64,000 bases of DNA from IMG/VR virus record IMGVR_UViG_3300046167_000801, one strand, 5' to 3'. The position numbers and the translations under genes were made by a program. This DNA is from a virus (Duplodnaviria; Caudoviricetes). How positions within the stretch are numbered: the first letter of the stretch is position 1; every line of letters starts with the position of its first letter. The notes below the pieces were generated by a model. That model did not search any database. It saw nothing but the letters and a program-made list of their open reading frames with translations, and was not told the DNA's origin. Below, one piece after another: positions 1 through 64,000 of the stretch.

Positions 1-138
1 TTCACACCAAAGAAGGGGGCAAGGAATTACTGTAGTGTCTCTTGTGCAAATTCAAGGACATTCTCAGTAGAGAGTAGGATAAAGAAATCCATAAAAACCA
101 AGAGAGCTCGAAATCGGGGGGATTACGATCATCTAAAT

Positions 139-750
139 ATGAAAGTCATTAATAATGATAAAGAAAAGATCGATAAGTCTACTCAAACGTGGGTAATCAA
201 TTATGAAAAGAAAAGGGGTGAGGGTTATTTACATTCTTGGGACACTATAAGGAAATATCATTTTATAAAACAAAACCATACCTGTCAAGTATGTGGGTTA
301 AGTGAGTGGATGGGGAAACAGATTCCTTTAGAACTTCATCACATAGATGGTAGAAGAAATAACAACCATGACGATAATCTTCAGGTGATATGTCCTAACT
401 GTCATTCTCAGACGGACAACTATTGTGGAAAGAACATTAATGATCGTCATCCTGTGGATATTAATGAGAGGGAAGAATTGGGGACAAAGATTGAACTATT
501 CACTTATAAAGAGATTTTGGAGGATTGGAAAAATTGTGTGATAAAACCAAAAGGGTATCATAGAAAGAGAGATTATCTAAGTAACAAGTATAAACTATCT
601 GCCGGAACGATCGGTAAGTTAATTTATATTTACAAAAAGGGACCATTATACATAGAGATGTTGGATAGTGACAGTGATCTAAGTATAAACATGGTATACA
701 AATTACTTCATGAAACCAATGAGGACCTTCACAAATATTTTGAGGAATAA
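139..750 (+). CDS. HNH endonuclease (homing-type)
   Basis: CxxC...LELHHIDG..NN..NLQVICPNCH..T zinc/HNH motif. Confidence 0.85.
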   Translation: MKVINNDKEKIDKSTQTWVINYEKKRGEGYLHSWDTIRKYHFIKQNHTCQVCGLSEWMGKQIPLELHHIDGRRNNNHDDNLQVICPNCHSQTDNYCGKNINDRHPVDINEREELGTKIELFTYKEILEDWKNCVIKPKGYHRKRDYLSNKYKLSAGTIGKLIYIYKKGPLYIEMLDSDSDLSINMVYKLLHETNEDLHKYFEE

Positions 751-878
751 ACCAATATAACAAATAAAGAAATGAATAGTAAATTTAGAGTTAGGTCGTT
801 AATAATACTATTGTATGTGTTATTCTGTGTGGCATATACCACAATACAATTAGTACTTATGGTTATTAATTTAATATA

Positions 879-1493
879 GTGAATCTATTCAAGTTCAACT
901 ATACGGTAGGGAGTCTTTTCACAGAACAGGAGTGTAGTGATATTATTAAGGATCTGTCACTACAGGACGATAAGTTTGGTATCACTGGTGACTTCGGTGA
1001 TGAGGATTTATCTGTGTATGAGATTGATTATGATAATTTGGATGATTGCGGGGGTAAAGTTACTATTGATAAAAGGATTAAGGAATTAGAGAATAGGTTA
1101 GGTCTTAGTTATAATGGTGATAGGTTCATTATAAAATATAGGGATGATCGTAGGGAGATGATACCACATTACGATGGTCATTCAGATACTACACTTATCT
1201 ATTTGACTACAGATTTTGAGGGTGGGTCTACTAACTTCCCCATTGCAGGATTGGAACATAAACCACAAGATTATAAACCAGGTCACTACATACATTATAA
1301 CTCGAGACATCCTCATTCATTTCACGGGGGGACAACAGTTAGTAAAGGTGAAAAGATTGTTATAGTACTTAGAAGTTATAAGAACAATATTCTAACTTAC
1401 CTATTACAAATACCATGGGCACTAATACGTTTACTTTATGTTATGGTGTTCTTTAATAAGGGTATAAGGAAGAATCCTAAAAGCGGGGGATAA
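879..1493 (+). CDS. 2OG-Fe(II) oxygenase (prolyl-hydroxylase-like)
   Basis: PHYD (HxD), LIYLTTDFEGGST, FHGG..V..G.K facial-triad pattern. Confidence 0.75.
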   Translation: MNLFKFNYTVGSLFTEQECSDIIKDLSLQDDKFGITGDFGDEDLSVYEIDYDNLDDCGGKVTIDKRIKELENRLGLSYNGDRFIIKYRDDRREMIPHYDGHSDTTLIYLTTDFEGGSTNFPIAGLEHKPQDYKPGHYIHYNSRHPHSFHGGTTVSKGEKIVIVLRSYKNNILTYLLQIPWALIRLLYVMVFFNKGIRKNPKSGG

Positions 1494-1528
1494 ACCAATA
1501 TCAATATAGATGAAAAAAAAATAACATA

Positions 1529-2227
1529 ATGAATAGGGAGAAAATAGTCAATATTTTAAAAAGGGTACCCAAAAGACAGGGTAAACGAAATGATGGTATT
1601 CCATATAATAGATATGGTTTAATAAAAAAATTATTAATGGAGGAAACCAACCTCACATTAACATCAAACACTTCAATTAGGTACTTGGATCGGTTGTTTT
1701 TAAGTGAGGGGTTGGAACATGATATTCTAATAAAAGGATTTTTAAATTATAGGTGGAACTTACAAAGTTGCGTAAGAGTTTTAAAGAGGGGGTTTCTTAA
1801 GAAAGAGTGTGAGAAAAACTCTGATTTGGTAAGGGATATACTTGATGATAAGTACAAAAGCATAGATTCTATTAATGAGGAGTTATCTTCTTTATATAAA
1901 AATCACTCACATTATTCCATTTACTTTATTGGGTTTGAGGATGTTCGTACCAATAATTTTATTGATTATTATAAGTTTGGTCAAACCACGAACATTGAAA
2001 AAAGGTTGTCGAGTTATGATACAAATAATCCCCATAAACCTGTGGTATTAAGAATGTGGGGGGTCACAAAGAATAATTGTTTCCGAATAGAGAGATCGAT
2101 AAAATCGTGGGCGGACTCTAAAGGTTTAAGACATAAAAATGAATTCATTTATTACAGTGGTGATCATCAATACTTAAGTGATTCTATTAATAAAATTATT
2201 CACAACAAACACAATGAAGCGGCGTAG
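1529..2227 (+). CDS. T5orf172/GIY-YIG-like nuclease domain protein
   Basis: C-terminal IYFIG...YKFGQTTNIEKRLSSY.T.NP motif. Confidence 0.6.
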   Translation: MNREKIVNILKRVPKRQGKRNDGIPYNRYGLIKKLLMEETNLTLTSNTSIRYLDRLFLSEGLEHDILIKGFLNYRWNLQSCVRVLKRGFLKKECEKNSDLVRDILDDKYKSIDSINEELSSLYKNHSHYSIYFIGFEDVRTNNFIDYYKFGQTTNIEKRLSSYDTNNPHKPVVLRMWGVTKNNCFRIERSIKSWADSKGLRHKNEFIYYSGDHQYLSDSINKIIHNKHNEAA

Positions 2228-2252
2228 TGAGATATAATCAATAGATGGACAT

Positions 2253-2474
2253 ATGAGAAAAGGTAAGATGTCATCAATAAGGTTAACTTCCAATAGTACG
2301 TATGGTATGTACAATAATGATGGTACGTTAAAGGTTGAGGGGAAGAAAGAACTAAAGAAGTATCTGAAGATTAAAGAACAGGAACAAAAGTCTATAGATG
2401 ATTCCAATAGACCCAAAAGGATCAGGAGGAAGATAGACGGAGTATGGACCGAAATCTCAAATGCGGGGGGATAA
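2253..2474 (+). CDS. hypothetical protein
   Basis: 73-aa ORF co-directional with neighbours, same gene-end signature. Confidence 0.5.
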   Translation: MRKGKMSSIRLTSNSTYGMYNNDGTLKVEGKKELKKYLKIKEQEQKSIDDSNRPKRIRRKIDGVWTEISNAGG

Positions 2475-2687
2475 ACCAATATCAATATAGATAATACTAT
2501 AGATGAAATAGATATAGTTATAGTATATGTTATTCTTAAAACTCATAGGTACTCTAATACTATTCTATATCATAATGAATAGATTCTTCAAATGGTTAGA
2601 TAAGTAGAAATACTCAAATACCATACGTACAAATTAAAAAGTATTATACGTACATACATATAGAATATAGATAAAGAACTATAGTAT

Positions 2688-3158
2688 ATGTATAAGAATA
2701 TAATCCCAACTCTCATAGTAATAATCTCTCTATTAGGTAATAGTCTATATAGTCAAATAGATTGTAGTCCCTATCATAAGATAAAGAACTACACTATTGA
2801 AGAAGGAGTAAAATATAAATTCTCTATAGGGTTATGTCATCATTACAATAGTGGTTCTGTAGACTTAGGTTATAAGAATCATTATGTAAGTCTTATCTCT
2901 ATGACAAGAAAAATATATAGTAGTATGATCCCTATGAATGATGAATTCTATATAGGGTATACGTATGATTATACTATAGGGAAAAAAGGAAATCATCACA
3001 TAGGTTCTACCCTCGCATTTCAGATCCATAATCATGAACCTGTAGTCAGATTCTATATAGATAAAAGAATCTATAAAAGGTTCTTCTTACATGGATCTTC
3101 TATACAGGTTTCTAATAGAATTAACCATTTGATAGGTGGTTTTAAGGTAGTAATATAG
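2688..3158 (+). CDS. secreted/outer-membrane beta-rich protein
   Basis: N-terminal signal peptide, alternating aromatic beta-strand pattern, C-terminal GGFKVVI. Confidence 0.45.
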   Translation: MYKNIIPTLIVIISLLGNSLYSQIDCSPYHKIKNYTIEEGVKYKFSIGLCHHYNSGSVDLGYKNHYVSLISMTRKIYSSMIPMNDEFYIGYTYDYTIGKKGNHHIGSTLAFQIHNHEPVVRFYIDKRIYKRFFLHGSSIQVSNRINHLIGGFKVVI

Positions 3159-3673
3159 TCATACAATTATACCCCCTGATAATCATTTCCAGACCCCCTA
3201 AGAACGTCATACATACTTTGACCGTTAAGTGTCCATAAGTCATACAATAGTGTCTTAAAACGTACCTATTAGGGTACATTTTTGTCGTAGTAAGTTTTTT
3301 AGGTCTCACTACCCCTGTAAACGGTACTTTTCTTAGGTACGTATATATAGGACCTCGTTTTTCCCACTTTCTACCACTTTCCTACACACCGTAGGGTATT
3401 GTGTCGTGTGCGACTCAAAGACACTTTTTCTAAAAATTTATAAATATGATACTGTTATATCGGTCATACACTCCTGAACCCCGTATAATAGTTAAGTCAT
3501 TATACTATAATATGTCATACATTATACCCCCACAATATAAGTGTTATATCGTTATACTCGGATGAGATGTCATACACCCGTATAATGAAAAAATCATAAT
3601 ACAAATCGGGATACCCCCACGGGTATATAATATTATAAATTGTATGACATTATACCCTGACGGGTGTCATACA
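3158..3673. repeat. iteron-like GTCATACA octamer cluster in noncoding zone
   Basis: Copies at 3158, 3206, 3239, 3463, 3514, 3569, 3641 (reverse), 3666; companion ATTATACCC at ~3166, 3521, 3649. Confidence 0.8.
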
Positions 3674-3731
3674 TTTATAGTCTGTGCCAATTAGAATTGT
3701 CCCTGATCAGGACGGTGAAGGGTCGAAATGT

Positions 3732-4402
3732 TTATAACGGTTTTGATCCGAGAATAGGACCCGAGTTTATTTGTGGACGAATCTTATAAGGTTTCATAGA
3801 CAACGCAATTAATGTACCTTTTGTTTCATCGTCTGTCTCAAACTCAAATTCAATCTCTAACTGTGCAACCGAAGAAATCTTTGGGAGTAACGTAAGTTCA
3901 ATATTAATATCCTTAACGTCATACATACGAGTAAGACCTTAACAATCTTGTGATCTCTCTTAAGTTTTGTCATACACTCTTCCTTAGTGGGAAGGTTGAT
4001 GTTCTTAATAGAACTATTCACTATAGTATCTATGTCATTGGTTGGGTCTTCAATGTCTATGACTTGAGATCTACCTGAGGTATTCTTTATGAAGTCCCCC
4101 GTTCTGCCAATTACTATTGTGGATCCTCCTCCTCTGAGTTCATCTTTTATTATTAGATGATTCAGTGATACGAATTCTTGTCCACTCTGTAGGTGTTCAC
4201 TTTTAATTTGGGTAAGTGATTCTGTTAATACTGTTTGTAGTATATCCCCGAATTTTGAAGTTAGTGTGTCGAGGTCACGAATGGTTACATCGATGTCTAA
4301 TAATAGAATGTCGTTGTATCCATAATAATGTGCGGAATAGGTGTAACCTTCTTTCTCGACATCCGCAATATACTTACTCTCATGTAAATCTAATAGTTTC
4401 AT
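3732..4402 (-). pseudogene. hypothetical protein probably split by a 1-bp frameshift (ORFs 3857..4402 and 3732..3926)
   Basis: Overlapping co-directional ORFs; adding one base near 3932 joins IVKVL to RMYDVKDINIEL. Confidence 0.45.
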
Positions 4403-4517
4403 ATGTATAATAAATATTCGGTTATGCCAAATAAAATCTGAGATGGGACCTGATCTGAGACTCGAACGTTTGCCAATTAAAATCGGGACCGTCGGTGATC
4501 AGGAATCTTGACTCTAT

Positions 4518-4551
4518 AAAAAAAGGGTCTACCTTTCGGATGACCCTCTTT
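4518..4551. terminator. intrinsic terminator hairpin
   Basis: AAAAAAAGGGTC..GACCCTCTTT stem with A/T tracts downstream of minus-strand gene. Confidence 0.7.
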
Positions 4552-4588
4552 AAAAAAAAAATAAATCAGATATTAGACAAAACGTTAG

Positions 4589-4783
4589 TTATGCCGCCGA
4601 TTTCTGTTTTAGTAACTGGTTTCTGAATTTGATTGCCTTTGCTTTGTTAGTAAAGTACTCATCGTAAGCCGTCCCTTTAATAGAAACTCTTACTCTGTAT
4701 CTGTTTCCAGAACCATTAGTTACTTGGTAAATGTTATTACCGAGGTTTGTGTAGCTGTAGCTACCAGTAGTTGACTTTGCCAT
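4589..4783 (-). CDS. small AP2-like DNA-binding protein
   Basis: NIYQ...RYRVRVSIKG...YFTNKAKAIKFRN resembles the AP2/integrase-type three-strand-helix fold. Confidence 0.5.
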   Translation of the reverse strand: MAKSTTGSYSYTNLGNNIYQVTNGSGNRYRVRVSIKGTAYDEYFTNKAKAIKFRNQLLKQKSAA

Positions 4784-5304
4784 ATTACTATTATTTAAAT
4801 GTTTATTACACTAAAGTATACGTAATATTATTTGTAAAGTCAACCCCCCATTGTATAAGATGGTCATCCTACATGTGCCATGATGTCAAAGAACTTTTTT
4901 GAAACCATTTTATAACCGATAAAATGTAATGTATTGTTTGCCAATTAAAATTGACCTCCCTTCACGGGATTCGAGTGGAAAAAAAAGATTAGAAGAGTTT
5001 CAGTATGAAGTGGATTAATATTGTTGCCACCAATATCATAAAACTCCAACCAATCATTTTGTAGGAGGTCTCCATTCTTTGAGGGGATCTACCCTGATTA
5101 CTTCTATACTGTCTAAACTTCTTTTCTTTTTCCATAATTTGTTGTTTTATTATTTAACTTTACTTATTTCCAATTGTCTTTGGAAGAAGTACATTAACTT
5201 CTCTTCAGCTCGTTTCATCTGAACTTCATCTTTTACTTTGGCTGCTGTATCCCACCTTTCCATCCAATAGGATATCTTAGGGAGGAAACCGTTCTTATAC
5301 TTTT

Positions 5305-5502
5305 TCATTGATTCTGTTTTAATAAATCATTAACTTCATCGGAGGTTATATCACTCACGTCGTAGTACCCTGCGATTTCGGTGAGATCTATGTCATCACC
5401 CTTTATCTCAATACCTTCTTGTAAGGTGGTACCATCTAAATCAAATACTGCATTTCTAACTTCTACTGTGCCATAATCTTTAGTTTCTACGGTTCTATTC
5501 AT
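5305..5502 (-). CDS. hypothetical protein
   Basis: ORF in minus-strand cassette, overlapping start/stop with neighbours. Confidence 0.6.
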   Translation of the reverse strand: MNRTVETKDYGTVEVRNAVFDLDGTTLQEGIEIKGDDIDLTEIAGYYDVSDITSDEVNDLLKQNQ

Positions 5503-5959
5503 TGATCTTATTTCTTAAAAATGTTTCTAAATCTAACTTGTTAACGAAGAGAGTCTTGTTTTCTATATAGACGTTCCCTTCGAATCCATCTATATTATGA
5601 TCTGCTATACCTTCCGCTACTGTCCAATATGGTTTCACCCGAGGATTATAAGAGATCCTTATACAGTCCTGCCGATTAAAATTCGACAGGTCCTGAGATC
5701 CTGAAGGAAAAGATATCCATGAACATACTGTTTTGTTGGATCCTCCATGAATCTTATTGGCAGTCTTCTGACTGTTATTAAGTTTACCATCTCTGATCGT
5801 GTATTGGAATTCAGCGGGGGAGAAGTACTCAAGTATACCTTCCACTTTATTCCTTAGTTGCCAATTCATGTAGTTCTTACCCTTGGCCAAATGGAACCTT
5901 AACCTATTGTTCTTAGGTAAGGTATCCATAAATCTCCATTCTTTCTCTATATTAATCAT
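5495..5959 (-). CDS. hypothetical phage protein
   Basis: 154-aa ORF, translationally coupled. Confidence 0.65.
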   Translation of the reverse strand: MINIEKEWRFMDTLPKNNRLRFHLAKGKNYMNWQLRNKVEGILEYFSPAEFQYTIRDGKLNNSQKTANKIHGGSNKTVCSWISFPSGSQDLSNFNRQDCIRISYNPRVKPYWTVAEGIADHNIDGFEGNVYIENKTLFVNKLDLETFLRNKINE

Positions 5960-6530
5960 AGTACCCCTCCTCTAAAAGTTCTTGTTCTTTTTCTTCTTCA
6001 CTCTGAAGAAAGGTTACTCTAATCCCGTGAACCATATCGTCCATCTTAGAAACCTCTAACTTGTACATACCATCTCCATAACCTGTTGATGATACAACTC
6101 CTGATTCGTAGGTACCCCACTGTTCTTCTCTTAAGGTACGGTCACACATTTTAACATACCATCCCTCACCTGTTTCTTTAGTTGGTCTGAAGGGGTGATC
6201 ACCAAACGGATCTCCCTTATCAGTTAACCATGGTAGATCTTTTGCTACCTCATCATTACGGTAGGATGTCATACAACAGATACTCATCTGTCCACTGTCA
6301 ACAGCAACACTACCAATGTCTTCCCATATAGGACTCTTTATGATTTCATGTAATACAGTGAGTGATGCAATTCTATCACCCCAATCACCTTCATCAGATT
6401 TTACCACCTGTGTGTCATACATACCAGGTCGCATATTATTAATTTGATTGTTGAACCATCCATCTACGTCACTGTAACATGGATCTGACACAATTACCTT
6501 TTCTCCTAACTTAATTTGATTTCCTTTCAT
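5952..6530 (-). CDS. DUF4241-like protein
   Basis: VSDPCY ... VAVDSGQMSI ... SSTGYGDGMY motifs. Confidence 0.6.
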   Translation of the reverse strand: MKGNQIKLGEKVIVSDPCYSDVDGWFNNQINNMRPGMYDTQVVKSDEGDWGDRIASLTVLHEIIKSPIWEDIGSVAVDSGQMSICCMTSYRNDEVAKDLPWLTDKGDPFGDHPFRPTKETGEGWYVKMCDRTLREEQWGTYESGVVSSTGYGDGMYKLEVSKMDDMVHGIRVTFLQSEEEKEQELLEEGYYD

Positions 6531-6766
6531 GATATTCCTCTTTTTGATTACTATACAAATATACTAGTATTTTTTAGAATATCACAACAAATACTAGTTT
6601 AAGTTTGCCAATTAGAATTGGACCCGGCGGCTGTGATCACCATCCCTTCGGCCAATGATAATAGTGCGGAGTTACACCACCACCTCTATATTGGTCATGC
6701 TCTCTACGTTCCTCTATGGAAACTTTTTTGGGGGAATTGATTTTTACGAACCTCCCTTTAGAATCT

Positions 6767-7078
6767 CTACCGTACTTCATAATCCATTACTTTATAGTTA
6801 ACTTCTAATAATTGGTCTAACATGTATGACATTGTTTCTACATCGATACCATTCATATCGAATTCAACGTCATCACCAATATAGTTTCTACCCGTTATCA
6901 TACCTTCTTCAGATATGCCAACTACAATCCACTCCTCAGGTCCCTTCTGTGTTTCCACATCTACTTTGAACATTCGGTCGAACTCAATCTCCATACCTCT
7001 CAATTCATCTTGGATGTATGTGATTGTTTTCTTTATTAGATTTTCCTTGTACTGTTTTGTTAATGTAATATATGACAT
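6767..7078 (-). CDS. hypothetical protein
   Basis: 103-aa acidic ORF in cassette. Confidence 0.6.
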   Translation of the reverse strand: MSYITLTKQYKENLIKKTITYIQDELRGMEIEFDRMFKVDVETQKGPEEWIVVGISEEGMITGRNYIGDDVEFDMNGIDVETMSYMLDQLLEVNYKVMDYEVR

Positions 7079-7114
7079 AATAGTCAGTTTAAATTAATAT
7101 TACCTACCGTAGAA

Positions 7115-7594
7115 CTAAACGTTGTTCATTAATTTGGTAAGTTCGTTGCGGTTTTCTGCAATTTGTTTGTCCATCGCAACTTGTATGGACCTCTTGGCCG
7201 ATTCCATAAATTGGATATCTTTCTCGAGTAAGTTTAAATCATCACCATCTTCAGATATTCTTCCGACAATGACTCTCACATCTTTAGTACTTGTTCCTTT
7301 TCTAAAGAATGGGGATCTTGCATATATATAATCCCCTCGTACTATAGATAGTTTAATCTCTTTAATGTTTTCCTTAGCTCTTAGTTGAAGAATAGTTTCC
7401 TCAAGTAAGGATACAGTTTCGAACTGCGTCTTCCACTTAGTGACGATATTTTTGTAGGTCCCCGTCATCTTGGACAGTACAGGTGACATTTTGATTGGCC
7501 CATCATTCAAGAATCTCTCAAACTCACTAAGTTGTTTGTTGGTACCAACGATCTCCGTAAAGACCCCATTCACATGTTTTAAATTTCTATTCAT
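7115..7594 (-). CDS. hypothetical protein
   Basis: 159-aa ORF in cassette. Confidence 0.65.
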   Translation of the reverse strand: MNRNLKHVNGVFTEIVGTNKQLSEFERFLNDGPIKMSPVLSKMTGTYKNIVTKWKTQFETVSLLEETILQLRAKENIKEIKLSIVRGDYIYARSPFFRKGTSTKDVRVIVGRISEDGDDLNLLEKDIQFMESAKRSIQVAMDKQIAENRNELTKLMNNV

Positions 7595-7673
7595 TTTTTC
7601 ATTGTTTTATATTGTTAATATTACTATTCACTGCCAATTACTATTGCTGAGCTCACCCTTCACCTTTTTGAAG

Positions 7674-8303
7674 TTAAGCTGAGGTCGTAGCAAGTTCTTT
7701 TTTTAATTCATCTACACATTCCATTATTTCTGATTCCTTAAGGAAATGGTAATTATCTTTTATTACTTCTACTAAGTCTTCACTTTTGTCTCCGTGTTCA
7801 AAATCATCTACAATATATTCTAACCCACTATTAATGAATTCTCTGTCGAACCATTCATCAAACCCTTCAAATTGGTAGATACCTTCTTGGTAATCATAAT
7901 CCTCTTCGTGGACATTACCAGATTGTATTGTTGCCTTTCCACAGAAGTCTGCGCCAGGTTCTTCGTAATACATCTTTACACTAACGTCATACATTGTGGA
8001 TAGAATTCTCATTCCCTCAATAGGTGGTGACCAAGCTGACTCAGTGTTAAGTACCATTGAATCCTTATCTACCACAATGTCATCATACGATATGTCCCAC
8101 TTAGTTCCATACCTTTCTATGTTATGATTATACCATCCCCCATTTTCCAAGGATTCGGTAGTTTCTTTCTCGTCCACACCAATTAGTGATTCAAAGAAGT
8201 TATCTTTTTTCTTGTTACTTGCAGCATCTAACATTGCTGACATTCTTTTGATGACCTTAGGTTCACCAAGTATTTCGATATTGTTGTAACACCAGTTTGG
8301 CAT
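7674..8303 (-). CDS. Api92/YubB-like ferredoxin-fold (DUF1281-related) protein
   Basis: MPNWCYN start, YGTKWD, TESAWSPP, YYEEPG motifs. Confidence 0.7.
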   Translation of the reverse strand: MPNWCYNNIEILGEPKVIKRMSAMLDAASNKKKDNFFESLIGVDEKETTESLENGGWYNHNIERYGTKWDISYDDIVVDKDSMVLNTESAWSPPIEGMRILSTMYDVSVKMYYEEPGADFCGKATIQSGNVHEEDYDYQEGIYQFEGFDEWFDREFINSGLEYIVDDFEHGDKSEDLVEVIKDNYHFLKESEIMECVDELKKELATTSA

Positions 8304-8351
8304 AATGATTATAATTTAATAGTTGTACAAAGATATAACATTTATTTTATT

Positions 8352-8762
8352 TTACCACCAGGAGCTGTAATAAACATCATACCCCTTTCTAATTGCAGTT
8401 AGAGATTCCTCTACAAATTGTAGGTCTTCTTCTCTATATTCTTCAGATGAGTCATCCCCGAAAATGAATCCACAGGTTTCAGGTAATGAACCATCTTTAA
8501 TATCCTTCTCAAGGTTCTCCAAATCCTCCCAAGTTAATTGAACATTTACACAATTAAATTCAGGTGACTCACCACCCTTCTCATAATAGAGTTCCCTCAT
8601 CCACCCTTGGAGATGGGGATGTTTTCTCCAGTAATGGAGTTCCTTCTTATCACACAGTATCTCGGTCTCTTTAGTTTCCTCGTTATACTGTTCTGTGTTA
8701 AAATCTACTGGTTCTTTTATGAACCCTTTTTTTACTCGGTATGCAAATTGGTCTAATCCCAT
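8352..8762 (-). CDS. conserved phage hypothetical protein (MGLDQ...YWRKHPHLQGW family)
   Basis: Recognisable phage family motif, C-terminal YYSSWW. Confidence 0.7.
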   Translation of the reverse strand: MGLDQFAYRVKKGFIKEPVDFNTEQYNEETKETEILCDKKELHYWRKHPHLQGWMRELYYEKGGESPEFNCVNVQLTWEDLENLEKDIKDGSLPETCGFIFGDDSSEEYREEDLQFVEESLTAIRKGYDVYYSSWW

Positions 8763-8989
8763 TGTTTATTCTTTATTGATTACTATACAAATATAAGGAT
8801 TATTTTGTTATACCCAATTACAAACGGATAAATTTCTTTGCCAAATAGAATACGTACTGGTCCGGCGCTGTGGCAAAACTGGTTTACCTGGCAGATCACC
8901 TGGCGAGTCTCCAGGTCAATTCTATTTGGCACATGCCAATTAAAAACAAACAGGTGATCTGCATGCATAATAATTTCACAAGCAGGCAT

Positions 8990-9018
8990 AAAAAAACCCC
9001 ACCATTTCTGATAGGGTT
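8990..9018. terminator. intrinsic terminator (near-identical copies at 10293-10323 and 15021-15054)
   Basis: AAAAAACCCC(C)ACCATTTCTGAT(A/G)AGGGT in three cassettes. Confidence 0.7.
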
Positions 9019-9043
9019 CATGAACTTTCTTTTTAGGTTTTTC

Positions 9044-9571
9044 TTAAGTGTGCATATCCACATACACTATATACCTTTTATTCGTTGGGTCGTCATCTTC
9101 TAATTGAGAGCCATCTAAATGTGTAACTCCACATTCCCCTAACTCCCAATCATAGTAGTAGTCTTGTAATACATCAAACTCTCGACCCTCTTTTTCTAAA
9201 CGGACTTTAGACATTTCGATTTGAAACATATCCTCACAGTATTTCTTGGCACCATACCAATCGAAAGGACTTTTATGTTTACCCTCACTACATTTGGTAA
9301 AGTTATCTTTATAGTAGTCATCTACTTTCATCCACTCACGAACTTGCCGATTAATATCCTCGACGGTGGTCCCTTCCTTAGGACACCACCTCGAATTACC
9401 CCATTCTTTTTCTTTGTCATACGTGGAATACACTTCGTTATCCGCACTGACACATCCACCAATGGTTCTCCAATTATTTTCAGTTCCCCATTCTGAGATT
9501 TCCGTTTCAACGGTATCACATGCCTCTTCGGGGGAAGAGGCAGTTACGATACAAAAATGTAGATTATGCAT
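9044..9571 (-). CDS. hypothetical protein
   Basis: 175-aa ORF coupled to upstream gene. Confidence 0.65.
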   Translation of the reverse strand: MHNLHFCIVTASSPEEACDTVETEISEWGTENNWRTIGGCVSADNEVYSTYDKEKEWGNSRWCPKEGTTVEDINRQVREWMKVDDYYKDNFTKCSEGKHKSPFDWYGAKKYCEDMFQIEMSKVRLEKEGREFDVLQDYYYDWELGECGVTHLDGSQLEDDDPTNKRYIVYVDMHT

Positions 9572-10043
9572 ATTTTTCTTTTTTCATTTTACAACCTTCC
9601 TCACCAAACAACTCTACTTTGAGTGCTTGTCGTTCTTCATTCCAATCGGAATGGTTACTACGTTTCCAATCGTCATAAAAGTTTTGTTTCCACCAACTAT
9701 CATCACATAGAGCTCTAATCACATCAAAAGATATGTCGGTAAAGTTTTCTTCACAGTAGGAATATAAATTCTCCTTACTGTTTTTCTTGGGTACGAATTT
9801 ACCCTCATCAGCATAATCTCCTGTAATTACAATGTTATCACCGGCCCAAGAACCAACGATTGGGTTTTCACTTCTCAAATCTCCACCCCCACGATTATTT
9901 CCGTCTGCCAATAAGATACCCAAACCTTGCATGACAGACATTCCGTCTGATGTAAATTCCATTAACTTTGCACCACTCCCAAAAGCGTGAGGGGTTAGTG
10001 TCTGTCCTTTTGTAGTGTTTACTACTTTAAAATACTGTCCCAT
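9564..10043 (-). CDS. conserved phage hypothetical protein (MGQYF family)
   Basis: MGQYFKVVN...GSWAGDNIVITGDYAD motif, promoter upstream. Confidence 0.65.
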   Translation of the reverse strand: MGQYFKVVNTTKGQTLTPHAFGSGAKLMEFTSDGMSVMQGLGILLADGNNRGGGDLRSENPIVGSWAGDNIVITGDYADEGKFVPKKNSKENLYSYCEENFTDISFDVIRALCDDSWWKQNFYDDWKRSNHSDWNEERQALKVELFGEEGCKMKKEKYA

Positions 10044-10395
10044 AATTAAAATGTTTAAATGTTATTAAATGATTACACTACAAATATAATAATATAAACG
10101 TTATCTACAAAACATTATGAGGTTTTTTATTTGCCAATTAAATTAAGGGATTAAACTGTGCAGTTACAGTGCACACATTTTACAGTTAATCGGAGAAATA
10201 TGCATGGATCCTGAACCCGGCCCGAATTTTAGTTGGCACGTGCCAAATAGAATTTACAGTGCATGATAACTATAGTCTACATTTTGTGCATTAAAAAACC
10301 CCCACCATTTCTGATGAGGGTCTTCGTAGTAATCACTTGTAACATATCATGAAATTACAAGACTACAAATGTAATACAATTATATTACATTATAC

Positions 10396-10590
10396 CTATA
10401 AGGTTACGTCGATTGATGCGTTGAAGTTGTTTTGTAATACATCGGGAGAGATGACTCTATTAATGGTGTTTGCAATTTTCTCGTACTCTGCGGGAGTAAC
10501 ACTCAAACCTTTAATGTGAATCTTTCCATCTAATACTCTAAACTTAACTCTAATTTTTTTCTTACTCATTTTTAATAACTGACTGAACAT
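10396..10590 (-). CDS. hypothetical protein (start probably MSKKK at ~10569)
   Basis: Short ORF in operon. Confidence 0.5.
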   Translation of the reverse strand: MFSQLLKMSKKKIRVKFRVLDGKIHIKGLSVTPAEYEKIANTINRVISPDVLQNNFNASIDVTL

Positions 10591-10759
10591 ATTCTAATTT
10601 GTTTATGGTGTCGACGTGTTGGGAACCCCTAAACCGATTTTGGGACTGAATGATGTTGACTATTACACCACCCGTTGGTGTATACCCCTCGGCAACATGA
10701 CCATTCACTTTTTCTGTTAGTCCTTGTGGACTTGAACTACTTAATACTTTATATTCCAT
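10562..10759 (-). CDS. small DUF1737-like protein
   Basis: MEYKVLSS....L...VN..VAEGYTPTGGV pattern. Confidence 0.5.
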   Translation of the reverse strand: MEYKVLSSSSPQGLTEKVNGHVAEGYTPTGGVIVNIIQSQNRFRGSQHVDTINKLEYVQSVIKNE

Positions 10760-10770
10760 GATATTGAATT

Positions 10771-10986
10771 TTATAAATAAAACTTATTCCATTGAGTATG
10801 AGCTTCATTCTCATATCTCCTTTCCTTGTCTACATTAACAAGAGTCTCTGTCTTCCTACATGTAGGACAAGCTTCAACTTCTTGTAGTTGTTTATCTTGA
10901 GGGTTGTGCCGATTACTTTCCAAGATGGTGATCACCTCCTCCGAAGTTCCTTCCCACATACAATTATAACATTCGTACTTATCCAT
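10771..10986 (-). CDS. small zinc-ribbon protein
   Basis: CYNC ... CPTC pairs. Confidence 0.55.
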   Translation of the reverse strand: MDKYECYNCMWEGTSEEVITILESNRHNPQDKQLQEVEACPTCRKTETLVNVDKERRYENEAHTQWNKFYL

Positions 10987-10988
10987 AA

Positions 10989-11261
10989 TTAAAATGTTAC
11001 TTTAGTTGATACCTCATTAACAATAGAATAGGATGACTTATTGATAGTCTCTTTTATTCTATTAGTAAATTCTTCTTTCGTTTCTTCCTCGTGAAGTTTG
11101 TCAATAGGTAAGGTGATACCTAAGTTGGATACTGCAAATGAAGTCCCACTCGAAGAGTGTCCTCCATACAATGAATACCTAATTGAACCTTCTGTTAACC
11201 TACAAACTAATGTTTTAGGGTTTCCGTAGACATCTTTAAGATGTAAATGTGATAATTTCAT
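10989..11261 (-). CDS. hypothetical protein
   Basis: 90-aa ORF downstream of promoter. Confidence 0.55.
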   Translation of the reverse strand: MKLSHLHLKDVYGNPKTLVCRLTEGSIRYSLYGGHSSSGTSFAVSNLGITLPIDKLHEEETKEEFTNRIKETINKSSYSIVNEVSTKVTF

Positions 11262-11435
11262 GATTACTTGTTTTATGATTACATTGTAAAGATACGAAAA
11301 TTATTGTATAAAACAAATACTTTTATACAAAAAACTAAATAAATTCCCGATTCTGGGTATCCCAGGAATGATTTTATTTGGCAGAGAGTGCCGATTAAAA
11401 TGTGAGATGGACGGTGAACCTTCGGGTGTAGACAT

Positions 11436-11463
11436 AAAAAAACCCCTTACATTGTAGGGGGTT
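11436..11463. terminator. intrinsic terminator (near-copy at 15812-15840)
   Basis: AAAAAAACCCCT(T)ACA(T/A)TGTAGGGGGT hairpin. Confidence 0.7.
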
Positions 11464-11488
11464 AGTTAAATTAAAAATAAAAGTTCTA

Positions 11489-11734
11489 CTATTCGTGTAT
11501 CTTATCTATTACACTTCTAAACTCATTCAACCTATCATTGTATTCCCAATAACATGTTCTTGGAAATTCAATTTTGTATTTCTTCTCGAACTTTGGTATG
11601 GTGGGATGTTTATAGTTACCTGAAAATATATGAGCGAATACTTCCACCATTTCGTCAGTCCATAATATTGTTTTTTTTTCCGTATTGAAAGTTGACACAT
11701 CCGGCGCCAATACCTTCTGATTATTTTTTATCAT
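11489..11734 (-). CDS. hypothetical protein, mosaic (N-terminus like 15860..16324, remainder paralogous to 11997..12314)
   Basis: VL.P.VSTFNT shared with 15860 ORF; WTDEMVEVF and FEKKYK shared with 11997 ORF. Confidence 0.6.
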   Translation of the reverse strand: MIKNNQKVLAPDVSTFNTEKKTILWTDEMVEVFAHIFSGNYKHPTIPKFEKKYKIEFPRTCYWEYNDRLNEFRSVIDKIHE

Positions 11735-11996
11735 ACTCTAAAGATAAAACAATTATATTATTATACCAAATAAACCTTTGCCAAATAAAATACGGATACG
11801 TCTTCAGGATCACCAACAGTTCATCCTGATCTGAACCGTGGCCCGGGTAACATTCTATTTGGCGTTGTAATATACATGCCAACTAAAATCGGGGCGACAA
11901 GGTTGTCGACTTCACCTTCACATATAAAAAAACCCCCACTAACTAAAGTGAGGGTATTTGTTAATTTACCAAATTAACAACCAAACAAAACACAAA

Positions 11997-12314
11997 TTAT
12001 ACTTCTACCATATTACTAAAATCTCTACGTATATCTATGGGAACTTCAAAAGTTCTATCATCCTTTTTCCATATCTCAACTTCCCCACAATATTTTTCTT
12101 CTAAGAATTCTAAACCTAAGGAATTTCTTTCTCTATACATCTTACGTATTACATACTTAAAGTTCCCCATTTTTTCGTTCATCTTCTTACCCACAAAGTC
12201 GTCATAGTTAAATTTAACTTTGTATTTCTTTTCAAACTCTCGTACACATCCTGCACTAAAGTTACTTGAATATACTTGAGTGAATACTTCCACCATTTCA
12301 TCAGTCCATTCCAT
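11997..12314 (-). CDS. hypothetical protein
   Basis: MEWTDEMVEVF paralog. Confidence 0.6.
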   Translation of the reverse strand: MEWTDEMVEVFTQVYSSNFSAGCVREFEKKYKVKFNYDDFVGKKMNEKMGNFKYVIRKMYRERNSLGLEFLEEKYCGEVEIWKKDDRTFEVPIDIRRDFSNMVEV

Positions 12315-12316
12315 AA

Positions 12317-12550
12317 TTAATCAGTTACATAAATTACATCCGACGTTTTTTCATCTTGGTAGTACATCGACCCACCATCGTTACCCTCATCATCTGACTG
12401 AGGAATCAAGATTGTCCCATCAGTAAATTTTATTACTACGGGTCTCTTATACCACATAAGGTTTTCCATATCCTTATCTCCCAACCAAGTTACTTCCTTG
12501 ATTGTTTTACCTTTAAGGTACTTGTTGAATTGTTTTAAATGTTTATCCAT
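12317..12550 (-). CDS. hypothetical protein
   Basis: LKGKTIKEV...DDEGNDGG phage-type small protein. Confidence 0.6.
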   Translation of the reverse strand: MDKHLKQFNKYLKGKTIKEVTWLGDKDMENLMWYKRPVVIKFTDGTILIPQSDDEGNDGGSMYYQDEKTSDVIYVTD

Positions 12551-12555
12551 GACTT

Positions 12556-12798
12556 TTAGTTTATATCATTAGTGTTACACAATATTACATTTCCGACGAT
12601 TGGGTGTCCACACATACCCGTAGCTTCGTGATTTAAAGGTAGTCTATGTATTAGACCTTCTTCATTCACGATTAAAACTCTACCTTCGTTTATGTGAACT
12701 AACTCTATAAGTCCACCGACTAACTCTTGTTTTCTTTTAAGAGTGTCAATGTTTACGTTTACTTCTCGTGTTCCATCCGTTTTTAATAATGTTGCCAT
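12556..12798 (-). CDS. DUF3846 family protein
   Basis: QELVGGLIELV...LIVNEEG..LPLN.EAT....IVGNVIL. Confidence 0.75.
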   Translation of the reverse strand: MATLLKTDGTREVNVNIDTLKRKQELVGGLIELVHINEGRVLIVNEEGLIHRLPLNHEATGMCGHPIVGNVILCNTNDIN

Positions 12799-13260
12799 CT
12801 GACTAATGATTTATGATTACTATACAAAGATATAAAAATTATCTTATTATACAAATTTATTTACTTTCTTTTCTGCCATTTAAAATTTGGGATCTCTTCA
12901 GGATCTCCTCTTTGAATTCTTCTACCATACATTCTTCATCTATAACAATCCTATCTTCCTCATCAAAGAAATAGTAGATTGGAATTGTGATGGGTTTGTA
13001 TTCCGTTTGTTTATTAGTTGTTTCTTCCATAATACAAATATAACAATATAATGTGTATCAACCAAACATTAATAGGTTTTTCTTTCTCCCCCGACGTCTG
13101 TGTGGCCCGGGTAACATTCTATTCGGCATTGTAATACACATGCCAATTAAAATTGCCCAGTTTGTGCTGTCCAAATCCCAATATATTTTATTGTTTTGTC
13201 AACCTCATCGCATAAAAAAACCCCTACTAAAAGTAGAGGTTATTTGTGTGGTGTATTACA

Positions 13261-13485
13261 TTATCTATAAAGAGTCACATAATCTCCGAATTCACTATCG
13301 AAATAATTAACTAAGTTGTCATAGTCTCCCGATGTCATACGTTTGATGTTACTTTCAACATCTTCTTTAGTGTGTCCTAATTGTTTCCACAATTTCTTAG
13401 CTGTGCCGATTAAATAAAACGCATTTCCCTGTGGTCCCGTTAAATCGATTACGATTCCGTTTTGTTTTGGTTTATCTACTATCAT
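13261..13485 (-). CDS. conserved phage hypothetical protein
   Basis: IDLTGPQGNAFYLIG...MTSGDYDNL motif. Confidence 0.65.
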   Translation of the reverse strand: MIVDKPKQNGIVIDLTGPQGNAFYLIGTAKKLWKQLGHTKEDVESNIKRMTSGDYDNLVNYFDSEFGDYVTLYR

Positions 13486-13799
13486 TATCTTTTATTTAAA
13501 TTATCTAATTTAATCCAACCTTCCTTTATTCCTTTTCTACATTCCGCTACACCGAATCCTAAGAATTCATTTCTGTATTTACTTGTAGTCCTTGAATAAT
13601 CCCAATAGTTCTCATCAAAAACATATTGAGGTCTTTTAACACCTTGGATGTCATATCTCTTGTCTGTCTTGTAACAAATCTTTGTACCATACGAAACGAA
13701 CATCGATCCGTTATCATCTGATAAAATTTGTTGATTTGCGAGAGGGTTTCCACCTCTTGATTGCATCGGCTCTAACGATACGAATTTCATTATTCTCAT
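13485..13799 (-). CDS. conserved phage hypothetical protein
   Basis: FVSYGTKI...WDYSRTTSKYRNEFLG motif. Confidence 0.65.
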   Translation of the reverse strand: MRIMKFVSLEPMQSRGGNPLANQQILSDDNGSMFVSYGTKICYKTDKRYDIQGVKRPQYVFDENYWDYSRTTSKYRNEFLGFGVAECRKGIKEGWIKLDNLNKR

Positions 13800-13915
13800 G
13801 ATTACTGTTTTTATTGATTACTAATACTCAAATATAACACTTTTTTTATTATAACCAACATAAAAAGATAACTTTGTTTGCCGATTAAAATACGGGATGG
13901 GCCCTGAACCTTCCG

Positions 13916-14137
13916 TTACAAAATCTGTTCTTGAAGTTCCTTTACCAAATCTTTAACTTGGGATTGTGTAAGTTGTACGTGTGCGAACATACGATTATGG
14001 TCTACATCGGGGTCGATATTCATTTGAACCATAATACCATTCTCCCCACCACTAAAACGAGTTAATTTGATTTCACTTTCCTTATTACCAAATTCGGTTT
14101 CTTTCCGACACTTGATTGATTTCAATTCTGTTGACAT
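13916..14137 (-). CDS. hypothetical protein
   Basis: 73-aa ORF with own promoter. Confidence 0.55.
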   Translation of the reverse strand: MSTELKSIKCRKETEFGNKESEIKLTRFSGGENGIMVQMNIDPDVDHNRMFAHVQLTQSQVKDLVKELQEQIL

Positions 14138-14553
14138 AATTTCTATTGTTTAGATTATAAAGATATAACAAATAATTGGTTATACCAAATCTAAGATTGC
14201 CAAATAGAATTAATTTATACCATCCGGGTGTTTTTGCCAGGTAAACCAGTTTTGCCACAGCGCTGGACCAGCAGGTGATTTTAATTGGCGAGATCGATAG
14301 GCAAAAGAAAAGGGGTTACTTACCACGGTAACCCCCTTTTTACTTTCACATTTAAGTTGTAAACCAACCATATCTTGTTTAACAACATGACAAATATATT
14401 AAACAAACACGTATTCAACAAGTTAAAGATTGTTATTTTAATGTTAATAGAGGTGCCAATTAAAATTACCTCCAGTGCTGTGCAACTTCATTACACACCT
14501 GGCATAAAAAAAACCCCTACGTTAATAAGGGTTTTTGGTTAGTGTGTGAAAGT

Positions 14554-14835
14554 TCAAGGGGGTGAAGTCAAACTATATCTGTTTAAGTGGTAAAGTTCAA
14601 AATCGATAAACCCAAGTTTATCTACGATATACTGACCTACACAATTGGTTTCTTGTAATACATTTTCGTAGGACTTACCTAATGTACGTTTACAAAATTT
14701 CTTTAAGTTCCGAATTACAAATCGGTGGGGTACGTTTCCGTTATCCTTAATGGTTAATACCCATTTGTCGGATGTTTTAGTTAAATAACCTTTCATGATA
14801 TAAAGTTTTATGATTACCCTACTAATGTAATACAA
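14554..14835 (-). CDS. hypothetical protein (start probably MKGYL at ~14796)
   Basis: Short ORF between terminator and promoter. Confidence 0.5.
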   Translation of the reverse strand: MYYISRVIIKLYIMKGYLTKTSDKWVLTIKDNGNVPHRFVIRNLKKFCKRTLGKSYENVLQETNCVGQYIVDKLGFIDFELYHLNRYSLTSPP

Positions 14836-15070
14836 TATTTCGATATAACCAAATTAATATAATATTTATTTTGTTGAGTCGGAGTGACGGTGGTGATCAA
14901 GAAATTTTATTTGGCAATGTAAAACGAACTGAAGGTTCGTACGTCCTTGCGTTTCTATTTGGCAGATGCCAATTAAAATACGATTCACCATGTGTATTCT
15001 TCTTGGAAAAAAGTTAGACAAAAAAAAACCCCCACCATTTCTGATGAGGGTTTCTTCGACTAAAACAAAA

Positions 15071-15556
15071 TTAAACTACTTCATATCTAACTCCTTTGTA
15101 AGAAATCTTTTTGATGTTGTCCGTTCTCATTGTGAAAACTTGTACCTCTCTCTCGTTGTAGGTTGGTAAGAAAGGTTGGATAACTTGTTTTTCAATAGTT
15201 TCTCCGTTGTGAATGTACTCGTTACGGATTGACTGATTTTCAAAAGTTTCATACATAAAGTATGTGTTGTCGTTGTTTCGGTGTTTAACTACACAAGGAC
15301 TGATGTGTTCAAACCAATTTGGTTTACTCTCAAACTCTTGATTGTTAGTTTTTTTCTTCATACGATTTTCGTAATCGGGTAAACAACGAACATTTTTACT
15401 TGACTTTTTTACTACTGAATTGTAGTAGGGGTTGTTTGTCTTTTTCATTTTTACATTTGTAACACTCTCGATGTTTACAAATTCCCCTTTTTCGACTTGT
15501 TGTAAGATATTGACTAAAGTATCTTTGTCAATTCTTTGTGGTGTTTGATTTTTCAT
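15071..15556 (-). CDS. hypothetical protein
   Basis: 161-aa ORF with own promoter and terminator. Confidence 0.65.
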   Translation of the reverse strand: MKNQTPQRIDKDTLVNILQQVEKGEFVNIESVTNVKMKKTNNPYYNSVVKKSSKNVRCLPDYENRMKKKTNNQEFESKPNWFEHISPCVVKHRNNDNTYFMYETFENQSIRNEYIHNGETIEKQVIQPFLPTYNEREVQVFTMRTDNIKKISYKGVRYEVV

Positions 15557-15859
15557 ATCCGATGAAATTTAAATGATTAATAATACTCAAATATAATACT
15601 ATTACTATTATAAACCAAACATTTAGTAAAAAACTTTGAACTTTGTTTGCCGATTAAAATGTGGGATACGTCACACGGGACACGAACTTTTTTCTAATGT
15701 TCCAAATTTTTCATCAACTTTTTTTGGATACGGGTGATCCAGTTCCTATTCTAATTGGCGAGTGCCAAACAAAATGTTACATGGGCCCTGATGGAGGTTG
15801 AGTGTGGATATAAAAAAACCCCTACAATGTAGGGGGTGTTAAATTAAAAAAAATAAAGT

Positions 15860-16324
15860 TTACAAGTTCAGTGACTGAAGATGTTTTAGTCTCGCGTTGT
15901 ATTCATCCTCATCGTAATAATCTTCATCATCATCATCATCATCCTCGATCATCATTTCTAAACCACTAATTACTTCTTTACCCTTTTCATTGATTATGGT
16001 AAATCTATAAGATGGCCCATCCAAATCGGGGGAAGCATGATGAAAAGTAACTTGAATCAGATTATTCTCACACACTAAAGTGAAATAAGTTCTACAATCA
16101 TCATTAATAAAATCTTGTATAGAATTAATTTCTCCCATGATTTTATCACAAATAGAGTCCCAGTCTTTAGACCAATCTAATTCTGATGATTCTGTTCCCT
16201 CAAAATAGTCAATTTCCAAATCTTCAAAATCTCCTTGATTGAAACCAGCGTTAAACTCCGTTTTTGTTTTCGTATTGAAAGTTGACACACCGGGTGTCAA
16301 TACTCTCGGTTTATTGATATACAT
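15860..16324 (-). CDS. acidic hypothetical protein
   Basis: D/E-rich C-terminus; leader shared with 11489 ORF. Confidence 0.6.
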   Translation of the reverse strand: MYINKPRVLTPGVSTFNTKTKTEFNAGFNQGDFEDLEIDYFEGTESSELDWSKDWDSICDKIMGEINSIQDFINDDCRTYFTLVCENNLIQVTFHHASPDLDGPSYRFTIINEKGKEVISGLEMMIEDDDDDDEDYYDEDEYNARLKHLQSLNL

Positions 16325-16702
16325 ACCCTAAAGATAAAACAATTATATCATTATACCAAATAAACTTTTGCCAAATAGAATACCAAATCCTGAGATGGTA
16401 ACTTCGACTCTATACCTCAAGAGGAAGGTTATGTTACGACGTGCACCTTCAAACATTTTAATTGGCGAGATCTTGCCAAATAGAATAACCGAAGACTTTC
16501 CCGCGGGAGGAAGGGTTAGTGCATAAAAAAACCCTAACTAATTAAAGTGAGGGTTGTTGTTCTTGATTAGTGTTTCTTTATATATCCCAAATGATACCTA
16601 CTGAAAACCTAATTACAAAATAAGAGAAAGATAAAATAATGATTCCATATTGTAGACGTTCTCCATTTTTACTATCTAACCATTTAAAAAACTTTTCCAT
16701 AA

Positions 16703-16882
16703 TTAAAGTTTTATAAAGTTAGACCTTAACTTATTGATGTTCTTCATAATGAAACTATGAACTCCCATTACAATAACATAACTGACAACTGAAACGAAAC
16801 CGATTAAACAAGTTGCCCAAAAACCGAACAACAATGTCATTCCTACATCCATTCCACTAATAACGTTTAATAAATTTTCCAT
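16703..16882 (-). CDS. small membrane protein (59 aa, below ORF-track cutoff)
   Basis: Translated by hand: MENLLNVISGMDVGMTLLFGFWATCLIGFVSVVSYVIVMGVHSF..., promoter at 16926. Confidence 0.5.
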   Translation of the reverse strand: MENLLNVISGMDVGMTLLFGFWATCLIGFVSVVSYVIVMGVHSFIMKNINKLRSNFIKL

Positions 16883-17198
16883 GATACTTTTTTTTTGTTT
16901 TGTTTATTACTAATTGATTACATAACAAATATAATAATAATTCTATTATATACAATACTTTATTACAAGTTTGTTTGCCAATTAAATTAAGGGATTAAAC
17001 TGTGCAGTTACAGTGCACACATTCAGCAGTTTCTTTGAGCGCTAGATGAGCGCAACAGCAGGTGGATTTTAATTGGCGGGATCGTGCCAAATAGATTAAG
17101 GGAGGATGCATGTAAACTTCGGGGGGAATTATTACAAAACAAAAAACCCCACCTCAATTAAGAGATAGGGTTTATCCATTGTTATCAGTAATCAACAA

Positions 17199-18023
17199 CT
17201 AAACACGAATGAATATCTTCTTGTCGTTTCGACGTTTATAATTATAGATATCCTCAATCATTCTAACATAATCAGATTGATTACCACAAATCTTGAAATA
17301 GTGGGGAATGATTTCAGATTTCTTTATGAACTCATTTGTATTAAACTCATTCTCATACTTGTTTAACACACTTAACATACTACGTACAAAAATAGTACGT
17401 GAATATCCTTCGGGGAAAAACTTTTGTAGTGAAGTTATAAACTCTCCCCATTGTACCGCTTTACTATAACTACTTATCTTGAATTGACCATTGTTGAATT
17501 GGTCTTTACGAGTGTTAGTAAAAGTACCATTGGTTAAAAGGAACATACTATCAGTTAAACTAAAATGGGGGAATACCTCCATATATTGTTTCAACTTAAT
17601 ATAGTTACGATTACCTTTAGATACATAGAACTCCAAGAAATCTCTACGTGACCAAGAGGCTGAATTGGTATTAGACCTAATTACCTCTTTTTCTCCATAG
17701 TTGTTTACTTGAAGATAGTAAATACCTTTACCACTCATCTTACTCGCGTGGTATCGGTGTTGTCCGTCAATAATTTCCATTTTCTTATTGACTACGATAG
17801 GATTTACAAGAAGTCCCTCATTGGACATACTCTCATAAATTTTCTTAACTCGACTCATATTAACTGGTCGGTTGTTTTCCATTAACTTGAACATATCCAA
17901 GTTAGTTGTGTACTTGACAGTCATGTCACTTTTCGGTTTCATTGTTCTACTCGACATAATAAAGTTGTTCGGTATTATCTCCCCGTCCTCGGTTTTAGTT
18001 ATTGATTGAGTACAAACATACAA
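17199..18023 (-). CDS. ParB/Srx N-terminal-domain protein
   Basis: NRPVN...V..I..SM...GLL.NPIVVN...EIIDGQHR.HA motif. Confidence 0.75.
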   Translation of the reverse strand: MYVCTQSITKTEDGEIIPNNFIMSSRTMKPKSDMTVKYTTNLDMFKLMENNRPVNMSRVKKIYESMSNEGLLVNPIVVNKKMEIIDGQHRYHASKMSGKGIYYLQVNNYGEKEVIRSNTNSASWSRRDFLEFYVSKGNRNYIKLKQYMEVFPHFSLTDSMFLLTNGTFTNTRKDQFNNGQFKISSYSKAVQWGEFITSLQKFFPEGYSRTIFVRSMLSVLNKYENEFNTNEFIKKSEIIPHYFKICGNQSDYVRMIEDIYNYKRRNDKKIFIRV

Positions 18024-18205
18024 ATACTTTTTTTAATATCCAAATATAATTGTAAATACTTTTTATTATTCCGCCAAATAGATTTTAAAATGAAGAGATC
18101 CTCAAGTAGAAGTTATGATCAGGATCCTGAGGTGAATCAAACTTTAGTTGGCACCACACCCTATGATCACAGACGACGGTGGGACCTGTTGTATTTTATT
18201 TGGCA

Positions 18206-18360
18206 CCCTCCCCACTATATAGGGGTATGGGGGGACCCCCCTGCAGTACCCCCTCCGGTATCCCCCCTTTAAAAAGGGGTTTTTCGGTGTCTGTACAGGG
18301 GGCTCAATGCCCCGTCCCGGATTTTTCCGGAATTTTTTGGAAAATTCGGTTTTTTTTTCG
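18206..18360. other. GC-rich homopolymer/palindrome zone at strand switch
   Basis: GGGGGGACCCCCC, CCCCCC/GGGG runs, CCGGATTTTTCCGG, followed by long T and A tracts. Confidence 0.6.
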
Positions 18361-18379
18361 TATATTATAAAAAAAAATT

Positions 18380-19507
18380 ATGTATAAAAATACAAAAATT
18401 CATAGAATAGATCACGAAAAAATAATAGAACGTTATAAAGAACTTGGAAGTGCAAAAAAGACCGCGTTGGAATTCGGTTTATCAGGACCGACAGTTTTAA
18501 AAATTATTAGATTACATGGTGTTGAGGTTAACCGTGAATTTAAAAAATATAGTGATGAATATGTTATATCCAAATATTACGAATTTGGAACTGCGGAGAA
18601 AACGGGTATTGAGTTGGGAATGGGGGACCAAAGGCTACGTGACATATTGGACAGAAATAACATCAAGAGAAAAACAATAAAACACGTATCAGTCGGAGAT
18701 GTGTTCAATAAGTTAACTGTGATAGAATTTGTGGGTTATCGTGGTACGAAAAATAAACATAGGGTATTCTTATGTAAATGTGAGTGTGGGGGTACAAGAA
18801 AGGTTGACACTCGTAAATTAACTACTTCACAAAAACCCATAAAAGACTGTGGATGTGGGTGGAAATTAAAAAGAGAAAGGGCGGAGTTAAAACGTAAGGA
18901 AAAAGAACGAGCAAGACAACTACGGTTAGAAAAACGTATCGAACGTGAATTAAAAAATAAACTCAAACGTAAAAAATACGAATCCAATAAAAAATATAAA
19001 GTAGGGTCTAAACATAATAGATTAACCATTATATCTGTAGTTGGTAAAGGTGAAAATAAGGTTCTTACTGTGGAGTGTGAATGTGGGACAATTAAAGATA
19101 TTAAAAAACATTCAATTTATACCACAAAATCTTGTGGGTGTCTCCAAAAAGAAAGATCTACAACCCATGGTATGGTATCTAAAGATAGAAAGAAATATGA
19201 TAGGTGGAGATCAATGATTAGCAGATGTCATAATCCAAAATCTAAATCATATCATAACTATGGGGGTCGTGGAATATATGTGTGTGATAGATGGAGATTA
19301 CCAAATGGTGAGGGATGTAGAAACTATTTAAGGGACATTAAAAAACATTTAGGACCCAAACCCGAAGGTAATTATTCTTTAGATCGTATAGATAATGATG
19401 GTCCTTATGAGATTACTAACTTGAGGTGGGCAGATGCGTCAACTCAAACGAAAAACCAAAGAAGATTTGCAAAGGTTGATAAAGACCAATGTAAAATAGA
19501 TTTTTAG
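18380..19507 (+). CDS. HNH homing endonuclease with repeated N-terminal DNA-binding modules
   Basis: Two LT.I....CxCECG...SCGC modules; WRSMISRC.NP...Y..YGGRGI.VC.RW ... LDRIDNDG.Y...NLRWA. Confidence 0.85.
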   Translation: MYKNTKIHRIDHEKIIERYKELGSAKKTALEFGLSGPTVLKIIRLHGVEVNREFKKYSDEYVISKYYEFGTAEKTGIELGMGDQRLRDILDRNNIKRKTIKHVSVGDVFNKLTVIEFVGYRGTKNKHRVFLCKCECGGTRKVDTRKLTTSQKPIKDCGCGWKLKRERAELKRKEKERARQLRLEKRIERELKNKLKRKKYESNKKYKVGSKHNRLTIISVVGKGENKVLTVECECGTIKDIKKHSIYTTKSCGCLQKERSTTHGMVSKDRKKYDRWRSMISRCHNPKSKSYHNYGGRGIYVCDRWRLPNGEGCRNYLRDIKKHLGPKPEGNYSLDRIDNDGPYEITNLRWADASTQTKNQRRFAKVDKDQCKIDF

Positions 19508-19583
19508 GGGTAAAACCTTTATAGGGTAAAAGGGGGGTAAATCAGAAATAAAAATTTTGCCAATTTTTTTGAAAAATGGGAAA

Positions 19584-20504
19584 CTATAGTAATCGTTGTG
19601 GCGGTGGGGTAAGTGTAGTTCTTGTCCACTTATAACCATACATTTCATAAACCTCTATATTATCATCACAATATTCTCTCATTAAGGGGGAAGTATATCT
19701 CCAAGGATATTCTAATGGAGTTTCATTAAATATATTAACCTGTGAGGTCGTACTAAAGATATAATCAGGATCGGTGGTATCTTCATGTAACCACTTACCA
19801 ATTATATGACCTTTCTGTTCTATAAGGGAAAAGTAAGGGGAATATACATTTGTGAATTGGTTTGACATTTTGGGACCTACATATTCCAAGTAAAGATCTA
19901 CAGGCATCTGTAGTTTATAATTGTTTGTTAATATGGGGATGTATGTATTGGTCAAGATATATGAATGTGCTCCTATACCTAAATGTGGGTGAGGTACTTG
20001 TATCATATCATCAATAGGGGAACCCGCTATTTGAGAGGTCGTTCTTCCAATCCATATAAGGTGGGAATAATACTTATGTATTTTTTCGAGGAATAATTTA
20101 TAGGTACCGTCATATATGTAATCAATAAGATTATTACTTGGACGGGCATCATCCTCAAGTATAAGGAATTTATCACCTATTGTCTTATGTGCAAGTTCCC
20201 ATACCTTTTTATGTGCAAGTCCAATACCTATCATATTCTCCGTAAGACCCGGCTGAGAACCCTTACCTTGTTGAAGATCGTGCCATTCACCCATCATCTC
20301 ACCACTTCTAAGTAGTTTACCTATATCAAAGTGACCTTTCTTATAATTTACTGAATCAATAAATTCATAATTAAAACCATCGAAGTATTTCCAATCGTCA
20401 ATAAAGGATTGTCTTCTCTTAATATTATCAGGATCACTGATAACGAATATTCTATCACATCCAAAGTTGTGTAAATCTATCTTTTTGTGTACGTACATAC
20501 CCAT
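19584..20504 (-). CDS. glycosyltransferase family 25
   Basis: IGLAHKKVWE ... LILEDDA ... GAHSYILT ... PVDLYL. Confidence 0.75.
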   Translation of the reverse strand: MGMYVHKKIDLHNFGCDRIFVISDPDNIKRRQSFIDDWKYFDGFNYEFIDSVNYKKGHFDIGKLLRSGEMMGEWHDLQQGKGSQPGLTENMIGIGLAHKKVWELAHKTIGDKFLILEDDARPSNNLIDYIYDGTYKLFLEKIHKYYSHLIWIGRTTSQIAGSPIDDMIQVPHPHLGIGAHSYILTNTYIPILTNNYKLQMPVDLYLEYVGPKMSNQFTNVYSPYFSLIEQKGHIIGKWLHEDTTDPDYIFSTTSQVNIFNETPLEYPWRYTSPLMREYCDDNIEVYEMYGYKWTRTTLTPPPQRLL

Positions 20505-20588
20505 AAATATAATACGTATAAAAGTTTTTAGGTAGGGTTTATGGTTAAATAATAATTTCCTAATATTTATATAGAAACATAATATAAG

Positions 20589-21623
20589 ATGAAGAAAATT
20601 AAACTTACCGAATCACAGGTAGCAAAACTTTTAAACGAGGATTCTTTTAAATCCATTAAAAATATATTTTGGCATTCAAGAAATTCACTTAAATCAGGTA
20701 ACGGTACTCTTGATAGAAACACAATAAGAAGTATCGCTAACAATTTATATGATGCAATGAAAGGTGCGGGTACTGATAATGATGCTATTACTGATAATCT
20801 TGAAAAATGTAAAAACTTACACGATTTTAAAAATGTGAGATATAAGTTCTACAAAATGTATAACGAAAAGTTACTTACTTGGTTAGATGGTGATATTGAT
20901 GGTGACGGTGAGTGGACTACAACAGTACTAAGACCACTACAACGTATTTATGATGTATCTAAAGCTGCGGGACATTTCAATCCACCTAAAAAAGTTAAAA
21001 CAAGTGAACTTGAAAAAGAAATAATGAAAACATTAGGATGTTTAAAAGATACACCTGGATATGAGTTCCAAAAAGACTCTTCTGATGGAAAAGGTATTTT
21101 CTTTAAATCAACTGAAGGTGAATTCTTCCTCTTTAAAGATGGAACGTTAGCTAAAAAGAAAGAGAATAGTAGGAAATACGATTATTTTAAAAATAAAACA
21201 GAGTGTACGGATTCGAAGTACATCTCAACCATTAATCAAAGGGATGGTGAGGTTACAGAAACTGATTCCCTTATGGAAAAGTCAGGTTTAAACTTAAACC
21301 CTGATGGGGTAGTCGGTTCTAAAACTGAACCAGAAGTAAAGTCAACAAGTACTACTAATAATACAACCACTACAGGAGATACAAAAACTAAATCAACCGT
21401 TGCAACAGCGGTAACTGCAAATGCGGGTGGATCCGTATCGGATTTCCAACAAAAACTGAAAGATGCAGGGTTTGGTAATAGTTTAGGTGCTGTAGATGGA
21501 AAATTAGGACCAAAGACAGCGAGAGCGGCTATGGAATTCATTAAATCAAAAGGTTTATTATCTGAAACTGATGAGTTACCACTAAATGAACAAATAAGTC
21601 AAAACTTTAAAAGATTTCTATAA
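20589..21623 (+). CDS. putative virion/ejection protein with annexin-like repeat and C-terminal peptidoglycan-binding domain
   Basis: LYDAMKGAGTDNDAI...F...Y...L...LDGD; FQQKL...GF...VDGKLGPKTARA. Confidence 0.65.
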   Translation: MKKIKLTESQVAKLLNEDSFKSIKNIFWHSRNSLKSGNGTLDRNTIRSIANNLYDAMKGAGTDNDAITDNLEKCKNLHDFKNVRYKFYKMYNEKLLTWLDGDIDGDGEWTTTVLRPLQRIYDVSKAAGHFNPPKKVKTSELEKEIMKTLGCLKDTPGYEFQKDSSDGKGIFFKSTEGEFFLFKDGTLAKKKENSRKYDYFKNKTECTDSKYISTINQRDGEVTETDSLMEKSGLNLNPDGVVGSKTEPEVKSTSTTNNTTTTGDTKTKSTVATAVTANAGGSVSDFQQKLKDAGFGNSLGAVDGKLGPKTARAAMEFIKSKGLLSETDELPLNEQISQNFKRFL

Positions 21624-21988
21624 TGAAGAAAATCAGACTTACAGAAGAACAATTAAATAGACTTGTAGAAACTACTACAGTCTTTAAAGACGAACACAAA
21701 ATGAAAGAAGATGTTGATTCGGAATTAGGTGAACAAACACAAGCCATAATGAAAGCAATTAAAAAGGCTGAAGAAGATAGTAAGAAATGTGAATGTGGAT
21801 GTGTTAAAGGTGAATGCAAGTGTGGACCTGATTGTAAGAAGTGTGACTGTGGTAAAGAAAAAGAAACTAAAGAGGATTGGAATCCTAATGCATCGGTAGG
21901 TACACAACCTGGTGGGTTAATGCAAGGAGCACACTTTCCTAAGTGGATACAAGAAAATAAGAATAACTTTAAAAGATTAATTAAGTAA
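21623..21988 (+). CDS. hypothetical protein with Cys-rich cluster
   Basis: MKKIRLTEEQ N-terminus; CECGCVKGECKCGPDCKKCDC. Confidence 0.65.
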   Translation: MKKIRLTEEQLNRLVETTTVFKDEHKMKEDVDSELGEQTQAIMKAIKKAEEDSKKCECGCVKGECKCGPDCKKCDCGKEKETKEDWNPNASVGTQPGGLMQGAHFPKWIQENKNNFKRLIK

Positions 21989-22311
21989 TGAAAAAAATAA
22001 CTTTAACAGAGGAACAATACAACAGACTATTTGAATCTAAGGTAGTTTCAGAACAAAATGAATCAGCGTGGACATCTATGGATGATGATGAGAAAAGAGA
22101 GTATCTTCAGAGTTTCACATCTGATGGAGATAAAATAGAACAAATGTTACGTAGTCCTGAGGATCCTACAAAAGAATTTGAAGGAATGAGTGATGATGGT
22201 TCAATAGGTGACATCTCTGTTGAAAGATCAACTTCAGAAATATTAGATGATATGGATGGAGATATAGATGAATTAAAAAGATCAATATCCGTGATTAAAT
22301 CACGTATGTAA
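21988..22311 (+). CDS. acidic hypothetical protein
   Basis: MKKITLTEEQ N-terminus. Confidence 0.65.
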   Translation: MKKITLTEEQYNRLFESKVVSEQNESAWTSMDDDEKREYLQSFTSDGDKIEQMLRSPEDPTKEFEGMSDDGSIGDISVERSTSEILDDMDGDIDELKRSISVIKSRM

Positions 22312-22341
22312 AAAATAAGGGACTTAGTTGTCCCTTTTTTT
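22311..22341. terminator. intrinsic terminator
   Basis: AAGGGAC-loop-GTCCCTTTTTTT. Confidence 0.75.
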
Positions 22342-22488
22342 ATGCAATAAAAAACACAATTGTATTATGCAAACTATTATAGTATCGGGGTTAGTAGTAG
22401 GTTCAGTAACTTACATAGTATATTATATGTTGAATAGACATAATAAATGCGGGTGTGGAACCTGTGTATGTTCAGGTCGATATAGAAA

Positions 22489-22621
22489 ATGATTTATAAA
22501 GTAAAAATAACTTACTTCAACAATGAGTCCTCTATAGAGGAATTTGATACGTCAGATATACAGTGGACTATGGAAGAATACCAAAGAAACAGAAAACCCT
22601 TTTCAATGGGAGATCCTTTAG
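22489..22621 (+). CDS. small hypothetical protein (likely true end ...KPFQWEIL*; extra T at ~22600)
   Basis: Removing one T in a T4 run ends the ORF at ~22621 and removes a 75-bp overlap with the minus-strand gene. Confidence 0.4.
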
Positions 22622-23442
22622 GTAACGGCTCTACCCTTCATCTGTTCCCAATCCCTTACAGTACGTACTTCATCATTAGTCGTCTCAGCTGAACTCAACA
22701 CGAAGTTATTTGTTCCGAGTTCATAAGTGAGTCTAATTATTGCTGATAAGTCCTTAGGGAAACAATGACCCCCAAATCCAAAGTCTCCATCATGTCCAGG
22801 TACTGACCAATGAGATTGACCTAATCTCTGATCTATAGTAGCATATTCTACTACCTTGTCATAATCAATCTCCAACTTATTACATAACTCGTACATCTCG
22901 TTTGCAAAGGAGACCTTTACAGCGAGGAACGTGTTCGTTAGGTACTTGACCATCTCGGCGTGTGTAGAACTCGTTTTAATGATCCGTGAGTTAGGGAACA
23001 CTTTAGAGAAGATCTGTTTTAGGTCGGTAGTATGTGGTCGGTCACCACCGAGAATTATTCTGTCTTGATTATCATAATCTTTTACTGCATTCCTCTCTGT
23101 TAGAAACTCAGGATTAAAGACTATATTAAGAAACTCATATTTTAGGTTTAGTTTTTCTGTGGTCCCACATATAACTGTAGATTTTAAGACGATAGTCTTA
23201 GGTGAATCAGTTATTTGGTTGACCTCTTCTAAAACCTCTTCTATAATGTCTATATTACAACTCCCATCAGTATTCATAGGAGTTGGTAGACAGACAAATA
23301 TATACTTAGAGTTTAATATTAAGTCTCTTAAAGTTGAGTTGTGATCCGATTTATATTTATCGTACGTTAGTACGTCATAATGGTTCTTAAATTTTTGGTA
23401 TACTGCATTTCCGACAAACCCTTGTCCTATTACTCCTATCAT
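22618..23442 (-). CDS. UDP-glucose/GDP-mannose dehydrogenase family protein
   Basis: GVIGQGFVG, VCLPTP, KSTV, FNPEFL, AEMVKY..NTFLA.K.SFANE, GFGGHCFPKD. Confidence 0.9.
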   Translation of the reverse strand: MIGVIGQGFVGNAVYQKFKNHYDVLTYDKYKSDHNSTLRDLILNSKYIFVCLPTPMNTDGSCNIDIIEEVLEEVNQITDSPKTIVLKSTVICGTTEKLNLKYEFLNIVFNPEFLTERNAVKDYDNQDRIILGGDRPHTTDLKQIFSKVFPNSRIIKTSSTHAEMVKYLTNTFLAVKVSFANEMYELCNKLEIDYDKVVEYATIDQRLGQSHWSVPGHDGDFGFGGHCFPKDLSAIIRLTYELGTNNFVLSSAETTNDEVRTVRDWEQMKGRAVT

Positions 23443-24365
23443 ATGTAATCTTTTGTTTCTAAATAATCTTTTAAGTTTATTGTTGTAAAATCTTCCCCTA
23501 CTACTCTGTGTAGTTTTGAGGAGTCTAATCCGTAACGTCTATCGTGTCCTAATCTATCAGGTACATTATTGAACTGTACGGGTTTCTTTAATATATCCCC
23601 TATCATACGTAATATTGATTTATTCGTATATCGATCCCCCGATCCGATATTCCATATACCGTACTCTTCTTTCATTAGTTTGAGTATCATCTTTACGTTG
23701 TCTTCCACCCAAATCCATTCTCTTACCTGAGACCCGTCTCCATAAAGTGGTACAGGTATCTCTTGATAGATACATTCCATTACCGTAGGTAAGAACTTTT
23801 CTAAGTGTTGATGGTCCCCATAATTGTTACAGGTCCTTGTGATAAGGTATGGAATACCATACGTCTTATTTGCCGATATTACTATTTGATCCGCCGAAGA
23901 TTTTGAGGCGGAATAATAAGACGATGGTTTACATACGTCCCCCTCACGAGATAAATGGTTTAATCCATAATGACTCTCCGTTAAATCTCCATAAACCTCA
24001 TCCGTTGATATTTGTACGAACTTCTTCAGTTTACTCATCCTACGTGCAATTTCTATTAAATTATACGTACCTAATATGTTTGTTTGTATAAATGGTGAAC
24101 CATCCTCTATAGAATTATCTACATGTGACTCCGCCGCAAAGTTTACAATGTAATCTACATCTCCTATCTCTTCGTACGTAATCTCACATATGTCCCGCCG
24201 AACGACCGTGACCCCTTCGGGGAGTCTTTCAGGGTTGGATGCATAAGTCATTTTATCTACCACGATAATTTCATGGTTCGTCTTGTTTGTGTGGTTACGT
24301 CGGTATAATAGATTTACAAATGATGAACCTATAAACCCCGCACCTCCTGTGACGAGTATTTTCAT
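23439..24365 (-). CDS. rfbB: dTDP-glucose 4,6-dehydratase
   Basis: TGGAGFIGS, NFAAESHVD, ISTDEVYG, YSASK, RTCNNYG, DRLGHDRRY. Confidence 0.9.
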   Translation of the reverse strand: MKILVTGGAGFIGSSFVNLLYRRNHTNKTNHEIIVVDKMTYASNPERLPEGVTVVRRDICEITYEEIGDVDYIVNFAAESHVDNSIEDGSPFIQTNILGTYNLIEIARRMSKLKKFVQISTDEVYGDLTESHYGLNHLSREGDVCKPSSYYSASKSSADQIVISANKTYGIPYLITRTCNNYGDHQHLEKFLPTVMECIYQEIPVPLYGDGSQVREWIWVEDNVKMILKLMKEEYGIWNIGSGDRYTNKSILRMIGDILKKPVQFNNVPDRLGHDRRYGLDSSKLHRVVGEDFTTINLKDYLETKDYI

Positions 24366-24448
24366 TTAATTAAAAAATTACGTTGTAAACTACAAAACAT
24401 ATATAACCACCGAATATGGTAAGTAATATCACGTTCTCTAGTTTTATC

Positions 24449-25177
24449 TTATTCTTCATAGGATAATTTATTAAGGTTTAAACTAAAGTCTTTTTCTTGA
24501 TCTAAAGTTGTACTCTTTACATTGGGATTTCTTTTAATTGCATAATCGTACGTACTCTTTCTTTCAGTACCTACGTTGATTACCCCCTGAATATTATTAT
24601 TAATCGATACGTTCATTATAAGTGGTGATATGACATCTACATAATCCTTTGAGGTATATAGGTTGTCATAACCATACTCGTATGGGAATTTATCTTTACC
24701 AAAACTCGTACGGATAATTAAATGGTCTTTTACAAACCTTACACTACATTCTCCCCCAAGTTTACTCCACGCATATAAATTATATGGATTCACAGGATCT
24801 TCTTCAGAATGATTACCTGTTCCATCATAAACATAGTCTGTGGAAATATAGACTAATCTCTTATCGTAACCTATACAGTAGTTGGATATATTGGAAGTAC
24901 CAATGATATTGGTTGTAATAAAATCAATTTCATTATCACTAACCTTATTATTGTCTATAAGAGCCGCAGTATGAATAATAATATCATAAGTGTCTAATAA
25001 TTTAAAAGAAGATGGTTTAGTAATATCCACCTGATCTTTAGTAAATAATTTTATGTTGGGATTACATACCTTTAACTGTTTGGCAAGTAAACCTCCACCA
25101 CCTAAAACCGCAATATTCTTAATTCCGTCATTCATATAAACGAATATGTCTCCTGGATAAATTCTACGTATCGACAT
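24449..25177 (-). CDS. rfbD: dTDP-4-dehydrorhamnose reductase-like SDR
   Basis: LGGGGLL, YISTDYVYDG, P.NLYAWSKLGGE. Confidence 0.75.
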   Translation of the reverse strand: MSIRRIYPGDIFVYMNDGIKNIAVLGGGGLLAKQLKVCNPNIKLFTKDQVDITKPSSFKLLDTYDIIIHTAALIDNNKVSDNEIDFITTNIIGTSNISNYCIGYDKRLVYISTDYVYDGTGNHSEEDPVNPYNLYAWSKLGGECSVRFVKDHLIIRTSFGKDKFPYEYGYDNLYTSKDYVDVISPLIMNVSINNNIQGVINVGTERKSTYDYAIKRNPNVKSTTLDQEKDFSLNLNKLSYEE

Positions 25178-25292
25178 CTATCCTTAATATACGTATTATA
25201 TTTATGAAAGTCCACCCCCCGACCGAAAAAAACCTCTCCTGACCCCTTCGGGGAGTGAATTTGTATATATTTATAATAAACATTTATTACCG

Positions 25293-26183
25293 ATGAAAAA
25301 AAAGACACTATTAGAAGACCTTAAAAGGATACACACCCTAACTTATGGTGATCATAAGACAAATATGATTGTTGAAGGGTTGTTTGACGGTGATGACACC
25401 AAAGCGGACGAGGTTTCTGATGATGTTAGTGAATTCATGGATAATTTAAAACAAAGTTCTATTAGTGGGTTATCCCAAGAAGAAAAGGGTGACATGGAAT
25501 ACAAGAAAAGTGTCGAATCCATGCAAATTTCGTTAGTTTTATTAGGTTATGAGTTACCTGTACATGGTATAGATGGTTTATTTGGTCCTGAAACTGCAGG
25601 TGCGGTAAAACAATTCATGAATGACAACCAAATAGAGGTTGGTAATGAGGAAATGTTATTAGTTACCCCCGAAGTAATGGATTTATTAACTAAAAAGGTA
25701 CAAGAAAAGGGTATTAATAGTGAAGATCTTAAAAAACACGTAAATAAACCCTTAAAACACGATGGTTCAATGGGTGAAAAGACCGATGGTGTAACAATTG
25801 CCACTTATTTAATGAAAAAACGATATTCTAAATCACAAGCGGCAGGAATTGCGGGTAATTTGTATGTAGAATCAGGTTATAGAACTGGTGTTATAGGGGA
25901 TAACGGTACTTCTTATGGTTTAGCTCAGTGGCACAAGACAAGATGGGAACGTTTGAATGAATTTTGTGAATCTGAAGGGTTAGACCCATCAGAAGCGGAG
26001 TCTCAACTAATATATTTGGATTGGGAACTACGTACACGTGAAAAAAGAGCGTATAAAGAGTTAATGAAGACCGATACTCCTTATGATTCTGCATATGCAT
26101 TTGCAAAATACTTCGAAAGACCACGTAGAATAAATCCTAAGAGAATGTCTAAAGCCGAAGAAATCTATAACCGTTTACCATAG
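25293..26183 (+). CDS. peptidoglycan-binding domain + phage tail-type lysozyme
   Basis: GIDGLFGPETAGAVKQF; QAAGIAGNLYVESG...GDNGTSYGLAQW...RW. Confidence 0.8.
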   Translation: MKKKTLLEDLKRIHTLTYGDHKTNMIVEGLFDGDDTKADEVSDDVSEFMDNLKQSSISGLSQEEKGDMEYKKSVESMQISLVLLGYELPVHGIDGLFGPETAGAVKQFMNDNQIEVGNEEMLLVTPEVMDLLTKKVQEKGINSEDLKKHVNKPLKHDGSMGEKTDGVTIATYLMKKRYSKSQAAGIAGNLYVESGYRTGVIGDNGTSYGLAQWHKTRWERLNEFCESEGLDPSEAESQLIYLDWELRTREKRAYKELMKTDTPYDSAYAFAKYFERPRRINPKRMSKAEEIYNRLP

Positions 26184-26191
26184 GTCATAAC

Positions 26192-27199
26192 ATGGATGTA
26201 AGGGTATATGATGAATGGAACATGGGGTGGTGGATCAACAATATAGTTGATGTAATAAAAACCATTTCGGAAAAACACATAGTATTTAAACAACCACAAG
26301 AATATGATTTTACAAATAATAATTTATCCTTATATAGTGAAATAAACGATTTATTAGTAAAACACGGTAAAAAATTAACGATTTATACGGGTGCTGAGTT
26401 TAATATAAAAATTAACCAATACAATTCGAATATAGAAGTAGAAATGTGGGACGGAATTCATTGGTTTATAAGAACAAATCAGTATGAACACACGGATTAT
26501 ACCAACATATCAACAAAACCACCCATACCAAACACATTATTCACCTCATTAGTGGGTTTAAAGATAGGTAGAGACCACCGTTTCTATATAATGAATGAAA
26601 TTTTCAAACATAATTTAAATGAGGATCTAAATTTGGCGGTAACCACGGATATAACCAAAGAGAACTTAAAGAACATCACAATATGTGATTATCCTTTGGA
26701 AAATGACCCAACTTATGTACCTATAGAACTAACACACTTTGAACCTAAGGAAATAATCCTTCCAAGTGAGGTTGGTAATAGGAATCAAGTCGAAATACCA
26801 ATAGAATATAAGAATTCTTCATTTGATATTGTTTTTGAAACAATATATGACTATTTTTTCGCTACAGAGAAGACACTTAGACCAATTTTTGATAAAAAAC
26901 CGTTTATGGTGTTTGCGTCACCTAATTTCCATAGTAAATTACAAGAAAACTATGGTTTTAAACTATTTAATAATATAATTGATTACTCGTTCGATAGTAT
27001 TGTGAATACCCGAGATAGATATGATGCCCAAATTCAACAATTAGTGAAGATTAGGGATAATTTTACCCCACGTGAGGTTTTTAACATGACCAAAGACATT
27101 TCACAATATAATTATAATAAAGTATTGGAGATGAAATCACTTAGAAGTAGTAAAATACCGAATAAGTATAAAGAATTTTTAAATGATAAGTTAGTATGA
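26192..27199 (+). CDS. glycosyltransferase-like hypothetical protein
   Basis: IVFET...FATEKTLRPI....PF.VF...GF..F...DYSFD motif common in phage glycan clusters. Confidence 0.5.
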   Translation: MDVRVYDEWNMGWWINNIVDVIKTISEKHIVFKQPQEYDFTNNNLSLYSEINDLLVKHGKKLTIYTGAEFNIKINQYNSNIEVEMWDGIHWFIRTNQYEHTDYTNISTKPPIPNTLFTSLVGLKIGRDHRFYIMNEIFKHNLNEDLNLAVTTDITKENLKNITICDYPLENDPTYVPIELTHFEPKEIILPSEVGNRNQVEIPIEYKNSSFDIVFETIYDYFFATEKTLRPIFDKKPFMVFASPNFHSKLQENYGFKLFNNIIDYSFDSIVNTRDRYDAQIQQLVKIRDNFTPREVFNMTKDISQYNYNKVLEMKSLRSSKIPNKYKEFLNDKLV

Positions 27200-27396
27200 G
27201 GGTAATTATAACCGAAAATCAACTAAAAAACATCATTTTAGAGAAAAAAAAGACTAAAAAAGAGGAAAAAGAGGACAAATTTGACCGTATTTCCTTCTAT
27301 TTGGACTTTTATAAGAACTTAACGCCTGATGAATTTGACATATGTAAGAAGGGTGATGAGATTATCATAACAATACCGCATAAAAAAGAGGACTAA
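27196..27396 (+). CDS. small hypothetical protein
   Basis: MRVIITENQL N-terminal motif. Confidence 0.6.
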   Translation: MRVIITENQLKNIILEKKKTKKEEKEDKFDRISFYLDFYKNLTPDEFDICKKGDEIIITIPHKKED

Positions 27397-27430
27397 TGTC
27401 CTCTTTAATATAAAAAATAACCTTTTTCAG

Positions 27431-27769
27431 TTATTTCTTTGATTTAGGTTTCCTACCTTTTCTTGGTTTACCTTTTACGGCATCGACCACGTCTCCTGTT
27501 TGATTTGTTAAGTTTCTCGCCGCATCAGCAACATCACCTAATTCCTCTTTTACCCGTTTAGCTCTACGCTTAACTTCTTTAACAGTGTCTTTCACATCTT
27601 CGACTTTGTCTTCGACAACATCAGGGATATAGTCATTATCTTCATCCTTAATCTTACCTTTCTTGATAAGGACAACTATTACTCCCGCTCCAATTGCTAA
27701 TAGCAATAAAATAATTAAAAGTGTTTTCATAAACTTGATTTTTATAATAAATACAGATAAATTATTCAA
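27431..27769 (-). CDS. membrane-anchored coiled-coil protein (start probably 27730)
   Basis: N-terminal TM helix, charged helical repeats. Confidence 0.6.
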   Translation of the reverse strand: MNNLSVFIIKIKFMKTLLIILLLLAIGAGVIVVLIKKGKIKDEDNDYIPDVVEDKVEDVKDTVKEVKRRAKRVKEELGDVADAARNLTNQTGDVVDAVKGKPRKGRKPKSKK

Positions 27770-27851
27770 ATGTAAAGTCTAAACATAAAATACCAACCGA
27801 CTTATAAATAAATTATATTATTTAATATGTAAAATACTAATATTTATTAAT

Positions 27852-28775
27852 ATGAGAAACTTACTAATATTAATATTTGCGTCATTACTCACATCATGTG
27901 GGTCCACCTATAAACTTTCAACATTAAATCACGACCCAAACTACCACATCGAAGGTACTGATGTTCAGGTTGATGTTATTGATAATGATTTTGATTTGGC
28001 GAGAAAGTTTAGGACTGACGATTCTTTCAGATGGGACTTTGCCAGATTCGCAATGAGACAAGACATGAGATGGCATTACGATTTTTATTGGGATAATAGA
28101 ATGTTTAGAAGAAGTCCGTTTGGTTCACCATTTAACTATTATTGGAACTCTCAACAGTATTGGTGGAATTGGGCAAGTAATTCACACTTCGGTATGGGAT
28201 TCAATCATTGGGATCCATTTGGGTTTAACAATTATGGTTGGGGTAGTAGATATTATGGTTATGGATACGGATGGAACAATGGTTATTACGGTAATGTTTG
28301 GGGATGGAGAAACAGAATGAATGACTATGCATGGAGTAATAGGTATAGAACTAATACCGTTTACGTAAATGGTAGAAGAGGTAGTACCATGAGTAATCAT
28401 GATAGGATAGGACAAGCGTCAATGATAGAATCTACTAAACGTAGAACTAACACGAGAACCAATAGAAGAGTCGTTGTTGATAAGGATATAGTTATTGATA
28501 AAACAATTATTAAACTTAGGAGGAGTAATAATAATATCAGAGTTTACGAAAACCCTAATAACGTCCCTAACAATATTAGAACTAACCCAATAAATTATAA
28601 CAGACCTGAAAACAATAGTAGAACTATTAGAAATTACAACAGACCCGAAAATAATAACAACACAAGATCAAATAACAATACGAGACCTACAAGAACGTAT
28701 ACACCTCCACCGACCAATAGAAATAACACAACGGTAAGATCGACGAGATCAGGAACAGTCAAACGAAATCGATAG
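27852..28775 (+). CDS. lipoprotein with W/G/Y-rich and N/R/T-rich low-complexity regions
   Basis: Lipobox LLTSC; NYNRPENN repeated twice. Confidence 0.65.
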   Translation: MRNLLILIFASLLTSCGSTYKLSTLNHDPNYHIEGTDVQVDVIDNDFDLARKFRTDDSFRWDFARFAMRQDMRWHYDFYWDNRMFRRSPFGSPFNYYWNSQQYWWNWASNSHFGMGFNHWDPFGFNNYGWGSRYYGYGYGWNNGYYGNVWGWRNRMNDYAWSNRYRTNTVYVNGRRGSTMSNHDRIGQASMIESTKRRTNTRTNRRVVVDKDIVIDKTIIKLRRSNNNIRVYENPNNVPNNIRTNPINYNRPENNSRTIRNYNRPENNNNTRSNNNTRPTRTYTPPPTNRNNTTVRSTRSGTVKRNR

Positions 28776-28777
28776 GT

Positions 28778-29125
28778 ATGGTTAGTCGATCCGTTTTGTG
28801 TGTGTTATTAAGTTTATTACCTTTTATTGTAAGTGGTCAAATGTGGAAAGAAAAAGATAAACATTACCATTATGGTGCGGGTGTTGTTGTGTCCACACTA
28901 ACATATGAATATGTTTACAGAAAGACTGAAGATAAAAAGAAGGCCCTCTTATATTCTGTAACCTCCGCAGTACTAGTTGGTACTTTAAAAGAATTGGTTG
29001 ATCATAATCAAAAGGGAAATCGATTTGATGGTAGGGATTTATTAGCAACCACTTATGGTGGACTAACCGTCGGACTTACATTTAGTTTATTTAGAAAAAA
29101 CAATCGTTCTAAACAGAGAAAATAG
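28778..29125 (+). CDS. YfiM/DUF2279-like membrane protein
   Basis: DK..HY..GA ... GTLKEL.D ... FD.RDLLAT..GG. Confidence 0.6.
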   Translation: MVSRSVLCVLLSLLPFIVSGQMWKEKDKHYHYGAGVVVSTLTYEYVYRKTEDKKKALLYSVTSAVLVGTLKELVDHNQKGNRFDGRDLLATTYGGLTVGLTFSLFRKNNRSKQRK

Positions 29126-29137
29126 ATATTTATTAAT

Positions 29138-29398
29138 ATGAATGTAACTATAACGGAAAAACAACTCAAAAACCTGACTCAAGGATTATCTGAAGATTTG
29201 GACTATCATAAAGTCAGTGATGCATCACCTGAAAAAGACAACTATATTATGTCTCAAAAAAACGAAGAAGATGATGTAGATGAGGGTAGTCGAACACTCG
29301 CAAGAACACGTAAGAAAAGATTATTTTCTAAGGCGGAGATTATGGCAAACCCTAATAGATACAAACTACACGATAAAAAATTAAAAGGACTTAAATAG
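29138..29398 (+). CDS. hypothetical protein
   Basis: MNVTITEKQL N-terminal motif. Confidence 0.6.
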   Translation: MNVTITEKQLKNLTQGLSEDLDYHKVSDASPEKDNYIMSQKNEEDDVDEGSRTLARTRKKRLFSKAEIMANPNRYKLHDKKLKGLK

Positions 29399-29888
29399 AA
29401 TAGGTAATTACACTTATTTCTTTTACAATAATGTTACCTTCAGAATCATTAACTAACTCCATTTCAACATCTTCATCGATACCGATCATACCTTTTGGTT
29501 CCTCGTTTTGATAATTAGTTGAATCCCAATCAACCTTAATTGTAATATACTCTTCAGTAGGGTCTTCACTACCTTCAGGGTAATAAACAACCTCAACATC
29601 AAGTTCTTCAGGACCTTGTACGTCATAAACTGACATATTTTTAATACCCCAACTACGATGTTCTTGATCTATCCTAAAACTTAATGTGTACTCTAAACCA
29701 TACCCAATATCTTCTATTTCTTGACCTTTAAATTTTAAATCAGAGGAGTAATTGAAATCAATCTTACATTTCATTTCATATCTATCATCATTAACCCCCT
29801 CATTAATTTCTTCTTGAGTTGTTTCTTCAGTAGATACGTATTCACTTATTTTATCCATCTGTTCCGTAGTTAAGACTATTTTTTTCAT
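29391..29888 (-). CDS. acidic hypothetical protein
   Basis: MKKIVLTTEQ N-terminal motif. Confidence 0.65.
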   Translation of the reverse strand: MKKIVLTTEQMDKISEYVSTEETTQEEINEGVNDDRYEMKCKIDFNYSSDLKFKGQEIEDIGYGLEYTLSFRIDQEHRSWGIKNMSVYDVQGPEELDVEVVYYPEGSEDPTEEYITIKVDWDSTNYQNEEPKGMIGIDEDVEMELVNDSEGNIIVKEISVITYSI

Positions 29889-30034
29889 TTCGTGTTAGTA
29901 TTTTATTATAAATATCTAAGTTTTAGTATTTATTCTATGAACTTGTTATCTGATTAGAATACGAATATAAAAAAAATTATTTGGATATTACAAAAATATT
30001 TTATTATATTTGTTGACAACAATTTATAAAAACG

Positions 30035-30349
30035 ATGAGTTATATAATTGGTAAATCTTGTGTAAGTGTTTGTGATACCGCCTGTGTTGAGGTATGTCCT
30101 GTTGATTGTATACATGGACCCATAGACATAAACGGTACAGGTTCCGAAGTAACTCATATGTCTAAAGAAGATCTTATAGACAAACAACTATTCATAAATC
30201 CAGAAGAATGTATCTTATGTGGTGCTTGTGTACCTGAATGTCCTGTCGATGCAATATATGAAGATGAAGAAGAGACTATATCGATAGAGGGTAATGACGC
30301 GTCAGTAATAAAAAACTACGAATTCTTCGGACACACTTTCACTAACTAA
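30035..30349 (+). CDS. fdxA: FdxA-type dicluster ferredoxin
   Basis: CVSVCDTACVEVCPVDCI ... INPEECILCGACVPECPVDAIY. Confidence 0.85.
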   Translation: MSYIIGKSCVSVCDTACVEVCPVDCIHGPIDINGTGSEVTHMSKEDLIDKQLFINPEECILCGACVPECPVDAIYEDEEETISIEGNDASVIKNYEFFGHTFTN

Positions 30350-30359
30350 CATCAAAATT

Positions 30360-30962
30360 ATGAAGTATTTAAAATTAAAACTTGCATTAATATCTGTTTT
30401 TGTATTGGTTGCATCTACCTCATTCACCGATAACAGTATGGTCGTTGGACAGACAGAAACTATTATTACTTTACCGATCAAAGGTATTGAAGAAATGGAA
30501 TTAGATTATATTGAACCCGTACTAATTGAGATTATAGAAACGGATCAAACTGAGGATTTTTTAAATGCCGTTGGTTTTAAGGAATCGGGTAACAGGTATG
30601 ATATAGTCAATAAGTTTGGTTATATGGGTCGATATCAGTTCGGTAGAGGGACTTTAAAGGGTTTGGGGTACAAAGTAACCCAAGAGGAGTTTTTAAACTC
30701 ACCAGAGATTCAGGAAAGGGCCATGATGGATCTTTTAAAACATAATAAAAAGAAACTACAAAAATACATAGACAAATATGAGGGTCAAACCATACATGGT
30801 ATCTATATAACAGAGTCGGGTGTTTTAGCTGCGGCTCATTTAGGAGGTCAGGGTAACGTAAAAAAATTCTTTAGACGAGGTAAAAAGTTTAAAGATGGGT
30901 TTGGTACAGGTATAACAACCTATATGGAAAAATTTGCGGGATATGATCTTGATTTATATTAA
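30360..30962 (+). CDS. secreted lysozyme-like/transglycosylase protein
   Basis: Signal peptide; A.GFKESG.RY...N.FGYMGRYQFG; AAHLGG. Confidence 0.7.
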   Translation: MKYLKLKLALISVFVLVASTSFTDNSMVVGQTETIITLPIKGIEEMELDYIEPVLIEIIETDQTEDFLNAVGFKESGNRYDIVNKFGYMGRYQFGRGTLKGLGYKVTQEEFLNSPEIQERAMMDLLKHNKKKLQKYIDKYEGQTIHGIYITESGVLAAAHLGGQGNVKKFFRRGKKFKDGFGTGITTYMEKFAGYDLDLY

Positions 30963-32662
30963 GAAATAGGACCTGTAGATTTATCATCTAAACTATCGTA
31001 ATCCTTGTCGAAATCTATATCATCACTATCTAAATCTATCCATGCGGGTTCTGCTTGAGTTTTCCATGTATTGTGTGAGAATATTAGAACACCTGAACTT
31101 CCATCACCTGGATCAAGAACATAGAAATTAGTATTATCGTCGACACTTTGACTTTTAGAATATACTCCAAGAAGGTATTGAGGAGGTAGATCACCTGAAC
31201 TTATTTTAGATGAGCCATCTTCACTATCTTTATTAAAATCAAATACACCATAACCTTGTTCAGCTGTTATCTCAAAATAATCAGGACCATAGGTGATGTT
31301 GTTAAGTTTTGACCAACTACCTCTTTTAGCGTCGAATATACCGACCTTACCTGAATTATTATCCTGTACGACTTTAATATCTTTATCTTGTTGAGATATA
31401 AAATTAATACTGAAAGTACTTAACATTAGTGATGTTAGTATGTCACCCACACTAGATCCCGATCTCTCAAGTCTCTGAACTAAATAATCACTAACCGACT
31501 TACTTCTTTTCTTTAACAAATAAACAAAAGTGTCGTACTCTTTAATGACATCAGTTGGGTTACCTTGATCTAAATGTACTTCAAAATATAATCTTACATC
31601 TTGATCAGACAGTGAATTAAAAGAACGTATTTTGTGAAGTTCATTACCTCTATTGATATATGCCCTTTTAAGTTCAGGGTCTTGAATAACGAAATCGTAT
31701 TCACTATTGGGTTCCTCAGTTATTCTACGTATTTTTCTATCTAAATCATCAACCTTAAGGTCCATTTCTTTAGACTCATCAAATGTTTCAAAACTTAGTT
31801 TATCTAATGCACCCTCCGCCCTCAATTGTGGGTATATATGTAATAAAGATTTCGCCTCGTCATCAGGATCGTCAATTGAAATTAACTTATCGTGATTCGT
31901 ATTTGATCCATTTGTAAGTCTGAAAGGGAAACCATTTTCCGAATTCTCTAATTTCTGTAATGCACCTAAATGAAATTCGTTGTCCGCTGATTTCGTTTCG
32001 TCAATAACGAAATAGAATGTTCTTGCGGGTGTACGACTTCTATAACTTTGCCAAAGATTGGACATACTGTCCGTACCTTTAAAATTTGTTACACACCATT
32101 TATTAGAAGTACCAAAATTTTCAGCAGCTAACGAATATTGATAGAATCCAAAAGAAACTGCGTCTCTTTGTGTCTTAGGTTTATATATCCTAAAACCATT
32201 TCCATCATCATATATCTTAAATTGGTCACCGAACCACAAGTTTTTGGATTCTTCAACCCATTCTTTTTTACCCTTTTTAGGATCTTCAAAAAAGTATGAT
32301 TTTTTCTTAGTACCAACACCTATCCCAAACTGAGCAAATAGAGTACTAATTTGTGGAAAACTATAAGCGACAATGTCTTTAAGTTTATTTGGTAGGAATT
32401 CGTCTCTCCCATTTTGACCATTGTACTTTTGAAGAAAAGATACTATTTCAGGTCTTTTAAGACTATTTAATTGGTCCTTTAAAGGTTTAATTCTATTTCC
32501 TTCATCATCAGTACCACCCATAAATCTACTAAATATAAATTCAGTTATTTCGGGAGTAACTCTATCATCTTGACTATTCCACTTTTGGTGTAGAGCATTA
32601 AGAAGTTTTTTGTTTTTAACTTCTTCGACAATTAGGTCGTACATTATACTTTTAAAATCCAT
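30959..32662 (-). CDS. large hypothetical phage protein
   Basis: 567-aa ORF, KWCVT...WQSY..FYFVID motif, upstream TATTTATA. Confidence 0.7.
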   Translation of the reverse strand: MDFKSIMYDLIVEEVKNKKLLNALHQKWNSQDDRVTPEITEFIFSRFMGGTDDEGNRIKPLKDQLNSLKRPEIVSFLQKYNGQNGRDEFLPNKLKDIVAYSFPQISTLFAQFGIGVGTKKKSYFFEDPKKGKKEWVEESKNLWFGDQFKIYDDGNGFRIYKPKTQRDAVSFGFYQYSLAAENFGTSNKWCVTNFKGTDSMSNLWQSYRSRTPARTFYFVIDETKSADNEFHLGALQKLENSENGFPFRLTNGSNTNHDKLISIDDPDDEAKSLLHIYPQLRAEGALDKLSFETFDESKEMDLKVDDLDRKIRRITEEPNSEYDFVIQDPELKRAYINRGNELHKIRSFNSLSDQDVRLYFEVHLDQGNPTDVIKEYDTFVYLLKKRSKSVSDYLVQRLERSGSSVGDILTSLMLSTFSINFISQQDKDIKVVQDNNSGKVGIFDAKRGSWSKLNNITYGPDYFEITAEQGYGVFDFNKDSEDGSSKISSGDLPPQYLLGVYSKSQSVDDNTNFYVLDPGDGSSGVLIFSHNTWKTQAEPAWIDLDSDDIDFDKDYDSLDDKSTGPIS

Positions 32663-32696
32663 ATAAGAAATGTTTTCTTATATAAATATATGGGTT

Positions 32697-33065
32697 TTAA
32701 CTTATAGTCGACGGTAATTGGGTCGAGATTGATAATTTAATACTATCAATTTCCTCTAATGCCGTTTTAAGAGTTCTTTCCACTAACATGAGTTTCATAA
32801 TGACCTCCGCGTTTGGGTTTGAGTGTTCACTTATAAGATTATTTAAAACCATATTCTTAACCACTTCCTCATTATGAGAAACCTTAAGTCGATTCTTCTT
32901 TCTTTGATGATATTTTCTTGAATTTTCTTTAGTACAGGAGACACAATAGATACTATGACCATCGTTCATTCTCTTGTTCTTGTAAAACTCTGTTAGTGGT
33001 AAATCTTCTTGACAACCACTACATTTTTTCATACCTTTTTTCATATTCTTTATTATAATATTCAA
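32697..33065 (-). CDS. zinc-finger protein (endonuclease VII-like N-terminal Zn module)
   Basis: CSGC...LTEFYKN......YCVSC. Confidence 0.55.
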   Translation of the reverse strand: MNIIIKNMKKGMKKCSGCQEDLPLTEFYKNKRMNDGHSIYCVSCTKENSRKYHQRKKNRLKVSHNEEVVKNMVLNNLISEHSNPNAEVIMKLMLVERTLKTALEEIDSIKLSISTQLPSTIS

Positions 33066-33114
33066 AATTACTTTTACAAAAGTATGTATTAATTAGGATA
33101 TAGCCAAATACATT

Positions 33115-33681
33115 ATGGAAAAACTTTTATTTAAACAAGGGTATTATTCAGTATATGAAGTAACTGTCAGGAGTAAAACTAAGTATAGGGTCGATAGTGG
33201 GAAGACATTATTTGTCGCAAGATTTAATAAGTATATTCCAAATCCATATCGTGATATTAAAGATTTCACATCATTAACTAAGGCCAAGGAATATGTTTCT
33301 AAAAAATTAAAGAAGAGTAAATCGGTAAAGAAAAAGAAATTAGATAAAGTACCTAAGTCTTTGTATTTGGTTTTGTTAAAAGAAGAGAAGTCAGGTAAGA
33401 CATTTGTTAAAGTGGGTATCACCTCAAAAAGATTTATAATGAGACGATTCTCCAAAAAATACGGGTATGAAGGATATACCTTAGAATCTATACTTCGTAG
33501 GTTAGACACCCCTCGAGCGGAAAGATTGGAAGAAAGTATAAAACTTACTTTAAAAAAGAAAAGATCTGTAAAAAGTTACAGACCTCTTTTGGAAAGTTTT
33601 GGTGGTTACACTGAATGTTACGAATATGGTTCTTTAGAGACCATATTAAAAGTATTTGATTCGGCAACTAAAAATGTTTAG
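33115..33681 (+). CDS. GIY-YIG/T5orf172-like nuclease
   Basis: LYLVLL.....FVKVGIT...RF...GGYTEC. Confidence 0.55.
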   Translation: MEKLLFKQGYYSVYEVTVRSKTKYRVDSGKTLFVARFNKYIPNPYRDIKDFTSLTKAKEYVSKKLKKSKSVKKKKLDKVPKSLYLVLLKEEKSGKTFVKVGITSKRFIMRRFSKKYGYEGYTLESILRRLDTPRAERLEESIKLTLKKKRSVKSYRPLLESFGGYTECYEYGSLETILKVFDSATKNV

Positions 33682-34028
33682 CCTATACCTAACCAATTTA
33701 GGAATTTATCAATGATATCACCGTGTTCGGATCTACAAGATTTCATAATCTTGACTTCCTTATCTGTTAATTTTGATGCCGTGTTTGGTCCCCACACCCC
33801 ATCTACAGGGTATAATTTTTTCTTACTTTGGAAATTTTCAATGGCCTTTCTTGTACCATCACCATGTAAACCATCTACTTTTAGTTTAGCTCCCATAGTT
33901 TTATTTAAAAAACATTGTACCGCCTTTTTAAAATTTAACTCGGATGTCTGTTCAGTTACTAATTTTTCCTCAACGACGTTGTCGAGAATTTTCTTTACTT
34001 GTCCCTCTGTAAAAATGTATTTTTTCAT
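33678..34028 (-). CDS. peptidoglycan-binding domain protein
   Basis: VQCFL...LKVDGLHG..TRKAIENFQ....VDGVWGPNT. Confidence 0.75.
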   Translation of the reverse strand: MKKYIFTEGQVKKILDNVVEEKLVTEQTSELNFKKAVQCFLNKTMGAKLKVDGLHGDGTRKAIENFQSKKKLYPVDGVWGPNTASKLTDKEVKIMKSCRSEHGDIIDKFLNWLGIG

Positions 34029-34040
34029 ATTATATAAATA

Positions 34041-34661
34041 TTAGTTTAAAAAATTTGATAGATATCCACCGATACGTTCCGCACGTTGGTTAAGGAGTGA
34101 TAACTCTTTTTTAGATAATTTATTCTTCTTAAGGTAATCAATACCGATAGTCCCTATACATTTATTAGTTCCGATATCATGTAATGCAACTGCGTATGTG
34201 GAAATAGTTCCTGTACTTTCGGCAGCCCCTTTAAGTCCGTACGTCGCCACTTTAGGGTCGTTGAAGTCTGGTATATATAAATTACCATGTTCCATTAATT
34301 GGTGTGTAGATCTTTGATATAAACTTATAGGTATATTTGAGAAGATGTGACCTACGTTACTAACCCCTGGAGAACAACTCTCATACATAACAGAGAATTT
34401 CTGAATAGACTTATTGGTAAGTAGAAAATGACCCCCATTGTGGTACATTTTTACCCAAACTCTATCTGATTTTAATCTTTTTCTAATGTCATCTAACTCA
34501 TCCAAAATAGTTGCTGATTGTACAACTTCATTCTTGATGGGGTCAATTGTTACCTTCTTTCTTAACTTTGCTTTAACGATCTCAACGATTGTTGGACCTA
34601 ACACTGCGGTGATAACCGCCACTATAATAATTCCGATCATTTCTAATGTATGTGAATCCAT
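34041..34661 (-). CDS. TM + GAF-like domain protein (T4 holin T-like architecture)
   Basis: One N-terminal TM helix followed by DRVWV..YHNGG....KFS domain. Confidence 0.45.
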   Translation of the reverse strand: MDSHTLEMIGIIIVAVITAVLGPTIVEIVKAKLRKKVTIDPIKNEVVQSATILDELDDIRKRLKSDRVWVKMYHNGGHFLLTNKSIQKFSVMYESCSPGVSNVGHIFSNIPISLYQRSTHQLMEHGNLYIPDFNDPKVATYGLKGAAESTGTISTYAVALHDIGTNKCIGTIGIDYLKKNKLSKKELSLLNQRAERIGGYLSNFLN

Positions 34662-34856
34662 ATAAATTTATATATTAATAAATACACCATAAAACAACCT
34701 TTTTCAATAAAAAAATAATTTTTTAAAACATAAATCTACAAAGTACTAATAAAACTAGCTCAGACGTTCGATAGTGTTGATAACGATCTTTATTTTTCTT
34801 ATATTTTATGTAAATCATATTTATCATATGAATATGTTTAATAAATTTCCCAACTA

Positions 34857-35393
34857 ATGACTAAAATAATAAATCTTTTCGGAGGACCCGGAATAGGTAA
34901 GTCCTCAATATCTGCAGGGTTACTATATAGATTGAAGAAACAACATATAAGTTGTGATAACCCCTATGAGTTCCCTAAATTATTAGCATGGGACGAAAAC
35001 CATTCTGCGATAAGAGATCAATTATTTGTTTTAGCTAACCAACATAGAGGTATAGTTAAGTCATATGGTAAGGTTGATTATATTATATTAGATTCACCAA
35101 TCATTCTATCGTTAACTTATAAAAACAAGTACAGATCTCAGGAGTATCCTGCAACGCTATATGGGGATACGTTCGATAAAATGTTATTAGAGATTCATAA
35201 TCAATATGAAAATATAAACATAGTATTAGACAGAAGTGAGGGTATTCATAATAGTAATGAAAGGTACCAAAATCTACAGGAATCAATAATATTAGACGAA
35301 GTCATTGAAAATTCGTTAGTACAACATGATTTACCATATCACAAAATAAAAGTGGATGACAACACAGTAAACAATATTTTAAAATTATTATAA
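34857..35393 (+). CDS. NadR/AAA_28-type P-loop kinase
   Basis: INLFGGPGIGKSS; ILDSPIILS. Confidence 0.75.
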   Translation: MTKIINLFGGPGIGKSSISAGLLYRLKKQHISCDNPYEFPKLLAWDENHSAIRDQLFVLANQHRGIVKSYGKVDYIILDSPIILSLTYKNKYRSQEYPATLYGDTFDKMLLEIHNQYENINIVLDRSEGIHNSNERYQNLQESIILDEVIENSLVQHDLPYHKIKVDDNTVNNILKLL

Positions 35394-36004
35394 TGTATCA
35401 AAGAATAAACAAACTTATTATTATTTGTCTCTTTATTGCGACACAATCTGTTTTCGGTCAGGTCAAAACCTATAAAGGAGAATTATATACCGTAGTCTAT
35501 TCTGAAGATTATGAACAACCATTACAGGTAACTTATAGAGTTATGTGTCCTACAGGAGAAATTAGTAGGGACGGTATGGATTTTTGGAAACCTTCTGGTT
35601 GGAATACCTCAGATAATGGAGATTATAAAGCAAACGTATACGACAAGGGACACATGGCACCTGCCGCGGCATTTAATTGTTTTGATAAACAAACACTTAA
35701 AGAAACATTTAACTACTTAAATTGTGCATTACAACACCAATCGTTGAATAGAGGACCTTGGAAAGAATTGGAAAGGTTTGAAAGGGACCTATCAAAAGTA
35801 TTTGAGAATGTTGAGGTAAGTATCACCATTCACTTTGATAATGAACCTACGTTTGTTGATGGCGGTGCTCAAATTCCAAGTGGGTTCACAAAAACTATAG
35901 TTGTTGGGAAAAACAAATGGACGTTCTATTTCGACAACATAAATTTGAAGGGTAGAGATTGGAGTGATTTCCAAATACCTAACAAGAGACCCGAATCCGA
36001 TTAA
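35393..36004 (+). CDS. secreted DNA/RNA non-specific endonuclease
   Basis: Signal peptide; YDKGHMAPAA, LN.ALQ...LNRG.W..LE. Confidence 0.85.
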   Translation: MYQRINKLIIICLFIATQSVFGQVKTYKGELYTVVYSEDYEQPLQVTYRVMCPTGEISRDGMDFWKPSGWNTSDNGDYKANVYDKGHMAPAAAFNCFDKQTLKETFNYLNCALQHQSLNRGPWKELERFERDLSKVFENVEVSITIHFDNEPTFVDGGAQIPSGFTKTIVVGKNKWTFYFDNINLKGRDWSDFQIPNKRPESD

Positions 36005-36010
36005 TAATTA

Positions 36011-36217
36011 ATGAGGTATCCCTCCAATAGAAGAAAGTGTGAATACATAAATGGTGAACTATATATAGTTCATGCAAAATACCCCCAAAACAGGGTTAAA
36101 AATGTCTTAGGGGTAAAAGAATGGTTAGGGGTAGACCACGTATTTAAATCTCATAGAGATAATACATATGTTTTTTGTGATCTAATAGAGTGTATTGAGT
36201 GGGAGGAGATTATTTAA
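36011..36217 (+). CDS. hypothetical protein
   Basis: 68-aa ORF. Confidence 0.5.
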   Translation: MRYPSNRRKCEYINGELYIVHAKYPQNRVKNVLGVKEWLGVDHVFKSHRDNTYVFCDLIECIEWEEII

Positions 36218-36641
36218 CACTAATCTTCCTACTTCTTTTTTTAGGTTTAATGGAATTATAAATACTATTAAAATTTTCCATGATGTGTTTAAAGATTGCG
36301 GCCATCTCGTAATTTTCAGACTCTTCATTCTTTTTCCATAGTATAGTAACTAAACTAAGTAATTCATTTTCGGTTATTTTAATCTTACCCCCTATTGTTG
36401 TATTAACAACTTTAAGTGCTACGTAAGATAAACCTCGTTTTTTGTCTTCCGTTAAACTGAAATATCTAGTAACTTCAATAGTCTGACTAACTTTATTACT
36501 GATTTTGTCGATTAGTTGTACGAACGACGGATGATTGATATCTACATTAATTGCCATAAGTTCCTCGTTTATTAATAAATATCTGTTAATTATGATTACT
36601 TTTAGTGGTTTAAAGTTATTTTCCCCACTTTCCCTCTGCAA
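36210..36641 (-). CDS. hypothetical protein (start probably MAINVD)
   Basis: ORF, helical. Confidence 0.5.
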   Translation of the reverse strand: MQRESGENNFKPLKVIIINRYLLINEELMAINVDINHPSFVQLIDKISNKVSQTIEVTRYFSLTEDKKRGLSYVALKVVNTTIGGKIKITENELLSLVTILWKKNEESENYEMAAIFKHIMENFNSIYNSIKPKKRSRKISVK

Positions 36642-37005
36642 CTATCTGGCAAATGATCCCATAAACTGATAAATCTTGGTAAGTATCCTTCACTGATTCA
36701 CCCACGTTGTCTTTGTTACCTAATAGAACTAATTGTTTTAGTCTTTGGATTTTATCATTCATTCTAAACCATAAACCCATTTGAGACATCTTGCGATCTT
36801 CTTTCTTCTCTAATGTAGTTCCCAATGAAATATTATCAGGGCCGTAATTAGATTGTTTTAGACAAAATAATTCATATTGTTCTTGCATGATGTTCTTAAA
36901 CATCTGAGTTGTTTCGGGGTAGTTAGATTCAACCTCAGACACAACATCCGATGTTACCACTTTTGTTACTAATTGTTCTTCCATATTAATTTTGTTGTTT
37001 GACAT
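36616..37005 (-). CDS. DUF1599/Nmad1 nucleotide-modification-associated domain protein
   Basis: KQSNYG ... RMNDKIQRL ... DTYQDLSVYGII. Confidence 0.75.
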   Translation of the reverse strand: MSNNKINMEEQLVTKVVTSDVVSEVESNYPETTQMFKNIMQEQYELFCLKQSNYGPDNISLGTTLEKKEDRKMSQMGLWFRMNDKIQRLKQLVLLGNKDNVGESVKDTYQDLSVYGIICQIVAEGKWGK

Positions 37006-37085
37006 ATTTTAATCTATTTATAGTTTATATAAAATATACATAAAAAAACTGGTTATATCAAATATTTATAATTAAACAACAGATT

Positions 37086-37322
37086 ATGGCATCTAAAAAA
37101 TCAAAAGAGGTAAAAAAACCTGAGAAGTCTCAAAAACCAAAAAATCAACAATTAATTCAAATGTTATCATTTAGAATTGTACCCGCTTATTTCAAAGAAA
37201 TTGAGAAGGTGGCAGATAAAAAAGACATGACGGTCTCTAAATTGATTAGATCATACATTAAAGACGGTATGCATAGAGATAAAGACTTTACCGCAGATGA
37301 CAAAGGGTTTAATATAGGTTAA
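37086..37322 (+). CDS. ribbon-helix-helix DNA-binding protein
   Basis: LSFRI......IEKVADKKDMTVSKLIRSYI. Confidence 0.6.
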   Translation: MASKKSKEVKKPEKSQKPKNQQLIQMLSFRIVPAYFKEIEKVADKKDMTVSKLIRSYIKDGMHRDKDFTADDKGFNIG

Positions 37323-38357
37323 TTATTTGTCGAACCTCTTAAATGAGTTTTGACTTATCACATTTGTAACTACTCCTCCAATAAAACGGGGGAGTATTTT
37401 TTTGTCCGTATAACTCATAGCGGATCTCAAATACGATGTAAAATTATCAACCCAACCTTCTAATGTGTATTCTACCTTATTACGTCTAACAACCCCTTCC
37501 GATGTTTTTAAATTTTCCTTACCTAAAGATTTTTGTACTTCTTTGGTACTCATACCTCTGAATACTTTATATAGTGGAATATCTGAGTTAAAACATTCTT
37601 TTGCGAATTTACTATATTGGTCGATACGTTCATCTCCCTTATTTGTTGTTTCACCACAACTCTCTAATGACTTATTGAAGACAGAACCCAACATAACATA
37701 GTCAGCCCCCAATGCAAGTGCTTTGATAATATCTGCGTATGTTTTGAACCCTCCATCGGCAACTATTTTACAGTCAAGATGTCTATTTCTCTTTTTAATC
37801 TTATTACATTCGTAAATTAAAGATGCCATTGGGTAACCAACACCTGTTTGAACGGTTGTTAAACATCCCCCACCATTTCCAATACCAATCCTTACATAAT
37901 CCGCACCTGCAAGACAGTAGTGGTAAAAAGTATCGGGATTTGCAACATTACCCACCATCAACTTTAACCTGTTTTGATGTTTTGATTTTGCGGTACGACA
38001 CGAACTCAGTAAGTCTGACATATGACCATTAGCCACGTCAATGAGTGCATACACGACCTTACCTTTAGGAATTTTAAAATTCTTATTTAAGAATATACTA
38101 TCAAATTCGGTCAGACTATAGGATAAAAAATGTTCGTCACTAATATGGGTATCATCAGGATTCTTAATGCGGGGTAAAACCACCGTTATACCTAAATTAC
38201 TGAAGTAATGATGGTTTTTCTCATCAACAACGGTATCCATAGGTGCTGTCATCAAAGGTAATTTGTCTTGATCGTAATAGGGAGTTACCTGTGATCTTGA
38301 TCTCACAGATGTAGTAGGCGCAGGCTGAATTAATATATCATTAAAATCGTACAACAT
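37323..38357 (-). CDS. IMP dehydrogenase/GMP reductase family protein
   Basis: APMDTV, IDVANGH, GNVAN, RIGIGNGGGCLT, ADGG, KALALGADYVMLG, FRGMS. Confidence 0.85.
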   Translation of the reverse strand: MLYDFNDILIQPAPTTSVRSRSQVTPYYDQDKLPLMTAPMDTVVDEKNHHYFSNLGITVVLPRIKNPDDTHISDEHFLSYSLTEFDSIFLNKNFKIPKGKVVYALIDVANGHMSDLLSSCRTAKSKHQNRLKLMVGNVANPDTFYHYCLAGADYVRIGIGNGGGCLTTVQTGVGYPMASLIYECNKIKKRNRHLDCKIVADGGFKTYADIIKALALGADYVMLGSVFNKSLESCGETTNKGDERIDQYSKFAKECFNSDIPLYKVFRGMSTKEVQKSLGKENLKTSEGVVRRNKVEYTLEGWVDNFTSYLRSAMSYTDKKILPRFIGGVVTNVISQNSFKRFDK

Positions 38358-38369
38358 GTTTAAGAATTT

Positions 38370-38777
38370 TTAGTTTTTTAATTTTTTGGCAATCTGTTTA
38401 CCTTTCTTAGTCAAGAAGAAGTGTTCTTTAGTGTTATCATCTTCATAGGACTCCATGATACCTTCGTCTTTTAATTGATACATGATTGATCCCGTAATTA
38501 TTTTTTTTAGAATAGAGTCGAATTCATCCTCACTCCAAAAGAAATCTAATTCAAGTGAGGGTTCTTCAACGTACTTATCAGTCACCAATTGGATAAGGTA
38601 TTTAGTTGCATATTCTTCCCCTATTTTATAATCATCGAAGAAAAACGATTCTCTCAAACCCTCCAAAATATTTTCTACATGGTGTAGAACTACTTTAGGT
38701 GCATTATATGTATTACTGAGTGACATACTTATAAGATACATAAAAATAATATTCAAGTCAACCCCCCTCATAAACAC
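38370..38777 (-). CDS. hypothetical protein
   Basis: ORF, start uncertain. Confidence 0.5.
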   Translation of the reverse strand: MFMRGVDLNIIFMYLISMSLSNTYNAPKVVLHHVENILEGLRESFFFDDYKIGEEYATKYLIQLVTDKYVEEPSLELDFFWSEDEFDSILKKIITGSIMYQLKDEGIMESYEDDNTKEHFFLTKKGKQIAKKLKN

Positions 38778-38832
38778 TTTCTTTTTTTAAAAAAATTACT
38801 TATATTTTATTTTAAAACAAGTAATTACTATT

Positions 38833-40086
38833 ATGGCAAAAAACGGAAAAATATTTATTCAGATCGCATCCTATAGAGATCCAGAACTGATTAACACCTT
38901 AGATGATTGTATTGATAAGGCAGACAAACCTGAAAAGTTGGTATTTGGTATTTGTTGGCAACACTCTGATGAAGATGAGTGGGACAATATAGACAAATAT
39001 AAAGATGATAAAAGATTTAAAATTGTTGATGTCAATTATAAAGACTCTAAAGGTGCGTGTTGGGCAAGAAACACACTACAACAAGAATATACAAACGAGG
39101 AGTATACATTACAGTTAGATTCCCACCACAGATTTATTGAGGGTTGGGATACTGAACTTATAAAGATGTTGAAGGGGTTACAAAAGAAAGGACATAAAAA
39201 ACCTTTATTGACTTCTTATATTTCATCTTATAATCCAGAGAACGACCCTGAAGGAAGAGTTAAAGTTCCATGGTTAATGAACTTTGATAGGTTTATACCT
39301 GAAGGTGCGGTTTTCTTCTTACCCGCAACAATACCGGGTTGGGAAAAGATGACAGAACCAATACCTGGTAGATTCTACTCGGCACATTTTGCATTTAGTT
39401 TAGGTAGTTTCGTTAAAGAAGTACCTCACGATCCCGAGTATTATTTCCACGGTGAAGAAATAAGTATTGCGGTAAGATCGTACACCCATGGTTATGACTT
39501 ATTTCACCCACACAAAATTATCGCTTGGCACGAATATACTCGTAAAGGTAGAACCAAACAATGGGATGATGATAAAACTTGGGGTGATAGAAATACTAAC
39601 TCTCATTTACGAAATAGGAAGTTATTTGAAATGGATGGTTTAGAGAAGGATATAGATTTTGGGATTTATGATTTCGGTACTGAAAGAACTTTAGAGGATT
39701 ATGAAAGATATGCGGGTGTCAATTTCAAAAAGAGATCCGTACAGGAGTATACAAAGAAAAATAATTTTGCACCAAACCCACCTCTATATGGTGAGGAATA
39801 TGAATCATCTTGGACGAGATCATTTAAACATTGTATTAATATACATAGGTCTTCCGTTACTGAAAAAGACTACTCATTTTGGGCGGTTATTTTCGAAGAT
39901 GAGGATGGTACACCTATACACAGAGAAGATTTAAATAAACAACAAATAGACACTTATCTTAACAGTTCAAAGGACACATTTAATGTGTGGAAAGAATTTG
40001 AAACTGTTAGACAACCTCAAAAGTGGATTGTTTGGCCACACTCGGAATCTAAGGGTTGGTTAGAAAAAATAGAAGGTAAATTATGA
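38833..40086 (+). CDS. GlcNAc-transferase (GT60/Gnt1-like)
   Basis: IFIQIASYRD, GACWARN, LQLDSHHRF, FHGEEI, G.DLFHP. Confidence 0.75.
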   Translation: MAKNGKIFIQIASYRDPELINTLDDCIDKADKPEKLVFGICWQHSDEDEWDNIDKYKDDKRFKIVDVNYKDSKGACWARNTLQQEYTNEEYTLQLDSHHRFIEGWDTELIKMLKGLQKKGHKKPLLTSYISSYNPENDPEGRVKVPWLMNFDRFIPEGAVFFLPATIPGWEKMTEPIPGRFYSAHFAFSLGSFVKEVPHDPEYYFHGEEISIAVRSYTHGYDLFHPHKIIAWHEYTRKGRTKQWDDDKTWGDRNTNSHLRNRKLFEMDGLEKDIDFGIYDFGTERTLEDYERYAGVNFKKRSVQEYTKKNNFAPNPPLYGEEYESSWTRSFKHCINIHRSSVTEKDYSFWAVIFEDEDGTPIHREDLNKQQIDTYLNSSKDTFNVWKEFETVRQPQKWIVWPHSESKGWLEKIEGKL

Positions 40087-40911
40087 AAAAAGTATTAACA
40101 GGATTTAGTAATAACATATCCCAACATAAAAATAAAATTAAATGGTGGGTAGAAAGTTTTAGAAAACATTCAGACGCGGAGATTGTTTTAATTGCCTGCA
40201 AATACCACAGATGAAGATAGACAAGCACTAGAAGATCTTAAGGTAAAATATGTGGAGGTTATTGAGGAGGACACATGGAGAATTAACCACCAAAGACTAA
40301 TTCACACAAGAAATTTTATAGAGTCTTATGATGCTGATTTATTTTTAGCTACAGATGTATTTGACGTTTTATTTCATTCAGATCCTTTTGAGATGTTAGA
40401 TACCGATAATCATGATATATGGTTTAGTAGAGAAGGTATTTTAGTTAGGGAAGAACCGTGGAACGCGGATGTATTAAAAAAGACATTTCCTAATGAAGTA
40501 CAATCATGTATGAATACTGAGATAGTTTGTTCGGGTATAATGGCGGGTAAGAAAGATGCATTTGTAAAGTTGTACGATAAAATGTATGAAATGTGTGAAA
40601 ATAGTGAAGACGGACATAATATTAAAGATCAGGCGGCACTAATCGTTTTAGTTAAAGATCAATGGATTGAGAATCTAAGAATCTTTGATTTAGATGAGGG
40701 GTGGGCAATGCATTGTGCAACGTCGGGACCAACACAGTACTTTACTCAATGGGGTATGAAAAACAACATTATAGGTAAGGGTTATGGAATACCCGAATTA
40801 AAGGAAGACGGTTTCGTTTATAATAGTAAAACAAATAATAAATACACCATGGTTCACCAATTCAATAGAATTGAGGAGTGGTCAAATATTTTAACAAAAG
40901 AGTATGAGTAG
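40083..40911 (+). pseudogene. glycosyltransferase-like protein with 1-bp frameshift at ~40197
   Basis: ATG 40083 reads MKKVLTGF...EIVLIA then stops at ~40214; removing one base joins it to ORF 40192..40911 (ANTTDEDRQ...TDVFDV). Confidence 0.6.
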
Positions 40912-41665
40912 AAATATTGCATGTATGTGTACGATGTCACATCAACACAATAGGTTAGATACCGATTGGTTACCTCTTATAACCAAAGATAATTATGATA
41001 AGGAATTAATTGTTGATGTTACAAAAGACCAGTCATTTAAACCCGGTTTTCACTTTACCGAGGATGAGGTTAGAACAAATCTTAATTTTCCACATAATGT
41101 AAGTAAGAGACATTATTGGAATAGTCATGGTAACAGGAACATCATTTGGTTTCATGCACATTTACGTATGTTAAATTTTTACTTATCTAATCCTGATTAC
41201 GAATATTATTGGTTTTTCGATGATGACGTAAGAATAGATGATTGGAATTCATTTTTAACTCAGACAGATACAGATGATTCCGATTTCATATCATATTTTG
41301 TATTTAAAAAAGATGGGGTTAATAGTCAACCTAATGTCCCTGTGATAGATAATAGAACAACATCATCACACATGTGGTTAGAGAGATTCCCTGGTGACGG
41401 GGATACACTACCGGATGGTATTACAGAATGGTTTGGTTCATTCTTCCCTACAGTAAGGTATTCTAACAGGGCAATGAAAAAATTATTAGAATTAAATAAT
41501 CAAGGTTACCATGGTTATGGTGAAGGGTTTGTACCGACAGTCTTAAATCAATGTGGTATGAAAATAACAAGTTTAATTACTTCAAATGATGATTCTAATT
41601 TATTTGATTTTGGAAACAATAAAATTTGGCACAAAAACACAATTGTAGATTGGGCATGGATATAA
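40904..41665 (+). CDS. glycosyltransferase-like protein
   Basis: YEYYWFFDDDV DxD motif in glycan cluster. Confidence 0.55.
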   Translation: MSRNIACMCTMSHQHNRLDTDWLPLITKDNYDKELIVDVTKDQSFKPGFHFTEDEVRTNLNFPHNVSKRHYWNSHGNRNIIWFHAHLRMLNFYLSNPDYEYYWFFDDDVRIDDWNSFLTQTDTDDSDFISYFVFKKDGVNSQPNVPVIDNRTTSSHMWLERFPGDGDTLPDGITEWFGSFFPTVRYSNRAMKKLLELNNQGYHGYGEGFVPTVLNQCGMKITSLITSNDDSNLFDFGNNKIWHKNTIVDWAWI

Positions 41666-43008
41666 AGAACACTACTATAGTTACCGCAATATTTGATATT
41701 GGTAGAGATGAGTGGGACAACTTCACAATGTCTTACCACACCTACTTAATGTGGATGAGAAACATTCTTTTTTTAGATACCAATATGGTAATCTACACTG
41801 AGGAAAAATTTAAAAAACAGATCATTGATTTTAGGAAAGAGGTTGATCCAACATTAGAAAAAACAATTATTGTTATTGAACCATTAGAAAATATCATTGG
41901 TTATAAGAAGTTCTTTAATCCTCTCAATACTTTAATGTCTAGTGAGTCCTTCAAATCTAAAATACAATTTCAAGTACCTGAAATGACTAAACCACTTTAT
42001 AACGTGGTTATGTTTGCAAAACTTTTTTACATATTAGATGCACATAAAAGAAACTTATTTAATACTGATTTATTTGTGTGGGCGGATGCGGGTGTACTAA
42101 GAAACGATAAACCTGAATTAGGTATTAGTTGGCCCGATACACAGAAAATAAATGAATTAGATAATAATAAAGTAACCTTCTTTTGTCACCATCCTTATGT
42201 TAGGGTTGGTGAGGATCATTATGAACAACATGCATTATCTCAAATGAGATATATACAAGGTGGTTCCATTTTCGTACCTAAGAAGTGTGTTGATGAGGTA
42301 TGTGAGATATTTGAAGATGTTGTGAAAGAGTCTGTAGAAGGTGGGTACGTTGGTAGTGACGAAAAAATGTTTGACTTCTTATACTTGAGAGATCCAAATA
42401 AGTATAACCTAATACAATGTGGTTGGAGGGAGTATATAGATTTATTTACAAGTGATAAGGATTTGAAAGTAGTTGTGTCAAGATACGACGAAGATACTTC
42501 TTGGACCAATAAACTAAATTATGAATCAATTATATTCAATAAAAATGAATCGGATAATCACCTGTATGAAAATAATTTACCTAATGTTGGTAGAGAAACT
42601 CATACATTCATGTCATATATAATTGACAATTATGATAACCTACCTAATTACGTTGCATTTGTCCAAGGTAATCCATTTGATCATTGTAATGACGTAATAA
42701 ATGATATCAACGGATTTGATTTCAAGAGTGAATTTTTACCTTTAGGTAGAGTGAATAGATATAATATGGAATATGAGTCTATTGATGATCAGATGAGATC
42801 TTTCGGTGAAACTATGGGTATCAACATAACTTTCCCTTCATATAACGTACCGGGTGCACAACACATAATCAGTAGAAGGTTAATTAGAAAACACCCTATT
42901 GAGTTTTATAAAAAAATACATTCTTTAGTTAATACTGAACTATATCCTTTCTCATGTTTGGATTTTGAGAAGACTTTATTTCAAATATACGGAATATATA
43001 ATGTTTGA
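41626..43008 (+). CDS. HtrL/YibB-family domain fused to DUF3431 domain
   Basis: TTIVTAIFDIGR...YNVVMFAK...WADAG; VVSRYDED..W ... NVGRE.HT...I..NYDNLP....F.QG.PFDH. Confidence 0.7.
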   Translation: MAQKHNCRLGMDIKNTTIVTAIFDIGRDEWDNFTMSYHTYLMWMRNILFLDTNMVIYTEEKFKKQIIDFRKEVDPTLEKTIIVIEPLENIIGYKKFFNPLNTLMSSESFKSKIQFQVPEMTKPLYNVVMFAKLFYILDAHKRNLFNTDLFVWADAGVLRNDKPELGISWPDTQKINELDNNKVTFFCHHPYVRVGEDHYEQHALSQMRYIQGGSIFVPKKCVDEVCEIFEDVVKESVEGGYVGSDEKMFDFLYLRDPNKYNLIQCGWREYIDLFTSDKDLKVVVSRYDEDTSWTNKLNYESIIFNKNESDNHLYENNLPNVGRETHTFMSYIIDNYDNLPNYVAFVQGNPFDHCNDVINDINGFDFKSEFLPLGRVNRYNMEYESIDDQMRSFGETMGINITFPSYNVPGAQHIISRRLIRKHPIEFYKKIHSLVNTELYPFSCLDFEKTLFQIYGIYNV

Positions 43009-44083
43009 TTATCTAATAGTTGGTAGTGGATTTTTTGGGTCTATTTGTGCTAGAGAACTTACTGACAAGGGCAATAAAGTTTGTGTAATTGAAAATAGGA
43101 ACCATATCGGTGGTAACTGTTACACATCAAATAGAGACGGTATAAATGTTCATGACTATGGTCCTCATATTTTTCACACCTCAAACGAAGAGGTATGGAA
43201 ATGGATAAATCAATATGCGGACTTTAATAATTTTACTTTAAGACCAGTTGCAAATTACGAAGGTGAGGTTTATTCCTTACCATTTAATATGTGGACATTC
43301 TCCAAATTATGGGGAGTTACTCATCCTTATGAAGTTAAAGAGATAATTAAACAACAAAGTTCTCATATTAATAATCCAAAGAATTTAGAAGAACAAGCAA
43401 TTAAACTCGTTGGGGTTGACGTATATGAAAAGTTAATAAAGGGGTATACGGAGAAACAGTGGAGAAAAAATGCAACTGACCTACCTAAAGAAATAATTAA
43501 AAGATTACCTGTTAGATTTACATACGATAACAATTACTTTAATGACAAGTACCAAGGAATTCCCGTAGGTGGATATACTCAAATATTTGAGAAACTTTTA
43601 GAGGGTATTGAAGTTAGGTTGGAGACTGATTTTTTTAAGAGTAGATTACCGAAACATAAAAAAGTAATTTATACGGGACCCATTGATAGGTATTTTAATT
43701 ATGAGTTTGGTGAGTTGGAATATAAGACTACAGAGTTTCATCACAAAAAGATGGGGACCGACAATTATCAAGGTGTTGTAATGATGAACTATACTGAAAA
43801 GGATATTCCCTACACTAGAACTATTGAACATAAACACTTTGAAGACATAGAGTCTGAAAATAGTTGGGTTACATGGGAATACCCCACCGAATATAAGGCG
43901 GGTTTAACAGAACCTTACTATCCTGTTAACGATAAGGAGAATACTAAAATCTATAAGAAGTATAAAAATTTAGCTGATAAGGAAAAGGATGTTTACTTTG
44001 GTGGTAGATTGGCGGAATACAAATACTATGACATGCATAAGGTAATTGAGTCCGCACTTAATTTTATAAAAAAAACCCTCTGA
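43001..44083 (+). CDS. glf: UDP-galactopyranose mutase
   Basis: MFDYLIVGSG, HIGGNCY, YGPHIFHT, YTEKQW, PVRFTYDNNYFNDKYQGIP, GRLAEYKYYDM. Confidence 0.93.
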   Translation: MFDYLIVGSGFFGSICARELTDKGNKVCVIENRNHIGGNCYTSNRDGINVHDYGPHIFHTSNEEVWKWINQYADFNNFTLRPVANYEGEVYSLPFNMWTFSKLWGVTHPYEVKEIIKQQSSHINNPKNLEEQAIKLVGVDVYEKLIKGYTEKQWRKNATDLPKEIIKRLPVRFTYDNNYFNDKYQGIPVGGYTQIFEKLLEGIEVRLETDFFKSRLPKHKKVIYTGPIDRYFNYEFGELEYKTTEFHHKKMGTDNYQGVVMMNYTEKDIPYTRTIEHKHFEDIESENSWVTWEYPTEYKAGLTEPYYPVNDKENTKIYKKYKNLADKEKDVYFGGRLAEYKYYDMHKVIESALNFIKKTL

Positions 44084-44230
44084 TTAGGAGGATTTTTCTT
44101 CTTTCTTAGGTGCTTGTATACCTTTCTCACTTTCGGCCTTCTTAGCCAAGTGATTCTTAATCTCAGTTTTATGTTGTGATGAGATCTTTTTTCTTTCGTC
44201 TTCCGACATTCCAAATGGTCCTGACATAGT

Positions 44231-44518
44231 TTAAATATTTAATATTTTTATTATTTTCTCTTTCTTTTTGGTGAGGACAATACATCTCTCGTATTCTTCT
44301 CTCTCTTCATAAATATCCACTAATGCGGTTACAATTTCAAGACACAACTCTAAATCAGAATCGTAAGAAAGAATTGTCTTAGAGGTAAGATAATGAATTA
44401 ATATCGTTTTGTCAACCTTTGACATAAACTTATAAATCATTTCTAATTCGTCTTCATCGTAATTACCAACGTGAAGAATTCTTGTGGATTGTAATAAAAA
44501 GTTTACCGATAGATCCAT
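44231..44518 (-). CDS. hypothetical protein
   Basis: EEYERC motif, 95 aa. Confidence 0.55.
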   Translation of the reverse strand: MDLSVNFLLQSTRILHVGNYDEDELEMIYKFMSKVDKTILIHYLTSKTILSYDSDLELCLEIVTALVDIYEEREEYERCIVLTKKKEKIIKILNI

Positions 44519-44839
44519 TTATAATAGTACAAAATTGTTTAATGTTTTAAAACAACTCATGAACCCTTCAATCTCTACCTCTTCTCTTGAAGACATGGAG
44601 GTCTGTCTAGGACATATTATCGTTCCATCACCTAATGATATGGTATACAACCATTGATTTGGTCCAATCATTTCTATTGTTAGATAAATCTTATACTTAT
44701 CAAAAAAATAGTATAATCTTTTAGATTCAAACAGATCTAAAGTGGACACACTTAGCACACCCACGTATGGAAACATCGTGCCAACAAACCTTTCATACGA
44801 AAGAGGATACTCATTTTTTATTTTCTTCCAGTTTAACAT
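44519..44839 (-). CDS. hypothetical protein
   Basis: 106-aa ORF. Confidence 0.55.
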   Translation of the reverse strand: MLNWKKIKNEYPLSYERFVGTMFPYVGVLSVSTLDLFESKRLYYFFDKYKIYLTIEMIGPNQWLYTISLGDGTIICPRQTSMSSREEVEIEGFMSCFKTLNNFVLL

Positions 44840-44882
44840 ACTAAAAAGTACACATTTAATATAAAATTGTATATTTATTAAT

Positions 44883-45494
44883 ATGAAATTTATTCTAAAA
44901 GAGTCTCAACTTATAAATATCTTCAAATCTGAGTTCGGTGTAACACTTAATGAAAATGTTATCGCTAAGTTTCTGGATATATATGGTAAGGCCATGTCAG
45001 GTGACGGTAATTCTTCAGGATATAGTGGTGGTTTTAACCCTAATTTTGACTATCAGGGTCTTCCACCCGAAAATTTTAATCAAATTGATATATGGCCAGT
45101 AAATGGGGCACGATTAACAAGTGGGTTTGGTCCAAGGAATATTGGTGGTCGTGCAAGTAAAAACCATATGGGTTGTGATTTAGGTGTACCATCAGGGACA
45201 CCCGTATATGCCGTCGCAAATGGAAAAGTAAAAGCGGCAAGAGACACTTCACCAAATGGATGTGGTGGTTTTGTTAAAATACAACACAAAGATTATTCAA
45301 CTAAGTATTGTCACTTGAAACGGTGGGATGTAAAAAAGGGAGATGAGGTCTCTAAAGGACAACAAATAGGATTAAGTGGTGGTGCGAGTAATGACCCTTT
45401 TAAAGGTAATTCTATGGGTGCTCACCTACATTACGAGGTCTTAGATGGTGAAAGACATATAGATCCTGTTAAGGTCCACGGAAGACTTTCGTAA
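44883..45494 (+). CDS. M23 family peptidase
   Basis: TSGFGPR, HMGCDLG...GTPVYA..G.V, YCHL, G.SMGAHLHYEV. Confidence 0.88.
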   Translation: MKFILKESQLINIFKSEFGVTLNENVIAKFLDIYGKAMSGDGNSSGYSGGFNPNFDYQGLPPENFNQIDIWPVNGARLTSGFGPRNIGGRASKNHMGCDLGVPSGTPVYAVANGKVKAARDTSPNGCGGFVKIQHKDYSTKYCHLKRWDVKKGDEVSKGQQIGLSGGASNDPFKGNSMGAHLHYEVLDGERHIDPVKVHGRLS

Positions 45495-45530
45495 AGTTCC
45501 AAGTAATTATAGTTTATTATACTATAATTT

Positions 45531-45764
45531 ATGGAAATCATTGAATTTTATTACAACGAATCAGAACAAATATTAGAAATTACATTTACCGCCGAATCTG
45601 ACGGTGATTATTTAAATGTAGAATTAAGTTTAGACGATGCTAAACTACACTCCCCAATAATTCTTGAAGAAGAAGATTTAGATGATGCCGACTTTGACTT
45701 GTTAGTTGATATATTAGAGTCATACTATTATGAGAACGAATTACCATCTGAAAGTTTTTTCTAA
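45531..45764 (+). CDS. acidic hypothetical protein
   Basis: 77-aa ORF. Confidence 0.55.
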   Translation: MEIIEFYYNESEQILEITFTAESDGDYLNVELSLDDAKLHSPIILEEEDLDDADFDLLVDILESYYYENELPSESFF

Positions 45765-45805
45765 ACCTTTTGGTGTATACTTCTTAAACCATAGTATTTA
45801 TTAGT

Positions 45806-46178
45806 ATGAGTTTCTTAAATGATAATGATAAGGGTAGAATTGTAGAATTTGTAAAATTCGTTAGAGACGAATTGGGTCTAAAGGTTACACCTACAATAAA
45901 ATTACTAAATGGTAGAGGAGAACTCAAGACAACTGCACATTACAATTATTCTAATCCCAGAAAAAATCATAAAAGTAAATTCTAAAAACAGACACATTGT
46001 TGATATTATGAGGAGTATCGCACACGAAATGGTACACCACTTACAATATGAACAAGGTCGTTTAGACGGTCCTAAACCACCCGATATTGGTGGTGAGATA
46101 GAAGATGAAGCAAACTCAAAAGCGGGACAGTTTATTAAATTGTACTCGAAGATGGATAGTACAATTTATGATGAGTAG
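45806..46178 (+). pseudogene. HExxH zinc-metallopeptidase-like protein with 1-bp frameshift at ~45957
   Basis: ATG 45806 frame stops at 45985; removing one C of CCC joins TTAHYNYSNP to EKIIKV...RSIAHEMVHHLQ. Confidence 0.6.
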
Positions 46179-46218
46179 ATCACCATTCATCATATAAACC
46201 ATTACAATATTTCTTGAC

Positions 46219-46440
46219 ATGAAAAGAAAATTAATTGCAATGATGTTATGTAGTATATTTTTATTTGGTAGTTGTGCCTCTAATAAACCTAGTTGGGAAC
46301 GTAAAAAACCCGTGGTAAGTTTATTAGATTCATTAAGTGTTAAAAATAACCCTAAAGTGACTCAAAATGATCACACCTTTTTAGGACTTTTATTATCAGG
46401 TATGATACTTTTTACCCTACATACATTTACAACAAGGTGA
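46219..46440 (+). CDS. small lipoprotein/membrane protein
   Basis: LFGSC lipobox, C-terminal TM. Confidence 0.5.
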   Translation: MKRKLIAMMLCSIFLFGSCASNKPSWERKKPVVSLLDSLSVKNNPKVTQNDHTFLGLLLSGMILFTLHTFTTR

Positions 46441-46452
46441 TTTTATAGTTCA

Positions 46453-46827
46453 TTAAAACGTAGTACTAACTTCGTAAACTCTTTTAAGAACTTTATCACA
46501 CATATTTCGATACTCCCTATCAAATTGGTAATTATCTTTATGGGATTTATTTGAGTGCATGATCGTTGCGTGATTCCTCTCAATCAATCTACCTATTTTA
46601 CTGTAAGAGAAACCAAATTTTTCTCTCATAATGTAACAGAATAATTGTCTTCCACTTACGACTTCCCTATGTCTAACCCTTGATATAATACTCTCAATTG
46701 AGATAGATTGTTCTTCAGATATTATATTTAATATCTCGTCAGTATTGACATAGAGTTTTTTAGATGATCGTATTCTTGTTTTGATGTTGGTTTCTAAACC
46801 GACAAACACGTATGGGTGTATTTTCAT
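46453..46827 (-). CDS. stand-alone DnaA C-terminal (domain IV)-like HTH protein
   Basis: IISRVRHREVVSGRQLFCYIMRE...SYSKIGRLIERNHATIMHS. Confidence 0.7.
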   Translation of the reverse strand: MKIHPYVFVGLETNIKTRIRSSKKLYVNTDEILNIISEEQSISIESIISRVRHREVVSGRQLFCYIMREKFGFSYSKIGRLIERNHATIMHSNKSHKDNYQFDREYRNMCDKVLKRVYEVSTTF

Positions 46828-46828
46828 T

Positions 46829-47398
46829 TTAAAATCTGTGTAAAGTTATTTCTAAGTGTGATTCAATTGCCTTATCATATTGATTACCCCCAATTAGAAT
46901 ATTAGTAAAGAATCCTTGGGAAGTTAACTTAAGTGTATTTGATGGCATTGCACCGTACGTATCAATACTAAATGTATAACGAGTTTTTTCACCCATATAA
47001 TCAGTTTCTATAATTGTTTGTTCTGTACAATACGTACATGGGAAGTCAATAGGTATCCATTCGTCACTAACATCGTCGGTAATCCTAAGGTCATAATAAT
47101 CAAACTCCCATTGAGTTGTTGATTCATCAAATCTACGATTAATAATTGTACTCTCAAAATCCTGAGATAATAGTAGGTTACCGTCATTATCGACACCTGT
47201 AACATAGAAAGTACCAACTGTTGCTCTGTCATCATCTAAAACAATAACTTCACTATCGTAATTCACATTATCAATTACAACATCCACTTGTACGACATCC
47301 CATCTACCATTTAGGTTAAGTTGGGGGTTACTAATCTCTTCGTACTTTTCACAACCGAATAGGGTAATTATCCCTATCAAATAAATTATTTTTTTCAT
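46829..47398 (-). CDS. lipocalin-like lipoprotein
   Basis: Lipobox LFGC; LNGRWDVVQ. Confidence 0.5.
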   Translation of the reverse strand: MKKIIYLIGIITLFGCEKYEEISNPQLNLNGRWDVVQVDVVIDNVNYDSEVIVLDDDRATVGTFYVTGVDNDGNLLLSQDFESTIINRRFDESTTQWEFDYYDLRITDDVSDEWIPIDFPCTYCTEQTIIETDYMGEKTRYTFSIDTYGAMPSNTLKLTSQGFFTNILIGGNQYDKAIESHLEITLHRF

Positions 47399-47479
47399 AT
47401 CAAATCAATTTTATACAAATATAGTATTTTTTTTGATATACAAACTAATTTCAAAAGATTTTTTTGATATTTATAAACT

Positions 47480-47722
47480 ATGAAGATATGCGTAACTGAG
47501 AAACAGTTAGATTTAATTGTCTCAAATCAAACTGAATTTGTTGAACAGGAAGATGGAACAGAAACAGGTACCGGCGATGCATCAGGTGGTGGAACAACCG
47601 CGGGGAGTAAACAATGGGAGAGTGGAGTGACAAGAGGTCCTGACAATCAAATAGGTGTTACTAAGTGGTCTGATGTAGTTGGATCAAAAATAACTAGAGG
47701 CAAGGCAAACCCACTATATTAA
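47480..47722 (+). CDS. hypothetical protein
   Basis: MKICVTEKQL motif; internal W.SGVTRG/W.D...TRG repeat. Confidence 0.6.
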   Translation: MKICVTEKQLDLIVSNQTEFVEQEDGTETGTGDASGGGTTAGSKQWESGVTRGPDNQIGVTKWSDVVGSKITRGKANPLY

Positions 47723-47724
47723 TT

Positions 47725-48942
47725 ATGGTATTACAAAAAACAGGTTTAATATTAGAAAGACATAATAGTATCTTAGACTATAATGGACATACAAACCAAA
47801 CTAAAGATTTAATTAGGACGGACAAAGTACTATTTGAGGCGTTTATTACAGTTGACGAAAGGTATTTCGTAATGAACGATCATGTTATAGACATACAAGA
47901 ACAAACTAACTTAGGTTATTTATGGGACTCATTGGATGTCTTTAAAAAGATATTCGGTAATGTACAGGTAGATGATTCCGAATATAGAGAAATACAAGAG
48001 GGTATCTCAACATTACCTTTACTTGAGAATAAATCAGATTTATATTTAATACGTGACATCCTAATAGAGGGATTTTGGAGTTCTGTGGGAGATGGTCTTG
48101 CGGACTTTGGAAATTGGGCTAAGGATAAGGTTGTGGCGGCAGGAAAAGGCATCGCAAATTTCGCAAGTAGTGCGTGGAATAACATAAAGAAGTTTGGTAT
48201 CGCAATATCAGAACTTGACTTCAAAAAAGTCTTATCTATGATTGGTAAGGGTGTATTATGGGTTCTAAGAAAATTTAAGGACGCGGCGTACTCTACGGTA
48301 GGTATTATTGTAGATGCAATTTTGGTGGCTACAGGTATTGGTAAACCCGTACAAGCTGTGTTTTGGGGATTAGTTACAGGTTTAGATGTATACCAATTGG
48401 CAAGTGGTGATTGGGAACCAAAAGGAACCCCAACTTGGGAGAAATGGTTAGACCTTGTTTGTGATATAATCGGACTATTAGGTGCGGGTGTTGCTGCTAA
48501 AGGTGCAAGAGGTTTAGTAAAAGGAATTAAGTCCGCAACTCAAATACCAAAATTTGTAAAAAAGAACAAGGCAATAATGAATATCATAATTAAACTAAAA
48601 AATGGGGCATCATGGGTTATCAGTAAAATAACCTCAGTCTTAAAAGGTTTAAAAGGAAAATGGAAACCTTTAGATAAGTTTATTGATAAGATTCTTTCTT
48701 TTTGTAAGAAGATATTCACAGGTTTAAAGAATTTCGTTAAGAAAATATTCCCCGATCCGGTTAAACTTACAGGAAAACAAAAACTTAAGAGAGGTGTAAA
48801 AGCGGGGGGTGCCGCGACAACTATCATGTACGGTATTGATAAATACTCTGAAAAAAAGGGTAAAGAATCCGCATTGAAAGTAGATCAGGCAATAGATAAC
48901 ATTGATTTGTCAAGCGCAGAGTTTGACTACGACGAGATTTAA
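47725..48942 (+). CDS. putative virion/ejection protein with hydrophobic segments
   Basis: 405 aa; central ILIE|GFW site, hydrophobic IIVDAILVATGIG..FWGLV. Confidence 0.55.
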   Translation: MVLQKTGLILERHNSILDYNGHTNQTKDLIRTDKVLFEAFITVDERYFVMNDHVIDIQEQTNLGYLWDSLDVFKKIFGNVQVDDSEYREIQEGISTLPLLENKSDLYLIRDILIEGFWSSVGDGLADFGNWAKDKVVAAGKGIANFASSAWNNIKKFGIAISELDFKKVLSMIGKGVLWVLRKFKDAAYSTVGIIVDAILVATGIGKPVQAVFWGLVTGLDVYQLASGDWEPKGTPTWEKWLDLVCDIIGLLGAGVAAKGARGLVKGIKSATQIPKFVKKNKAIMNIIIKLKNGASWVISKITSVLKGLKGKWKPLDKFIDKILSFCKKIFTGLKNFVKKIFPDPVKLTGKQKLKRGVKAGGAATTIMYGIDKYSEKKGKESALKVDQAIDNIDLSSAEFDYDEI

Positions 48943-48975
48943 AGAAAAATAACTATTTATATAAAAAATTAACGA

Positions 48976-51090
48976 ATGAAATTAATTGACATTATACAAG
49001 AATCACCAATAGAAGGTGGTGAACAACAGGTAGGTGAACAAGTAGCGGCACTGAAAGGTTTTCTAAAAGGGGTTACTAACCTAACTATTAAATCTGTAAG
49101 AGCAGCAAAACCCGTATTAGCAAAGGACTTACAAAAAGTTTTTAATGCCAAGTCAATTCAAGGTATTAATAAAATAGATGATTTAGTTGTTGCGTTAGGT
49201 AAAGGTACTTTGAAGGGTAAGGCTTTAGGTGATGTTACTATTGGTTTTATGAAAACTAAAGGGGTAAGTTCTAACTATATTGCCAGATTGGCTCCTGAGT
49301 TTGTAAACACACCATCTTTCATTAAGAAATATGCAAAAGACGGTAAGAAACTTACTACTGCATCTTTAAAATCAAGTGGTTATACCGATAATGCGATAAA
49401 GGAGATACTGAAGGCGTCTAAGGGTAGTAATAAATTCCAAAACGCATTGAAATCGTCTAAGACTATTGGAACAACTACTAAGACCGTCGGAACAACTACT
49501 AAGACCGTTGGAACTACCTCTAAGACTGTAGGACAGGCGGCAGTTAATTTAGGTAAGAAGGTTGTTCAAAAAGGTAAAAAATATATAACACCAATTTCAA
49601 AGAGACCTGGAGGAATTATTAAAACGGCCGCCAAGGGAGTATTTAGATTGGGTAAGGGTATAGTAGGTTTAGGTTTACTTAAACTTTTACTTATTTGTGG
49701 TGTAGGTTACATTGGTTATAAATGGTGGACTAGAGTAAAAGGAGATCTACCTGAGTTTCCATCAGATAGTGATTTAGAAGCTACAAAGAATTGGATGGAG
49801 TGTATAGTTAATGCACTTGAAGGGGATGAAAGAGCACACGATATTGTAATAGGTGAAAATAAAAATAGTATTCAATATGATATTGATAGATTCGCTGGTG
49901 AAGATACAGGTGGTTATTTGACCTTCTATGACGATTATACAGTTAAAAGTAAAAACGGTAAAACAGGTAAGTGGGATTGTAATGTTACAAAAAACTTAAA
50001 AGAACAATCAGAGGGTGAGGTTACGAGTCAAATGATTAGTTCAGCAATCACACAATTAGATGATCAATTAAGTGGTGATTTCTTTGAGGGTGATTCTTCT
50101 GATATGCAAGATGCATATAAAATACTTAAATCTTTAGAAGGTACCACCTATAAAGGAAAAGACACAATACAAGTTATAAAAAATAATTACCCTAAAGTCA
50201 CGGGGAAGAAATTGTCAAGTCATATAGGTAATCTAACTAATTTAGATTTTTCCGCAATTGAATTACGTGATGAAATGTTAAAAATGATAGGATCTTCACC
50301 TAAGAAAAAAGGTGGTGGTTCACAAGGAGATTCGGATGACAAGGGAGGATCAAAAGATAATGATAATCTTAACCATTTAACAGTAGTTTGGGACAAGTCT
50401 GAAGGTGGTGGAGGATCTAAAGGATCTAAATACAAACAATGTGATGATTTCCCATTAAACTTATATTGTATATCTGATAAGATTAAAGAAGTACAAAAAT
50501 GTTTAAACCCGACCGCTAACTTAAAGGTGGATGGTTATTACGGTCCTTTGACATTAAAGGCAATGAGGGATAGTTCATTATTTGCAGATGATAAAAAGGA
50601 TGATACTAACATCACTAAAGTAATATATGACAGAATCATAGATAAATGTAACAAGGCTAAAGATGCGGTCAAAGACGCCGACGGTAAAGCGGTTAGACCT
50701 AAAGTAGAACCTATAGAAAAATTAAAAATAAAACCTATAGAAATAGTAAAATTAGACCCTATCAAAATGATTGATACACACGGTGTAGAAAATTTATTGG
50801 ATCAAACTAAGAAGAGGATTGATGGTGAGAGAATCTCGGCCATTATAAGTGATAAAGTAAAGTTCCGTGGAGGAAGATATGTACTTAAAATGGACAACGA
50901 ACTGACAGAGAAACAATTAAAAGTTATAAATCAGGTCATGGCAGGTAGAGGTTTTAGTTTAGATAAGAAGAAAGAGACGTTGAAAGACAATAAATACGTG
51001 TGGACCACTAAAGATAGAGATTCAAGAAAGATTGCACGTAAACAGAATTCAATAGACAACATAAGATCGAAAAACGATGATAAAAAATAG
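48976..51090 (+). CDS. large putative virion protein with TM segment and peptidoglycan-binding domain
   Basis: GLGLLKLLLICGVGYIGY TM; IKEVQKCL...VDGYYGPLT. Confidence 0.6.
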   Translation: MKLIDIIQESPIEGGEQQVGEQVAALKGFLKGVTNLTIKSVRAAKPVLAKDLQKVFNAKSIQGINKIDDLVVALGKGTLKGKALGDVTIGFMKTKGVSSNYIARLAPEFVNTPSFIKKYAKDGKKLTTASLKSSGYTDNAIKEILKASKGSNKFQNALKSSKTIGTTTKTVGTTTKTVGTTSKTVGQAAVNLGKKVVQKGKKYITPISKRPGGIIKTAAKGVFRLGKGIVGLGLLKLLLICGVGYIGYKWWTRVKGDLPEFPSDSDLEATKNWMECIVNALEGDERAHDIVIGENKNSIQYDIDRFAGEDTGGYLTFYDDYTVKSKNGKTGKWDCNVTKNLKEQSEGEVTSQMISSAITQLDDQLSGDFFEGDSSDMQDAYKILKSLEGTTYKGKDTIQVIKNNYPKVTGKKLSSHIGNLTNLDFSAIELRDEMLKMIGSSPKKKGGGSQGDSDDKGGSKDNDNLNHLTVVWDKSEGGGGSKGSKYKQCDDFPLNLYCISDKIKEVQKCLNPTANLKVDGYYGPLTLKAMRDSSLFADDKKDDTNITKVIYDRIIDKCNKAKDAVKDADGKAVRPKVEPIEKLKIKPIEIVKLDPIKMIDTHGVENLLDQTKKRIDGERISAIISDKVKFRGGRYVLKMDNELTEKQLKVINQVMAGRGFSLDKKKETLKDNKYVWTTKDRDSRKIARKQNSIDNIRSKNDDKK
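49459..49532 (+). repeat. 21-bp in-frame tandem repeat (KT[IV]GTT[TS] x3.5)
   Basis: aagactattggaacaactact / aagaccgtcggaacaactact / aagaccgttggaactacctct. Confidence 0.85.
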
Positions 51091-51769
51091 ACAACACATG
51101 AAATCAAATTTAATCAGTTCTTTAGTAAACAAAGAATTAAATGAAAGATTTAATTTAAATAATGATTTAAGACTCTTTTTAGAGAGTATGGAAGGTCAAG
51201 ATGATGTAGAGAACGACGAAAAGGATATAAAGACCTTAGACACGATTATAGGTGTGTTAGACAAGGTTAAGGATACTGACATGTCTGATGAAGAAATAGA
51301 ACAAAGTATGGACGAAGGAATTCTTGATTCTTTGGGTTCTTTATTAGGTTTAACGGGAGACGTTAATAATCCAGGTGAAGGTGGTGTTGGGGACATTGCC
51401 TCAGGAACTGCAATGACACAAATGAAAGAATGGTTGATACGTAAATTCTTAATAAATTTCATGGGAATGGATAGTGGAAAATTAGTCAGTTTCCTTTCAG
51501 GTTCTTTATCCGAACTTAGTGTATCCGCATTACTTTCAATTGCTCAGGGAACAACTAACTGTAAGGAACATAGTGACGAAATTGCAGATGCATTTATGAT
51601 CGGTATATCAAGAATGATAATGGGAGATGCGGAACGAGATTCTATGGGTTATAATGTATTGAAGAATGTAATGGATGAATTCCTTAAAAATTCTAATGCT
51701 GGAGAATATATTTCCGAGAAAGTATGTTCATTTGACCTTAGAGGTTCTATAAAATCTTCATTTTCATAA
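51077..51769 (+). CDS. hypothetical protein
   Basis: 230-aa ORF continuing the operon. Confidence 0.65.
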   Translation: MIKNRQHMKSNLISSLVNKELNERFNLNNDLRLFLESMEGQDDVENDEKDIKTLDTIIGVLDKVKDTDMSDEEIEQSMDEGILDSLGSLLGLTGDVNNPGEGGVGDIASGTAMTQMKEWLIRKFLINFMGMDSGKLVSFLSGSLSELSVSALLSIAQGTTNCKEHSDEIADAFMIGISRMIMGDAERDSMGYNVLKNVMDEFLKNSNAGEYISEKVCSFDLRGSIKSSFS

Positions 51770-51922
51770 AACTAAAAAAAAATGTTAATTAACCTCACAA
51801 ATGTGGGGTTTTTTTATGACTAAAAGATATTTATAGTTATGAGGTCAGTACTTTGGTCGGTACTTGATTGATAAACGAAAATAAACGAAAAGGAGGTGAA
51901 TTAATAATCTCGACAAAGGGGT

Positions 51923-52234
51923 CTATCGACCTCTTTGTTTGTTTACAATACTTTGTAATTCATTAAGTGTTTGTTTCTTCTGACTATCAATCTTAGTAAT
52001 TCTCTGAGTCTCATATTTTTTCATGTATTTCTCCTCAAATGTACTACCCACCCCTAATTCTACTATAGTTGCTTCATCAGGAATTAAAGGTTTTCTTTTT
52101 TTGGTTGTAATAATATCATCCACATAGACATTTTCAAATACTTTTAAATAATATTTGTCTTTCTTTCGGTATGTTATTTTATAAACTACAACAACAGGTA
52201 TCTTCATATTTTTGATCATAAAAAAAGGGACCAC
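51923..52234 (-). CDS. hypothetical protein (start probably MKIPV)
   Basis: ORF downstream of tmRNA. Confidence 0.5.
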   Translation of the reverse strand: MVPFFMIKNMKIPVVVVYKITYRKKDKYYLKVFENVYVDDIITTKKRKPLIPDEATIVELGVGSTFEEKYMKKYETQRITKIDSQKKQTLNELQSIVNKQRGR

Positions 52235-52257
52235 TGAGGATCCCTTTTCACACTTAG

Positions 52258-52640
52258 TGGAGGTGGAGGGTTTCGAACCCTCGTCTTGCTCGTCCCAACC
52301 ATAGAGGACTACACGTTTAGGTCAATATCGATTCTCAATATTCCGAAATATGTGATTGAATTTTTACATCCTCCATCACCAATAGATGTACGACTCGATT
52401 TAAGGTTCAGTCGTTTTTCTACCTTTGTAAGACTTCTGTTCCTAGGTTATATGTCCCGACCCGTTGTAGAGATAACCTTAGGCTACCGCTACTTTAGAAT
52501 CAACAGATACAAGACCCATTAATCCCATTTGTGAATAAACGTCTCCGTCTAAAAAACATCTCCATAGATTTAAGTGATAGGAAATATCTCACTACGTGCC
52601 CTGTTATAATTGACTACGCCAATCAATTCCAGTCACCCCC
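52258..52640 (-). ncRNA. ssrA: tmRNA
   Basis: 5' GGGGGTGACTGGAATTGATT pairs with 3' CACCTCC-A including G3.U70; T-arm GAGGGTTCGAAACCCTC; internal ORF ending GTAGCGGTAGCC TAA. Confidence 0.9.
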
Positions 52641-52645
52641 ATTAA

Positions 52646-52882
52646 TTACTTAACTTCTTTCAAAGAGGGACCATCACCTTTTGAAGGTTTTCTTCTTGGT
52701 TTTCTTCTTGGTTTCTTCTTAGGTTTTGTAAAATCCTCTTCGAATTTTTCAAACTTTTCGACCTTAGGTTTTCTCTTTGGTCTTGGTTTTCTCTTTGGTT
52801 TAGGTTTGGAAACCTCAACAGGTTTCACTTCTTCCTTTTTAACTCCGAAAAGTTTCTTAAAAAAATCTATAATTTTTCTCAT
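52646..52882 (-). CDS. basic K/P/R-rich small protein
   Basis: KPKPKRKPRPKRKPK repeats. Confidence 0.55.
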   Translation of the reverse strand: MRKIIDFFKKLFGVKKEEVKPVEVSKPKPKRKPRPKRKPKVEKFEKFEEDFTKPKKKPRRKPRRKPSKGDGPSLKEVK

Positions 52883-52934
52883 AATTTATTGTTTATAGGT
52901 AAATATACCTCTATTAGTGTAAAATGTAAAGGTT

Positions 52935-53612
52935 TTATTCTTGAGTTGTGCAATCCAACGGAAAATTTTTCTCATACAACGCCTCAAAGAACAGTTTGTT
53001 TTTTAACCATTTCTTGTCAGTTTCTCCGATAGATTTATGATAAAGTTTAATTTTGGTGGTTACTCCCACTTTAACACCTTCTAAATGATTGAGTACACAT
53101 ATTGGTAAATCATAGAAATGAAAACCTTCAAAACGATCATCAAAGTTTTTCTTAATCCTATTTTTATTTATCATCATGAATAATCCGTCAATGATCACGA
53201 CCTCCTTTATATTGTCCCCAAAAGATTTTGAATATTTTGACATGTATTTTTGTGGACCATTAATATGACCTACCTGTCCTTGCATATTTTCTCTGTGTTG
53301 CCACCATTGACCTGATACTAATTTATCAGTACCCGCAAGACCTAAAATACCATAATCGGGGTTTCTATCGAATAATTTTATGATTTTAGGTGTAAGGTTT
53401 TTAGTTTCAAACTCTAAATCATCATGTATAAAAACAACAATATCATTTTTAGATTTCTCTAAACCTTCATTATATATGTCGGTTAAAGATCTATCCCCAT
53501 TGTTCTCATAGACTAAATATTCATTTTTAGGGTGAGAAAAGAACTTCTTTACGTGATCTAAATAATTTTGTTCTATTTTACGTGTTGAATAAACTACAGT
53601 TATTGTATTCAT
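52935..53612 (-). CDS. glycosyltransferase family 2-like protein
   Basis: YN.GLE.SKNDIVVFIHDD ... IDGLFMM ... FEGFHFYD. Confidence 0.75.
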   Translation of the reverse strand: MNTITVVYSTRKIEQNYLDHVKKFFSHPKNEYLVYENNGDRSLTDIYNEGLEKSKNDIVVFIHDDLEFETKNLTPKIIKLFDRNPDYGILGLAGTDKLVSGQWWQHRENMQGQVGHINGPQKYMSKYSKSFGDNIKEVVIIDGLFMMINKNRIKKNFDDRFEGFHFYDLPICVLNHLEGVKVGVTTKIKLYHKSIGETDKKWLKNKLFFEALYEKNFPLDCTTQE

Positions 53613-53995
53613 AAAAGGTGTTTTCAGGAAGTGTAAAATGAAATATAAGTAAAATTAATTATTTAATCAAGTGTGTTTAAAATTTCTTCCAATGCTCGTT
53701 GGTATAGAGGTACCATCATATCACTTGTTTTTATTTTAGGTTGGTCCATTTTAGAAACGTGATTACGTAATCTTTCTGTAAGTCCCAATTTATGGGCCCT
53801 ATAGAATATCTCCTCTATTTCGTCACTACTTGACCAACTCATTACTTATAACTGTCTATTTTTTGTTGTAATTTCTGAATCTGTTTTTTTATCTCTTTAG
53901 TTTGTTGTTTAAACTTAAGTTTTAAAATCTCAGAAATAACTCTTTTTTTATCTATGAACCCCATATTAATAAGTATGTCAATTTATTGAAATTTA

Positions 53996-54072
53996 TGGTG
54001 GACCTTGATGGGCTCGAACCATCGACCTATCCGTTATGAGCGGAGTGCTCTAACCAACTGAGCTAAAAGTCC
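53996..54072 (-). tRNA. tRNA with CAT anticodon, probably Ile2 (lysidine type)
   Basis: GGACTTTTAGCTCAGTTGGTTAGAGC...CTCATAA...GGTTCGAGCC...TCCACCA. Confidence 0.85.
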
Positions 54073-54088
54073 TTTATTTAACACTTTG

Positions 54089-54162
54089 TGAACCCGGTAG
54101 GATTCGAACCTACGACCGTCTCCTTAGAAGGGAGATGCTCTATCCAGCTGAGCTACGAGTCC
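54089..54162 (-). tRNA. tRNA-Arg(TCT)
   Basis: Cloverleaf, anticodon loop CTTCTAA, TTCGAATCC; CCA not encoded. Confidence 0.9.
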
Positions 54163-54166
54163 ATTT

Positions 54167-54255
54167 TGGTACCTCGGGCCGGGGTCGAACCGGCACGGAC
54201 ATTACTGTCCACAGGATTTTAAGTCCGGCGTGTCTACCAATTCCACCACCGAGGC
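54167..54255 (-). tRNA. tRNA-Leu(TAA)
   Basis: Long variable arm, loop CTTAAAA, encoded CCA. Confidence 0.9.
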
Positions 54256-54366
54256 ATGGTGTAAATGTAAGAACGAATATTAATAAAATCAACCCCCTAC
54301 CCCATATAAACAAAAAAACCCCACATTTCTGTGGGGTTTACTATCATTCTTTAACGTTTATTTTGA

Positions 54367-54690
54367 CTAATCAGTCAATACTTGTTTAGATGTTTTTACG
54401 GGTTCACACCCATCCTTATCGATCTTAGTTATCCTATTCTCGAATTTATCAAACCTACTATCGATATGTCGATATAGGTCATCTACTCGGTCTTCAAGGT
54501 TCTTAACCTCTTGATCCACTCTAAGGTGAATCTCTCTTTGATTATTATCTAAATCTAATTGTGTTCCATTTATGACTTCCTCGAAATCATTAGAACGTTG
54601 TTTAACCTTAACTATACCTACTATAGCGTACCCTAAACCGAACACACCAATTGCTGTAAGCATACCTAAAACGAATTCTAAATTTTCCAT
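54367..54690 (-). CDS. membrane-anchored coiled-coil protein
   Basis: N-terminal TM, heptad pattern. Confidence 0.6.
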   Translation of the reverse strand: MENLEFVLGMLTAIGVFGLGYAIVGIVKVKQRSNDFEEVINGTQLDLDNNQREIHLRVDQEVKNLEDRVDDLYRHIDSRFDKFENRITKIDKDGCEPVKTSKQVLTD

Positions 54691-54733
54691 AATTTTTAAT
54701 TTTAATTTAGTTTATGTCAAAGAACGATAGTTG

Positions 54734-54805
54734 TACTCCGTAGGAGAATCGAACTCCTATTACCAGGATGAAAACCTGGCGTCCTAACCGTTAGACGAAC
54801 GGAGC
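54734..54805 (-). tRNA. tRNA-Glu(TTC)
   Basis: Loop TTTTCAT in CCAGG/CCTGG stem, GTTCGATTC. Confidence 0.9.
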
Positions 54806-54995
54806 TATAATCTCCAAATCCTCACTTTTTTAAGTGGTAGCCAGAGTCGTATTGTTTTCAAAATAAGGTATTCCTTAAATCTTCTAACCATACTTTATAA
54901 ATAATACGATTTTTTTTTCATTTAATCAAATGTAAATAACAAAGTATTTATAGTAAGGTCAAGTGATTGACCCATAAAAAGTAAAAATTAAAGTT

Positions 54996-55229
54996 ATGGC
55001 ATTTAAAGACTTATTTAAAGATGAAAACGACATCAACGAAAAATCAGTTGTAGGTTTTCTGTCATTCGCGATAATGGTTTTATTCGCGTTTGCTGATTTA
55101 CTTACAGGGTACTTTGGTAAGGACCTTGTAATTAATGAGTTTATTTATAACTCATTTGTAGTTATTACATTAGGTTCTTTTGGTATTGCTGAGGTTGGTA
55201 AGATCTTCGGTAAAAAAGGACAGGAATAA
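54996..55229 (+). CDS. putative holin (2 TM)
   Basis: Two hydrophobic helices, charged termini, directly upstream of amidase. Confidence 0.5.
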   Translation: MAFKDLFKDENDINEKSVVGFLSFAIMVLFAFADLLTGYFGKDLVINEFIYNSFVVITLGSFGIAEVGKIFGKKGQE

Positions 55230-55241
55230 AAAAATAAAATT

Positions 55242-56123
55242 ATGATTTTAAAAATTGGATCAAGAGGGAAAGAAGTCAAAGAACTTCAAGAATTTCTTGA
55301 AATCGGAGCGGATGGTATCTTCGGTTCAGGAACTGACTCATCAGTTAAAGAATGGCAGTCCAAAAATGGTTTGGGGGTTGACGGTATTGTCGGTCCTGCC
55401 ACTTGGGACGCTATGGGTCTTGCTACTACTGATAATTCAGAAAAAACGTATGAAACGGAAAACGGTTTGATAATAAACCGACATTTCTTACCTGTTGGTG
55501 AGTACAAACAAGGACCCACAAATAAAGAATACGCTTTTATACATCACACAGCGGGGTGGCATAACCCATACAATTGTATTGACCAATGGTCGAGAGATAG
55601 TAGGGGTGCAGTCGCAACCGAATTCGTATTAGGTGGTCAATCGGTTAAAGGAAATGACACTAAATATGACGGTGAAGTTGTACACGCGTTCCCTGAAGGA
55701 TCGTATGGTTGGCATTTAGGTAAAAACGGATCTCAACACATGCACACTCACTCGGTTGCTATTGAGGTATGTAACTTCGGTTATGTGAAAGATGGTAAAA
55801 CATATGCAGGTACAAGAGTTGCGGAAGATCAGATAGTTACATTATCACAACCATTCAGAGGTTACAAAGATTGGCATAGATACTCTGACAAACAAATTGA
55901 ATCACTACACAAATGGATTCTTTGGATATCTGAGAGAGATAGTATTGATGTACGTAAAGGTCTACCCGATCTTATTCGTAAGATAGGTGTATCTGCCTTT
56001 GAATTTCAAGAAGACGCATATTACGGAAGAGTTAAAGGACTATGGACACATACAAATACACGTAAGGATAAATCTGATATGTTCCCACAACAGGAACTTA
56101 TCGATATGTTGTTAAGTCTATAA
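55242..56123 (+). CDS. endolysin: peptidoglycan-binding + N-acetylmuramoyl-L-alanine amidase
   Basis: ADGIFGSGT...VDGIVGPATW; FIHHTAG, AWHLG-like GWHLG, AIEVCN, THTN.RKDK.D. Confidence 0.85.
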   Translation: MILKIGSRGKEVKELQEFLEIGADGIFGSGTDSSVKEWQSKNGLGVDGIVGPATWDAMGLATTDNSEKTYETENGLIINRHFLPVGEYKQGPTNKEYAFIHHTAGWHNPYNCIDQWSRDSRGAVATEFVLGGQSVKGNDTKYDGEVVHAFPEGSYGWHLGKNGSQHMHTHSVAIEVCNFGYVKDGKTYAGTRVAEDQIVTLSQPFRGYKDWHRYSDKQIESLHKWILWISERDSIDVRKGLPDLIRKIGVSAFEFQEDAYYGRVKGLWTHTNTRKDKSDMFPQQELIDMLLSL

Positions 56124-56144
56124 TTAAACTATATAGGTTGGTGT

Positions 56145-57344
56145 ATGAAAAATTTAATAAGATTTATCGTATTCTCTATTTTATGCACCAATGCGTATGG
56201 TCAAACTACTACAGTAAACATAAGGTCACTTAAGACTCATTACGGTGGGAATCAATCAGGTCAATATTATACAGGTAATGCTAATTCGCACTCAGAATTT
56301 GACGCTATGGTTAATCTTGCCGATGGCGGTACTACACTCTATACAGAAGGACCTGTAGATATAACAAGTTATCAAGGTCCAAGAGGTGGTAATCATACTC
56401 CTTATCAACTATGGAACCCACCAAGATGGAGTACTAATAGTGGAAGGTATGCAATTATTTATTCTGGTTGGTTTAAACCTAACAAATCAGGTACATATCG
56501 ATTTAGAACTTTCACAGATGACTCACATGAGTTTATGATTAAAGGTATTGGTAAGACTAATGATATAGTTACTAAACATTATGGTTGGAATGTATGGGCT
56601 TATGGTACGGCAACCCTAGATAAAACTGTATGGTATGAATTTGAATATAGAATACAGAATTTTGGTGGTATAGGTGCTGCAAATTTCCAATATGAAATAC
56701 CCGCTAACTACAATACAGGTCAATTTAATCAACTCAGTCCTAGTCATCCATTTGCAGAATGGTCTGCTACCGACCCTAACGCTGTACCAATCACGGCAAG
56801 TGGTTATATTAAAGGGGGAGAAGAACAAGGTATTGGAGGACAAACAGTTTATCTAAAGACACAGAATAAAAATCAAGTCGGTTTTTCATATACGACTCAA
56901 GCAACAACAACAACAGATTCAAATGGGTATTATTCTTTTAATACCACATTAAATTACAACGATTACGATTTTACAATAGATATTAATCCGTCATTAGGAA
57001 CACTTATAACCACAGATATAAATTGGTTTCAAGATAGATTATTATCAGACACATTCAGTTCAAAAGATTATTGGAGAATGGATGTGAATAATACAGGTTC
57101 GTTTTCTGTCTCTGATATCTATCTAATGCACCAGAGGAGACACGGTAACATTTCTAGTTACCCTGGTGGGGGACAAGAAATATGGAACACAAATTCTTGG
57201 CAAAACCCAACCATTTGGCCGGCAGTTGCTGCGGATTCAGACGATAAAACGATATACGTTGGTTACGGATCATGGTCTCTATTTGATTTAGCCAATGGAA
57301 ATCAGACAACATTCTATTTATTAAGAGTAGGACATAAAAATTAA
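56145..57344 (+). CDS. secreted PA14-domain protein with dockerin-like C-terminus
   Basis: Signal peptide; YSGWF.P..SGTYRF.TFTDD; DVNNTGSFSVSDIYL. Confidence 0.65.
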   Translation: MKNLIRFIVFSILCTNAYGQTTTVNIRSLKTHYGGNQSGQYYTGNANSHSEFDAMVNLADGGTTLYTEGPVDITSYQGPRGGNHTPYQLWNPPRWSTNSGRYAIIYSGWFKPNKSGTYRFRTFTDDSHEFMIKGIGKTNDIVTKHYGWNVWAYGTATLDKTVWYEFEYRIQNFGGIGAANFQYEIPANYNTGQFNQLSPSHPFAEWSATDPNAVPITASGYIKGGEEQGIGGQTVYLKTQNKNQVGFSYTTQATTTTDSNGYYSFNTTLNYNDYDFTIDINPSLGTLITTDINWFQDRLLSDTFSSKDYWRMDVNNTGSFSVSDIYLMHQRRHGNISSYPGGGQEIWNTNSWQNPTIWPAVAADSDDKTIYVGYGSWSLFDLANGNQTTFYLLRVGHKN

Positions 57345-57362
57345 AAAAGTAAAAAAAAAACG

Positions 57363-58457
57363 ATGAAACTTAAAAACATTTTTCTAACACTATCTTTGCT
57401 AATTGGTACGATGACTGTCTTCGGGCAGACGACTTCACCTGACGCAACTAAACCTTATATTATCTTTGATTCAACTTACACTTTAGAATCCACCTCATCA
57501 ACCTCAAACACAACATTTGACATTTATTACGATAATACGTCGGGTAATGATGTTAAAGGTATTCAGTTTTCATTTAATTATGATAACACGGTATTTGATG
57601 AACCCACTTTAACATATAACAATACATCTGGCCCTGCCGGGTATTTGTCTTATGATGTCGATTCAACAAGTGGAGTTATAAAAGTGGTATGGGTTTATTC
57701 AGGATCATCTACCACTTTCGATATGATTGCGGGTAACATGTTTACAGTAAATGCCCCTTTTCTTTCTAACTATACAAACTCGGCAGTTGCGGACGTAGAT
57801 TTTACTACCGACCTTACCGCTTATTATGTAAAGTCTGATGGGACTGATGGGGTATTGGGTACACAAGATAATGGTGGTAATTTTATAGAACCGGCATTTG
57901 ATTATACCGCCACAATTCTAAATAGTGGGACAAATCCAGCAGACTCTATTGATGTAATATTACAAAAATCGTCAGATGGTTCGTCTTGGACAGATGTTAC
58001 CACAGTAACAACCAACTCGAATGGGGAGTCGGTGTTCTCAGAAAATTTAGATCAGGATTATTGGCAAATTAGACTCAAGATTGCAAGTGGTTTAGATGCG
58101 AGTACCGCACTATCAACTGCAGATGCTAATATGATCGCACAAATTGCTGCGGGGGTACAATCACCATCAGGAATTCAGTTCTATACTGCGAATACAAATC
58201 AAAATAATGGAATTACCGCATCGGATTCATATATGGTATTCTCTAGATTAGCACAAGGTAACTCAAGTTATTCTTCTAATCCAGATGTATTGTTCTTTAC
58301 TGAAGCACAGTATACTACTATTAGTAGTGCAACATCAGATCAGTCTAGTTCTATACCGGGTCTAACGGAGTTTTTATCTCCATTAATTAATAACACAACT
58401 ACGGGTAACTTCTACTTATTAATATTAGGAGATGCCAATGGAACAGGTTTAAATTAA
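57363..58457 (+). CDS. secreted cohesin-like + dockerin-like protein
   Basis: Signal peptide; KGIQFSFNYDNTVF; LSTADA..IAQ ... NTNQNNGITASDSY. Confidence 0.6.
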   Translation: MKLKNIFLTLSLLIGTMTVFGQTTSPDATKPYIIFDSTYTLESTSSTSNTTFDIYYDNTSGNDVKGIQFSFNYDNTVFDEPTLTYNNTSGPAGYLSYDVDSTSGVIKVVWVYSGSSTTFDMIAGNMFTVNAPFLSNYTNSAVADVDFTTDLTAYYVKSDGTDGVLGTQDNGGNFIEPAFDYTATILNSGTNPADSIDVILQKSSDGSSWTDVTTVTTNSNGESVFSENLDQDYWQIRLKIASGLDASTALSTADANMIAQIAAGVQSPSGIQFYTANTNQNNGITASDSYMVFSRLAQGNSSYSSNPDVLFFTEAQYTTISSATSDQSSSIPGLTEFLSPLINNTTTGNFYLLILGDANGTGLN

Positions 58458-58458
58458 T

Positions 58459-59196
58459 ATGAGATTATTATTACTGACATTAGTATTAATATTCACAACA
58501 AGTGCACAATCTCAGGTCGTATTTAATGTACCTGAGATTGAAGTACCTGTAAGTGATTACATTAATCTACCCATAGAAATTGAAACTGAGGGTGAGATTG
58601 TCGGTAGTCTTGAATTTGCATTGAATTACGATCCAAACTATTTAGAGTTTGTGTCAATTACGGTGACACCCAAGGCACAGGAGTGGTTAACCTATACAAT
58701 GGACTGGGAAGGCGAAACTGTTAGATGGGGAGGTTATGATCCCTCCTTCGGTAATTTTACCATAATCAATACAACAGAATTATTTACGGTAAGATTTAAA
58801 GTTACTGATCAAAATTGGACAGAAATTCCAATTACAATAGGTAGGAAAACTGCGGGTACCGAATTAGGTTGGGATATTGAAGTTGAAAATACGGATGGGT
58901 ATGTTAATAAACGATCAATGCCTTTCGATACTAGACCTACTGACGGTATTTATGGGATTGTTTATCCAGTCCCAACTAAAGGTCCCATTACGTTCGACCT
59001 GACAGTACCAGATAATGGAGATTATATTATTAGAGTATTAAACTATGGGGGATTAGAATTTTTAAAAGAGAGGAAGTCTTTTTTCGCGGGATGGGTACAA
59101 TTTCAAATGGACTTATCTTCATTACCACAAGGTGTTTATCTCTTACATATTACTAACGGACAATTTGTAAAAACATTTAAAACAATAAAACAATGA
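58459..59196 (+). CDS. cohesin-domain protein with T9SS (Por) type A sorting domain
   Basis: Signal peptide; GSLEFALNYDPNYLEF; IVYPVPT ... DLSSLPQGVYLLHI.NG....FKTIKQ. Confidence 0.75.
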   Translation: MRLLLLTLVLIFTTSAQSQVVFNVPEIEVPVSDYINLPIEIETEGEIVGSLEFALNYDPNYLEFVSITVTPKAQEWLTYTMDWEGETVRWGGYDPSFGNFTIINTTELFTVRFKVTDQNWTEIPITIGRKTAGTELGWDIEVENTDGYVNKRSMPFDTRPTDGIYGIVYPVPTKGPITFDLTVPDNGDYIIRVLNYGGLEFLKERKSFFAGWVQFQMDLSSLPQGVYLLHITNGQFVKTFKTIKQ

Positions 59197-59450
59197 GTAA
59201 AAATAAAGGATTTTTTTCAGAAATTAAAAACCAAATAGTAACAGGTATTGGTTTAGTTATAACGGCGGGTTTCGGACTATTAATTGCTAACATGCAATCT
59301 GTATTTGAACCTAAAGAAGAAAAGGTAAATTTACCTGTCATGGAACAAAAAATAAATACCCCAAGTAGTATAAAGGATACTTTGGTAATAACTAAAACAA
59401 TTGTTATACCTCCTAAGAAAGAGAAAAAAGAAGAAGACATAACATGGTAA
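59193..59450 (+). CDS. small single-TM protein
   Basis: IVTGIGLVITAGFGLLIA helix. Confidence 0.6.
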   Translation: MSKNKGFFSEIKNQIVTGIGLVITAGFGLLIANMQSVFEPKEEKVNLPVMEQKINTPSSIKDTLVITKTIVIPPKKEKKEEDITW

Positions 59451-60148
59451 GAATATTTTTAATTATATCGTTACTATTAAGTTTTACAGTTAAGGCTCAA
59501 TTAGGTAAAACAGAGACCGAAAATTATAAAGGTAAGTTTGAACAGGATATTGATATAGATGAGGTATCTGATTATATGTTAGATTACCAATTACCAATCC
59601 AAGTTTTAAATATTGGTTTTACACCGGAGTTATATGAATTTTACCCCGAATTAAGAGAAAATAGGGTGGGATTAGGTGTTAGTAACATAACTCTATCTTA
59701 TTTGGAATGGACTGATAGATTTTTATTTACGGAAGATAAAGAAGAAATTAAACAAAGAATGGTTAAACAACATAAGGCAGCTGCAAAAGGAATATCATCT
59801 AACGATATTAAGGTTGTGGGTAATGTTGTTTTAGCGGAGTATTTTGTTTATGTCGAAATATATGATTATTCGGTATCTGAAGAAGAGGAAGTTACAATTG
59901 ACGGGGTGAAGACCGTACTAAAAACTATTATTGGTATGCAGGTAAGATTTGTTAATGCTGAGAACGGTACCATTTTTACAGGAAGTGGAAGTGGTGAGGC
60001 GGTCACAATAAAAAGAACTAAAATTGGTTCCGTTAATGATGTAAAGTTCAATAAATCAACAATTGGTATTGCAACTAAAAAGGCGTTGGAATCTGGAACG
60101 GCTCGTATTGTAAAAAGAATGATTAAACGTGGGATATTTGAAGAATAA
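59444..60148 (+). CDS. CsgG-like secreted protein
   Basis: Signal peptide; GLGVSNI...TDRF; AEYFV...I.D ... MQVRFVNAE.GTI..GSG.G; IG.A.KKALE. Confidence 0.6.
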   Translation: MVRIFLIISLLLSFTVKAQLGKTETENYKGKFEQDIDIDEVSDYMLDYQLPIQVLNIGFTPELYEFYPELRENRVGLGVSNITLSYLEWTDRFLFTEDKEEIKQRMVKQHKAAAKGISSNDIKVVGNVVLAEYFVYVEIYDYSVSEEEEVTIDGVKTVLKTIIGMQVRFVNAENGTIFTGSGSGEAVTIKRTKIGSVNDVKFNKSTIGIATKKALESGTARIVKRMIKRGIFEE

Positions 60149-61478
60149 AATAATTGCGGTAATATTATTTTTATTACCATTGGTTGGTTACGGTCAGTGG
60201 TCCTACACGTTTACAGATCCCTGTACTTTAAATCAACAAACAATTCAGATGGGTTCAAGTGATGAAATTGTTCTGAATTATTTTGGTAACGTACAGACAT
60301 TCACACAGCTCGATTTTACTAATGGTACTTTTGATTCGTGGATGAACATAGTTACTCAATCTAACTCTTCAAACCCATGTCAAGAAATATCCCAAATAGT
60401 TACTAATAATACAAATGCAGTGATAGTTCAAAATACTATCACAGTAATTACAAATATAATGAGTGTTTTGGGTGGGGACATGTTACCACAGGCACTATCA
60501 TCATCAGGTGTCCCCGTGGCGGAGGCCATCGATAACGCATCAAAAAAGAAGAAGAAAAGAAAGAAGGGGAAGAATAATACTAAAACCGAAAATTCTAAAG
60601 AACAATCCGTAGGATCCAATAACAAAAGCGAGAATAGGGGTGAATCTAACAATAGTTCTGAACAGTCTAACGAATCAGGTTCTAATGAAACTAACGGTAG
60701 TCAAGGTAACACTAACGAAAACGGTACATCGACAGAAGGTAGTGAAACTGCGACTGAAGAGGAATCAAAAGAAGGTGGGTTAACCATGTCTTTGGCAAAT
60801 TCAGTTTCTAATGCAATAGATGGTGGAGAGTCAGACAATAAAAATAGAGGTTCACTAATAGCATCAGGAGATATCGTGGTTATTGATAACCAAGACAATT
60901 CGAATGGTCGACAAATAAAAGTGGTAGGATCTATTACAAGTGCGAATACAAAAAAGAGTAGAGTCCAAGGTGCGTTATTTACATACACAACCGTAACTAA
61001 TGATTTTAGTTTAACTTTCTACAAATCATGGATAAACCCAAATAGGACATTTAATTTAGTGGGTGCAAACACCACGATGACCAACTTTGATCAAAACCAT
61101 TTAAATACAACTACTGTTTTAGAATCATTTAAGTTTGGTAAAAAGAAATTTACGGGTATGGTGGGTGCTAATTTTACAATAGGTAAATTAGGTAAAAGAG
61201 AATTACAAAATCTATCCGCAGTCAGTGGTATTCATAGAAACTTTAGAGTAACTCCGAAGATCACAACATCGGCTCTAATATTGGGGGTGTATTCTCCATT
61301 CACACAGTATTATGAGGGTCAGTGGTGGGACCCTGGATTATTAATAGTACCATTTAGTTCTTGGGATATTCAAATCACAAAAACATTTAAATATAACATC
61401 AGTTTTACGGGAGTTTGGCAATCGGGAGGTAATGCATTAAACTATCAAGTTCTGACTGGTGGTAAAATCAGATTTTAA
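60129..61478 (+). CDS. secreted/outer-membrane protein with N/S/E-rich linker and beta-rich C-terminus
   Basis: Signal peptide; C-terminal GGKIRF. Confidence 0.55.
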   Translation: MGYLKNKIIAVILFLLPLVGYGQWSYTFTDPCTLNQQTIQMGSSDEIVLNYFGNVQTFTQLDFTNGTFDSWMNIVTQSNSSNPCQEISQIVTNNTNAVIVQNTITVITNIMSVLGGDMLPQALSSSGVPVAEAIDNASKKKKKRKKGKNNTKTENSKEQSVGSNNKSENRGESNNSSEQSNESGSNETNGSQGNTNENGTSTEGSETATEEESKEGGLTMSLANSVSNAIDGGESDNKNRGSLIASGDIVVIDNQDNSNGRQIKVVGSITSANTKKSRVQGALFTYTTVTNDFSLTFYKSWINPNRTFNLVGANTTMTNFDQNHLNTTTVLESFKFGKKKFTGMVGANFTIGKLGKRELQNLSAVSGIHRNFRVTPKITTSALILGVYSPFTQYYEGQWWDPGLLIVPFSSWDIQITKTFKYNISFTGVWQSGGNALNYQVLTGGKIRF

Positions 61479-61480
61479 TT

Positions 61481-61918
61481 ATGAAAAATTTACTAATACT
61501 CTTATTATTCCCAACCCTATTATTTTCACAGGTTGATTGTTATTCTATTAAATCAGTAACCACTGAAATTGAAATGGAAGAAATCAGTAAAAGAAGGATT
61601 ACATTCGGTATAAAACAGATGATGGAAGACATTATCTCAGATAAATACAATTTATGTATGGATGGTAAACCGATTGATGTTATTGTACAATCAATAGAGT
61701 CCCCTCAAACAGGGATCCAACTTGGTCCATGGACGAAAGTGAGTAAAAAAACAATTGTTACTTTACTGATCTACATGGACGGGGAAGTGATTGAGGTGGA
61801 AGGAAGAGCCAAATCTACGGTAGAGTCCACATTTATAGATTTACAAAATGATGATATACCTTTTGATAAGACAACATTTTCATCCGCTGTTAAGAAGGCA
61901 ATAGAAAAGGGGATATAA
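61481..61918 (+). CDS. secreted hypothetical protein
   Basis: Signal peptide, last gene of operon. Confidence 0.6.
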   Translation: MKNLLILLLFPTLLFSQVDCYSIKSVTTEIEMEEISKRRITFGIKQMMEDIISDKYNLCMDGKPIDVIVQSIESPQTGIQLGPWTKVSKKTIVTLLIYMDGEVIEVEGRAKSTVESTFIDLQNDDIPFDKTTFSSAVKKAIEKGI

Positions 61919-61948
61919 AAAAACCCCAACAAGGTTTGCTGGGGTTTT
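61917..61948. terminator. bidirectional intrinsic terminator
   Basis: AAAAAAACCCCA..TGGGGTTTT. Confidence 0.75.
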
Positions 61949-62063
61949 AGGTCTATACTGGTTTCAACACCAATAATTTAACGAGAAAAAACGAAAAGGT
62001 ATTCGACAAAGAGTACCTTTGATGTATAAATATATATATTTTTTAAAAAAGTCAAGTTTTTAG

Positions 62064-64000
62064 TTAAATCAGGGGAATATTTTTTGATAATTCCATGTTT
62101 CCGTCTTTAATTTTTAAGATGAAATCGGAATTCTCCGTAATCTCACCTTCTAAAATCTTATCACTTATAAAATCCTCACACAGGTTTTGTATGATTCGTT
62201 TTATTGGTCTCGCACCATACTCTTCTTCAGAATTTCTATTTAAAACTTCTTGACTTACACTACGATCAAATTTTATTTTGTAATCACTCTCGATAAGTCT
62301 TTTTGATAATTTATTTAACTCGATAGTGATAATTTTTTTAAGTGACTTATCTTGTAGTTTATTGAATACAATAATATCATCGATTCTATTTAAGAATTCA
62401 GGACTAAATTTTTGTTTCAATGATTTTTTAATGATTGAGTCTTTTACTTTAGCCCTATCACCGTCAGATGTAAAACCTACACCCCCACCAAAATCGGCAA
62501 CTTTCTTAGCACCGACGTTCGACGTCATTATTATCAAAGTATTAGTAAAATTTACTTTCCTACCAAATGAATCTGTTAACCTACCCTCATCCAATATTTG
62601 AAGTAGGATATTGAAGACATCTTTATGTGCCTTTTCTATTTCGTCAAATAAGACAACTGAAAATGGATTATTCTTAATTTTCTCGGTTAACTGACCACCT
62701 TCTTCAAATCCGACATAACCCGGAGGAGACCCAATTAGTTTGGAAACATTGTGTTTTTCCATGAATTCACTCATATCTACCCTTATAATCTTGTCGGGAT
62801 CTCCAAATAAGGTATTGGCTAATGTTTTTGCTAAGTGTGTTTTACCCACACCAGTAGATCCTAAGAACATGAAAGAACCAATAGGTTTATTATGACCCTT
62901 AACACCAACCCTATTTCTTCTTATTGATTTTGATATGATCTCAACGGCATCGTCTTGTCCAATAACATTTTTGGATATTGTTTTCTCTAAAGATAATAGT
63001 GATTTGGTTTCCTTAGTATCTAATTTATTAATTGGTACCCCTGTGATGTCGGTAATAATATTATAAACATCGTCCACTGAAATAGGTTTCTTATTTAGTT
63101 GTTGTTCTTTATTCCATTTTTTCTTTTCATTATCTAATTTCTTGAGGATCTTTCTTTCTTGATCTCTAAGGTTTGCTGCCTTTTCGTAATCCTGATTCTT
63201 TACAACTTCTAATTTTTTAATTCTAATAGATTCACAACTTTTTTTCAGTTTCTCTATAGATTCTGGTATCTTAATATTTATTTTTTTCTGTGATCCTAAT
63301 TCATCCAAAACATCGATAGCCTTATCAGGGAATTGTTTGTCCGTAATAAATCGTTTACATAACTTCACAATAGTTTCAATTACGTCTTTTTGATAATCGA
63401 CTCTATGATAGTCCTCATAAGAATCTTTTAAATTCTTTAAAATATCGATAGTTTCTACCGTTGTCGGTTCTTCTAATATAATCTTTTGGAATCTTCTTAC
63501 AAGAGCACCGTCCTTCTCAATATTTTTCTTATACTCATCGAAAGTGGTTGCCCCTATACATTGTATCTCACCTCTTGCAAGTGCCGGTTTAAGTATGTTA
63601 GCGGCATCCATAGAACCCGAAGCGTTACCCGCACCAACCATGGTGTGTATCTCGTCAATGAAAATAATCACATTAGGTGCGTCTTGTAGTTCGTTTAGAA
63701 TTACTTTAATTCTTTCTTCAAATTGACCTCTATATTTTGTCCCCGCAACTAAAGACGTTAAATCCAACGACATAATCCTTTTATCTAAAAGATTGGTAGG
63801 ACAGTTACCCGCACTTATAAGTAGTGCAAGTTTTTCCACTAATGCGGATTTACCAACTCCCGCTTCACCAACAATGACAACATTGTTTTTCTTTTTACGA
63901 GATAATATTTGTGCAATACGATGTACCTCTTTATCTCTACCAATGATAGGATCGATATCCCCATCTAATGCTAATTGTGTTAGGTCTCGTGAAAAATTAT
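62064..64000 (-). CDS. ClpA/B/C-family AAA+ ATPase (5' end beyond window)
   Basis: DPIIGRDKE, GEAGVGKS, AGTKYRGQFEER, FIDEIH, GQDDA, FLGSTGVGKT, DMSEFMEKH.VSKLIGSPPGYVG, YGARP. Confidence 0.93.
   Translation of the reverse strand, partial: NFSRDLTQLALDGDIDPIIGRDKEVHRIAQILSRKKKNNVVIVGEAGVGKSALVEKLALLISAGNCPTNLLDKRIMSLDLTSLVAGTKYRGQFEERIKVILNELQDAPNVIIFIDEIHTMVGAGNASGSMDAANILKPALARGEIQCIGATTFDEYKKNIEKDGALVRRFQKIILEEPTTVETIDILKNLKDSYEDYHRVDYQKDVIETIVKLCKRFITDKQFPDKAIDVLDELGSQKKINIKIPESIEKLKKSCESIRIKKLEVVKNQDYEKAANLRDQERKILKKLDNEKKKWNKEQQLNKKPISVDDVYNIITDITGVPINKLDTKETKSLLSLEKTISKNVIGQDDAVEIISKSIRRNRVGVKGHNKPIGSFMFLGSTGVGKTHLAKTLANTLFGDPDKIIRVDMSEFMEKHNVSKLIGSPPGYVGFEEGGQLTEKIKNNPFSVVLFDEIEKAHKDVFNILLQILDEGRLTDSFGRKVNFTNTLIIMTSNVGAKKVADFGGGVGFTSDGDRAKVKDSIIKKSLKQKFSPEFLNRIDDIIVFNKLQDKSLKKIITIELNKLSKRLIESDYKIKFDRSVSQEVLNRNSEEEYGARPIKRIIQNLCEDFISDKILEGEITENSDFILKIKDGNMELSKNIPLI

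Follow-up and report, generated by a model that had tools for sequence, protein, structure and literature searches.

An early-gene block punctuated by short arms

The DNA described here, a stretch of 64,000 nucleotides called the window below, belongs to an uncultured marine jumbo phage with Flavobacteria-like hosts and Bacteroidota-type promoters. Near one end of the window lies a hyperplastic block of early genes, in which coding DNA takes up 10.5 kb and intergenic DNA 4.0 kb. The genes run on the minus strand throughout, and most of them have no Pfam or PHROG family. They are arranged in cassettes, each made of a promoter, one to four small ORFs and an intrinsic terminator, and between the cassettes lie copies of a short motif, TGCCRAWTARAAT, referred to here as the arm. 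The block, its borders (compared with a related phage, L037) and its ParB-like gene are as follows:

3685 to 18205, minus strand: hyperplastic early-gene block, with about 33 small ORFs and, counting copies that have the GGC core and up to 2 mismatches, about 46 arms
3685 to 3697, minus strand: downstream border arm; the flank beyond is 92% identical in nucleotides to L037, the interior far more diverged
18072 to 18205, minus strand: border unit at the upstream end; its arms at 18193-18205 and 18141-18153 are inverted, and the one at 18072-18084 is promoter-proximal
17199 to 18023, minus strand: ParB/GmrSD_N-like early gene, in a cassette that is placed elsewhere in L037

The ParB-like gene is the sole DNA-related early gene in the block.

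All 23 exact copies of TGCCRAWTARAAT in the window fall inside the block, compared to a chance expectation of 0.02. When one mismatch is allowed, there are 38 copies in the block, in keeping with the roughly 38 of the initial annotation, and two elsewhere (33654 and 39372). These two are sited in coding DNA, have no GC-rich flank and are most likely chance matches. In two phages the motif keeps to the early block of the DNA scanned, namely in the window and in the entire 78-kb contig of a relative, where 33 of 33 matches fell within 2388-16786. The arm system is retained in three related metagenomic lineages, there too solely in the early block.

The copies had been described as all intergenic, but one exact copy (5670) and two near copies (9345 and 12874) are inside real coding sequence. 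The first belongs to the only unit that appears to lie within a gene:

5670 to 5762, minus strand: arm-like pair in the ORF at 5495-5959

The possibility that this pair is an insertion was rejected, as it is native coding sequence and the protein family is nowhere better conserved than here.

Anatomy of the units

In the direction of the genes, a unit runs from an intrinsic terminator through a GC-rich leader to an arm, a gap of 2-14 nt, an inverted arm, a spacer and another arm, followed after about 42 nt by the promoter. Across abutting arms the gap varies from 1 to 14 bp and is most commonly 2 bp. The spacer enclosed by inverted arms is 44-89 bp, and a length of 67 bp is seen four times. 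The layout proposed initially is correct for six full units when it is read on the minus (gene) strand, with a gap of 2-12 nt and a spacer of 56-87 nt, and the truncated variants reported at 14198, 18072 and elsewhere are also present.

8839 to 8946, minus strand: full unit, gap 2 nt, spacer 67 nt, with a -7 box 43 nt downstream; 37 nt of its spacer recur in the unit at 14198, inverted and in the same register
10132 to 10253, minus strand: full unit, gap 2 nt, spacer 81 nt, the 3' 35 nt of which are identical to the unit at 16976
11779 to 11889, minus strand: full unit, 12-nt gap with TGTATATTACAA, spacer 60 nt
15648 to 15775, minus strand: full unit, gap 2 nt, spacer 87 nt; its arm at 15763-15775 is one edge of a cassette indel (15860-16324)
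16369 to 16486, minus strand: full unit, gap 6 nt, spacer 73 nt, 98% identical in the relative L076; its arm at 16369-16381 is the second edge of the same indel and also an edge of the joint with 18206 in run X10
16976 to 17097, minus strand: full unit, gap 6 nt, spacer 77 nt, with a -7 box 42 nt downstream
14198 to 14290, minus strand: truncated unit (inverted arm, 67-nt spacer, arm)
13116 to 13153, minus strand: abutting arm pair, gap 12 nt (TGTGTATTACAA)
11371 to 11401, minus strand: abutting arm pair, gap 5 nt, downstream of a terminator; homology to L037 stops at the edge of the pair
14904 to 14979, minus strand: arm and inverted arm 2 nt apart, with another inverted arm after 35 nt

The arm, which in gene orientation reads ATTYTAWTYGGCA, is 13 nt long with an invariant GGC, and the DNA on its GGCA side has no conservation at all. 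The underlying module consists of a single arm and some 25 nt of flank on its AT-rich side; this flank is GC-rich, enriched in GATC and otherwise unconserved, and the module comes to about 40-50 bp in total. One to four copies lie between a terminator and the next promoter, either solo, with arms abutting or with flanks abutting, the last arrangement giving the 44-89-bp “spacer.” The spacers themselves are mosaics, with pieces common to several sites in either orientation. They had been called GC-rich, but their mean GC content is just 36-58%, and the enrichment is that of the 25 nt or so at the AT-rich end of the arm. GATC is enriched 3-8 times beside the arms.

When eight units were folded as single-stranded DNA, z-scores ranged from +1.3 to -3.4, the pairing was mostly from arm to arm and the spacers were not self-complementary. 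These folds contained no extended imperfect hairpin of the attC kind. The 35-nt flanks averaged about -2.5 kcal/mol in MFE when folded, with mean z-scores between -0.2 and -0.9; these are not the stable GC-rich palindromes that REP, BIME or REPIN elements would need.

Arms, promoters and the specificity of the arm

The promoters before the cassette genes are motif-level predictions, with TAnnTTTG -7 boxes and TTTG or TTGG upstream. Most cassettes end in G/C hairpins with T-runs, 100-250 nt upstream of the next promoter, and the arm modules are found between the two. In four lineages, the distance from arm to -7 box clusters at 23-25, 32, 41-44 (21 cases) and 51-52 nt. In distant lineages the clusters are at 13-16, 30-32, 40-43 and 50-54 nt, and arms in the opposite orientation have no peaks. 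In silico, the distance from the arm to the core promoter is helically phased and orientation dependent, while the DNA separating the two is unconserved in sequence. One example is the following:

6606 to 6618, minus strand: solo promoter-proximal arm, 42 nt upstream of a -7 box

Further promoter-proximal arms are at 13879-13891 (42 nt), at 12874-12886 (41 nt) and in the units at 14198, 11779 and 16369 (32 nt). Many arms are 100-170 nt away from any promoter, among them the abutting pairs that follow terminators, and there are promoters without an arm (8335 and the L076 version of the 13916 promoter). The GC- and GATC-rich flank and the fast turnover of the spacers lie beyond what a promoter-site model accounts for.

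One could also consider the arms to be promoters or other elements of phage-directed transcription, middle or anti-early, that read into the GC-rich flank and produce leaders or antisense RNAs to shut off the early genes. A short conserved motif with a variable GC-rich stretch behind it looks like a promoter and its initially transcribed region, two thirds of the arms are antisense to the early genes, and arm specificity differs by lineage. However, the AT-rich half of the arm contains no -10-like word conserved across lineages, and the phasing ties the GGCA side of the arm to a host-type promoter, with nothing on the flank side. In addition, among the RNA-run contigs listed, none starts at or covers a full unit, a weak argument since these are contigs only. 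We consider this explanation quite unlikely. The same contigs agree, weakly, with the earlier claim that the elements are untranscribed, but several solo arms are inside transcribed stretches.

In a fourth lineage (L081/L082), every arm has changed from TYGGCA to TYCGCA, turning the core GGCA into CGCA. The orthologous sites have kept their architecture, from terminator and leader through arm pair, spacer and arm to a promoter about 40 nt further on, and the position of the border is the same. The concerted nature of this change argues for a single reader acting in trans. Contigs of distant jumbo phages also have related arms, with TTGGCA and GC-rich flanks, 3.5-7 times as often as expected.

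Could the ParB-like protein of the block be that reader? The arms would then be its loading or operator sites, similar to parS or KorB operators, and would serve to silence or organize the early region. A ParB_N/GmrSD_N-like gene is present inside the block of the window, L037 and L081, and paired arms make palindromes. Every TTGGCA-rich distant locus was retrieved via this gene, a choice of loci that itself confounds the association. The identity of the protein does not track the arms, being 77% between the window and L081, which have different arms, and 52% between the window and L037, which have the same arms. Also, its Pfam matches are under the curated cut-offs, and the variable gaps are unlike a fixed dimer operator. 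With no co-variation with arm specificity, the gene at 17199-18023 was set aside as an unlikely reader, and we regard this account of the arms as very improbable.

Exchange of cassettes between relatives

The relatives are all metagenome contigs, and the read evidence consists of low-depth assembled contigs. Related phages vary by whole cassettes, by the number and orientation of modules and by half-spacers. Proteins of the block interior are 30-96% identical, against 92% nucleotide identity in the flank, and gene order is not the same in the window and L037; the ParB-like cassette and the gene at 10989 are among those that differ. BLAST homology between these two stops 0-4 nt from arm edges in both genomes, at window positions 18192, 16484, 13887, 11371, 10226 and 3697, although the likeness of all arms prevents BLAST extension from placing the break to one side of an arm or the other. 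The block has an arm at each of its outer borders, and in the upstream border unit the homology stops exactly at arm 18193.

The L076 phage is missing the cassette at 15860-16324, and the junction holds a single arm. It is also without the 11489-11734 cassette (after unit 11779-11889), where the left break comes right after the arm at 11779. At 14198-14290, the arms are arranged in three ways, one each in the window, L076 and L037, between the same terminator and the same promoter. In seawater runs, low-depth variant contigs contain the joints 16369|18206 (opposite strands, run X10) and 15775|16499, both at arm edges. The first of these matches what is fixed in the L037 lineage and may thus stem from a co-occurring strain rather than from a flip. 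Among the assembled contigs of public runs, no back-joint of the kind expected from excised mini-circles was reported. Other breakpoints are at gene borders and in repeated terminators, which are a second class of recombination joint:

8985 to 9016, minus strand: copy of the repeated intrinsic terminator, which recurs near 10288-10321 and 15014-15051 as well as in L037

The view of the block as a cassette array, put forward in the initial annotation, is borne out by this gain, loss and relocation of cassettes. The breaks at arms that it predicted for relatives are seen in L037 and L076, and rearranged subpopulations are represented, at low depth, by the variant contigs joined at arm edges. Its proposal of recombination-competent modules holds as far as the joints at arms are concerned, but a dedicated recombinase has no support, general recombination does equally well and terminators break too. 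Nothing was found in favor of its other proposal, a landing zone on first-injected DNA. It had reported no recombinase in the window; neither a recombinase nor a transposase was found there or in the fetched flanks, and no binding protein was identified.

The modules could be the ends of miniature transposable elements mobilized by a phage transposase encoded elsewhere. The 13-bp arms are terminal inverted repeats with TG...CA ends around 44-89 bp, including the recurrent 67 bp, and 2 bp is the commonest gap in abutting pairs. GATC is enriched alongside the arms; IS10 and IS50 have Dam-sensitive GATC sites next to their ends. Different sites have pieces of spacer in common, in either orientation, and module number and orientation vary in three lineages between the same terminator and promoter. 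However, target-site duplications are not evident, and at the polymorphic locus modules are replaced, not absent. The sole apparent in-gene unit is not an insertion, the orthologous arms of L081 changed in concert and not via new insertions, and selfish insertions would not give a fixed, phased distance to the promoter. Together with the lack of a transposase gene in the window and the fetched flanks, this leaves the explanation a small chance of being right. On the transposable-element view, abutting arm pairs would look like IS circle or dimer junctions.

The arms may instead be the core sites of a dedicated site-specific recombination system of the shufflon, inverton or integron type that inverts spacers and excises or inserts early cassettes. 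Abutting inverted arms with a 2-bp center resemble the crossover sites of serine recombinases, one and the same 67-nt spacer is found in either orientation without a change of register, a cassette indel lies between two direct arms, and the opposite-strand joint of the seawater run is exactly at two arms. Against this, the gap between abutting arms is variable (1 to 14 bp), the folds contain no attC-like hairpins and owe their stability mostly to the arms alone, and the joint may be that of an L037-type strain. For an intramolecular inversion, 44-89 bp is also a very short segment. With no recombinase in the window or flanks, such a system is rather improbable.

Comparison with known systems

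The parallel with PeSLs drawn in the initial annotation is apt. PeSLs (promoter-early stem-loops) are regulatory cassettes of T4-type phages (Arbiol et al. 2010, PMC2839356; Comeau et al. 2014, PMC4122927), described as having a sigma70-type promoter, an AT-rich upstream region and a stem-loop in or beside the promoter. Like PeSLs, the present array repeats a composite promoter/terminator motif, which is concentrated in the hyperplastic early region and precedes ORFans, with a host-sigma early promoter inside the repeat (here at the motif level). In both, the breakpoints of indels and replacements between relatives fall in the repeated regulatory sequences. However, PeSLs as described lack the separate 13-bp arm, the inverted arm pairs and the variable, GC/GATC-rich spacers of the present array. 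The distance from terminator to promoter is here 100-250 bp, filled by arm modules, and the host is a member of the Bacteroidota with -33/-7 promoters.

Other systems are similar in part. Like class I activator sites and UP elements, arms are upstream of the promoter at distances stepping by about 10 bp; unlike them, many arms are not promoter-proximal, arm specificity switches between phage lineages and protein binding is a prediction. BIME, REP and REPIN elements are also extragenic, GC-rich, placed after terminators in alternating orientation and variable in copy number per locus between strains, but REPs are stable palindromes mobilized by RAYT transposases, whereas the present flanks fold weakly and no RAYT was seen. 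Integron attC sites, shufflons and hix sites share the cassette array, short inverted repeats around variable DNA and abutting arms with a 2-bp center. They differ in that the present array has variable gaps, no attC-like hairpin and no integrase or invertase in the window, and its cassettes bear their own promoters and terminators.

Proposed role of the arms

The explanation we favor, to which we would give about an even chance, is that the arms are half-sites of a predicted DNA-binding protein that acts on early promoters, and that they double as recombination joints, much like the PeSLs of T4. Binding is suggested by the helical phasing of arms to promoters and the concerted change of arms in one lineage, both read from sequence. 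The putative sequence-specific protein, of phage or host origin, would act from a helically phased upstream site, and the arm may work as class I sites for activators or repressors do, or as an UP-like element. The arms would be the sole conserved islands amid fast-evolving intergenic DNA, which is why cassettes could be joined there by the general recombination of the phage. The outcome would be PeSL-like modular shuffling with no dedicated recombinase. For the joints, ordinary recombination of the phage at short islands of conservation is as good an account as a dedicated enzyme.

A more active role is unlikely: here the modules would be the cis sites of a phage-encoded DNA-rearrangement system that continually swaps and inverts 30-90-bp GC-rich segments and whole early cassettes. 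Such a system could be transposase-derived or based on nuclease-initiated gene conversion, possibly gated by GATC methylation. If true, it would be a dedicated diversity generator for host-takeover genes in a wide clade of Bacteroidota jumbo phages.

Significance

Early “ORFan” regions are the home of the host-takeover and antidefense genes of phages. To our knowledge, little is known of their turnover beyond the enterobacterial T4 group. The array described here looks like a new flavor of T4-type promoter/terminator shuffling, and it supplies natural cases of cassette exchange at the arm element. The arm is a sharply defined, searchable cis-element that marks the early regions of an uncultured marine and freshwater clade of Bacteroidota jumbo phages, and the natural switch from GGCA to CGCA is a ready-made control for finding the binding factor. 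Bacteroidota promoter architecture departs from the E. coli paradigm, and the arm may be the first upstream regulatory element for the early promoters of Bacteroidota phages.

The arm and the unit

Exact copies of the 13-bp arm TGCCRAWTARAAT number 23 in the 64-kb window, where 0.02 would be expected, and every one of them lies at 3685-18205. With up to one mismatch allowed, there are 38 in this hyperplastic early-gene block, as in the initial annotation, which had counted about 38, and two outside it. Both outside copies lie in coding DNA without a GC-rich flank and are probably there by chance. The open reading frames (ORFs) of the block are on the minus strand, and the arm becomes ATTYTAWTYGGCA when written in the direction of the genes. 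With all intergenic regions aligned to that direction, the unit described in the annotation was confirmed, in this order: an intrinsic terminator is followed by a leader of 35-45 nt, an arm, 2-12 nt, and an inverted arm and then by a spacer of 56-87 nt, another arm, an AT-rich stretch, and the gene. The AT-rich stretch before the block genes ends with TATATTTG or TATCTTTG. The housekeeping promoter of Bacteroidota is TAnnTTTG with an upstream TTTG, and the nearest cultured matches for one early gene are Flavobacterium phages.

The arm with its flank as the basic element

Eighty-nine arms, taken from the window and its closest relative, give a logo with a 13-nt core in which GGC is invariant. 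Conservation is zero on the GGCA side of the arm, and the AT-rich side carries about 20-25 nt at 50-69% GC, unconserved in sequence. On that side, GATC was found within 35 nt of 18/46, 21/46, 15/41, 14/26, and 7/7 arms at five loci, compared to means of 5.4, 5.0, 4.9, 3.1, and 0.9 arms in composition-matched shuffles. This excess is seen in the arm flanks and not over the whole window, where GATC is neither enriched nor depleted (197 observed versus 199 expected).

Between the window and L076, a closer relative, the spacers are mosaic, with one half kept and the other abruptly swapped. A spacer is therefore a pair of flanks placed back to back, and one arm with its flank is the basic element, or module. 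Modules occur alone, with their arms abutting (gaps of 1-14 nt, most commonly 2 nt), or with their flanks abutting, which gives spacers of 44-89 nt, including one length, 67 nt, seen four times. The purpose of the flanks and their rapid, patchy turnover are accounted for by none of the models tested.

Distance to the promoter

Distances between arm and -7 box fall into clusters, at 23-25, 32, 41-44 (21 cases), and 51-52 nt in four lineages and at 13-16, 30-32, 40-43, and 50-54 nt in distant lineages. The peaks are absent from the distant lineages when the arm orientation is reversed, and the sequence separating arm from promoter is not conserved. Spacing in steps of about 10 bp suggests that the arm must lie on one face of the helix, as would apply to an upstream regulator or an UP-like site. 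However, some promoters lack one, and many of the arms lie at a long distance from all promoters. A sigma54-like or -35-like reading of TTGGCA was rejected because inspection of the sequences revealed no consistent -12 or -10 partner.

Neighboring elements

A second motif, the near-palindrome TGTATTACA, is also confined to the block, which holds all eight exact copies in the window:

6349, 9165, 10370, 10433, 13130, 13252, 14654, 14826: exact copies of TGTATTACA

It occupies the 12-nt gaps of abutting arms (11865-11876 and 13129-13140) and is present within some promoters; in the distant phage L016 it follows many arms, along with TGTCATAC. It may be an operator for a second regulator. Directly past the border arm, at 3560-3684, several copies of GTATGACA and TGTCATAC form hairpins around GGGTATAAT, and these repeats are conserved in three related contigs (L037, L076, and L082). 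Just beyond the other border, 18206-18340 has 54% GC with runs of G5-7 and C5-7 (GGGGGG..CCCCCC) and is 82% conserved in L037. Two further genes lie near the block:

1529-2227 (+): T5orf172/MUG113 (GIY-YIG-like) domain protein, in the conserved flank adjoining the block
18380-19507 (+): HNH endonuclease gene (phrog_374), abutting the block and missing from L037

The HNH gene sits exactly between sequences that are contiguous in L037, which marks it as a mobile, lineage-specific insertion at the block edge. Elsewhere, the phage carries a cluster of sugar-related genes (38833-44083), a separate glycosyltransferase, and RNA genes:

19584-20504: GT25-family glycosyltransferase, apart from the sugar cluster
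38833-40086: GlcNAc-type glycosyltransferase
41626-43008: HtrL_YibB/DUF3431 gene
42965-44083: UDP-galactopyranose mutase-like gene
52257-52640 (-) and 53996-54805 (-): phage tmRNA (tag peptide VDSKVAVA) and four tRNAs (Met, Arg-TCT, Leu-TAA, Glu)

Shuffling of cassettes at arms

The annotation had proposed looking among related phages for cassette changes with breaks at the arms, and both L037 and L076 have them. The window and L037 differ in gene order. In the window, the block is headed by the ParB-like cassette, which in L037 is flanked by the homologues of 10396 and 15860; gene 10989 adjoins 9564 in L037, and a three-gene cassette intervenes in the window. At six places, BLAST homology between the two genomes stops 0-4 nt from an arm edge in each. 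The block is bordered by an arm at either end, and identity outside these arms reaches 92% and 82%.

Compared to L076, the window has an additional cassette at 15860-16324, and the L076 junction is a single arm between the window's 16382+ spacer and its 15760 arm. Another cassette that is specific to the window in this comparison (11489-11734) has one break directly past an arm and the second in a terminator loop. Ahead of the 13916 gene, each of three lineages carries a different arrangement of modules between one and the same terminator and promoter. Pieces of spacer, the 67-nt spacer among them, are common to different sites and are inverted in three of four cases.

Seawater metagenomes from at least 13 studies contain the phage in nearly unchanged form. 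When contigs from two DNA and two RNA runs were mapped on the block, low-depth variant joints appeared. One connects 16369 to 18206 on opposite strands, with an arm edge at both positions, as in L037. The joint of 15775 with 16499, where one of the two sides is an arm edge, drops the cassette that L076 also lacks, and that of 13225 with 14553 lies within terminators. These joints may reflect co-occurring strains; two from run X4 (8703 with 17820, and 4713 with 17875) are too short or too ambiguous to be read. Among the RNA-run contigs listed, none spans a full unit, and bins 9913-10413 and 11416-11916 are covered by no contig of either RNA run, gaps that neither imply nor prove silence. An RNA-run contig (X16) lacks the 41 nt at 4895-4935, close to the arm at 4939-4951 on its downstream side, and is probably a strain variant.

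As the annotation had stated, no recombinase was found in the window, and neither a recombinase nor a transposase was found there or in the fetched flanks. The parallel it had drawn with the PeSL cassettes of T4-type phages also stands. PeSLs combine an early promoter with a stem-loop, lie in hyperplastic regions, and drive indels and replacements (PMC2839356, PMC4122927). By our comparison, they are the closest known system to the arm-bearing early block and appear alike in how shuffling works. The arm system differs in its added module of a 13-bp arm and a GC/GATC-rich flank in alternating orientations, and such a module is absent from PeSL descriptions.

Several other identities were ruled out. 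Scans of the spacers for tRNAs, tmRNAs, and Rfam families gave no matches, which rules out a tRNA or a known RNA family. Folding is too weak or inconsistent for the units to be hairpins, attC sites, REPs, or REPINs. The idea that the apparent unit at 5670-5762, within ORF 5495-5959, is an in-frame insertion was discarded, as the family alignment shows this to be the most conserved part of the protein family. A paper on dCas12f RNA-guided transcription was considered as a lead, and no link emerged.

Arms across lineages and their putative reader

The early block is common to L037 (a 78-kb IMG/VR contig), several ENA contigs of the same type (L077-80), the closer L076, and the more distant L081 and L082. 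All 33 arms of L037 (up to one mismatch) lie within 2388-16786, and L076 has none past the block border. The architecture is kept at orthologous positions in L081 and L082; examples are the unit ahead of the 136-aa gene and the border arm, which immediately precedes a conserved hairpin. Their arms are all TTTTTATCCGCA-like, with TYCGCA in place of TYGGCA, and the window has no arms of this CGCA type. In L081, the early block also contains an inserted C5 DNA methylase gene (8248-9300), whose coding sequence holds two arm-like sites with GATC-rich flanks.

More distant jumbo phage contigs, fetched via the ParB-like gene, have 10-31 related arms each (ATATTGTTTGGCA, TAGTTTGGCAA, and similar), again with GC-rich flanks and, in some contigs, abutting pairs with a 2-nt gap. 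In about twenty ParB-fetched loci, TTGGCA is at 3.5-7 times expectation. An IMG/VR scan for the abutting-arm pattern returned a single contig with multiple matches, the other 35 having single chance matches, and BLASTN against cultured phages returned none.

The ParB-like protein is unlikely to be the arm reader since it fails to co-vary with the arms: that of the window shares 77% identity with the protein of the CGCA-type lineage and just 52% with its counterpart in the GGCA-type L037. A host factor was considered using 301 Bacteroidia genomes (the unpublished G183 and G097 support no claim), which have 0-13 arms each, slightly above the reversed control. None has a phage-like density, which makes a broad host regulon unlikely; the counts are compatible with a small host regulon or a host factor reading the arms. 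A ClpC-like gene was uninformative as a host indicator. Kept across relatives and distant phages with a sequence that varies by lineage, the element is therefore old, widespread in the clade, and lineage-specific, a pattern that, from sequence comparison, would be most simply explained by recognition of the arm by a putative trans-acting factor.

Follow-up and report, generated by a model that had tools for sequence, protein, structure and literature searches.

Inverted paralogous spacers in a box-bearing early-type cassette array of an uncultured marine giant phage

Promoter-early stem-loops (PeSLs) have been described in T4-type phages (Arbiol et al. 2010, PMC2839356; Comeau et al. 2014, PMC4122927). 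Recombination between neighbouring PeSL motifs removes single cassettes (PMC2839356, PMC4122927). The locus analyzed here lies in a 64,000-nt stretch of viral DNA (IMG/VR record IMGVR_UViG_3300046167_000801), hereafter referred to as the window. It resembles the PeSL system in having repeated intergenic modules, each with a host-type early promoter and a stem-loop terminator, within a hyperplastic block of small ORFans. As with PeSLs, indels and replacements between close relatives end in repeated motifs (at the boxes described below in the L064 haplotype and in run X3, at the terminator in a sister lineage). In contrast to PeSLs, which have no such boxes, the modules of this array contain up to three 13-mer boxes, arranged forward, inverted and forward around GC-rich spacers. 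The promoters differ as well, being of Bacteroidota type (TTTG / TAnnTTTG) here and of σ70 type in PeSLs. To our knowledge, an inverted pair of paralogous spacers with gene conversion has not been described for PeSLs.

The cassette array and its 13-mer box

The source of the window is an uncultured marine phage with a genome of roughly 300 kb (a jumbo or giant phage), and its host is probably a member of Bacteroidota. No T4 core genes were found within the window. The part of interest is a block of small genes, listed here with two genes at its head:

3685..18205, minus strand: early-type cassette array, ~30 small genes in 14.5 kb, with ~45 copies of a 13-mer box
17199..18023, minus strand: ParB-like nuclease/partition-family protein, encoded first in the array; weak ParB_N in the sister lineage
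18380..19507, plus strand: HNH homing-endonuclease-like gene at the head of the array, without counterpart in the sister lineage

All array genes are on the minus strand, and most of those in 3685-18205 belong to no Pfam or PHROG family. Judged from sequence only, a promoter (TTTG / TAnnTTTG, Bacteroidota-type) and an intrinsic terminator are predicted at nearly every intergenic region; the terminators have a stem with GGGG and a T-run after it. The intergenic frame, in gene direction, opens with the terminator. A GC-rich tail that carries box1 comes next, box2 follows in inverted orientation, and a GC-rich spacer separates it from box3, behind which lies the promoter. This three-box frame, with unrelated spacers inside, is present at most intergenic sites of the array. 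Cassette order differs between the window and an IMG/VR relative, the ParB-like gene, for example, being relocated. The HNH-like gene is missing from the sister lineage and is therefore considered to lie outside the array's machinery.

The box is a sharply bounded 13-mer, ATTYTAWTTGGCA, and all of its ~45 copies in the window fall within 3685-18205. Exact matches lie inside the array in 26 of 26 cases in the window and in 23 of 23 cases in the relative, which makes the box array-specific in both phages; at up to 3 mismatches, 82 matches were found versus 33 expected. Boxes are present singly and as box1 as well as in pairs, and box-box palindromes have inner spacings of 2, 2, 2, 2, 5, 6, 6, 12 and 12 nt. 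The distance from box3 to the −7 element is 32, 41–43 or 51–52 nt, in classes ~10 bp apart; because the promoter modules are paralogous this spacing is partly inherited, so that the raw counts overstate the case for phasing. Since the 13-mer is sharply bounded, often palindromically paired and placed at set distances from the −7 element, it most likely serves the early promoters as an operator-like site for protein binding, with the ParB-like protein as a candidate binder. The use of the box as a recombination handle is most likely a by-product of this putative operator role.

Short alternating repeats with variable linkers, located between a terminator and the next gene and occurring in mosaic combinations, are also a feature of BIME/REPIN elements. 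REP units, however, are palindromic and rich in GC and depend on RAYT (Y1) transposases for their mobility, whereas the repeat of the array is AT-rich and non-palindromic, and no Y1 transposase turned up in the window or the relative's 78 kb.

The inverted spacer pair

A previous sequence-only reading had pointed to two sites where one spacer stands in opposite orientations between inverted arms. The features of the two sites are as follows:

8784..8813, minus strand: promoter region of gene 8352-8762 (TTTG / TAnnTTTG type); the −7 motif begins 43 nt past box3
8839..8851, plus strand: site 1 left arm, which is box3, promoter-proximal; ATTCTATTTGGCA in gene direction
8852..8918, no strand assigned: site 1 spacer, 67 nt; 8852-8893 is a 42-nt block common to site 2
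8919..8931, minus strand: site 1 right arm, which is box2, inverted relative to gene direction
8934..8946, plus strand: site 1 box1, forming a box-NN-box palindrome with box2
8990..9018, minus strand: intrinsic terminator of gene 9044-9571; stem, then GGGG and T-run in gene direction
14198..14210, plus strand: site 2 left arm, which is box3, promoter-proximal; the −7 motif of gene 13916-14137 begins 32 nt past it
14211..14277, no strand assigned: site 2 spacer, 67 nt, reverse complement of the site 1 spacer
14278..14290, minus strand: site 2 right arm, which is box2; CGCC variant, typical of box2 positions

The arms of both sites are box copies and hence not private to sites 1 and 2. As inverted repeats they are perfect over 13 nt at site 1 and match at 10 of 13 nt at site 2. 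The outermost arm base tracks frame position (CGCC at most box2 positions, GGCA at box3), which fits crossovers within the arms. In two lineages, both sites share the same frame of terminator, box, inverted box, spacer, box and promoter, and the spacer alone is reverse-complemented. In the window, site 2 has lost box1 by a deletion not seen in other lineages.

Re-reading of the sequence confirmed the reported match of 36 out of 37 nt between 8857-8893 and the reverse complement of 14235-14271, the equal length of the spacers (67 nt each, 8852-8918 and 14211-14277) and the spacing between shared block and arm, 5 nt at one site and 6 nt at the other. A repeat search extended the match to 8852-8893 and the reverse complement of 14235-14276 (42 nt, 93%). 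When site 1 is aligned locally with the reverse complement of site 2, the match extends across the spacer and both arms, pairing 8840-8931 with 14289-14198, and goes no further; BLAST revealed an inverted match of 94 nt at ~80%. When the window only is considered, the other 25 nt of the spacers align with a score of 5, and a score of at least 5 is reached by 61% of random tail pairs. At site 2, 14235-14276 is the well-kept block and 14211-14234 is decayed in the window's lineage; the site 1 half at 8894-8918 is shared only with site-2 variants of other lineages.

Among population variants, the whole spacer is homologous (six elements, 93 nt aligned, mean column identity 87%). The homology in the variants takes in a 93-nt arm-spacer-arm module, is bounded by the arms and excludes the flanking genes. 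The variants strengthen the claim of a flipped-spacer geometry, in which the entire 67-nt spacer is reverse-complemented in the same frame at two sites. An ordinary inverted segmental duplication, the alternative that the earlier reading had set against its own proposal, is excluded, as the whole spacer is inverted between arm-bounded ends and no flanking gene is included. We conclude that the two spacers represent paralogous copies, inverted with respect to each other, of a single 93-bp box-spacer-box module. Other tail-plus-box units are also common to several sites of the array, both in direct and in inverted orientation.

Homology confined to arms and core, equal length, both orientations and an intergenic location are also what a miniature inverted-repeat mobile element (13-bp terminal inverted repeats around a 67-nt core), inserted twice in opposite orientations, would leave behind, as had been suggested earlier. 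This reading is very unlikely and largely refuted. Site 1 lacks a target-site duplication, and next to site 2 the window has a 4-nt repeat that is lineage-specific, box1 filling its place in other lineages. The core exists in two copies only, while more than 10 other arm pairs enclose unrelated spacers of 44–130 nt, and the arms also occur outside such pairs, as lone copies and in the box1 position. The relative is not empty at the position orthologous to site 1 but carries a box pair there, whose spacer is different and half-homologous. Neither the window nor 78 kb of the relative yielded a transposase, and the spacer core had no match in IMG/VR or JGI metagenome contigs.

Orientation, patch exchange and cassette deletions

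Spacer orientation was constant at each site in ~20 and ~24 independent metagenome contigs representing two lineages, and in four further runs, though these data are assembled contigs, from which a flipped form present at a few percent or less would escape. At least 19 studies were covered, with agreement over 5 + 10 loci, ten long haplotypes (at least 99%) and seven or eight haplotypes of the sister lineage. In four runs from four studies, contigs cover both sites, the two spacers are free of differences and there is no joint at which the strand changes. The orientation polymorphism anticipated by the sequence-only reading was therefore absent, and neither locus showed both orientations among the contigs examined. 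The recombinase anticipated with it was not found either. The search covered ~64 kb of the roughly 300-kb genome and 78 kb of the relative and revealed no tyrosine, serine or Y1 recombinase among 60 window ORFs of at least 110 aa or in the relative's sequence; no match to PF00589 was detected in either.

Inverted arms around a short segment just upstream of a promoter would suit an active invertible switch (phase variation), with a site-specific invertase acting on a spacer that carries an orientation-dependent signal. We regard this as highly improbable and the least likely reading of all. Every assembly examined, in two lineages and at least 19 studies, has one orientation per site, contigs pass both sites unbroken, the window and the relative's 78 kb yielded no invertase, and the rapid divergence of the spacers argues against an embedded signal.

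The relationships between individual copies depend on the part of the module that is compared. In columns 56-82, site 1 of the sister lineage matches site 2 of L047 at 25 of 27 positions versus 20 of 27 for its own ortholog, and site 1 of the window matches site 2 of the sister lineage at 21 of 26 versus 13 of 27 for its own paralog. In columns 14-55, site 1 of the window is closer to site 2 of the window (36/42) than to its ortholog (29/41). Such reticulate similarity between copies indicates gene conversion, i.e., patch exchange, and suggests that exchange between the sites occurs regularly in inverted alignment. The genes between the inverted copies, which are 5.3 kb apart, are not inverted, even though the copies convert each other.

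Two natural deletions of single cassettes have their joints in the following boxes:

11389..11401, plus strand: box, deletion junction with 11779-11791; joint of the L064 haplotype
11779..11791, plus strand: partner box of 11389-11401; X19 loose end at 11779
15763..15775, plus strand: box, deletion junction with 16369-16381; X3 joint, 15770 to 16377
16369..16381, plus strand: partner box of 15763-15775; X9 loose end at 16377

The L064 deletion (377 nt) removes an 81-aa gene, 11489-11734, and the deletion in run X3 (606 nt) removes a 154-aa gene, 15860-16324; both joints are inside direct boxes. In the sister lineage an indel of the 81-aa cassette has its joint in the terminator and not in a box, which speaks for general recombination at whatever intergenic motif is repeated and against a box-specific enzyme. 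The mapped joints have only 6–7 nt of perfect identity.

The 13 bp of a box are very short for RecA/UvsX-type homologous recombination, which counts against general recombination; the shortness of the shared motif therefore leaves room for a dedicated or stimulated process at the boxes. The proposal that the arms behave as recombination or inversion sites holds for recombination, given the two deletion joints in the arm motif and the patch exchange, but not for inversion, for which neither a polymorphism nor a recombinase was seen in the material covered.

Origin of the inverted copy

A dedicated box-specific system would cut and join at the 13-mers and swap cassettes and spacers either way, in the manner of an integron but without a tyrosine integrase. 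If such a system exists, the inverted spacer pair and the patchwise homogenisation would be direct traces of its activity. We consider it quite unlikely. The two independent deletions, with joints in boxes that share ~11 of 13 nt and without flanking homology, are consistent with it, but the one cassette indel with a joint in the terminator is not. The box-NN-box palindromes (13 + 2 + 13 nt) match the geometry of serine-invertase crossover sites, but the inner spacing of the palindromes varies from 2 to 12 nt. Many inter-lineage homology blocks begin or end exactly at a box edge, but such ends are also expected from conserved boxes beside fast-evolving spacers. Units are found in both orientations, but the genes all have one orientation despite boxes pointing both ways, so box-to-box inversion of cassettes is either absent or does not survive. 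Finally, the search for a Tyr, Ser or Y1 recombinase was negative for both the window and the relative's 78 kb.

Integron attC and CALIN arrays likewise consist of co-oriented small cassettes separated by imperfect inverted-repeat elements with variable centres. However, no integrase was found here, the box does not fit the R''/R' (RYYYAAC / GTTRRRY) cores, the cassettes have their own promoter and terminator, and one joint lies in a terminator. The hix and gix crossover sites of serine invertases measure 12 + 2 + 12 bp. The 13 + 2 + 13 bp of box-NN-box is similar, and inverted repeats around a promoter-adjacent segment also recall Bacteroides invertible promoters; in contrast to these systems, no invertase was found, spacing ranges over 2–12 nt and no orientation polymorphism was seen.

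In chloroplast intergenic spacers, small hairpin-associated inversions occur between short inverted repeats. The pair described here is similar in that a short non-coding segment between short inverted repeats occurs in both orientations, but chloroplast segments flip at one orthologous site among close relatives, whereas here there are two sites, each with fixed orientation. An equivalent local flip would require a direct duplication followed by inversion of the spacer in place, through intramolecular recombination or replication template switching between the 13-bp arms. Such a history is conceivable but unlikely. The arms of site 1, as perfect inverted repeats, can pair over 13 bp when the DNA is single-stranded (centroid structures); beyond the arms the frame is unaltered, and the outer arm base follows the frame. 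However, folding is weak (z from −2.2 to +0.8), a directly oriented module is missing from both sites in every variant and relative, and two events are needed versus one for exchange in inverted alignment.

The reading that we favour, with moderate confidence, is a PeSL-like shuffling array in which general recombination produced the inverted spacer copy and gene conversion keeps the copies alike. Because box3 repeats box2 in inverted form, either alignment would allow a donor module to pair with a recipient, and the spacer could therefore be installed flipped. General recombination or repair of the phage, acting on short repeated regulatory motifs, would have put the spacer in flipped once, and gene conversion since then would hold the two copies alike. 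The mechanism of this founding event is one that we infer. We regard the spacer pair as an old rearrangement that is neither a working genetic switch nor a jumping element.

This removes a tempting but wrong interpretation of the locus as a phase-variable switch or MITE. The array presents, in wild populations and at nucleotide resolution, how a giant marine phage reshuffles the non-coding joints of its early accessory genes, with regulatory motifs in both orientations letting pieces swap either way round. With its defined 13-mer box, two natural deletion joints and one marked inverted pair, it offers features that can be traced by PCR or deep sequencing. The PeSL idea is thus extended past T4-type coliphages to an uncultured phage, probably of marine Bacteroidota.

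Architecture of the cassette array

The spacer pair under study lies within a cassette array of about 30 small genes, every one on the minus strand. The features referred to are as follows:

3685-18205, minus strand: cassette array
8839-8931: site 1, an arm-spacer-arm module with its spacer at 8852-8918
14198-14290: site 2, an arm-spacer-arm module with its spacer at 14211-14277
18380-19507: HNH endonuclease gene (375 aa) at the array head

The arms are copies of a 13-mer box, ATTYTAWTTGGCA in the gene direction, with sharp edges and non-conserved flanks. About 45 copies are present in the window, all within 3685-18205 and none outside. In a relative represented in IMG/VR by a 78-kb contig, 23 of 23 exact copies fall inside the matching array, the other 61 kb having none. 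The box is absent from all ParB-like relatives from IMG/VR (L003-L038). Read in the gene direction, intergenic regions contain an intrinsic terminator, a GC-rich tail ending in box1, 2-12 nt, an inverted box2, a GC-rich spacer of 44-130 nt, box3, a promoter and the start codon. The distance from the end of box3 to the -7 element is 32, 41-43 or 51-52 nt in 17 of 21 cases from the window phage and the relative. Since the box is bounded, array-specific, conserved between phages with differing spacers, palindrome-paired and placed in ~10-bp steps from the promoter, it is most plausibly an operator-like site of a phage or host protein.

The GC-rich tails next to the boxes (3600-18300) have a GC content of 47%, against 34% for the window. 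GATC occurs in them 20 times compared to 4.9 expected by length; TGATCA, GATCAC and TCAGGATC-type words are also enriched, and a perfect TCAGGATCCTGA palindrome is found near 18120. The tail words (GATC, TGATCA, TCAGGATC type) together with the palindrome suggest a putative second binding or methylation motif. A search of Rfam at gathering thresholds produced no matches in the array, only tRNAs and the tmRNA elsewhere.

The window is phage DNA and encodes HNH and T5orf172 endonucleases, a ParB-like nuclease (17199-18023), a small AP2-like protein (4589-4783), endolysin-like and tail-lysozyme proteins and sugar-modifying enzymes. One metagenome contig carrying the region is 302 kb long, and CheckV puts the relative's 78-kb contig at 25% complete; the phage thus counts as a jumbo phage, with a genome of roughly 300 kb. 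It occurs in at least 20 seawater runs from 19 studies, at ~97% of sampled words. Its RNA genes, a tmRNA and four tRNAs, lie within 52255-52640 and 53999-54805. Other products are a small, 124-aa protein (46456-46827) with a DnaA C-terminal helix-turn-helix domain (E = 5e-16), predicted to be a DNA-binding protein; a large ClpB/AAA-type ATPase (62064-63839; phrog_4871, 'ATP-dependent protease'); and a protein with an annexin-like repeat followed by a peptidoglycan-binding domain (20589-21623). In the protein encoded at 58459-59196, a cohesin domain is joined to a C-terminal sorting domain for type IX secretion (Por_Secre_tail), which hints at a Bacteroidota host and at possible export via the host T9SS. 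The promoters of the array are of the TTTG / TAnnTTTG kind, which is that of Bacteroidota. The sorting domain and the promoter kind point to a Bacteroidota host.

An inverted spacer pair in a co-oriented frame

Direct reading of the sequence bears out the match from which the analysis started, 36 of 37 nt identical between 8857-8893 and the reverse complement of 14235-14271, and the length of 67 nt for the spacer at each site. A repeat search of the window extends the inverted match to 8852-8893 and 14235-14276 (42 nt, 93%). Aligned locally, site 1 and the reverse complement of site 2 match from one arm to the other, pairing 8840-8931 with 14289-14198, and no further; BLAST of the same pair gives a 94-nt inverted match at ~80%. 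The inverted spacer match cannot be due to chance.

With the window alone, sharing is clear only in the 42-nt block, the remaining 25 nt scoring no better than random tail pairs. A first reading of the window tails, that one tail+box unit rather than the whole spacer is shared, was overturned by natural variants. Six elements, variants of both sites taken on the anti-gene strand for site 1 and in the gene direction for site 2, align along the full 93 nt (mean column identity 87%). The spacer half with no apparent relation in the window is this same sequence in decayed form. Outside the arms, box1, the promoter and the genes are co-oriented at both sites; the frame is fixed and its filling is inverted. 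Because the whole spacer is homologous, the frame is co-oriented and the flanking genes are not included, the geometry proposed by the sequence-only reading, a spacer reverse-complemented between inverted arms, is correct. An ordinary inverted segmental duplication with flanking genes, named there as the competing explanation, is excluded, as these genes take no part in the homology.

Scanning IMG/VR for the arm-spacer-arm pattern or for the 29-nt block core returned no matches, and neither did a JGI metagenome scan for the shared block or a blastn search of GenBank phages with 8000-15500. Directly upstream of site 1, the sister lineage (haplotypes of ~85-94% identity) carries an extra partial module (L066 12848-12908) comprising a box, a truncated inverted box, a 24-nt piece of this spacer and a box, apparently a partial local copy of the element. 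At site 2, box1 and its tail are deleted in the window's lineage (14296-14345), other lineages retaining ~70 nt there. Also directly upstream at 14296-14345, a perfect GGGGTTACC...GGTAACCCC hairpin between A-runs and T-runs looks like a bidirectional terminator.

Fixed orientation and patch exchange between the copies

Variant loci were collected from many independent metagenomes by exact-protein look-ups: five at the gene below site 1, ten at the gene below site 2, ten long haplotypes at >=99% identity and eight sister-lineage haplotypes. Every variant has the orientation seen in the window, at site 1 and at site 2 (roughly 20 and 24 distinct contigs, respectively). Contigs of four runs, from four studies, cross both sites unbroken, with no strand-change joints and no differences inside either spacer. 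Orientation is fixed, and the inversion that had been suggested finds no counterpart in relatives or assemblies. Inverted arms around a reversed spacer would suit a programmed switch, which is nevertheless extremely unlikely: orientation polymorphism is absent from the variants, and neither the 60 window ORFs of at least 110 aa nor the relative's 78 kb yielded a tyrosine, serine or Y1 recombinase. An in-place flip of one spacer following a direct duplication would give the same geometry; such an event is unlikely, with one orientation per site throughout.

Similarity among the six aligned elements is not partitioned by site. Over columns 56-82, site 1 of the sister lineage agrees with site 2 of another variant (L047) at 25/27 positions and with its own ortholog in the window at 20/27; for window site 1 the figures are 21/26 against sister site 2 and 13/27 against window site 2. 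Over columns 14-55 window site 1 agrees better with window site 2, at 36/42 positions, than with its ortholog, at 29/41. Sister site 1 also has the same left arm (13/13) as site 2 of the variant L055. The two copies exchange patches, and such reticulate similarity is what gene conversion between inverted copies would give. The exchange has taken place more than once, and the 5.3 kb of genes between the copies are not inverted.

The arms had also been proposed to be the ends of a miniature mobile element. Paired inverted arms are indeed present, but a MITE is very unlikely: there is no target duplication, the core is common to two copies only, more than ten arm pairs enclose unrelated spacers, and arms also occur singly. 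An integron was rejected: the window and the relative's 78 kb contain no integrase, attC cores are lacking, and each cassette carries a promoter of its own. When eight elements were folded as single-stranded DNA, most did no better than shuffled sequences (z from -3.3 to +0.8), and arm with arm was the one pairing to recur consistently. A structured RNA, hairpin site or attC-like fold was rejected, as the folds are weak and each element has a terminator on one side and the next promoter on the other. The sister lineage lacks the HNH gene of the array head, which is therefore a mobile passenger; an 84-aa gene occupies its position (L066 2905-3159), with an extra 145-aa gene in some haplotypes. 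This looks like a homing-endonuclease insertion polymorphism.

Cassette loss and a possible mechanism

Cassettes are lost at repeated motifs. One variant (L064) lacks 377 nt including an 81-aa gene, with the joint within the 13-nt overlap of boxes 11779-11791 and 11389-11401, and a loose end of the same form was found in sequencing run X19. A contig of run X3 has a joint 15770->16377 inside boxes 15763-15775 and 16369-16381 that removes a 154-aa gene; a related loose end occurs in run X9. The same 81-aa cassette is present or absent in the sister lineage, where the joint lies in a shared terminator T-run, outside any box. The view of the arms as recombination sites is upheld by two cassette-loss joints; the third points to general recombination at any repeated intergenic motif rather than to a box-specific enzyme. 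A dedicated exchange system specific for the box, to which the first two joints would conform and the third would not, is quite unlikely. Apparent losses in L059, L062, L063 and L065 are runs of N from scaffolding and were left out of the count. Joints 6072->16111 and 8703->17820, with sides of only 21-22 nt, were set aside as probable repeat or foreign joins.

Cassettes, for example that of the ParB-like gene, are shuffled between the relative and the window. Several homology blocks begin or end exactly at a box edge, a weak point because boxes are also conserved islands beside fast-evolving spacers. Tail+box units are common to different sites in direct (10132/16976, 11852/13116, 11389/13879) and inverted orientation (16369 with the relative's element; 15648; 18141). 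In the relative, one spacer half is retained at the ortholog of site 1 and the other half is different; half-spacers therefore also have separate histories. A near-identical tail+box unit occurs twice in direct orientation, at 10132-10176 and 16976-17020. Logan contigs of all four runs break at these and further shared units (10150/10159, 11372-11401, 11786-11815, 16377-16406 and 16994-17003).

Since box2 and box3 form an inverted repeat, a module could pair with another module in either direct or inverted alignment. Acting on the short repeats of the array, general recombination or repair would have installed the spacer in reverse once, and the same activity may later have homogenised the spacer pair in patches. 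The outermost arm base tracks the position in the frame (most box2 positions have CGCC), a pattern consistent with crossovers within the arms.

Among known systems, the PeSL (promoter-early stem-loop) cassettes of T4-type phages come closest (PMC2839356, PMC4122927). Both have composite promoter/terminator motifs in hyperplastic regions and indels ending in motifs. In contrast to PeSLs, the array described here has a 13-mer box in a forward/inverted/forward layout and GC-rich spacers. It further differs in its Bacteroidota-type promoters and in an inverted, converting spacer pair. The striking readings of this pair, as a switch or a mobile element, fail; the observation itself stands, and the population data are clear to an unusual degree.

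Follow-up and report, generated by a model that had tools for sequence, protein, structure and literature searches.

Annexins are textbook eukaryotic Ca2+- and lipid-binding proteins, best known from animal cells, and the locus described here raises the question of what an annexin repeat, fused to a peptidoglycan (PG)-binding domain, does in a phage protein. The locus lies in a 64,000-nt stretch of DNA (the window) whose source is an abundant uncultured marine phage of ~300 kb with Flavobacteria-like hosts. The exact sequence of the protein, designated P0001, is found on 48 contigs, the longest being 303,588 bp, and its metagenomic homologues number 23 (320-376 aa, one being a 231-aa fragment). 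Cultured phages gave no match in 50,697 phage records, either by tblastn of the protein or by blastn of the region 19000-26000.

A survey of bacterial annexins (Kodavali et al. 2014, PMC3894181) catalogued only about thirty homologues, with single- and few-domain proteins in Cytophaga hutchinsonii, Kordia, Aquimarina and other Bacteroidota, and found no annexins in viruses; our literature search likewise returned no paper describing a viral annexin. The features of P0001 and of the genes discussed with it are collected in Table 1.

Table 1. Features of the P0001 gene, its operon and other genes of the window discussed in the text
Feature	Position	Strand	Basis or remark
P0001 gene, annexin / PG-binding, 344 aa	20589..21623	+	ORF list
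Promoter-like motif ATATTTATA	20563..20571	+	17 nt upstream of P0001 ATG
N-terminal leader MKKIKLTESQVAKLLNE, residues 1-17	20589..20639	+	L6-T7-E8 and L15-N16-E17 = Leu-x-Glu
Single annexin repeat, residues 43-126, helices A-E	20715..20966	+	Pfam, PDB profile, model
AB-loop K58-G-A-G-T62, endonexin K-G-x-G-T motif	20760..20774	+	Family conservation, annexin VI alignment
DE-loop D100-G-D-I-D-G-D-G-E108, flanked by W98 and W109	20886..20912	+	Family conservation
Small beta-rich middle domain, residues 134-207	20988..21209	+	Bracketed by C151 and C206
Thr/Ser-rich low-confidence linker, residues 209-279	21213..21425	+	pLDDT, composition
PG_binding_1 domain, residues 280-321	21426..21551	+	Pfam, PHROG, fold matches
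C-terminal tail ...LNEQISQNFKRFL	21564..21620	+	Kept in P0001 family
Second operon ORF, 121 aa, leader MKKIRLTEEQLNRLVE, Cys-rich cluster, tail NFKRLIK	21623..21988	+	Start overlaps P0001 stop by one base
Third operon ORF, 107 aa, acidic, leader MKKITLTEEQYNRLFE	21988..22311	+	
PG_binding_1 + Phage_lysozyme2 protein, leader-like MKKKTLLE	25293..26183	+	Upstream motif likewise at 17 nt
116-aa PG_binding_1 protein (36.1 bits), leader MKKYIFTEGQVKKIL	33678..34028	-	
203-aa Peptidase_M23 protein (89.7 bits), leader MKFILKESQLINIF	44883..45494	+	
P0002, 704 aa, leader MKLIDIIQE, hydrophobic segment 222-250	48976..51090	+	
P0002 annexin-like fold, residues about 346-441	50011-50298	+	Predicted model
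P0002 PG-binding-like fold, residues about 490-560	50443-50655	+	Predicted model

Domains of P0001

The initial annotation had quoted a string close to the annexin consensus (LYDAMKGAGTDNDAI...LDGDIDG), which is present as residues 53-105 of the ORF at 20589..21623 (+). The start it gave, 20640, is residue 18 of the protein, and the ATG lies at 20589. The annexin-like repeat itself proved genuine, its likeness to annexins going well beyond chance. Pfam Annexin (PF00191, gathering cut-off 25 bits) matches residues 50-107 with 27.7 bits (E 3e-6). When a profile of 24 P0001 family members was searched against the PDB, annexins made up 60/60 of the matches listed, 87 sequences fell at E <= 1, annexin VI matched at E 1.3e-23 and the best single repeat scored 23.5 bits. 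A four- or eight-repeat annexin core is absent; a single repeat is matched by Pfam and folded in the model, a situation known from the single-domain bacterial annexins (PMC3894181).

The AlphaFold model agrees with the profile searches. Residues 43-126 are predicted to fold as five helices (43-58, 64-72, 77-91, 95-102 and 107-126; pLDDT 80-93), in keeping with the right-handed superhelical annexin repeat of about 70 residues, and the top Foldseek matches are all annexins. In a second fold search of 48,161 PDB representatives, independent of Foldseek, the top 10 matches were annexins, giardins or the annexin-like domain of astrotactin-2 (Z 9.9-6.5), below which came unrelated helical repeats at Z about 6 or less. 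Against annexin structures the repeat reaches Z about 10, with an rmsd of 1.6-2.2 A over 72-76 residues; for annexin I domain 1 (1bo9), 73/73 residues were aligned with an rmsd of 1.6 A (Z 9.3). A two-copy complex prediction for residues 36-134, run with an alignment, scored 0.00, which is no answer and speaks neither for nor against a homodimer.

The best-conserved parts of the repeat are the K-G-x-G-T loop and the acidic D-x-D-I-D-G loop. In the AB-loop, which the PDB profile aligns to KGLGT of annexin VI, G61 and T62 are invariant in the P0001 family and G59 is at least 90% conserved; in the DE-loop, D100, D102, I103, D104, W98 and W109 are each at least 90% conserved. D102 aligns to the Ca2+-capping Glu of annexin VI repeats, with one extra residue after G-T. 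P0001 thereby has both elements that define a type II Ca2+ site, K-G-x-G-T and an acidic residue about 38 downstream, and is predicted to carry such a site; the DE-loop we read as a putative DxDxDG-type loop. This pattern of conservation indicates that the predicted Ca2+ loops are under selection. A second K-S-G-x-G-T motif occurs at residues 35-40, within a low-confidence region.

Like eukaryotic annexins A1-A13 and the giardins, P0001 has the five-helix repeat, the K-G-x-G-T loop and the acidic capping position; unlike them, it has one repeat in place of the four-repeat core, a DE loop expanded to D-G-D-I-D-G-D-G-E, and one extra residue between G-T and the capping acid. With the bacterial annexins (PMC3894181) it shares a stand-alone repeat outside eukaryotes, a retained G-x-G-T loop, the joining to non-annexin domains or membrane segments and a marine Bacteroidota setting, but it differs from them in being phage-encoded and in its phage-type N-terminal leader. 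Its fusion to PG_binding_1 lies outside the architectures given in that survey, in which the term 'peptidoglycan' does not occur.

The C-terminal PG-binding module, also proposed in the initial annotation, was recovered as PG_binding_1 (PF01471) at residues 280-321, with 26.6 bits against a gathering cut-off of 23. Its modelled helices span 283-299 and 308-320, and its fold matches to SltB3, SleB-N and 5tv7 are modest (Z 4.6-5.0). PHROG endolysin families match P0001 only over residues 196-325, which correspond to the linker and the PG-binding module. A three-helix PG_binding_1 domain linked to a second module is also found in phiKZ gp144, the Burkholderia AP3 endolysin and virion-associated peptidoglycan hydrolases; in contrast to these, no hydrolase domain was recognised in P0001, and the partner is an annexin repeat with predicted lipid binding.

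Between the two recognised domains, the middle domain is modelled as five strands (pLDDT 75-86), and C151 and C206 are invariant in the family alignment. Among the 48,161 PDB representatives it had no convincing known fold; the best match, staphostatin, was rejected because Z 4.6 is not meaningful. As this domain (134-207) has no recognisable fold, a novel small enzyme in P0001 is possible. The linker that follows is modelled with pLDDT <50 over 209-231 and 241-280, contains 16 Thr and 8 Ser in 72 residues and varies in length among homologues.

We found no signal peptide, membrane segment or lipoprotein signal in P0001; over 19 residues, Kyte-Doolittle hydropathy peaks at 0.36, with no value above 1.6. 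Since there is no hydrophobic segment, Sec export is unlikely. Catalytic families are absent from the Pfam and PHROG matches, so that a hydrolase role is likewise unlikely. Judged from sequence profiles and the predicted model together, P0001 carries one genuine annexin repeat fused to a PG-binding module, and is predicted to be a soluble modular protein consisting of a leader, the annexin repeat, a Cys-bracketed beta domain, a flexible Thr-rich linker of about 70 residues, PG_binding_1 and a short basic tail.

Leader, operon and phage background

In the leader of the P0001 family, M1, K2, K3, L6, E8, S9, Q10 and E17 are invariant, and both Leu-x-Glu motifs are invariant or nearly so. A strict form of the leader, MKKIxLTExQ..L.E, which holds the two Leu-x-Glu protease-type sites, is common to P0001 and the two following ORFs. 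The three ORFs are translationally coupled; the second has no Pfam family, and the second and third are kept beside the annexin gene in L001-L004. All three end in an [FL]KR tail, found in 5/91 window ORFs against 1.15 expected. The scaffold protein of the clade has the C-terminus ...QFKRMKDLMSKL and starts MSKKSILEQ, and a core-region protein has VKLTES; both termini of P0001 resemble those of the scaffold.

Looser variants of the leader head five or six further window ORFs, including the M23 peptidase, the tail lysozyme and the small PG-binding protein. An enrichment of wall-active modules among leader-tagged proteins was observed within the 64,000-nt window only. The exact leader pattern heads dozens of unrelated proteins in IMG/VR viral contigs, many of them >100 kb. 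Pfam searches with ten leader-tagged proteins from other viral contigs mostly gave no family, apart from one protein with PG_binding_1 and one with EF-hand-like matches; the leader cargo is diverse. IMG/VR proteins of 226-228 aa that begin MKKIELTESQ.SEIIKLY... look like an unrelated HTH/HNH-type family and were left out as leader evidence.

Upstream of the gene, the motif ATATTTAT[AT] lies 3-18 nt before 12 window ORF starts, 7 of them leader-tagged. It is kept at P0001 orthologues, including a 41%-identical one in L004 despite diverged flanks; in the clade, the full motif precedes the portal gene, and its core, TATTTAT[AT], is found ahead of the genes for protease and scaffold. The T4 late promoter TATAAATA was also considered and rejected: it is not enriched in the window (19 vs 15 expected) and has no + strand copy upstream of the P0001 gene.

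That P0001 is a phage protein, as first proposed, is borne out by T4-type head genes in the same clade, arranged in the order terminase, portal, S77 protease, scaffold and Gp23. The contig G001, which carries the 41%-identical P0001 orthologue, also carries Gp23 and Peptidase_S77. A protease 88% identical to the G001 Peptidase_S77 has a longest contig of 303,588 bp, the same figure as P0001, and from this equality we infer that the S77 protease and P0001 occur in one genome. The phage is T4-like by predicted gene content, its clade encoding a gp23 capsid protein, a T4 portal and a protease of gp21 type. The nearest single-repeat annexin relatives are phage-like proteins that all start with leader-like helices, and one of them (P0195) again combines annexin with PG_binding_1. 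A membrane segment is present in related annexin proteins of other phages and in the window protein P0002, unlike in P0001.

P0002, the product of 48976..51090, had been put forward as a degenerate equivalent, which holds at the level of predicted fold but not of sequence. In its model, residues 345-560 comprise two domains: a five-helix one of annexin type, for which the seven best PDB matches (Z 8.7-8.1) are all annexin-type, and after it a three-helix one of PG-binding type (SleB N-domain, Z 7.7). By sequence, P0002 has no Pfam match, and 0/23 family members match annexin by Pfam or PDB profile; its relatives show weak PG_binding_3 (8/23) and weak PG_binding_1 (5/23). BLASTP and hhalign of the whole proteins found nothing to relate P0002 to P0001, and hhalign of the two annexin-region alignments gave the expected register but E 0.009 and a probability of 4.5%. 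Since these sequence comparisons are too weak, it is the predicted fold that links the two proteins. Homology of their Cys-bracketed beta domains (P0001 132-210, P0002 268-342) was rejected at an hhalign probability of 0.5%. The Kyte-Doolittle maximum of P0002 is 2.11, at residue 228.

Possible roles at the host envelope

We favour, tentatively and with somewhat less than even confidence, the reading that P0001 may be a virion-loaded envelope tether that combines Ca2+-dependent lipid binding with murein binding. P0001 would be made late, along with the head genes, and its leader, with two Leu-x-Glu sites of the gp21-type protease kind, would load it into the virion. At infection it would be freed into the host envelope where, at the millimolar Ca2+ of seawater and periplasm, the annexin repeat would attach to anionic phospholipid in a membrane leaflet and the PG-binding domain to murein. 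With the linker bridging the gap, P0001 would tether the membrane to the wall at, or close to, the site of entry. During its synthesis in the cytoplasm, where Ca2+ is low, the annexin would be off. P0001 would then be one of a wall-directed leader-tagged set with the M23 peptidase, the tail lysozyme, the PG-binding-only protein and P0002.

The model for such loading is the T4 capsid targeting sequence (CTS), MKTYQEFIAE. The internal proteins IPI, IPII and IPIII and the Alt protein of T4 are described as carrying a CTS that the gp21 protease cleaves off (PMC9958956; Mullaney and Black 1996, cited there). As in the P0001 operon, a short N-terminal peptide is placed on tandem, otherwise unrelated small proteins; both peptides end in (L/I)-x-E, and both phages have a gp21-type protease, a scaffold and gp23. 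Compared by eye over ten residues, the P0001 leader MKKIKLTESQ... and the T4 CTS have only the Met-Lys start and the end Glu in common. Judged by its domains, the leader-tagged cargo here would be directed at wall or membrane, whereas T4 cargo is directed at cytoplasmic targets. With the shared leader, the clade gp21-type protease and the other leader-tagged wall-active proteins, delivery of P0001 at infection is plausible.

Several observations speak against the tether. The leader resembles the T4 CTS in general form but not in sequence, helices often begin with L-T-E-x-Q, and some of the IMG/VR matches to the leader pattern are HNH or HTH-type proteins that are probably unconnected. T4 internal proteins reach the cytoplasm, not the periplasm, so that wall delivery needs another route, and a lone annexin repeat may bind membranes weakly. 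The P0001 gene sits among sugar-nucleotide and glycosyltransferase genes, outside the structural module, and the upstream motif shows no more than a mild excess in the window (19 vs about 12 in shuffles).

Late expression would suit a role in lysis equally. P0001 made late would stay cytoplasmic with its annexin off, then pass via holin lesions to the periplasm, where Ca2+ would turn on lipid binding; its PG-binding domain would concentrate it on the wall, where it would aid the endolysin or destabilise the outer or inner membrane. The missing signal peptide, as in canonical endolysins, the late-type upstream motif, the PHROG matches to PG-binding parts of endolysin families and the IMG annotation of P0001 as 'peptidoglycan hydrolase-like' are all consistent with this, and the Ca2+ compartment-switch logic fits it as well. 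We nevertheless judge a lysis accessory unlikely: P0001 has no recognised catalytic domain, and its gene does not adjoin that of the more likely endolysin of the window, a leaderless PG_binding_1 + Amidase_2 protein at 55242..56123. Such a role also leaves unexplained the leader common to unrelated proteins, the Leu-x-Glu sites and the scaffold-like tail.

The same leader could instead be an uncleaved assembly helix that places P0001, together with the lysozyme and M23 peptidase that also carry the leader, at the baseplate or tail tip, with its domains gripping wall and membrane during penetration. In favour of this, other leader-tagged proteins belong to virion-associated hydrolase types, namely Peptidase_M23 and Phage_lysozyme2 (Pfam description 'phage tail lysozyme'), and PG-binding domains are known on tail-associated lysins. 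We regard this as rather improbable, however, because the Leu-x-Glu motifs are conserved as expected of cleavage sites and because both ends of P0001 are scaffold-like. Least probable, and in our view very unlikely, is that P0001, injected or made early enough, acts as a cytoplasmic-side patch that binds the inner leaflet when Ca2+ enters via the puncture or holin lesions and seals or delays leakage, as Ca2+-triggered repair by eukaryotic annexins and the entry of T4-type internal proteins into the cytoplasm (PMC9958956) might suggest; the 'PG-binding' fold would then have to be a protein-interaction module, but its score lies above the curated cut-off and its pairing with annexin is seen again in other phage proteins, which argues for wall binding, and the invariant Cys pair suggests an oxidising compartment.

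A broader form of the tether reading is that annexins are regular cargo of a large system, based on an LTE-x-Q / L-x-E leader, by which T4-like jumbo phages of Bacteroidota load their heads, with an envelope-delivered subset that is switched on by the sharp rise in Ca2+ from cytoplasm to periplasm or seawater and that clamps membrane to wall or patches the entry wound. We offer this as a doubtful proposal. If it is true, the leader would direct dozens of unrelated proteins into the capsid, the envelope-delivered subset would combine annexin with PG binding, with or without a membrane segment, and P0001 would represent the first functional annexin from a virus and a prokaryotic parallel to membrane repair by annexins.

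Collectively, our analysis describes a clean single annexin repeat fused to a predicted wall-binding domain in an abundant ocean phage. As a simple soluble protein of 344 residues, P0001 offers a model for asking whether a single annexin repeat can bind membranes, whether phages link membrane and murein when they enter or leave the cell, and whether the LTE-x-Q leader is a capsid-loading tag. Were the leader to act like the T4 CTS, it could provide a protein-packaging handle for Bacteroidota phages.

An annexin repeat joined to a peptidoglycan-binding module

The initial annotation had placed an annexin-like repeat fused to a peptidoglycan (PG)-binding domain in a protein starting at 20640, which is codon 18 of a 344-codon open reading frame, P0001; the string that it quoted, LYDAMKGAGTDNDAI...LDGDIDG, is present as residues 53-105. 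Both halves of the fusion were recovered above the curated Pfam cut-offs, with Annexin (PF00191) matching residues 50-107 at 27.7 bits (cut-off 25) and PG_binding_1 (PF01471) matching residues 280-321 at 26.6 bits (cut-off 23). When a profile built from 24 family members was run against all PDB sequences, 87 sequences matched at E <= 1 and 60 of the 60 listed were annexins; annexin VI reached E 1.3e-23 summed over its repeats, the best single repeat scoring 23.5 bits. The proposed AlphaFold/Foldseek check gave the same answer: residues 43-126 were modelled as five helices (pLDDT 80-93), and the top Foldseek matches were all annexins. A Foldseek-independent search of 48,161 PDB representatives returned annexins, giardins and the annexin-like domain of astrotactin-2 at ranks 1-10 (Z 9.9-6.5), with unrelated helical repeats following at Z of about 6 or less, and isolated annexin I domain 1 superposed on the model over 73/73 residues at 1.6 Å. 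Taken together, these four independent lines (Pfam, PDB profile, AlphaFold with Foldseek, and the separate fold search) indicate that the repeat is genuine, and the domain assignment is close to the firmest that a sequence and a predicted structure can give.

Conservation within the family is focused on two loops equivalent to the Ca2+-binding loops of annexins. G61 and T62 are invariant in K58-G-A-G-T62, while D100, D102, I103 and D104 are conserved at >= 90% in W98-L-D-G-D-I-D-G-D-G-E-W109, with D102 aligned by HMMER to the capping Glu of annexin VI repeats. In our own reading, the DE loop is also shaped like a DxDxDG Ca2+ loop. With its one repeat, P0001 resembles the single-domain annexins of Bacteroidota (PMC3894181).

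A small, beta-rich domain with no recognisable fold occupies residues 134-207, bracketed by the invariant C151 and C206; residues 209-279 are Thr/Ser-rich, modelled at low confidence and variable in length among relatives, and the C-terminal tail ...NFKRFL is kept across the family. Endolysin PHROG families matched P0001 only at residues 196-325, the linker and PG-binding module, and no catalytic domain was detected in the protein. Since it has no hydrophobic segment (KD19 maximum 0.36), P0001 carries neither a signal peptide nor a membrane anchor. The identical sequence occurs on 48 contigs, the longest of 303,588 bp, and there are 23 full-length metagenomic relatives, the lowest at 31% identity.

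The second locus, P0002

The suggestion that the 704-residue protein P0002 is a more degenerate equivalent was borne out in part. P0002 has no Pfam family, and a 23-member profile found no annexin in the PDB; sub-threshold matches to PG_binding_3 and PG_binding_1 were seen in eight and five relatives, respectively. In the model of residues 345-560 (mean pLDDT 72), a disordered Gly/Ser/Asp linker joins a five-helix part to a three-helix part. In the Foldseek-independent search the best seven matches to the five-helix part were annexin-type (annexin VI, Z 8.7; annexin I domain 1, 73/73 residues, 2.1 Å, Z 8.4), and the three-helix part matched the PG-binding domains of SleB-N (Z 7.7), 4xxt, the AP3 endolysin and phiKZ gp144. 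For helical domains, Z scores of 8-9 are no more than moderate, so the support for P0002 is at the fold level only. By our reading the AB loop is G-D-S-(T/S)-D-M where annexins have G-x-G-T-D-E, and Leu occupies the capping-acid position, so P0002 has probably lost the canonical Ca2+ site.

P0002 has a leader-like start, MKLIDIIQE, and one membrane-type segment (residues 222-250). Its two neighbours likewise begin with N-termini of the L-x-E type (MVLQKTGLILE; ...LVNKELNE) and contain hydrophobic stretches rich in Gly. The block may be a single module of leader-tagged, membrane-active proteins.

Leader, tails and upstream motif

P0001 heads an operon of three open reading frames, each overlapping the next by one base at stop and start, which are unrelated outside their leaders. 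Both Leu-x-Glu motifs of the P0001 leader are invariant or almost so in its family. In strict or looser form, MKKIxLTExQ(L/F/V)xx(L/I)...E opens at least nine otherwise unrelated open reading frames in the window, the three of the operon and six more, and the wall-active proteins so tagged comprise an M23 peptidase, a tail lysozyme and PG-binding proteins. A leaderless PG_binding_1 + Amidase_2 protein looks like the ordinary endolysin. The back-translated pattern MKKIxLTExQ retrieved 107 stretches from IMG/VR, many on contigs > 100 kb and heading dozens of unrelated proteins; one sub-group, of apparently unrelated HTH/HNH proteins, was left out as leader evidence. Many of the 107 stretches run on as Q-(L/F/I/V)-x-x-(L/I)-(I/L)...E, beyond what the pattern required.

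The scaffold protein of the phage clade starts with MSKKSILEQ and ends in ...QFKRMKDLMSKL, and a neighbouring core-region protein contains VKLTES. A basic [FL]KR tail resembling the C-terminus of the scaffold protein closes 3/3 operon frames (5/91 in the window, 1.15 expected) and may be a second tag, binding coat or core. The second operon frame (121 residues, no Pfam family) has a dense Cys cluster (CECGCVKGECKCGPDCKKCDCG) and a conserved ...PGGLMQGAHFPKWIQENKNNFKRLIK end; on one 302-kb contig it is split into frames of 52 and 68 residues.

The motif ATATTTAT[AT] lies 3-18 nt 5' of P0001 and other leader-tagged frames, at two classes of spacing to the start codon (3-6 and 15-18 nt), with 11 window sites besides that of P0001. 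Within the head module, the complete motif stands ahead of the portal gene, and its core, TATTTAT[AT], ahead of the protease and scaffold genes. The motif is also retained 5' of a 41%-identical P0001 orthologue, amid flanking DNA that has diverged, and may be a late promoter of this phage or a start signal for leaderless mRNAs.

Taken together, the shared leader, the scaffold-like termini and the upstream motif in common with head genes are reminiscent of the T4 capsid targeting sequence, by which internal proteins are loaded into the core of the prohead (PMC9958956). By this analogy we infer that the leader may be a loading tag of that kind; the peptide has no sequence similarity to the T4 one.

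Coordinates of features in the window and in the clade head-module locus (L115)
Feature	Position (strand)	Detail
Upstream motif of P0001	20563..20571	
P0001, operon frame 1	20589..21623 (+)	N-terminus MKKIKLTESQVAKLLNE; tail 21564..21620
Operon frame 2	21623..21988	N-terminus MKKIRLTEEQLNRLVE; tail 21940..21985
Operon frame 3	21988..22311	N-terminus MKKITLTEEQYNRLFE; tail 22270..22308
Looser leader	25293	PG_binding_1 + Phage_lysozyme2
Looser leader	29138	no Pfam family
Looser leader	29391 (-)	no Pfam family
Looser leader	33678 (-)	PG_binding_1
Looser leader	44883	Peptidase_M23
Looser leader	47480	no Pfam family
P0002	48976..51090 (+)	
P0002 neighbours	47725..48942, 51077..51769	
P0002 block	47480..51769	
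Leaderless protein	55242..56123	PG_binding_1 + Amidase_2
Sugar-nucleotide/glycosyltransferase genes	19584..20504 (-), 22618..25177 (-), 38833..44083	GT25, truncated-looking UDP-glucose dehydrogenase, epimerase/dehydratase, RmlD-like, HtrL/YibB
tmRNA	52255..52640 (-)	RF00023, 65 bits vs 47 (Rfam); tag peptide VDSKVAVA (ARAGORN)
tRNA cluster	53996..54805	Met, Arg, Leu, Glu
AAA+ protein	62064..63998 (-)	PHROG 4871, E 8e-238
S21 homologue	L115 2738..2929 (-)	PF01165
Scaffold protein	L115 4266..5570	

Phage setting and a putative envelope role

The window has 33% G+C, four tRNAs and one tmRNA, and its T9SS-tailed cohesin protein points to a Bacteroidota host. The related IMG/VR contig with the 41%-identical orthologue keeps the gene order and also encodes Gp23 and a gp21-type Peptidase_S77. 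A protease 88% identical to the latter has, like P0001 and P0002, a longest contig of 303,588 bp, and lies in a T4-type head module (terminase, portal, S77 protease, scaffold, Gp23). The nearest cultured relatives of the clade capsid protein are distant T4-type phages: Microcystis Mel-JY01, Rhodothermus RM378 and the Flavobacterium 'immuto' phages. The head module of the clade also encodes a ribosomal protein S21 homologue, in the stretch that separates the portal region from the prohead protease gene. The tRNA cluster adjoins the tmRNA, the annexin operon sits amid sugar-nucleotide and glycosyltransferase genes, whose target may be the host surface, the virion or DNA, and a large AAA+ protein resembling an ATP-dependent protease extends past the window end.

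Established for P0001 are its domain identity, absent export signals, shared leader, the clade's T4-type head machinery and its wall-active leader-tagged companions. The initial annotation's mechanism, a Ca2+-triggered membrane-to-wall bridge during DNA ejection, is a reasonable hypothesis. P0001 would be made late, together with the head genes, loaded into the virion through its leader, trimmed at Leu-x-Glu and released into the host envelope at infection. There the annexin repeat would bind anionic phospholipid in a Ca2+-dependent manner and the C-terminal domain murein, the flexible linker of about 70 residues spanning between them. Ca2+ is millimolar in seawater and periplasm and not in cytoplasm, so the annexin would act as a compartment switch, off where P0001 is made and on where it is delivered. 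Rival explanations are that P0001 is an accessory of the lysis phase, let out through holin lesions, or a tail or baseplate component whose leader stays uncleaved. It could also be a membrane patch on the cytoplasmic side.

Searched on its own against 1.8 billion proteins, the 93-residue annexin region matched 342 cluster representatives (E <= 1e-3). With multi-repeat annexins set aside, nearly all single-repeat matches of 240-360 residues begin with a leader-like helix (for example MKKLYFLNEEE.NRILNLHE..., ...RIKLMMEYD..KTL.EN and MKKIxLTESQ), and most have a hydrophobic segment ahead of the repeat. One single-repeat relative, P0195, scores 26.1 bits for annexin and 43.3 bits for PG_binding_1. 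A 2014 annexin survey obtained none from viruses (PMC3894181), and we found no description of a viral annexin in the literature. P0001 places a well-known fold in an architecture and a biological setting, that of a virus, which are both new, and it belongs to a wider, unpublished pattern among T4-like jumbo phages.
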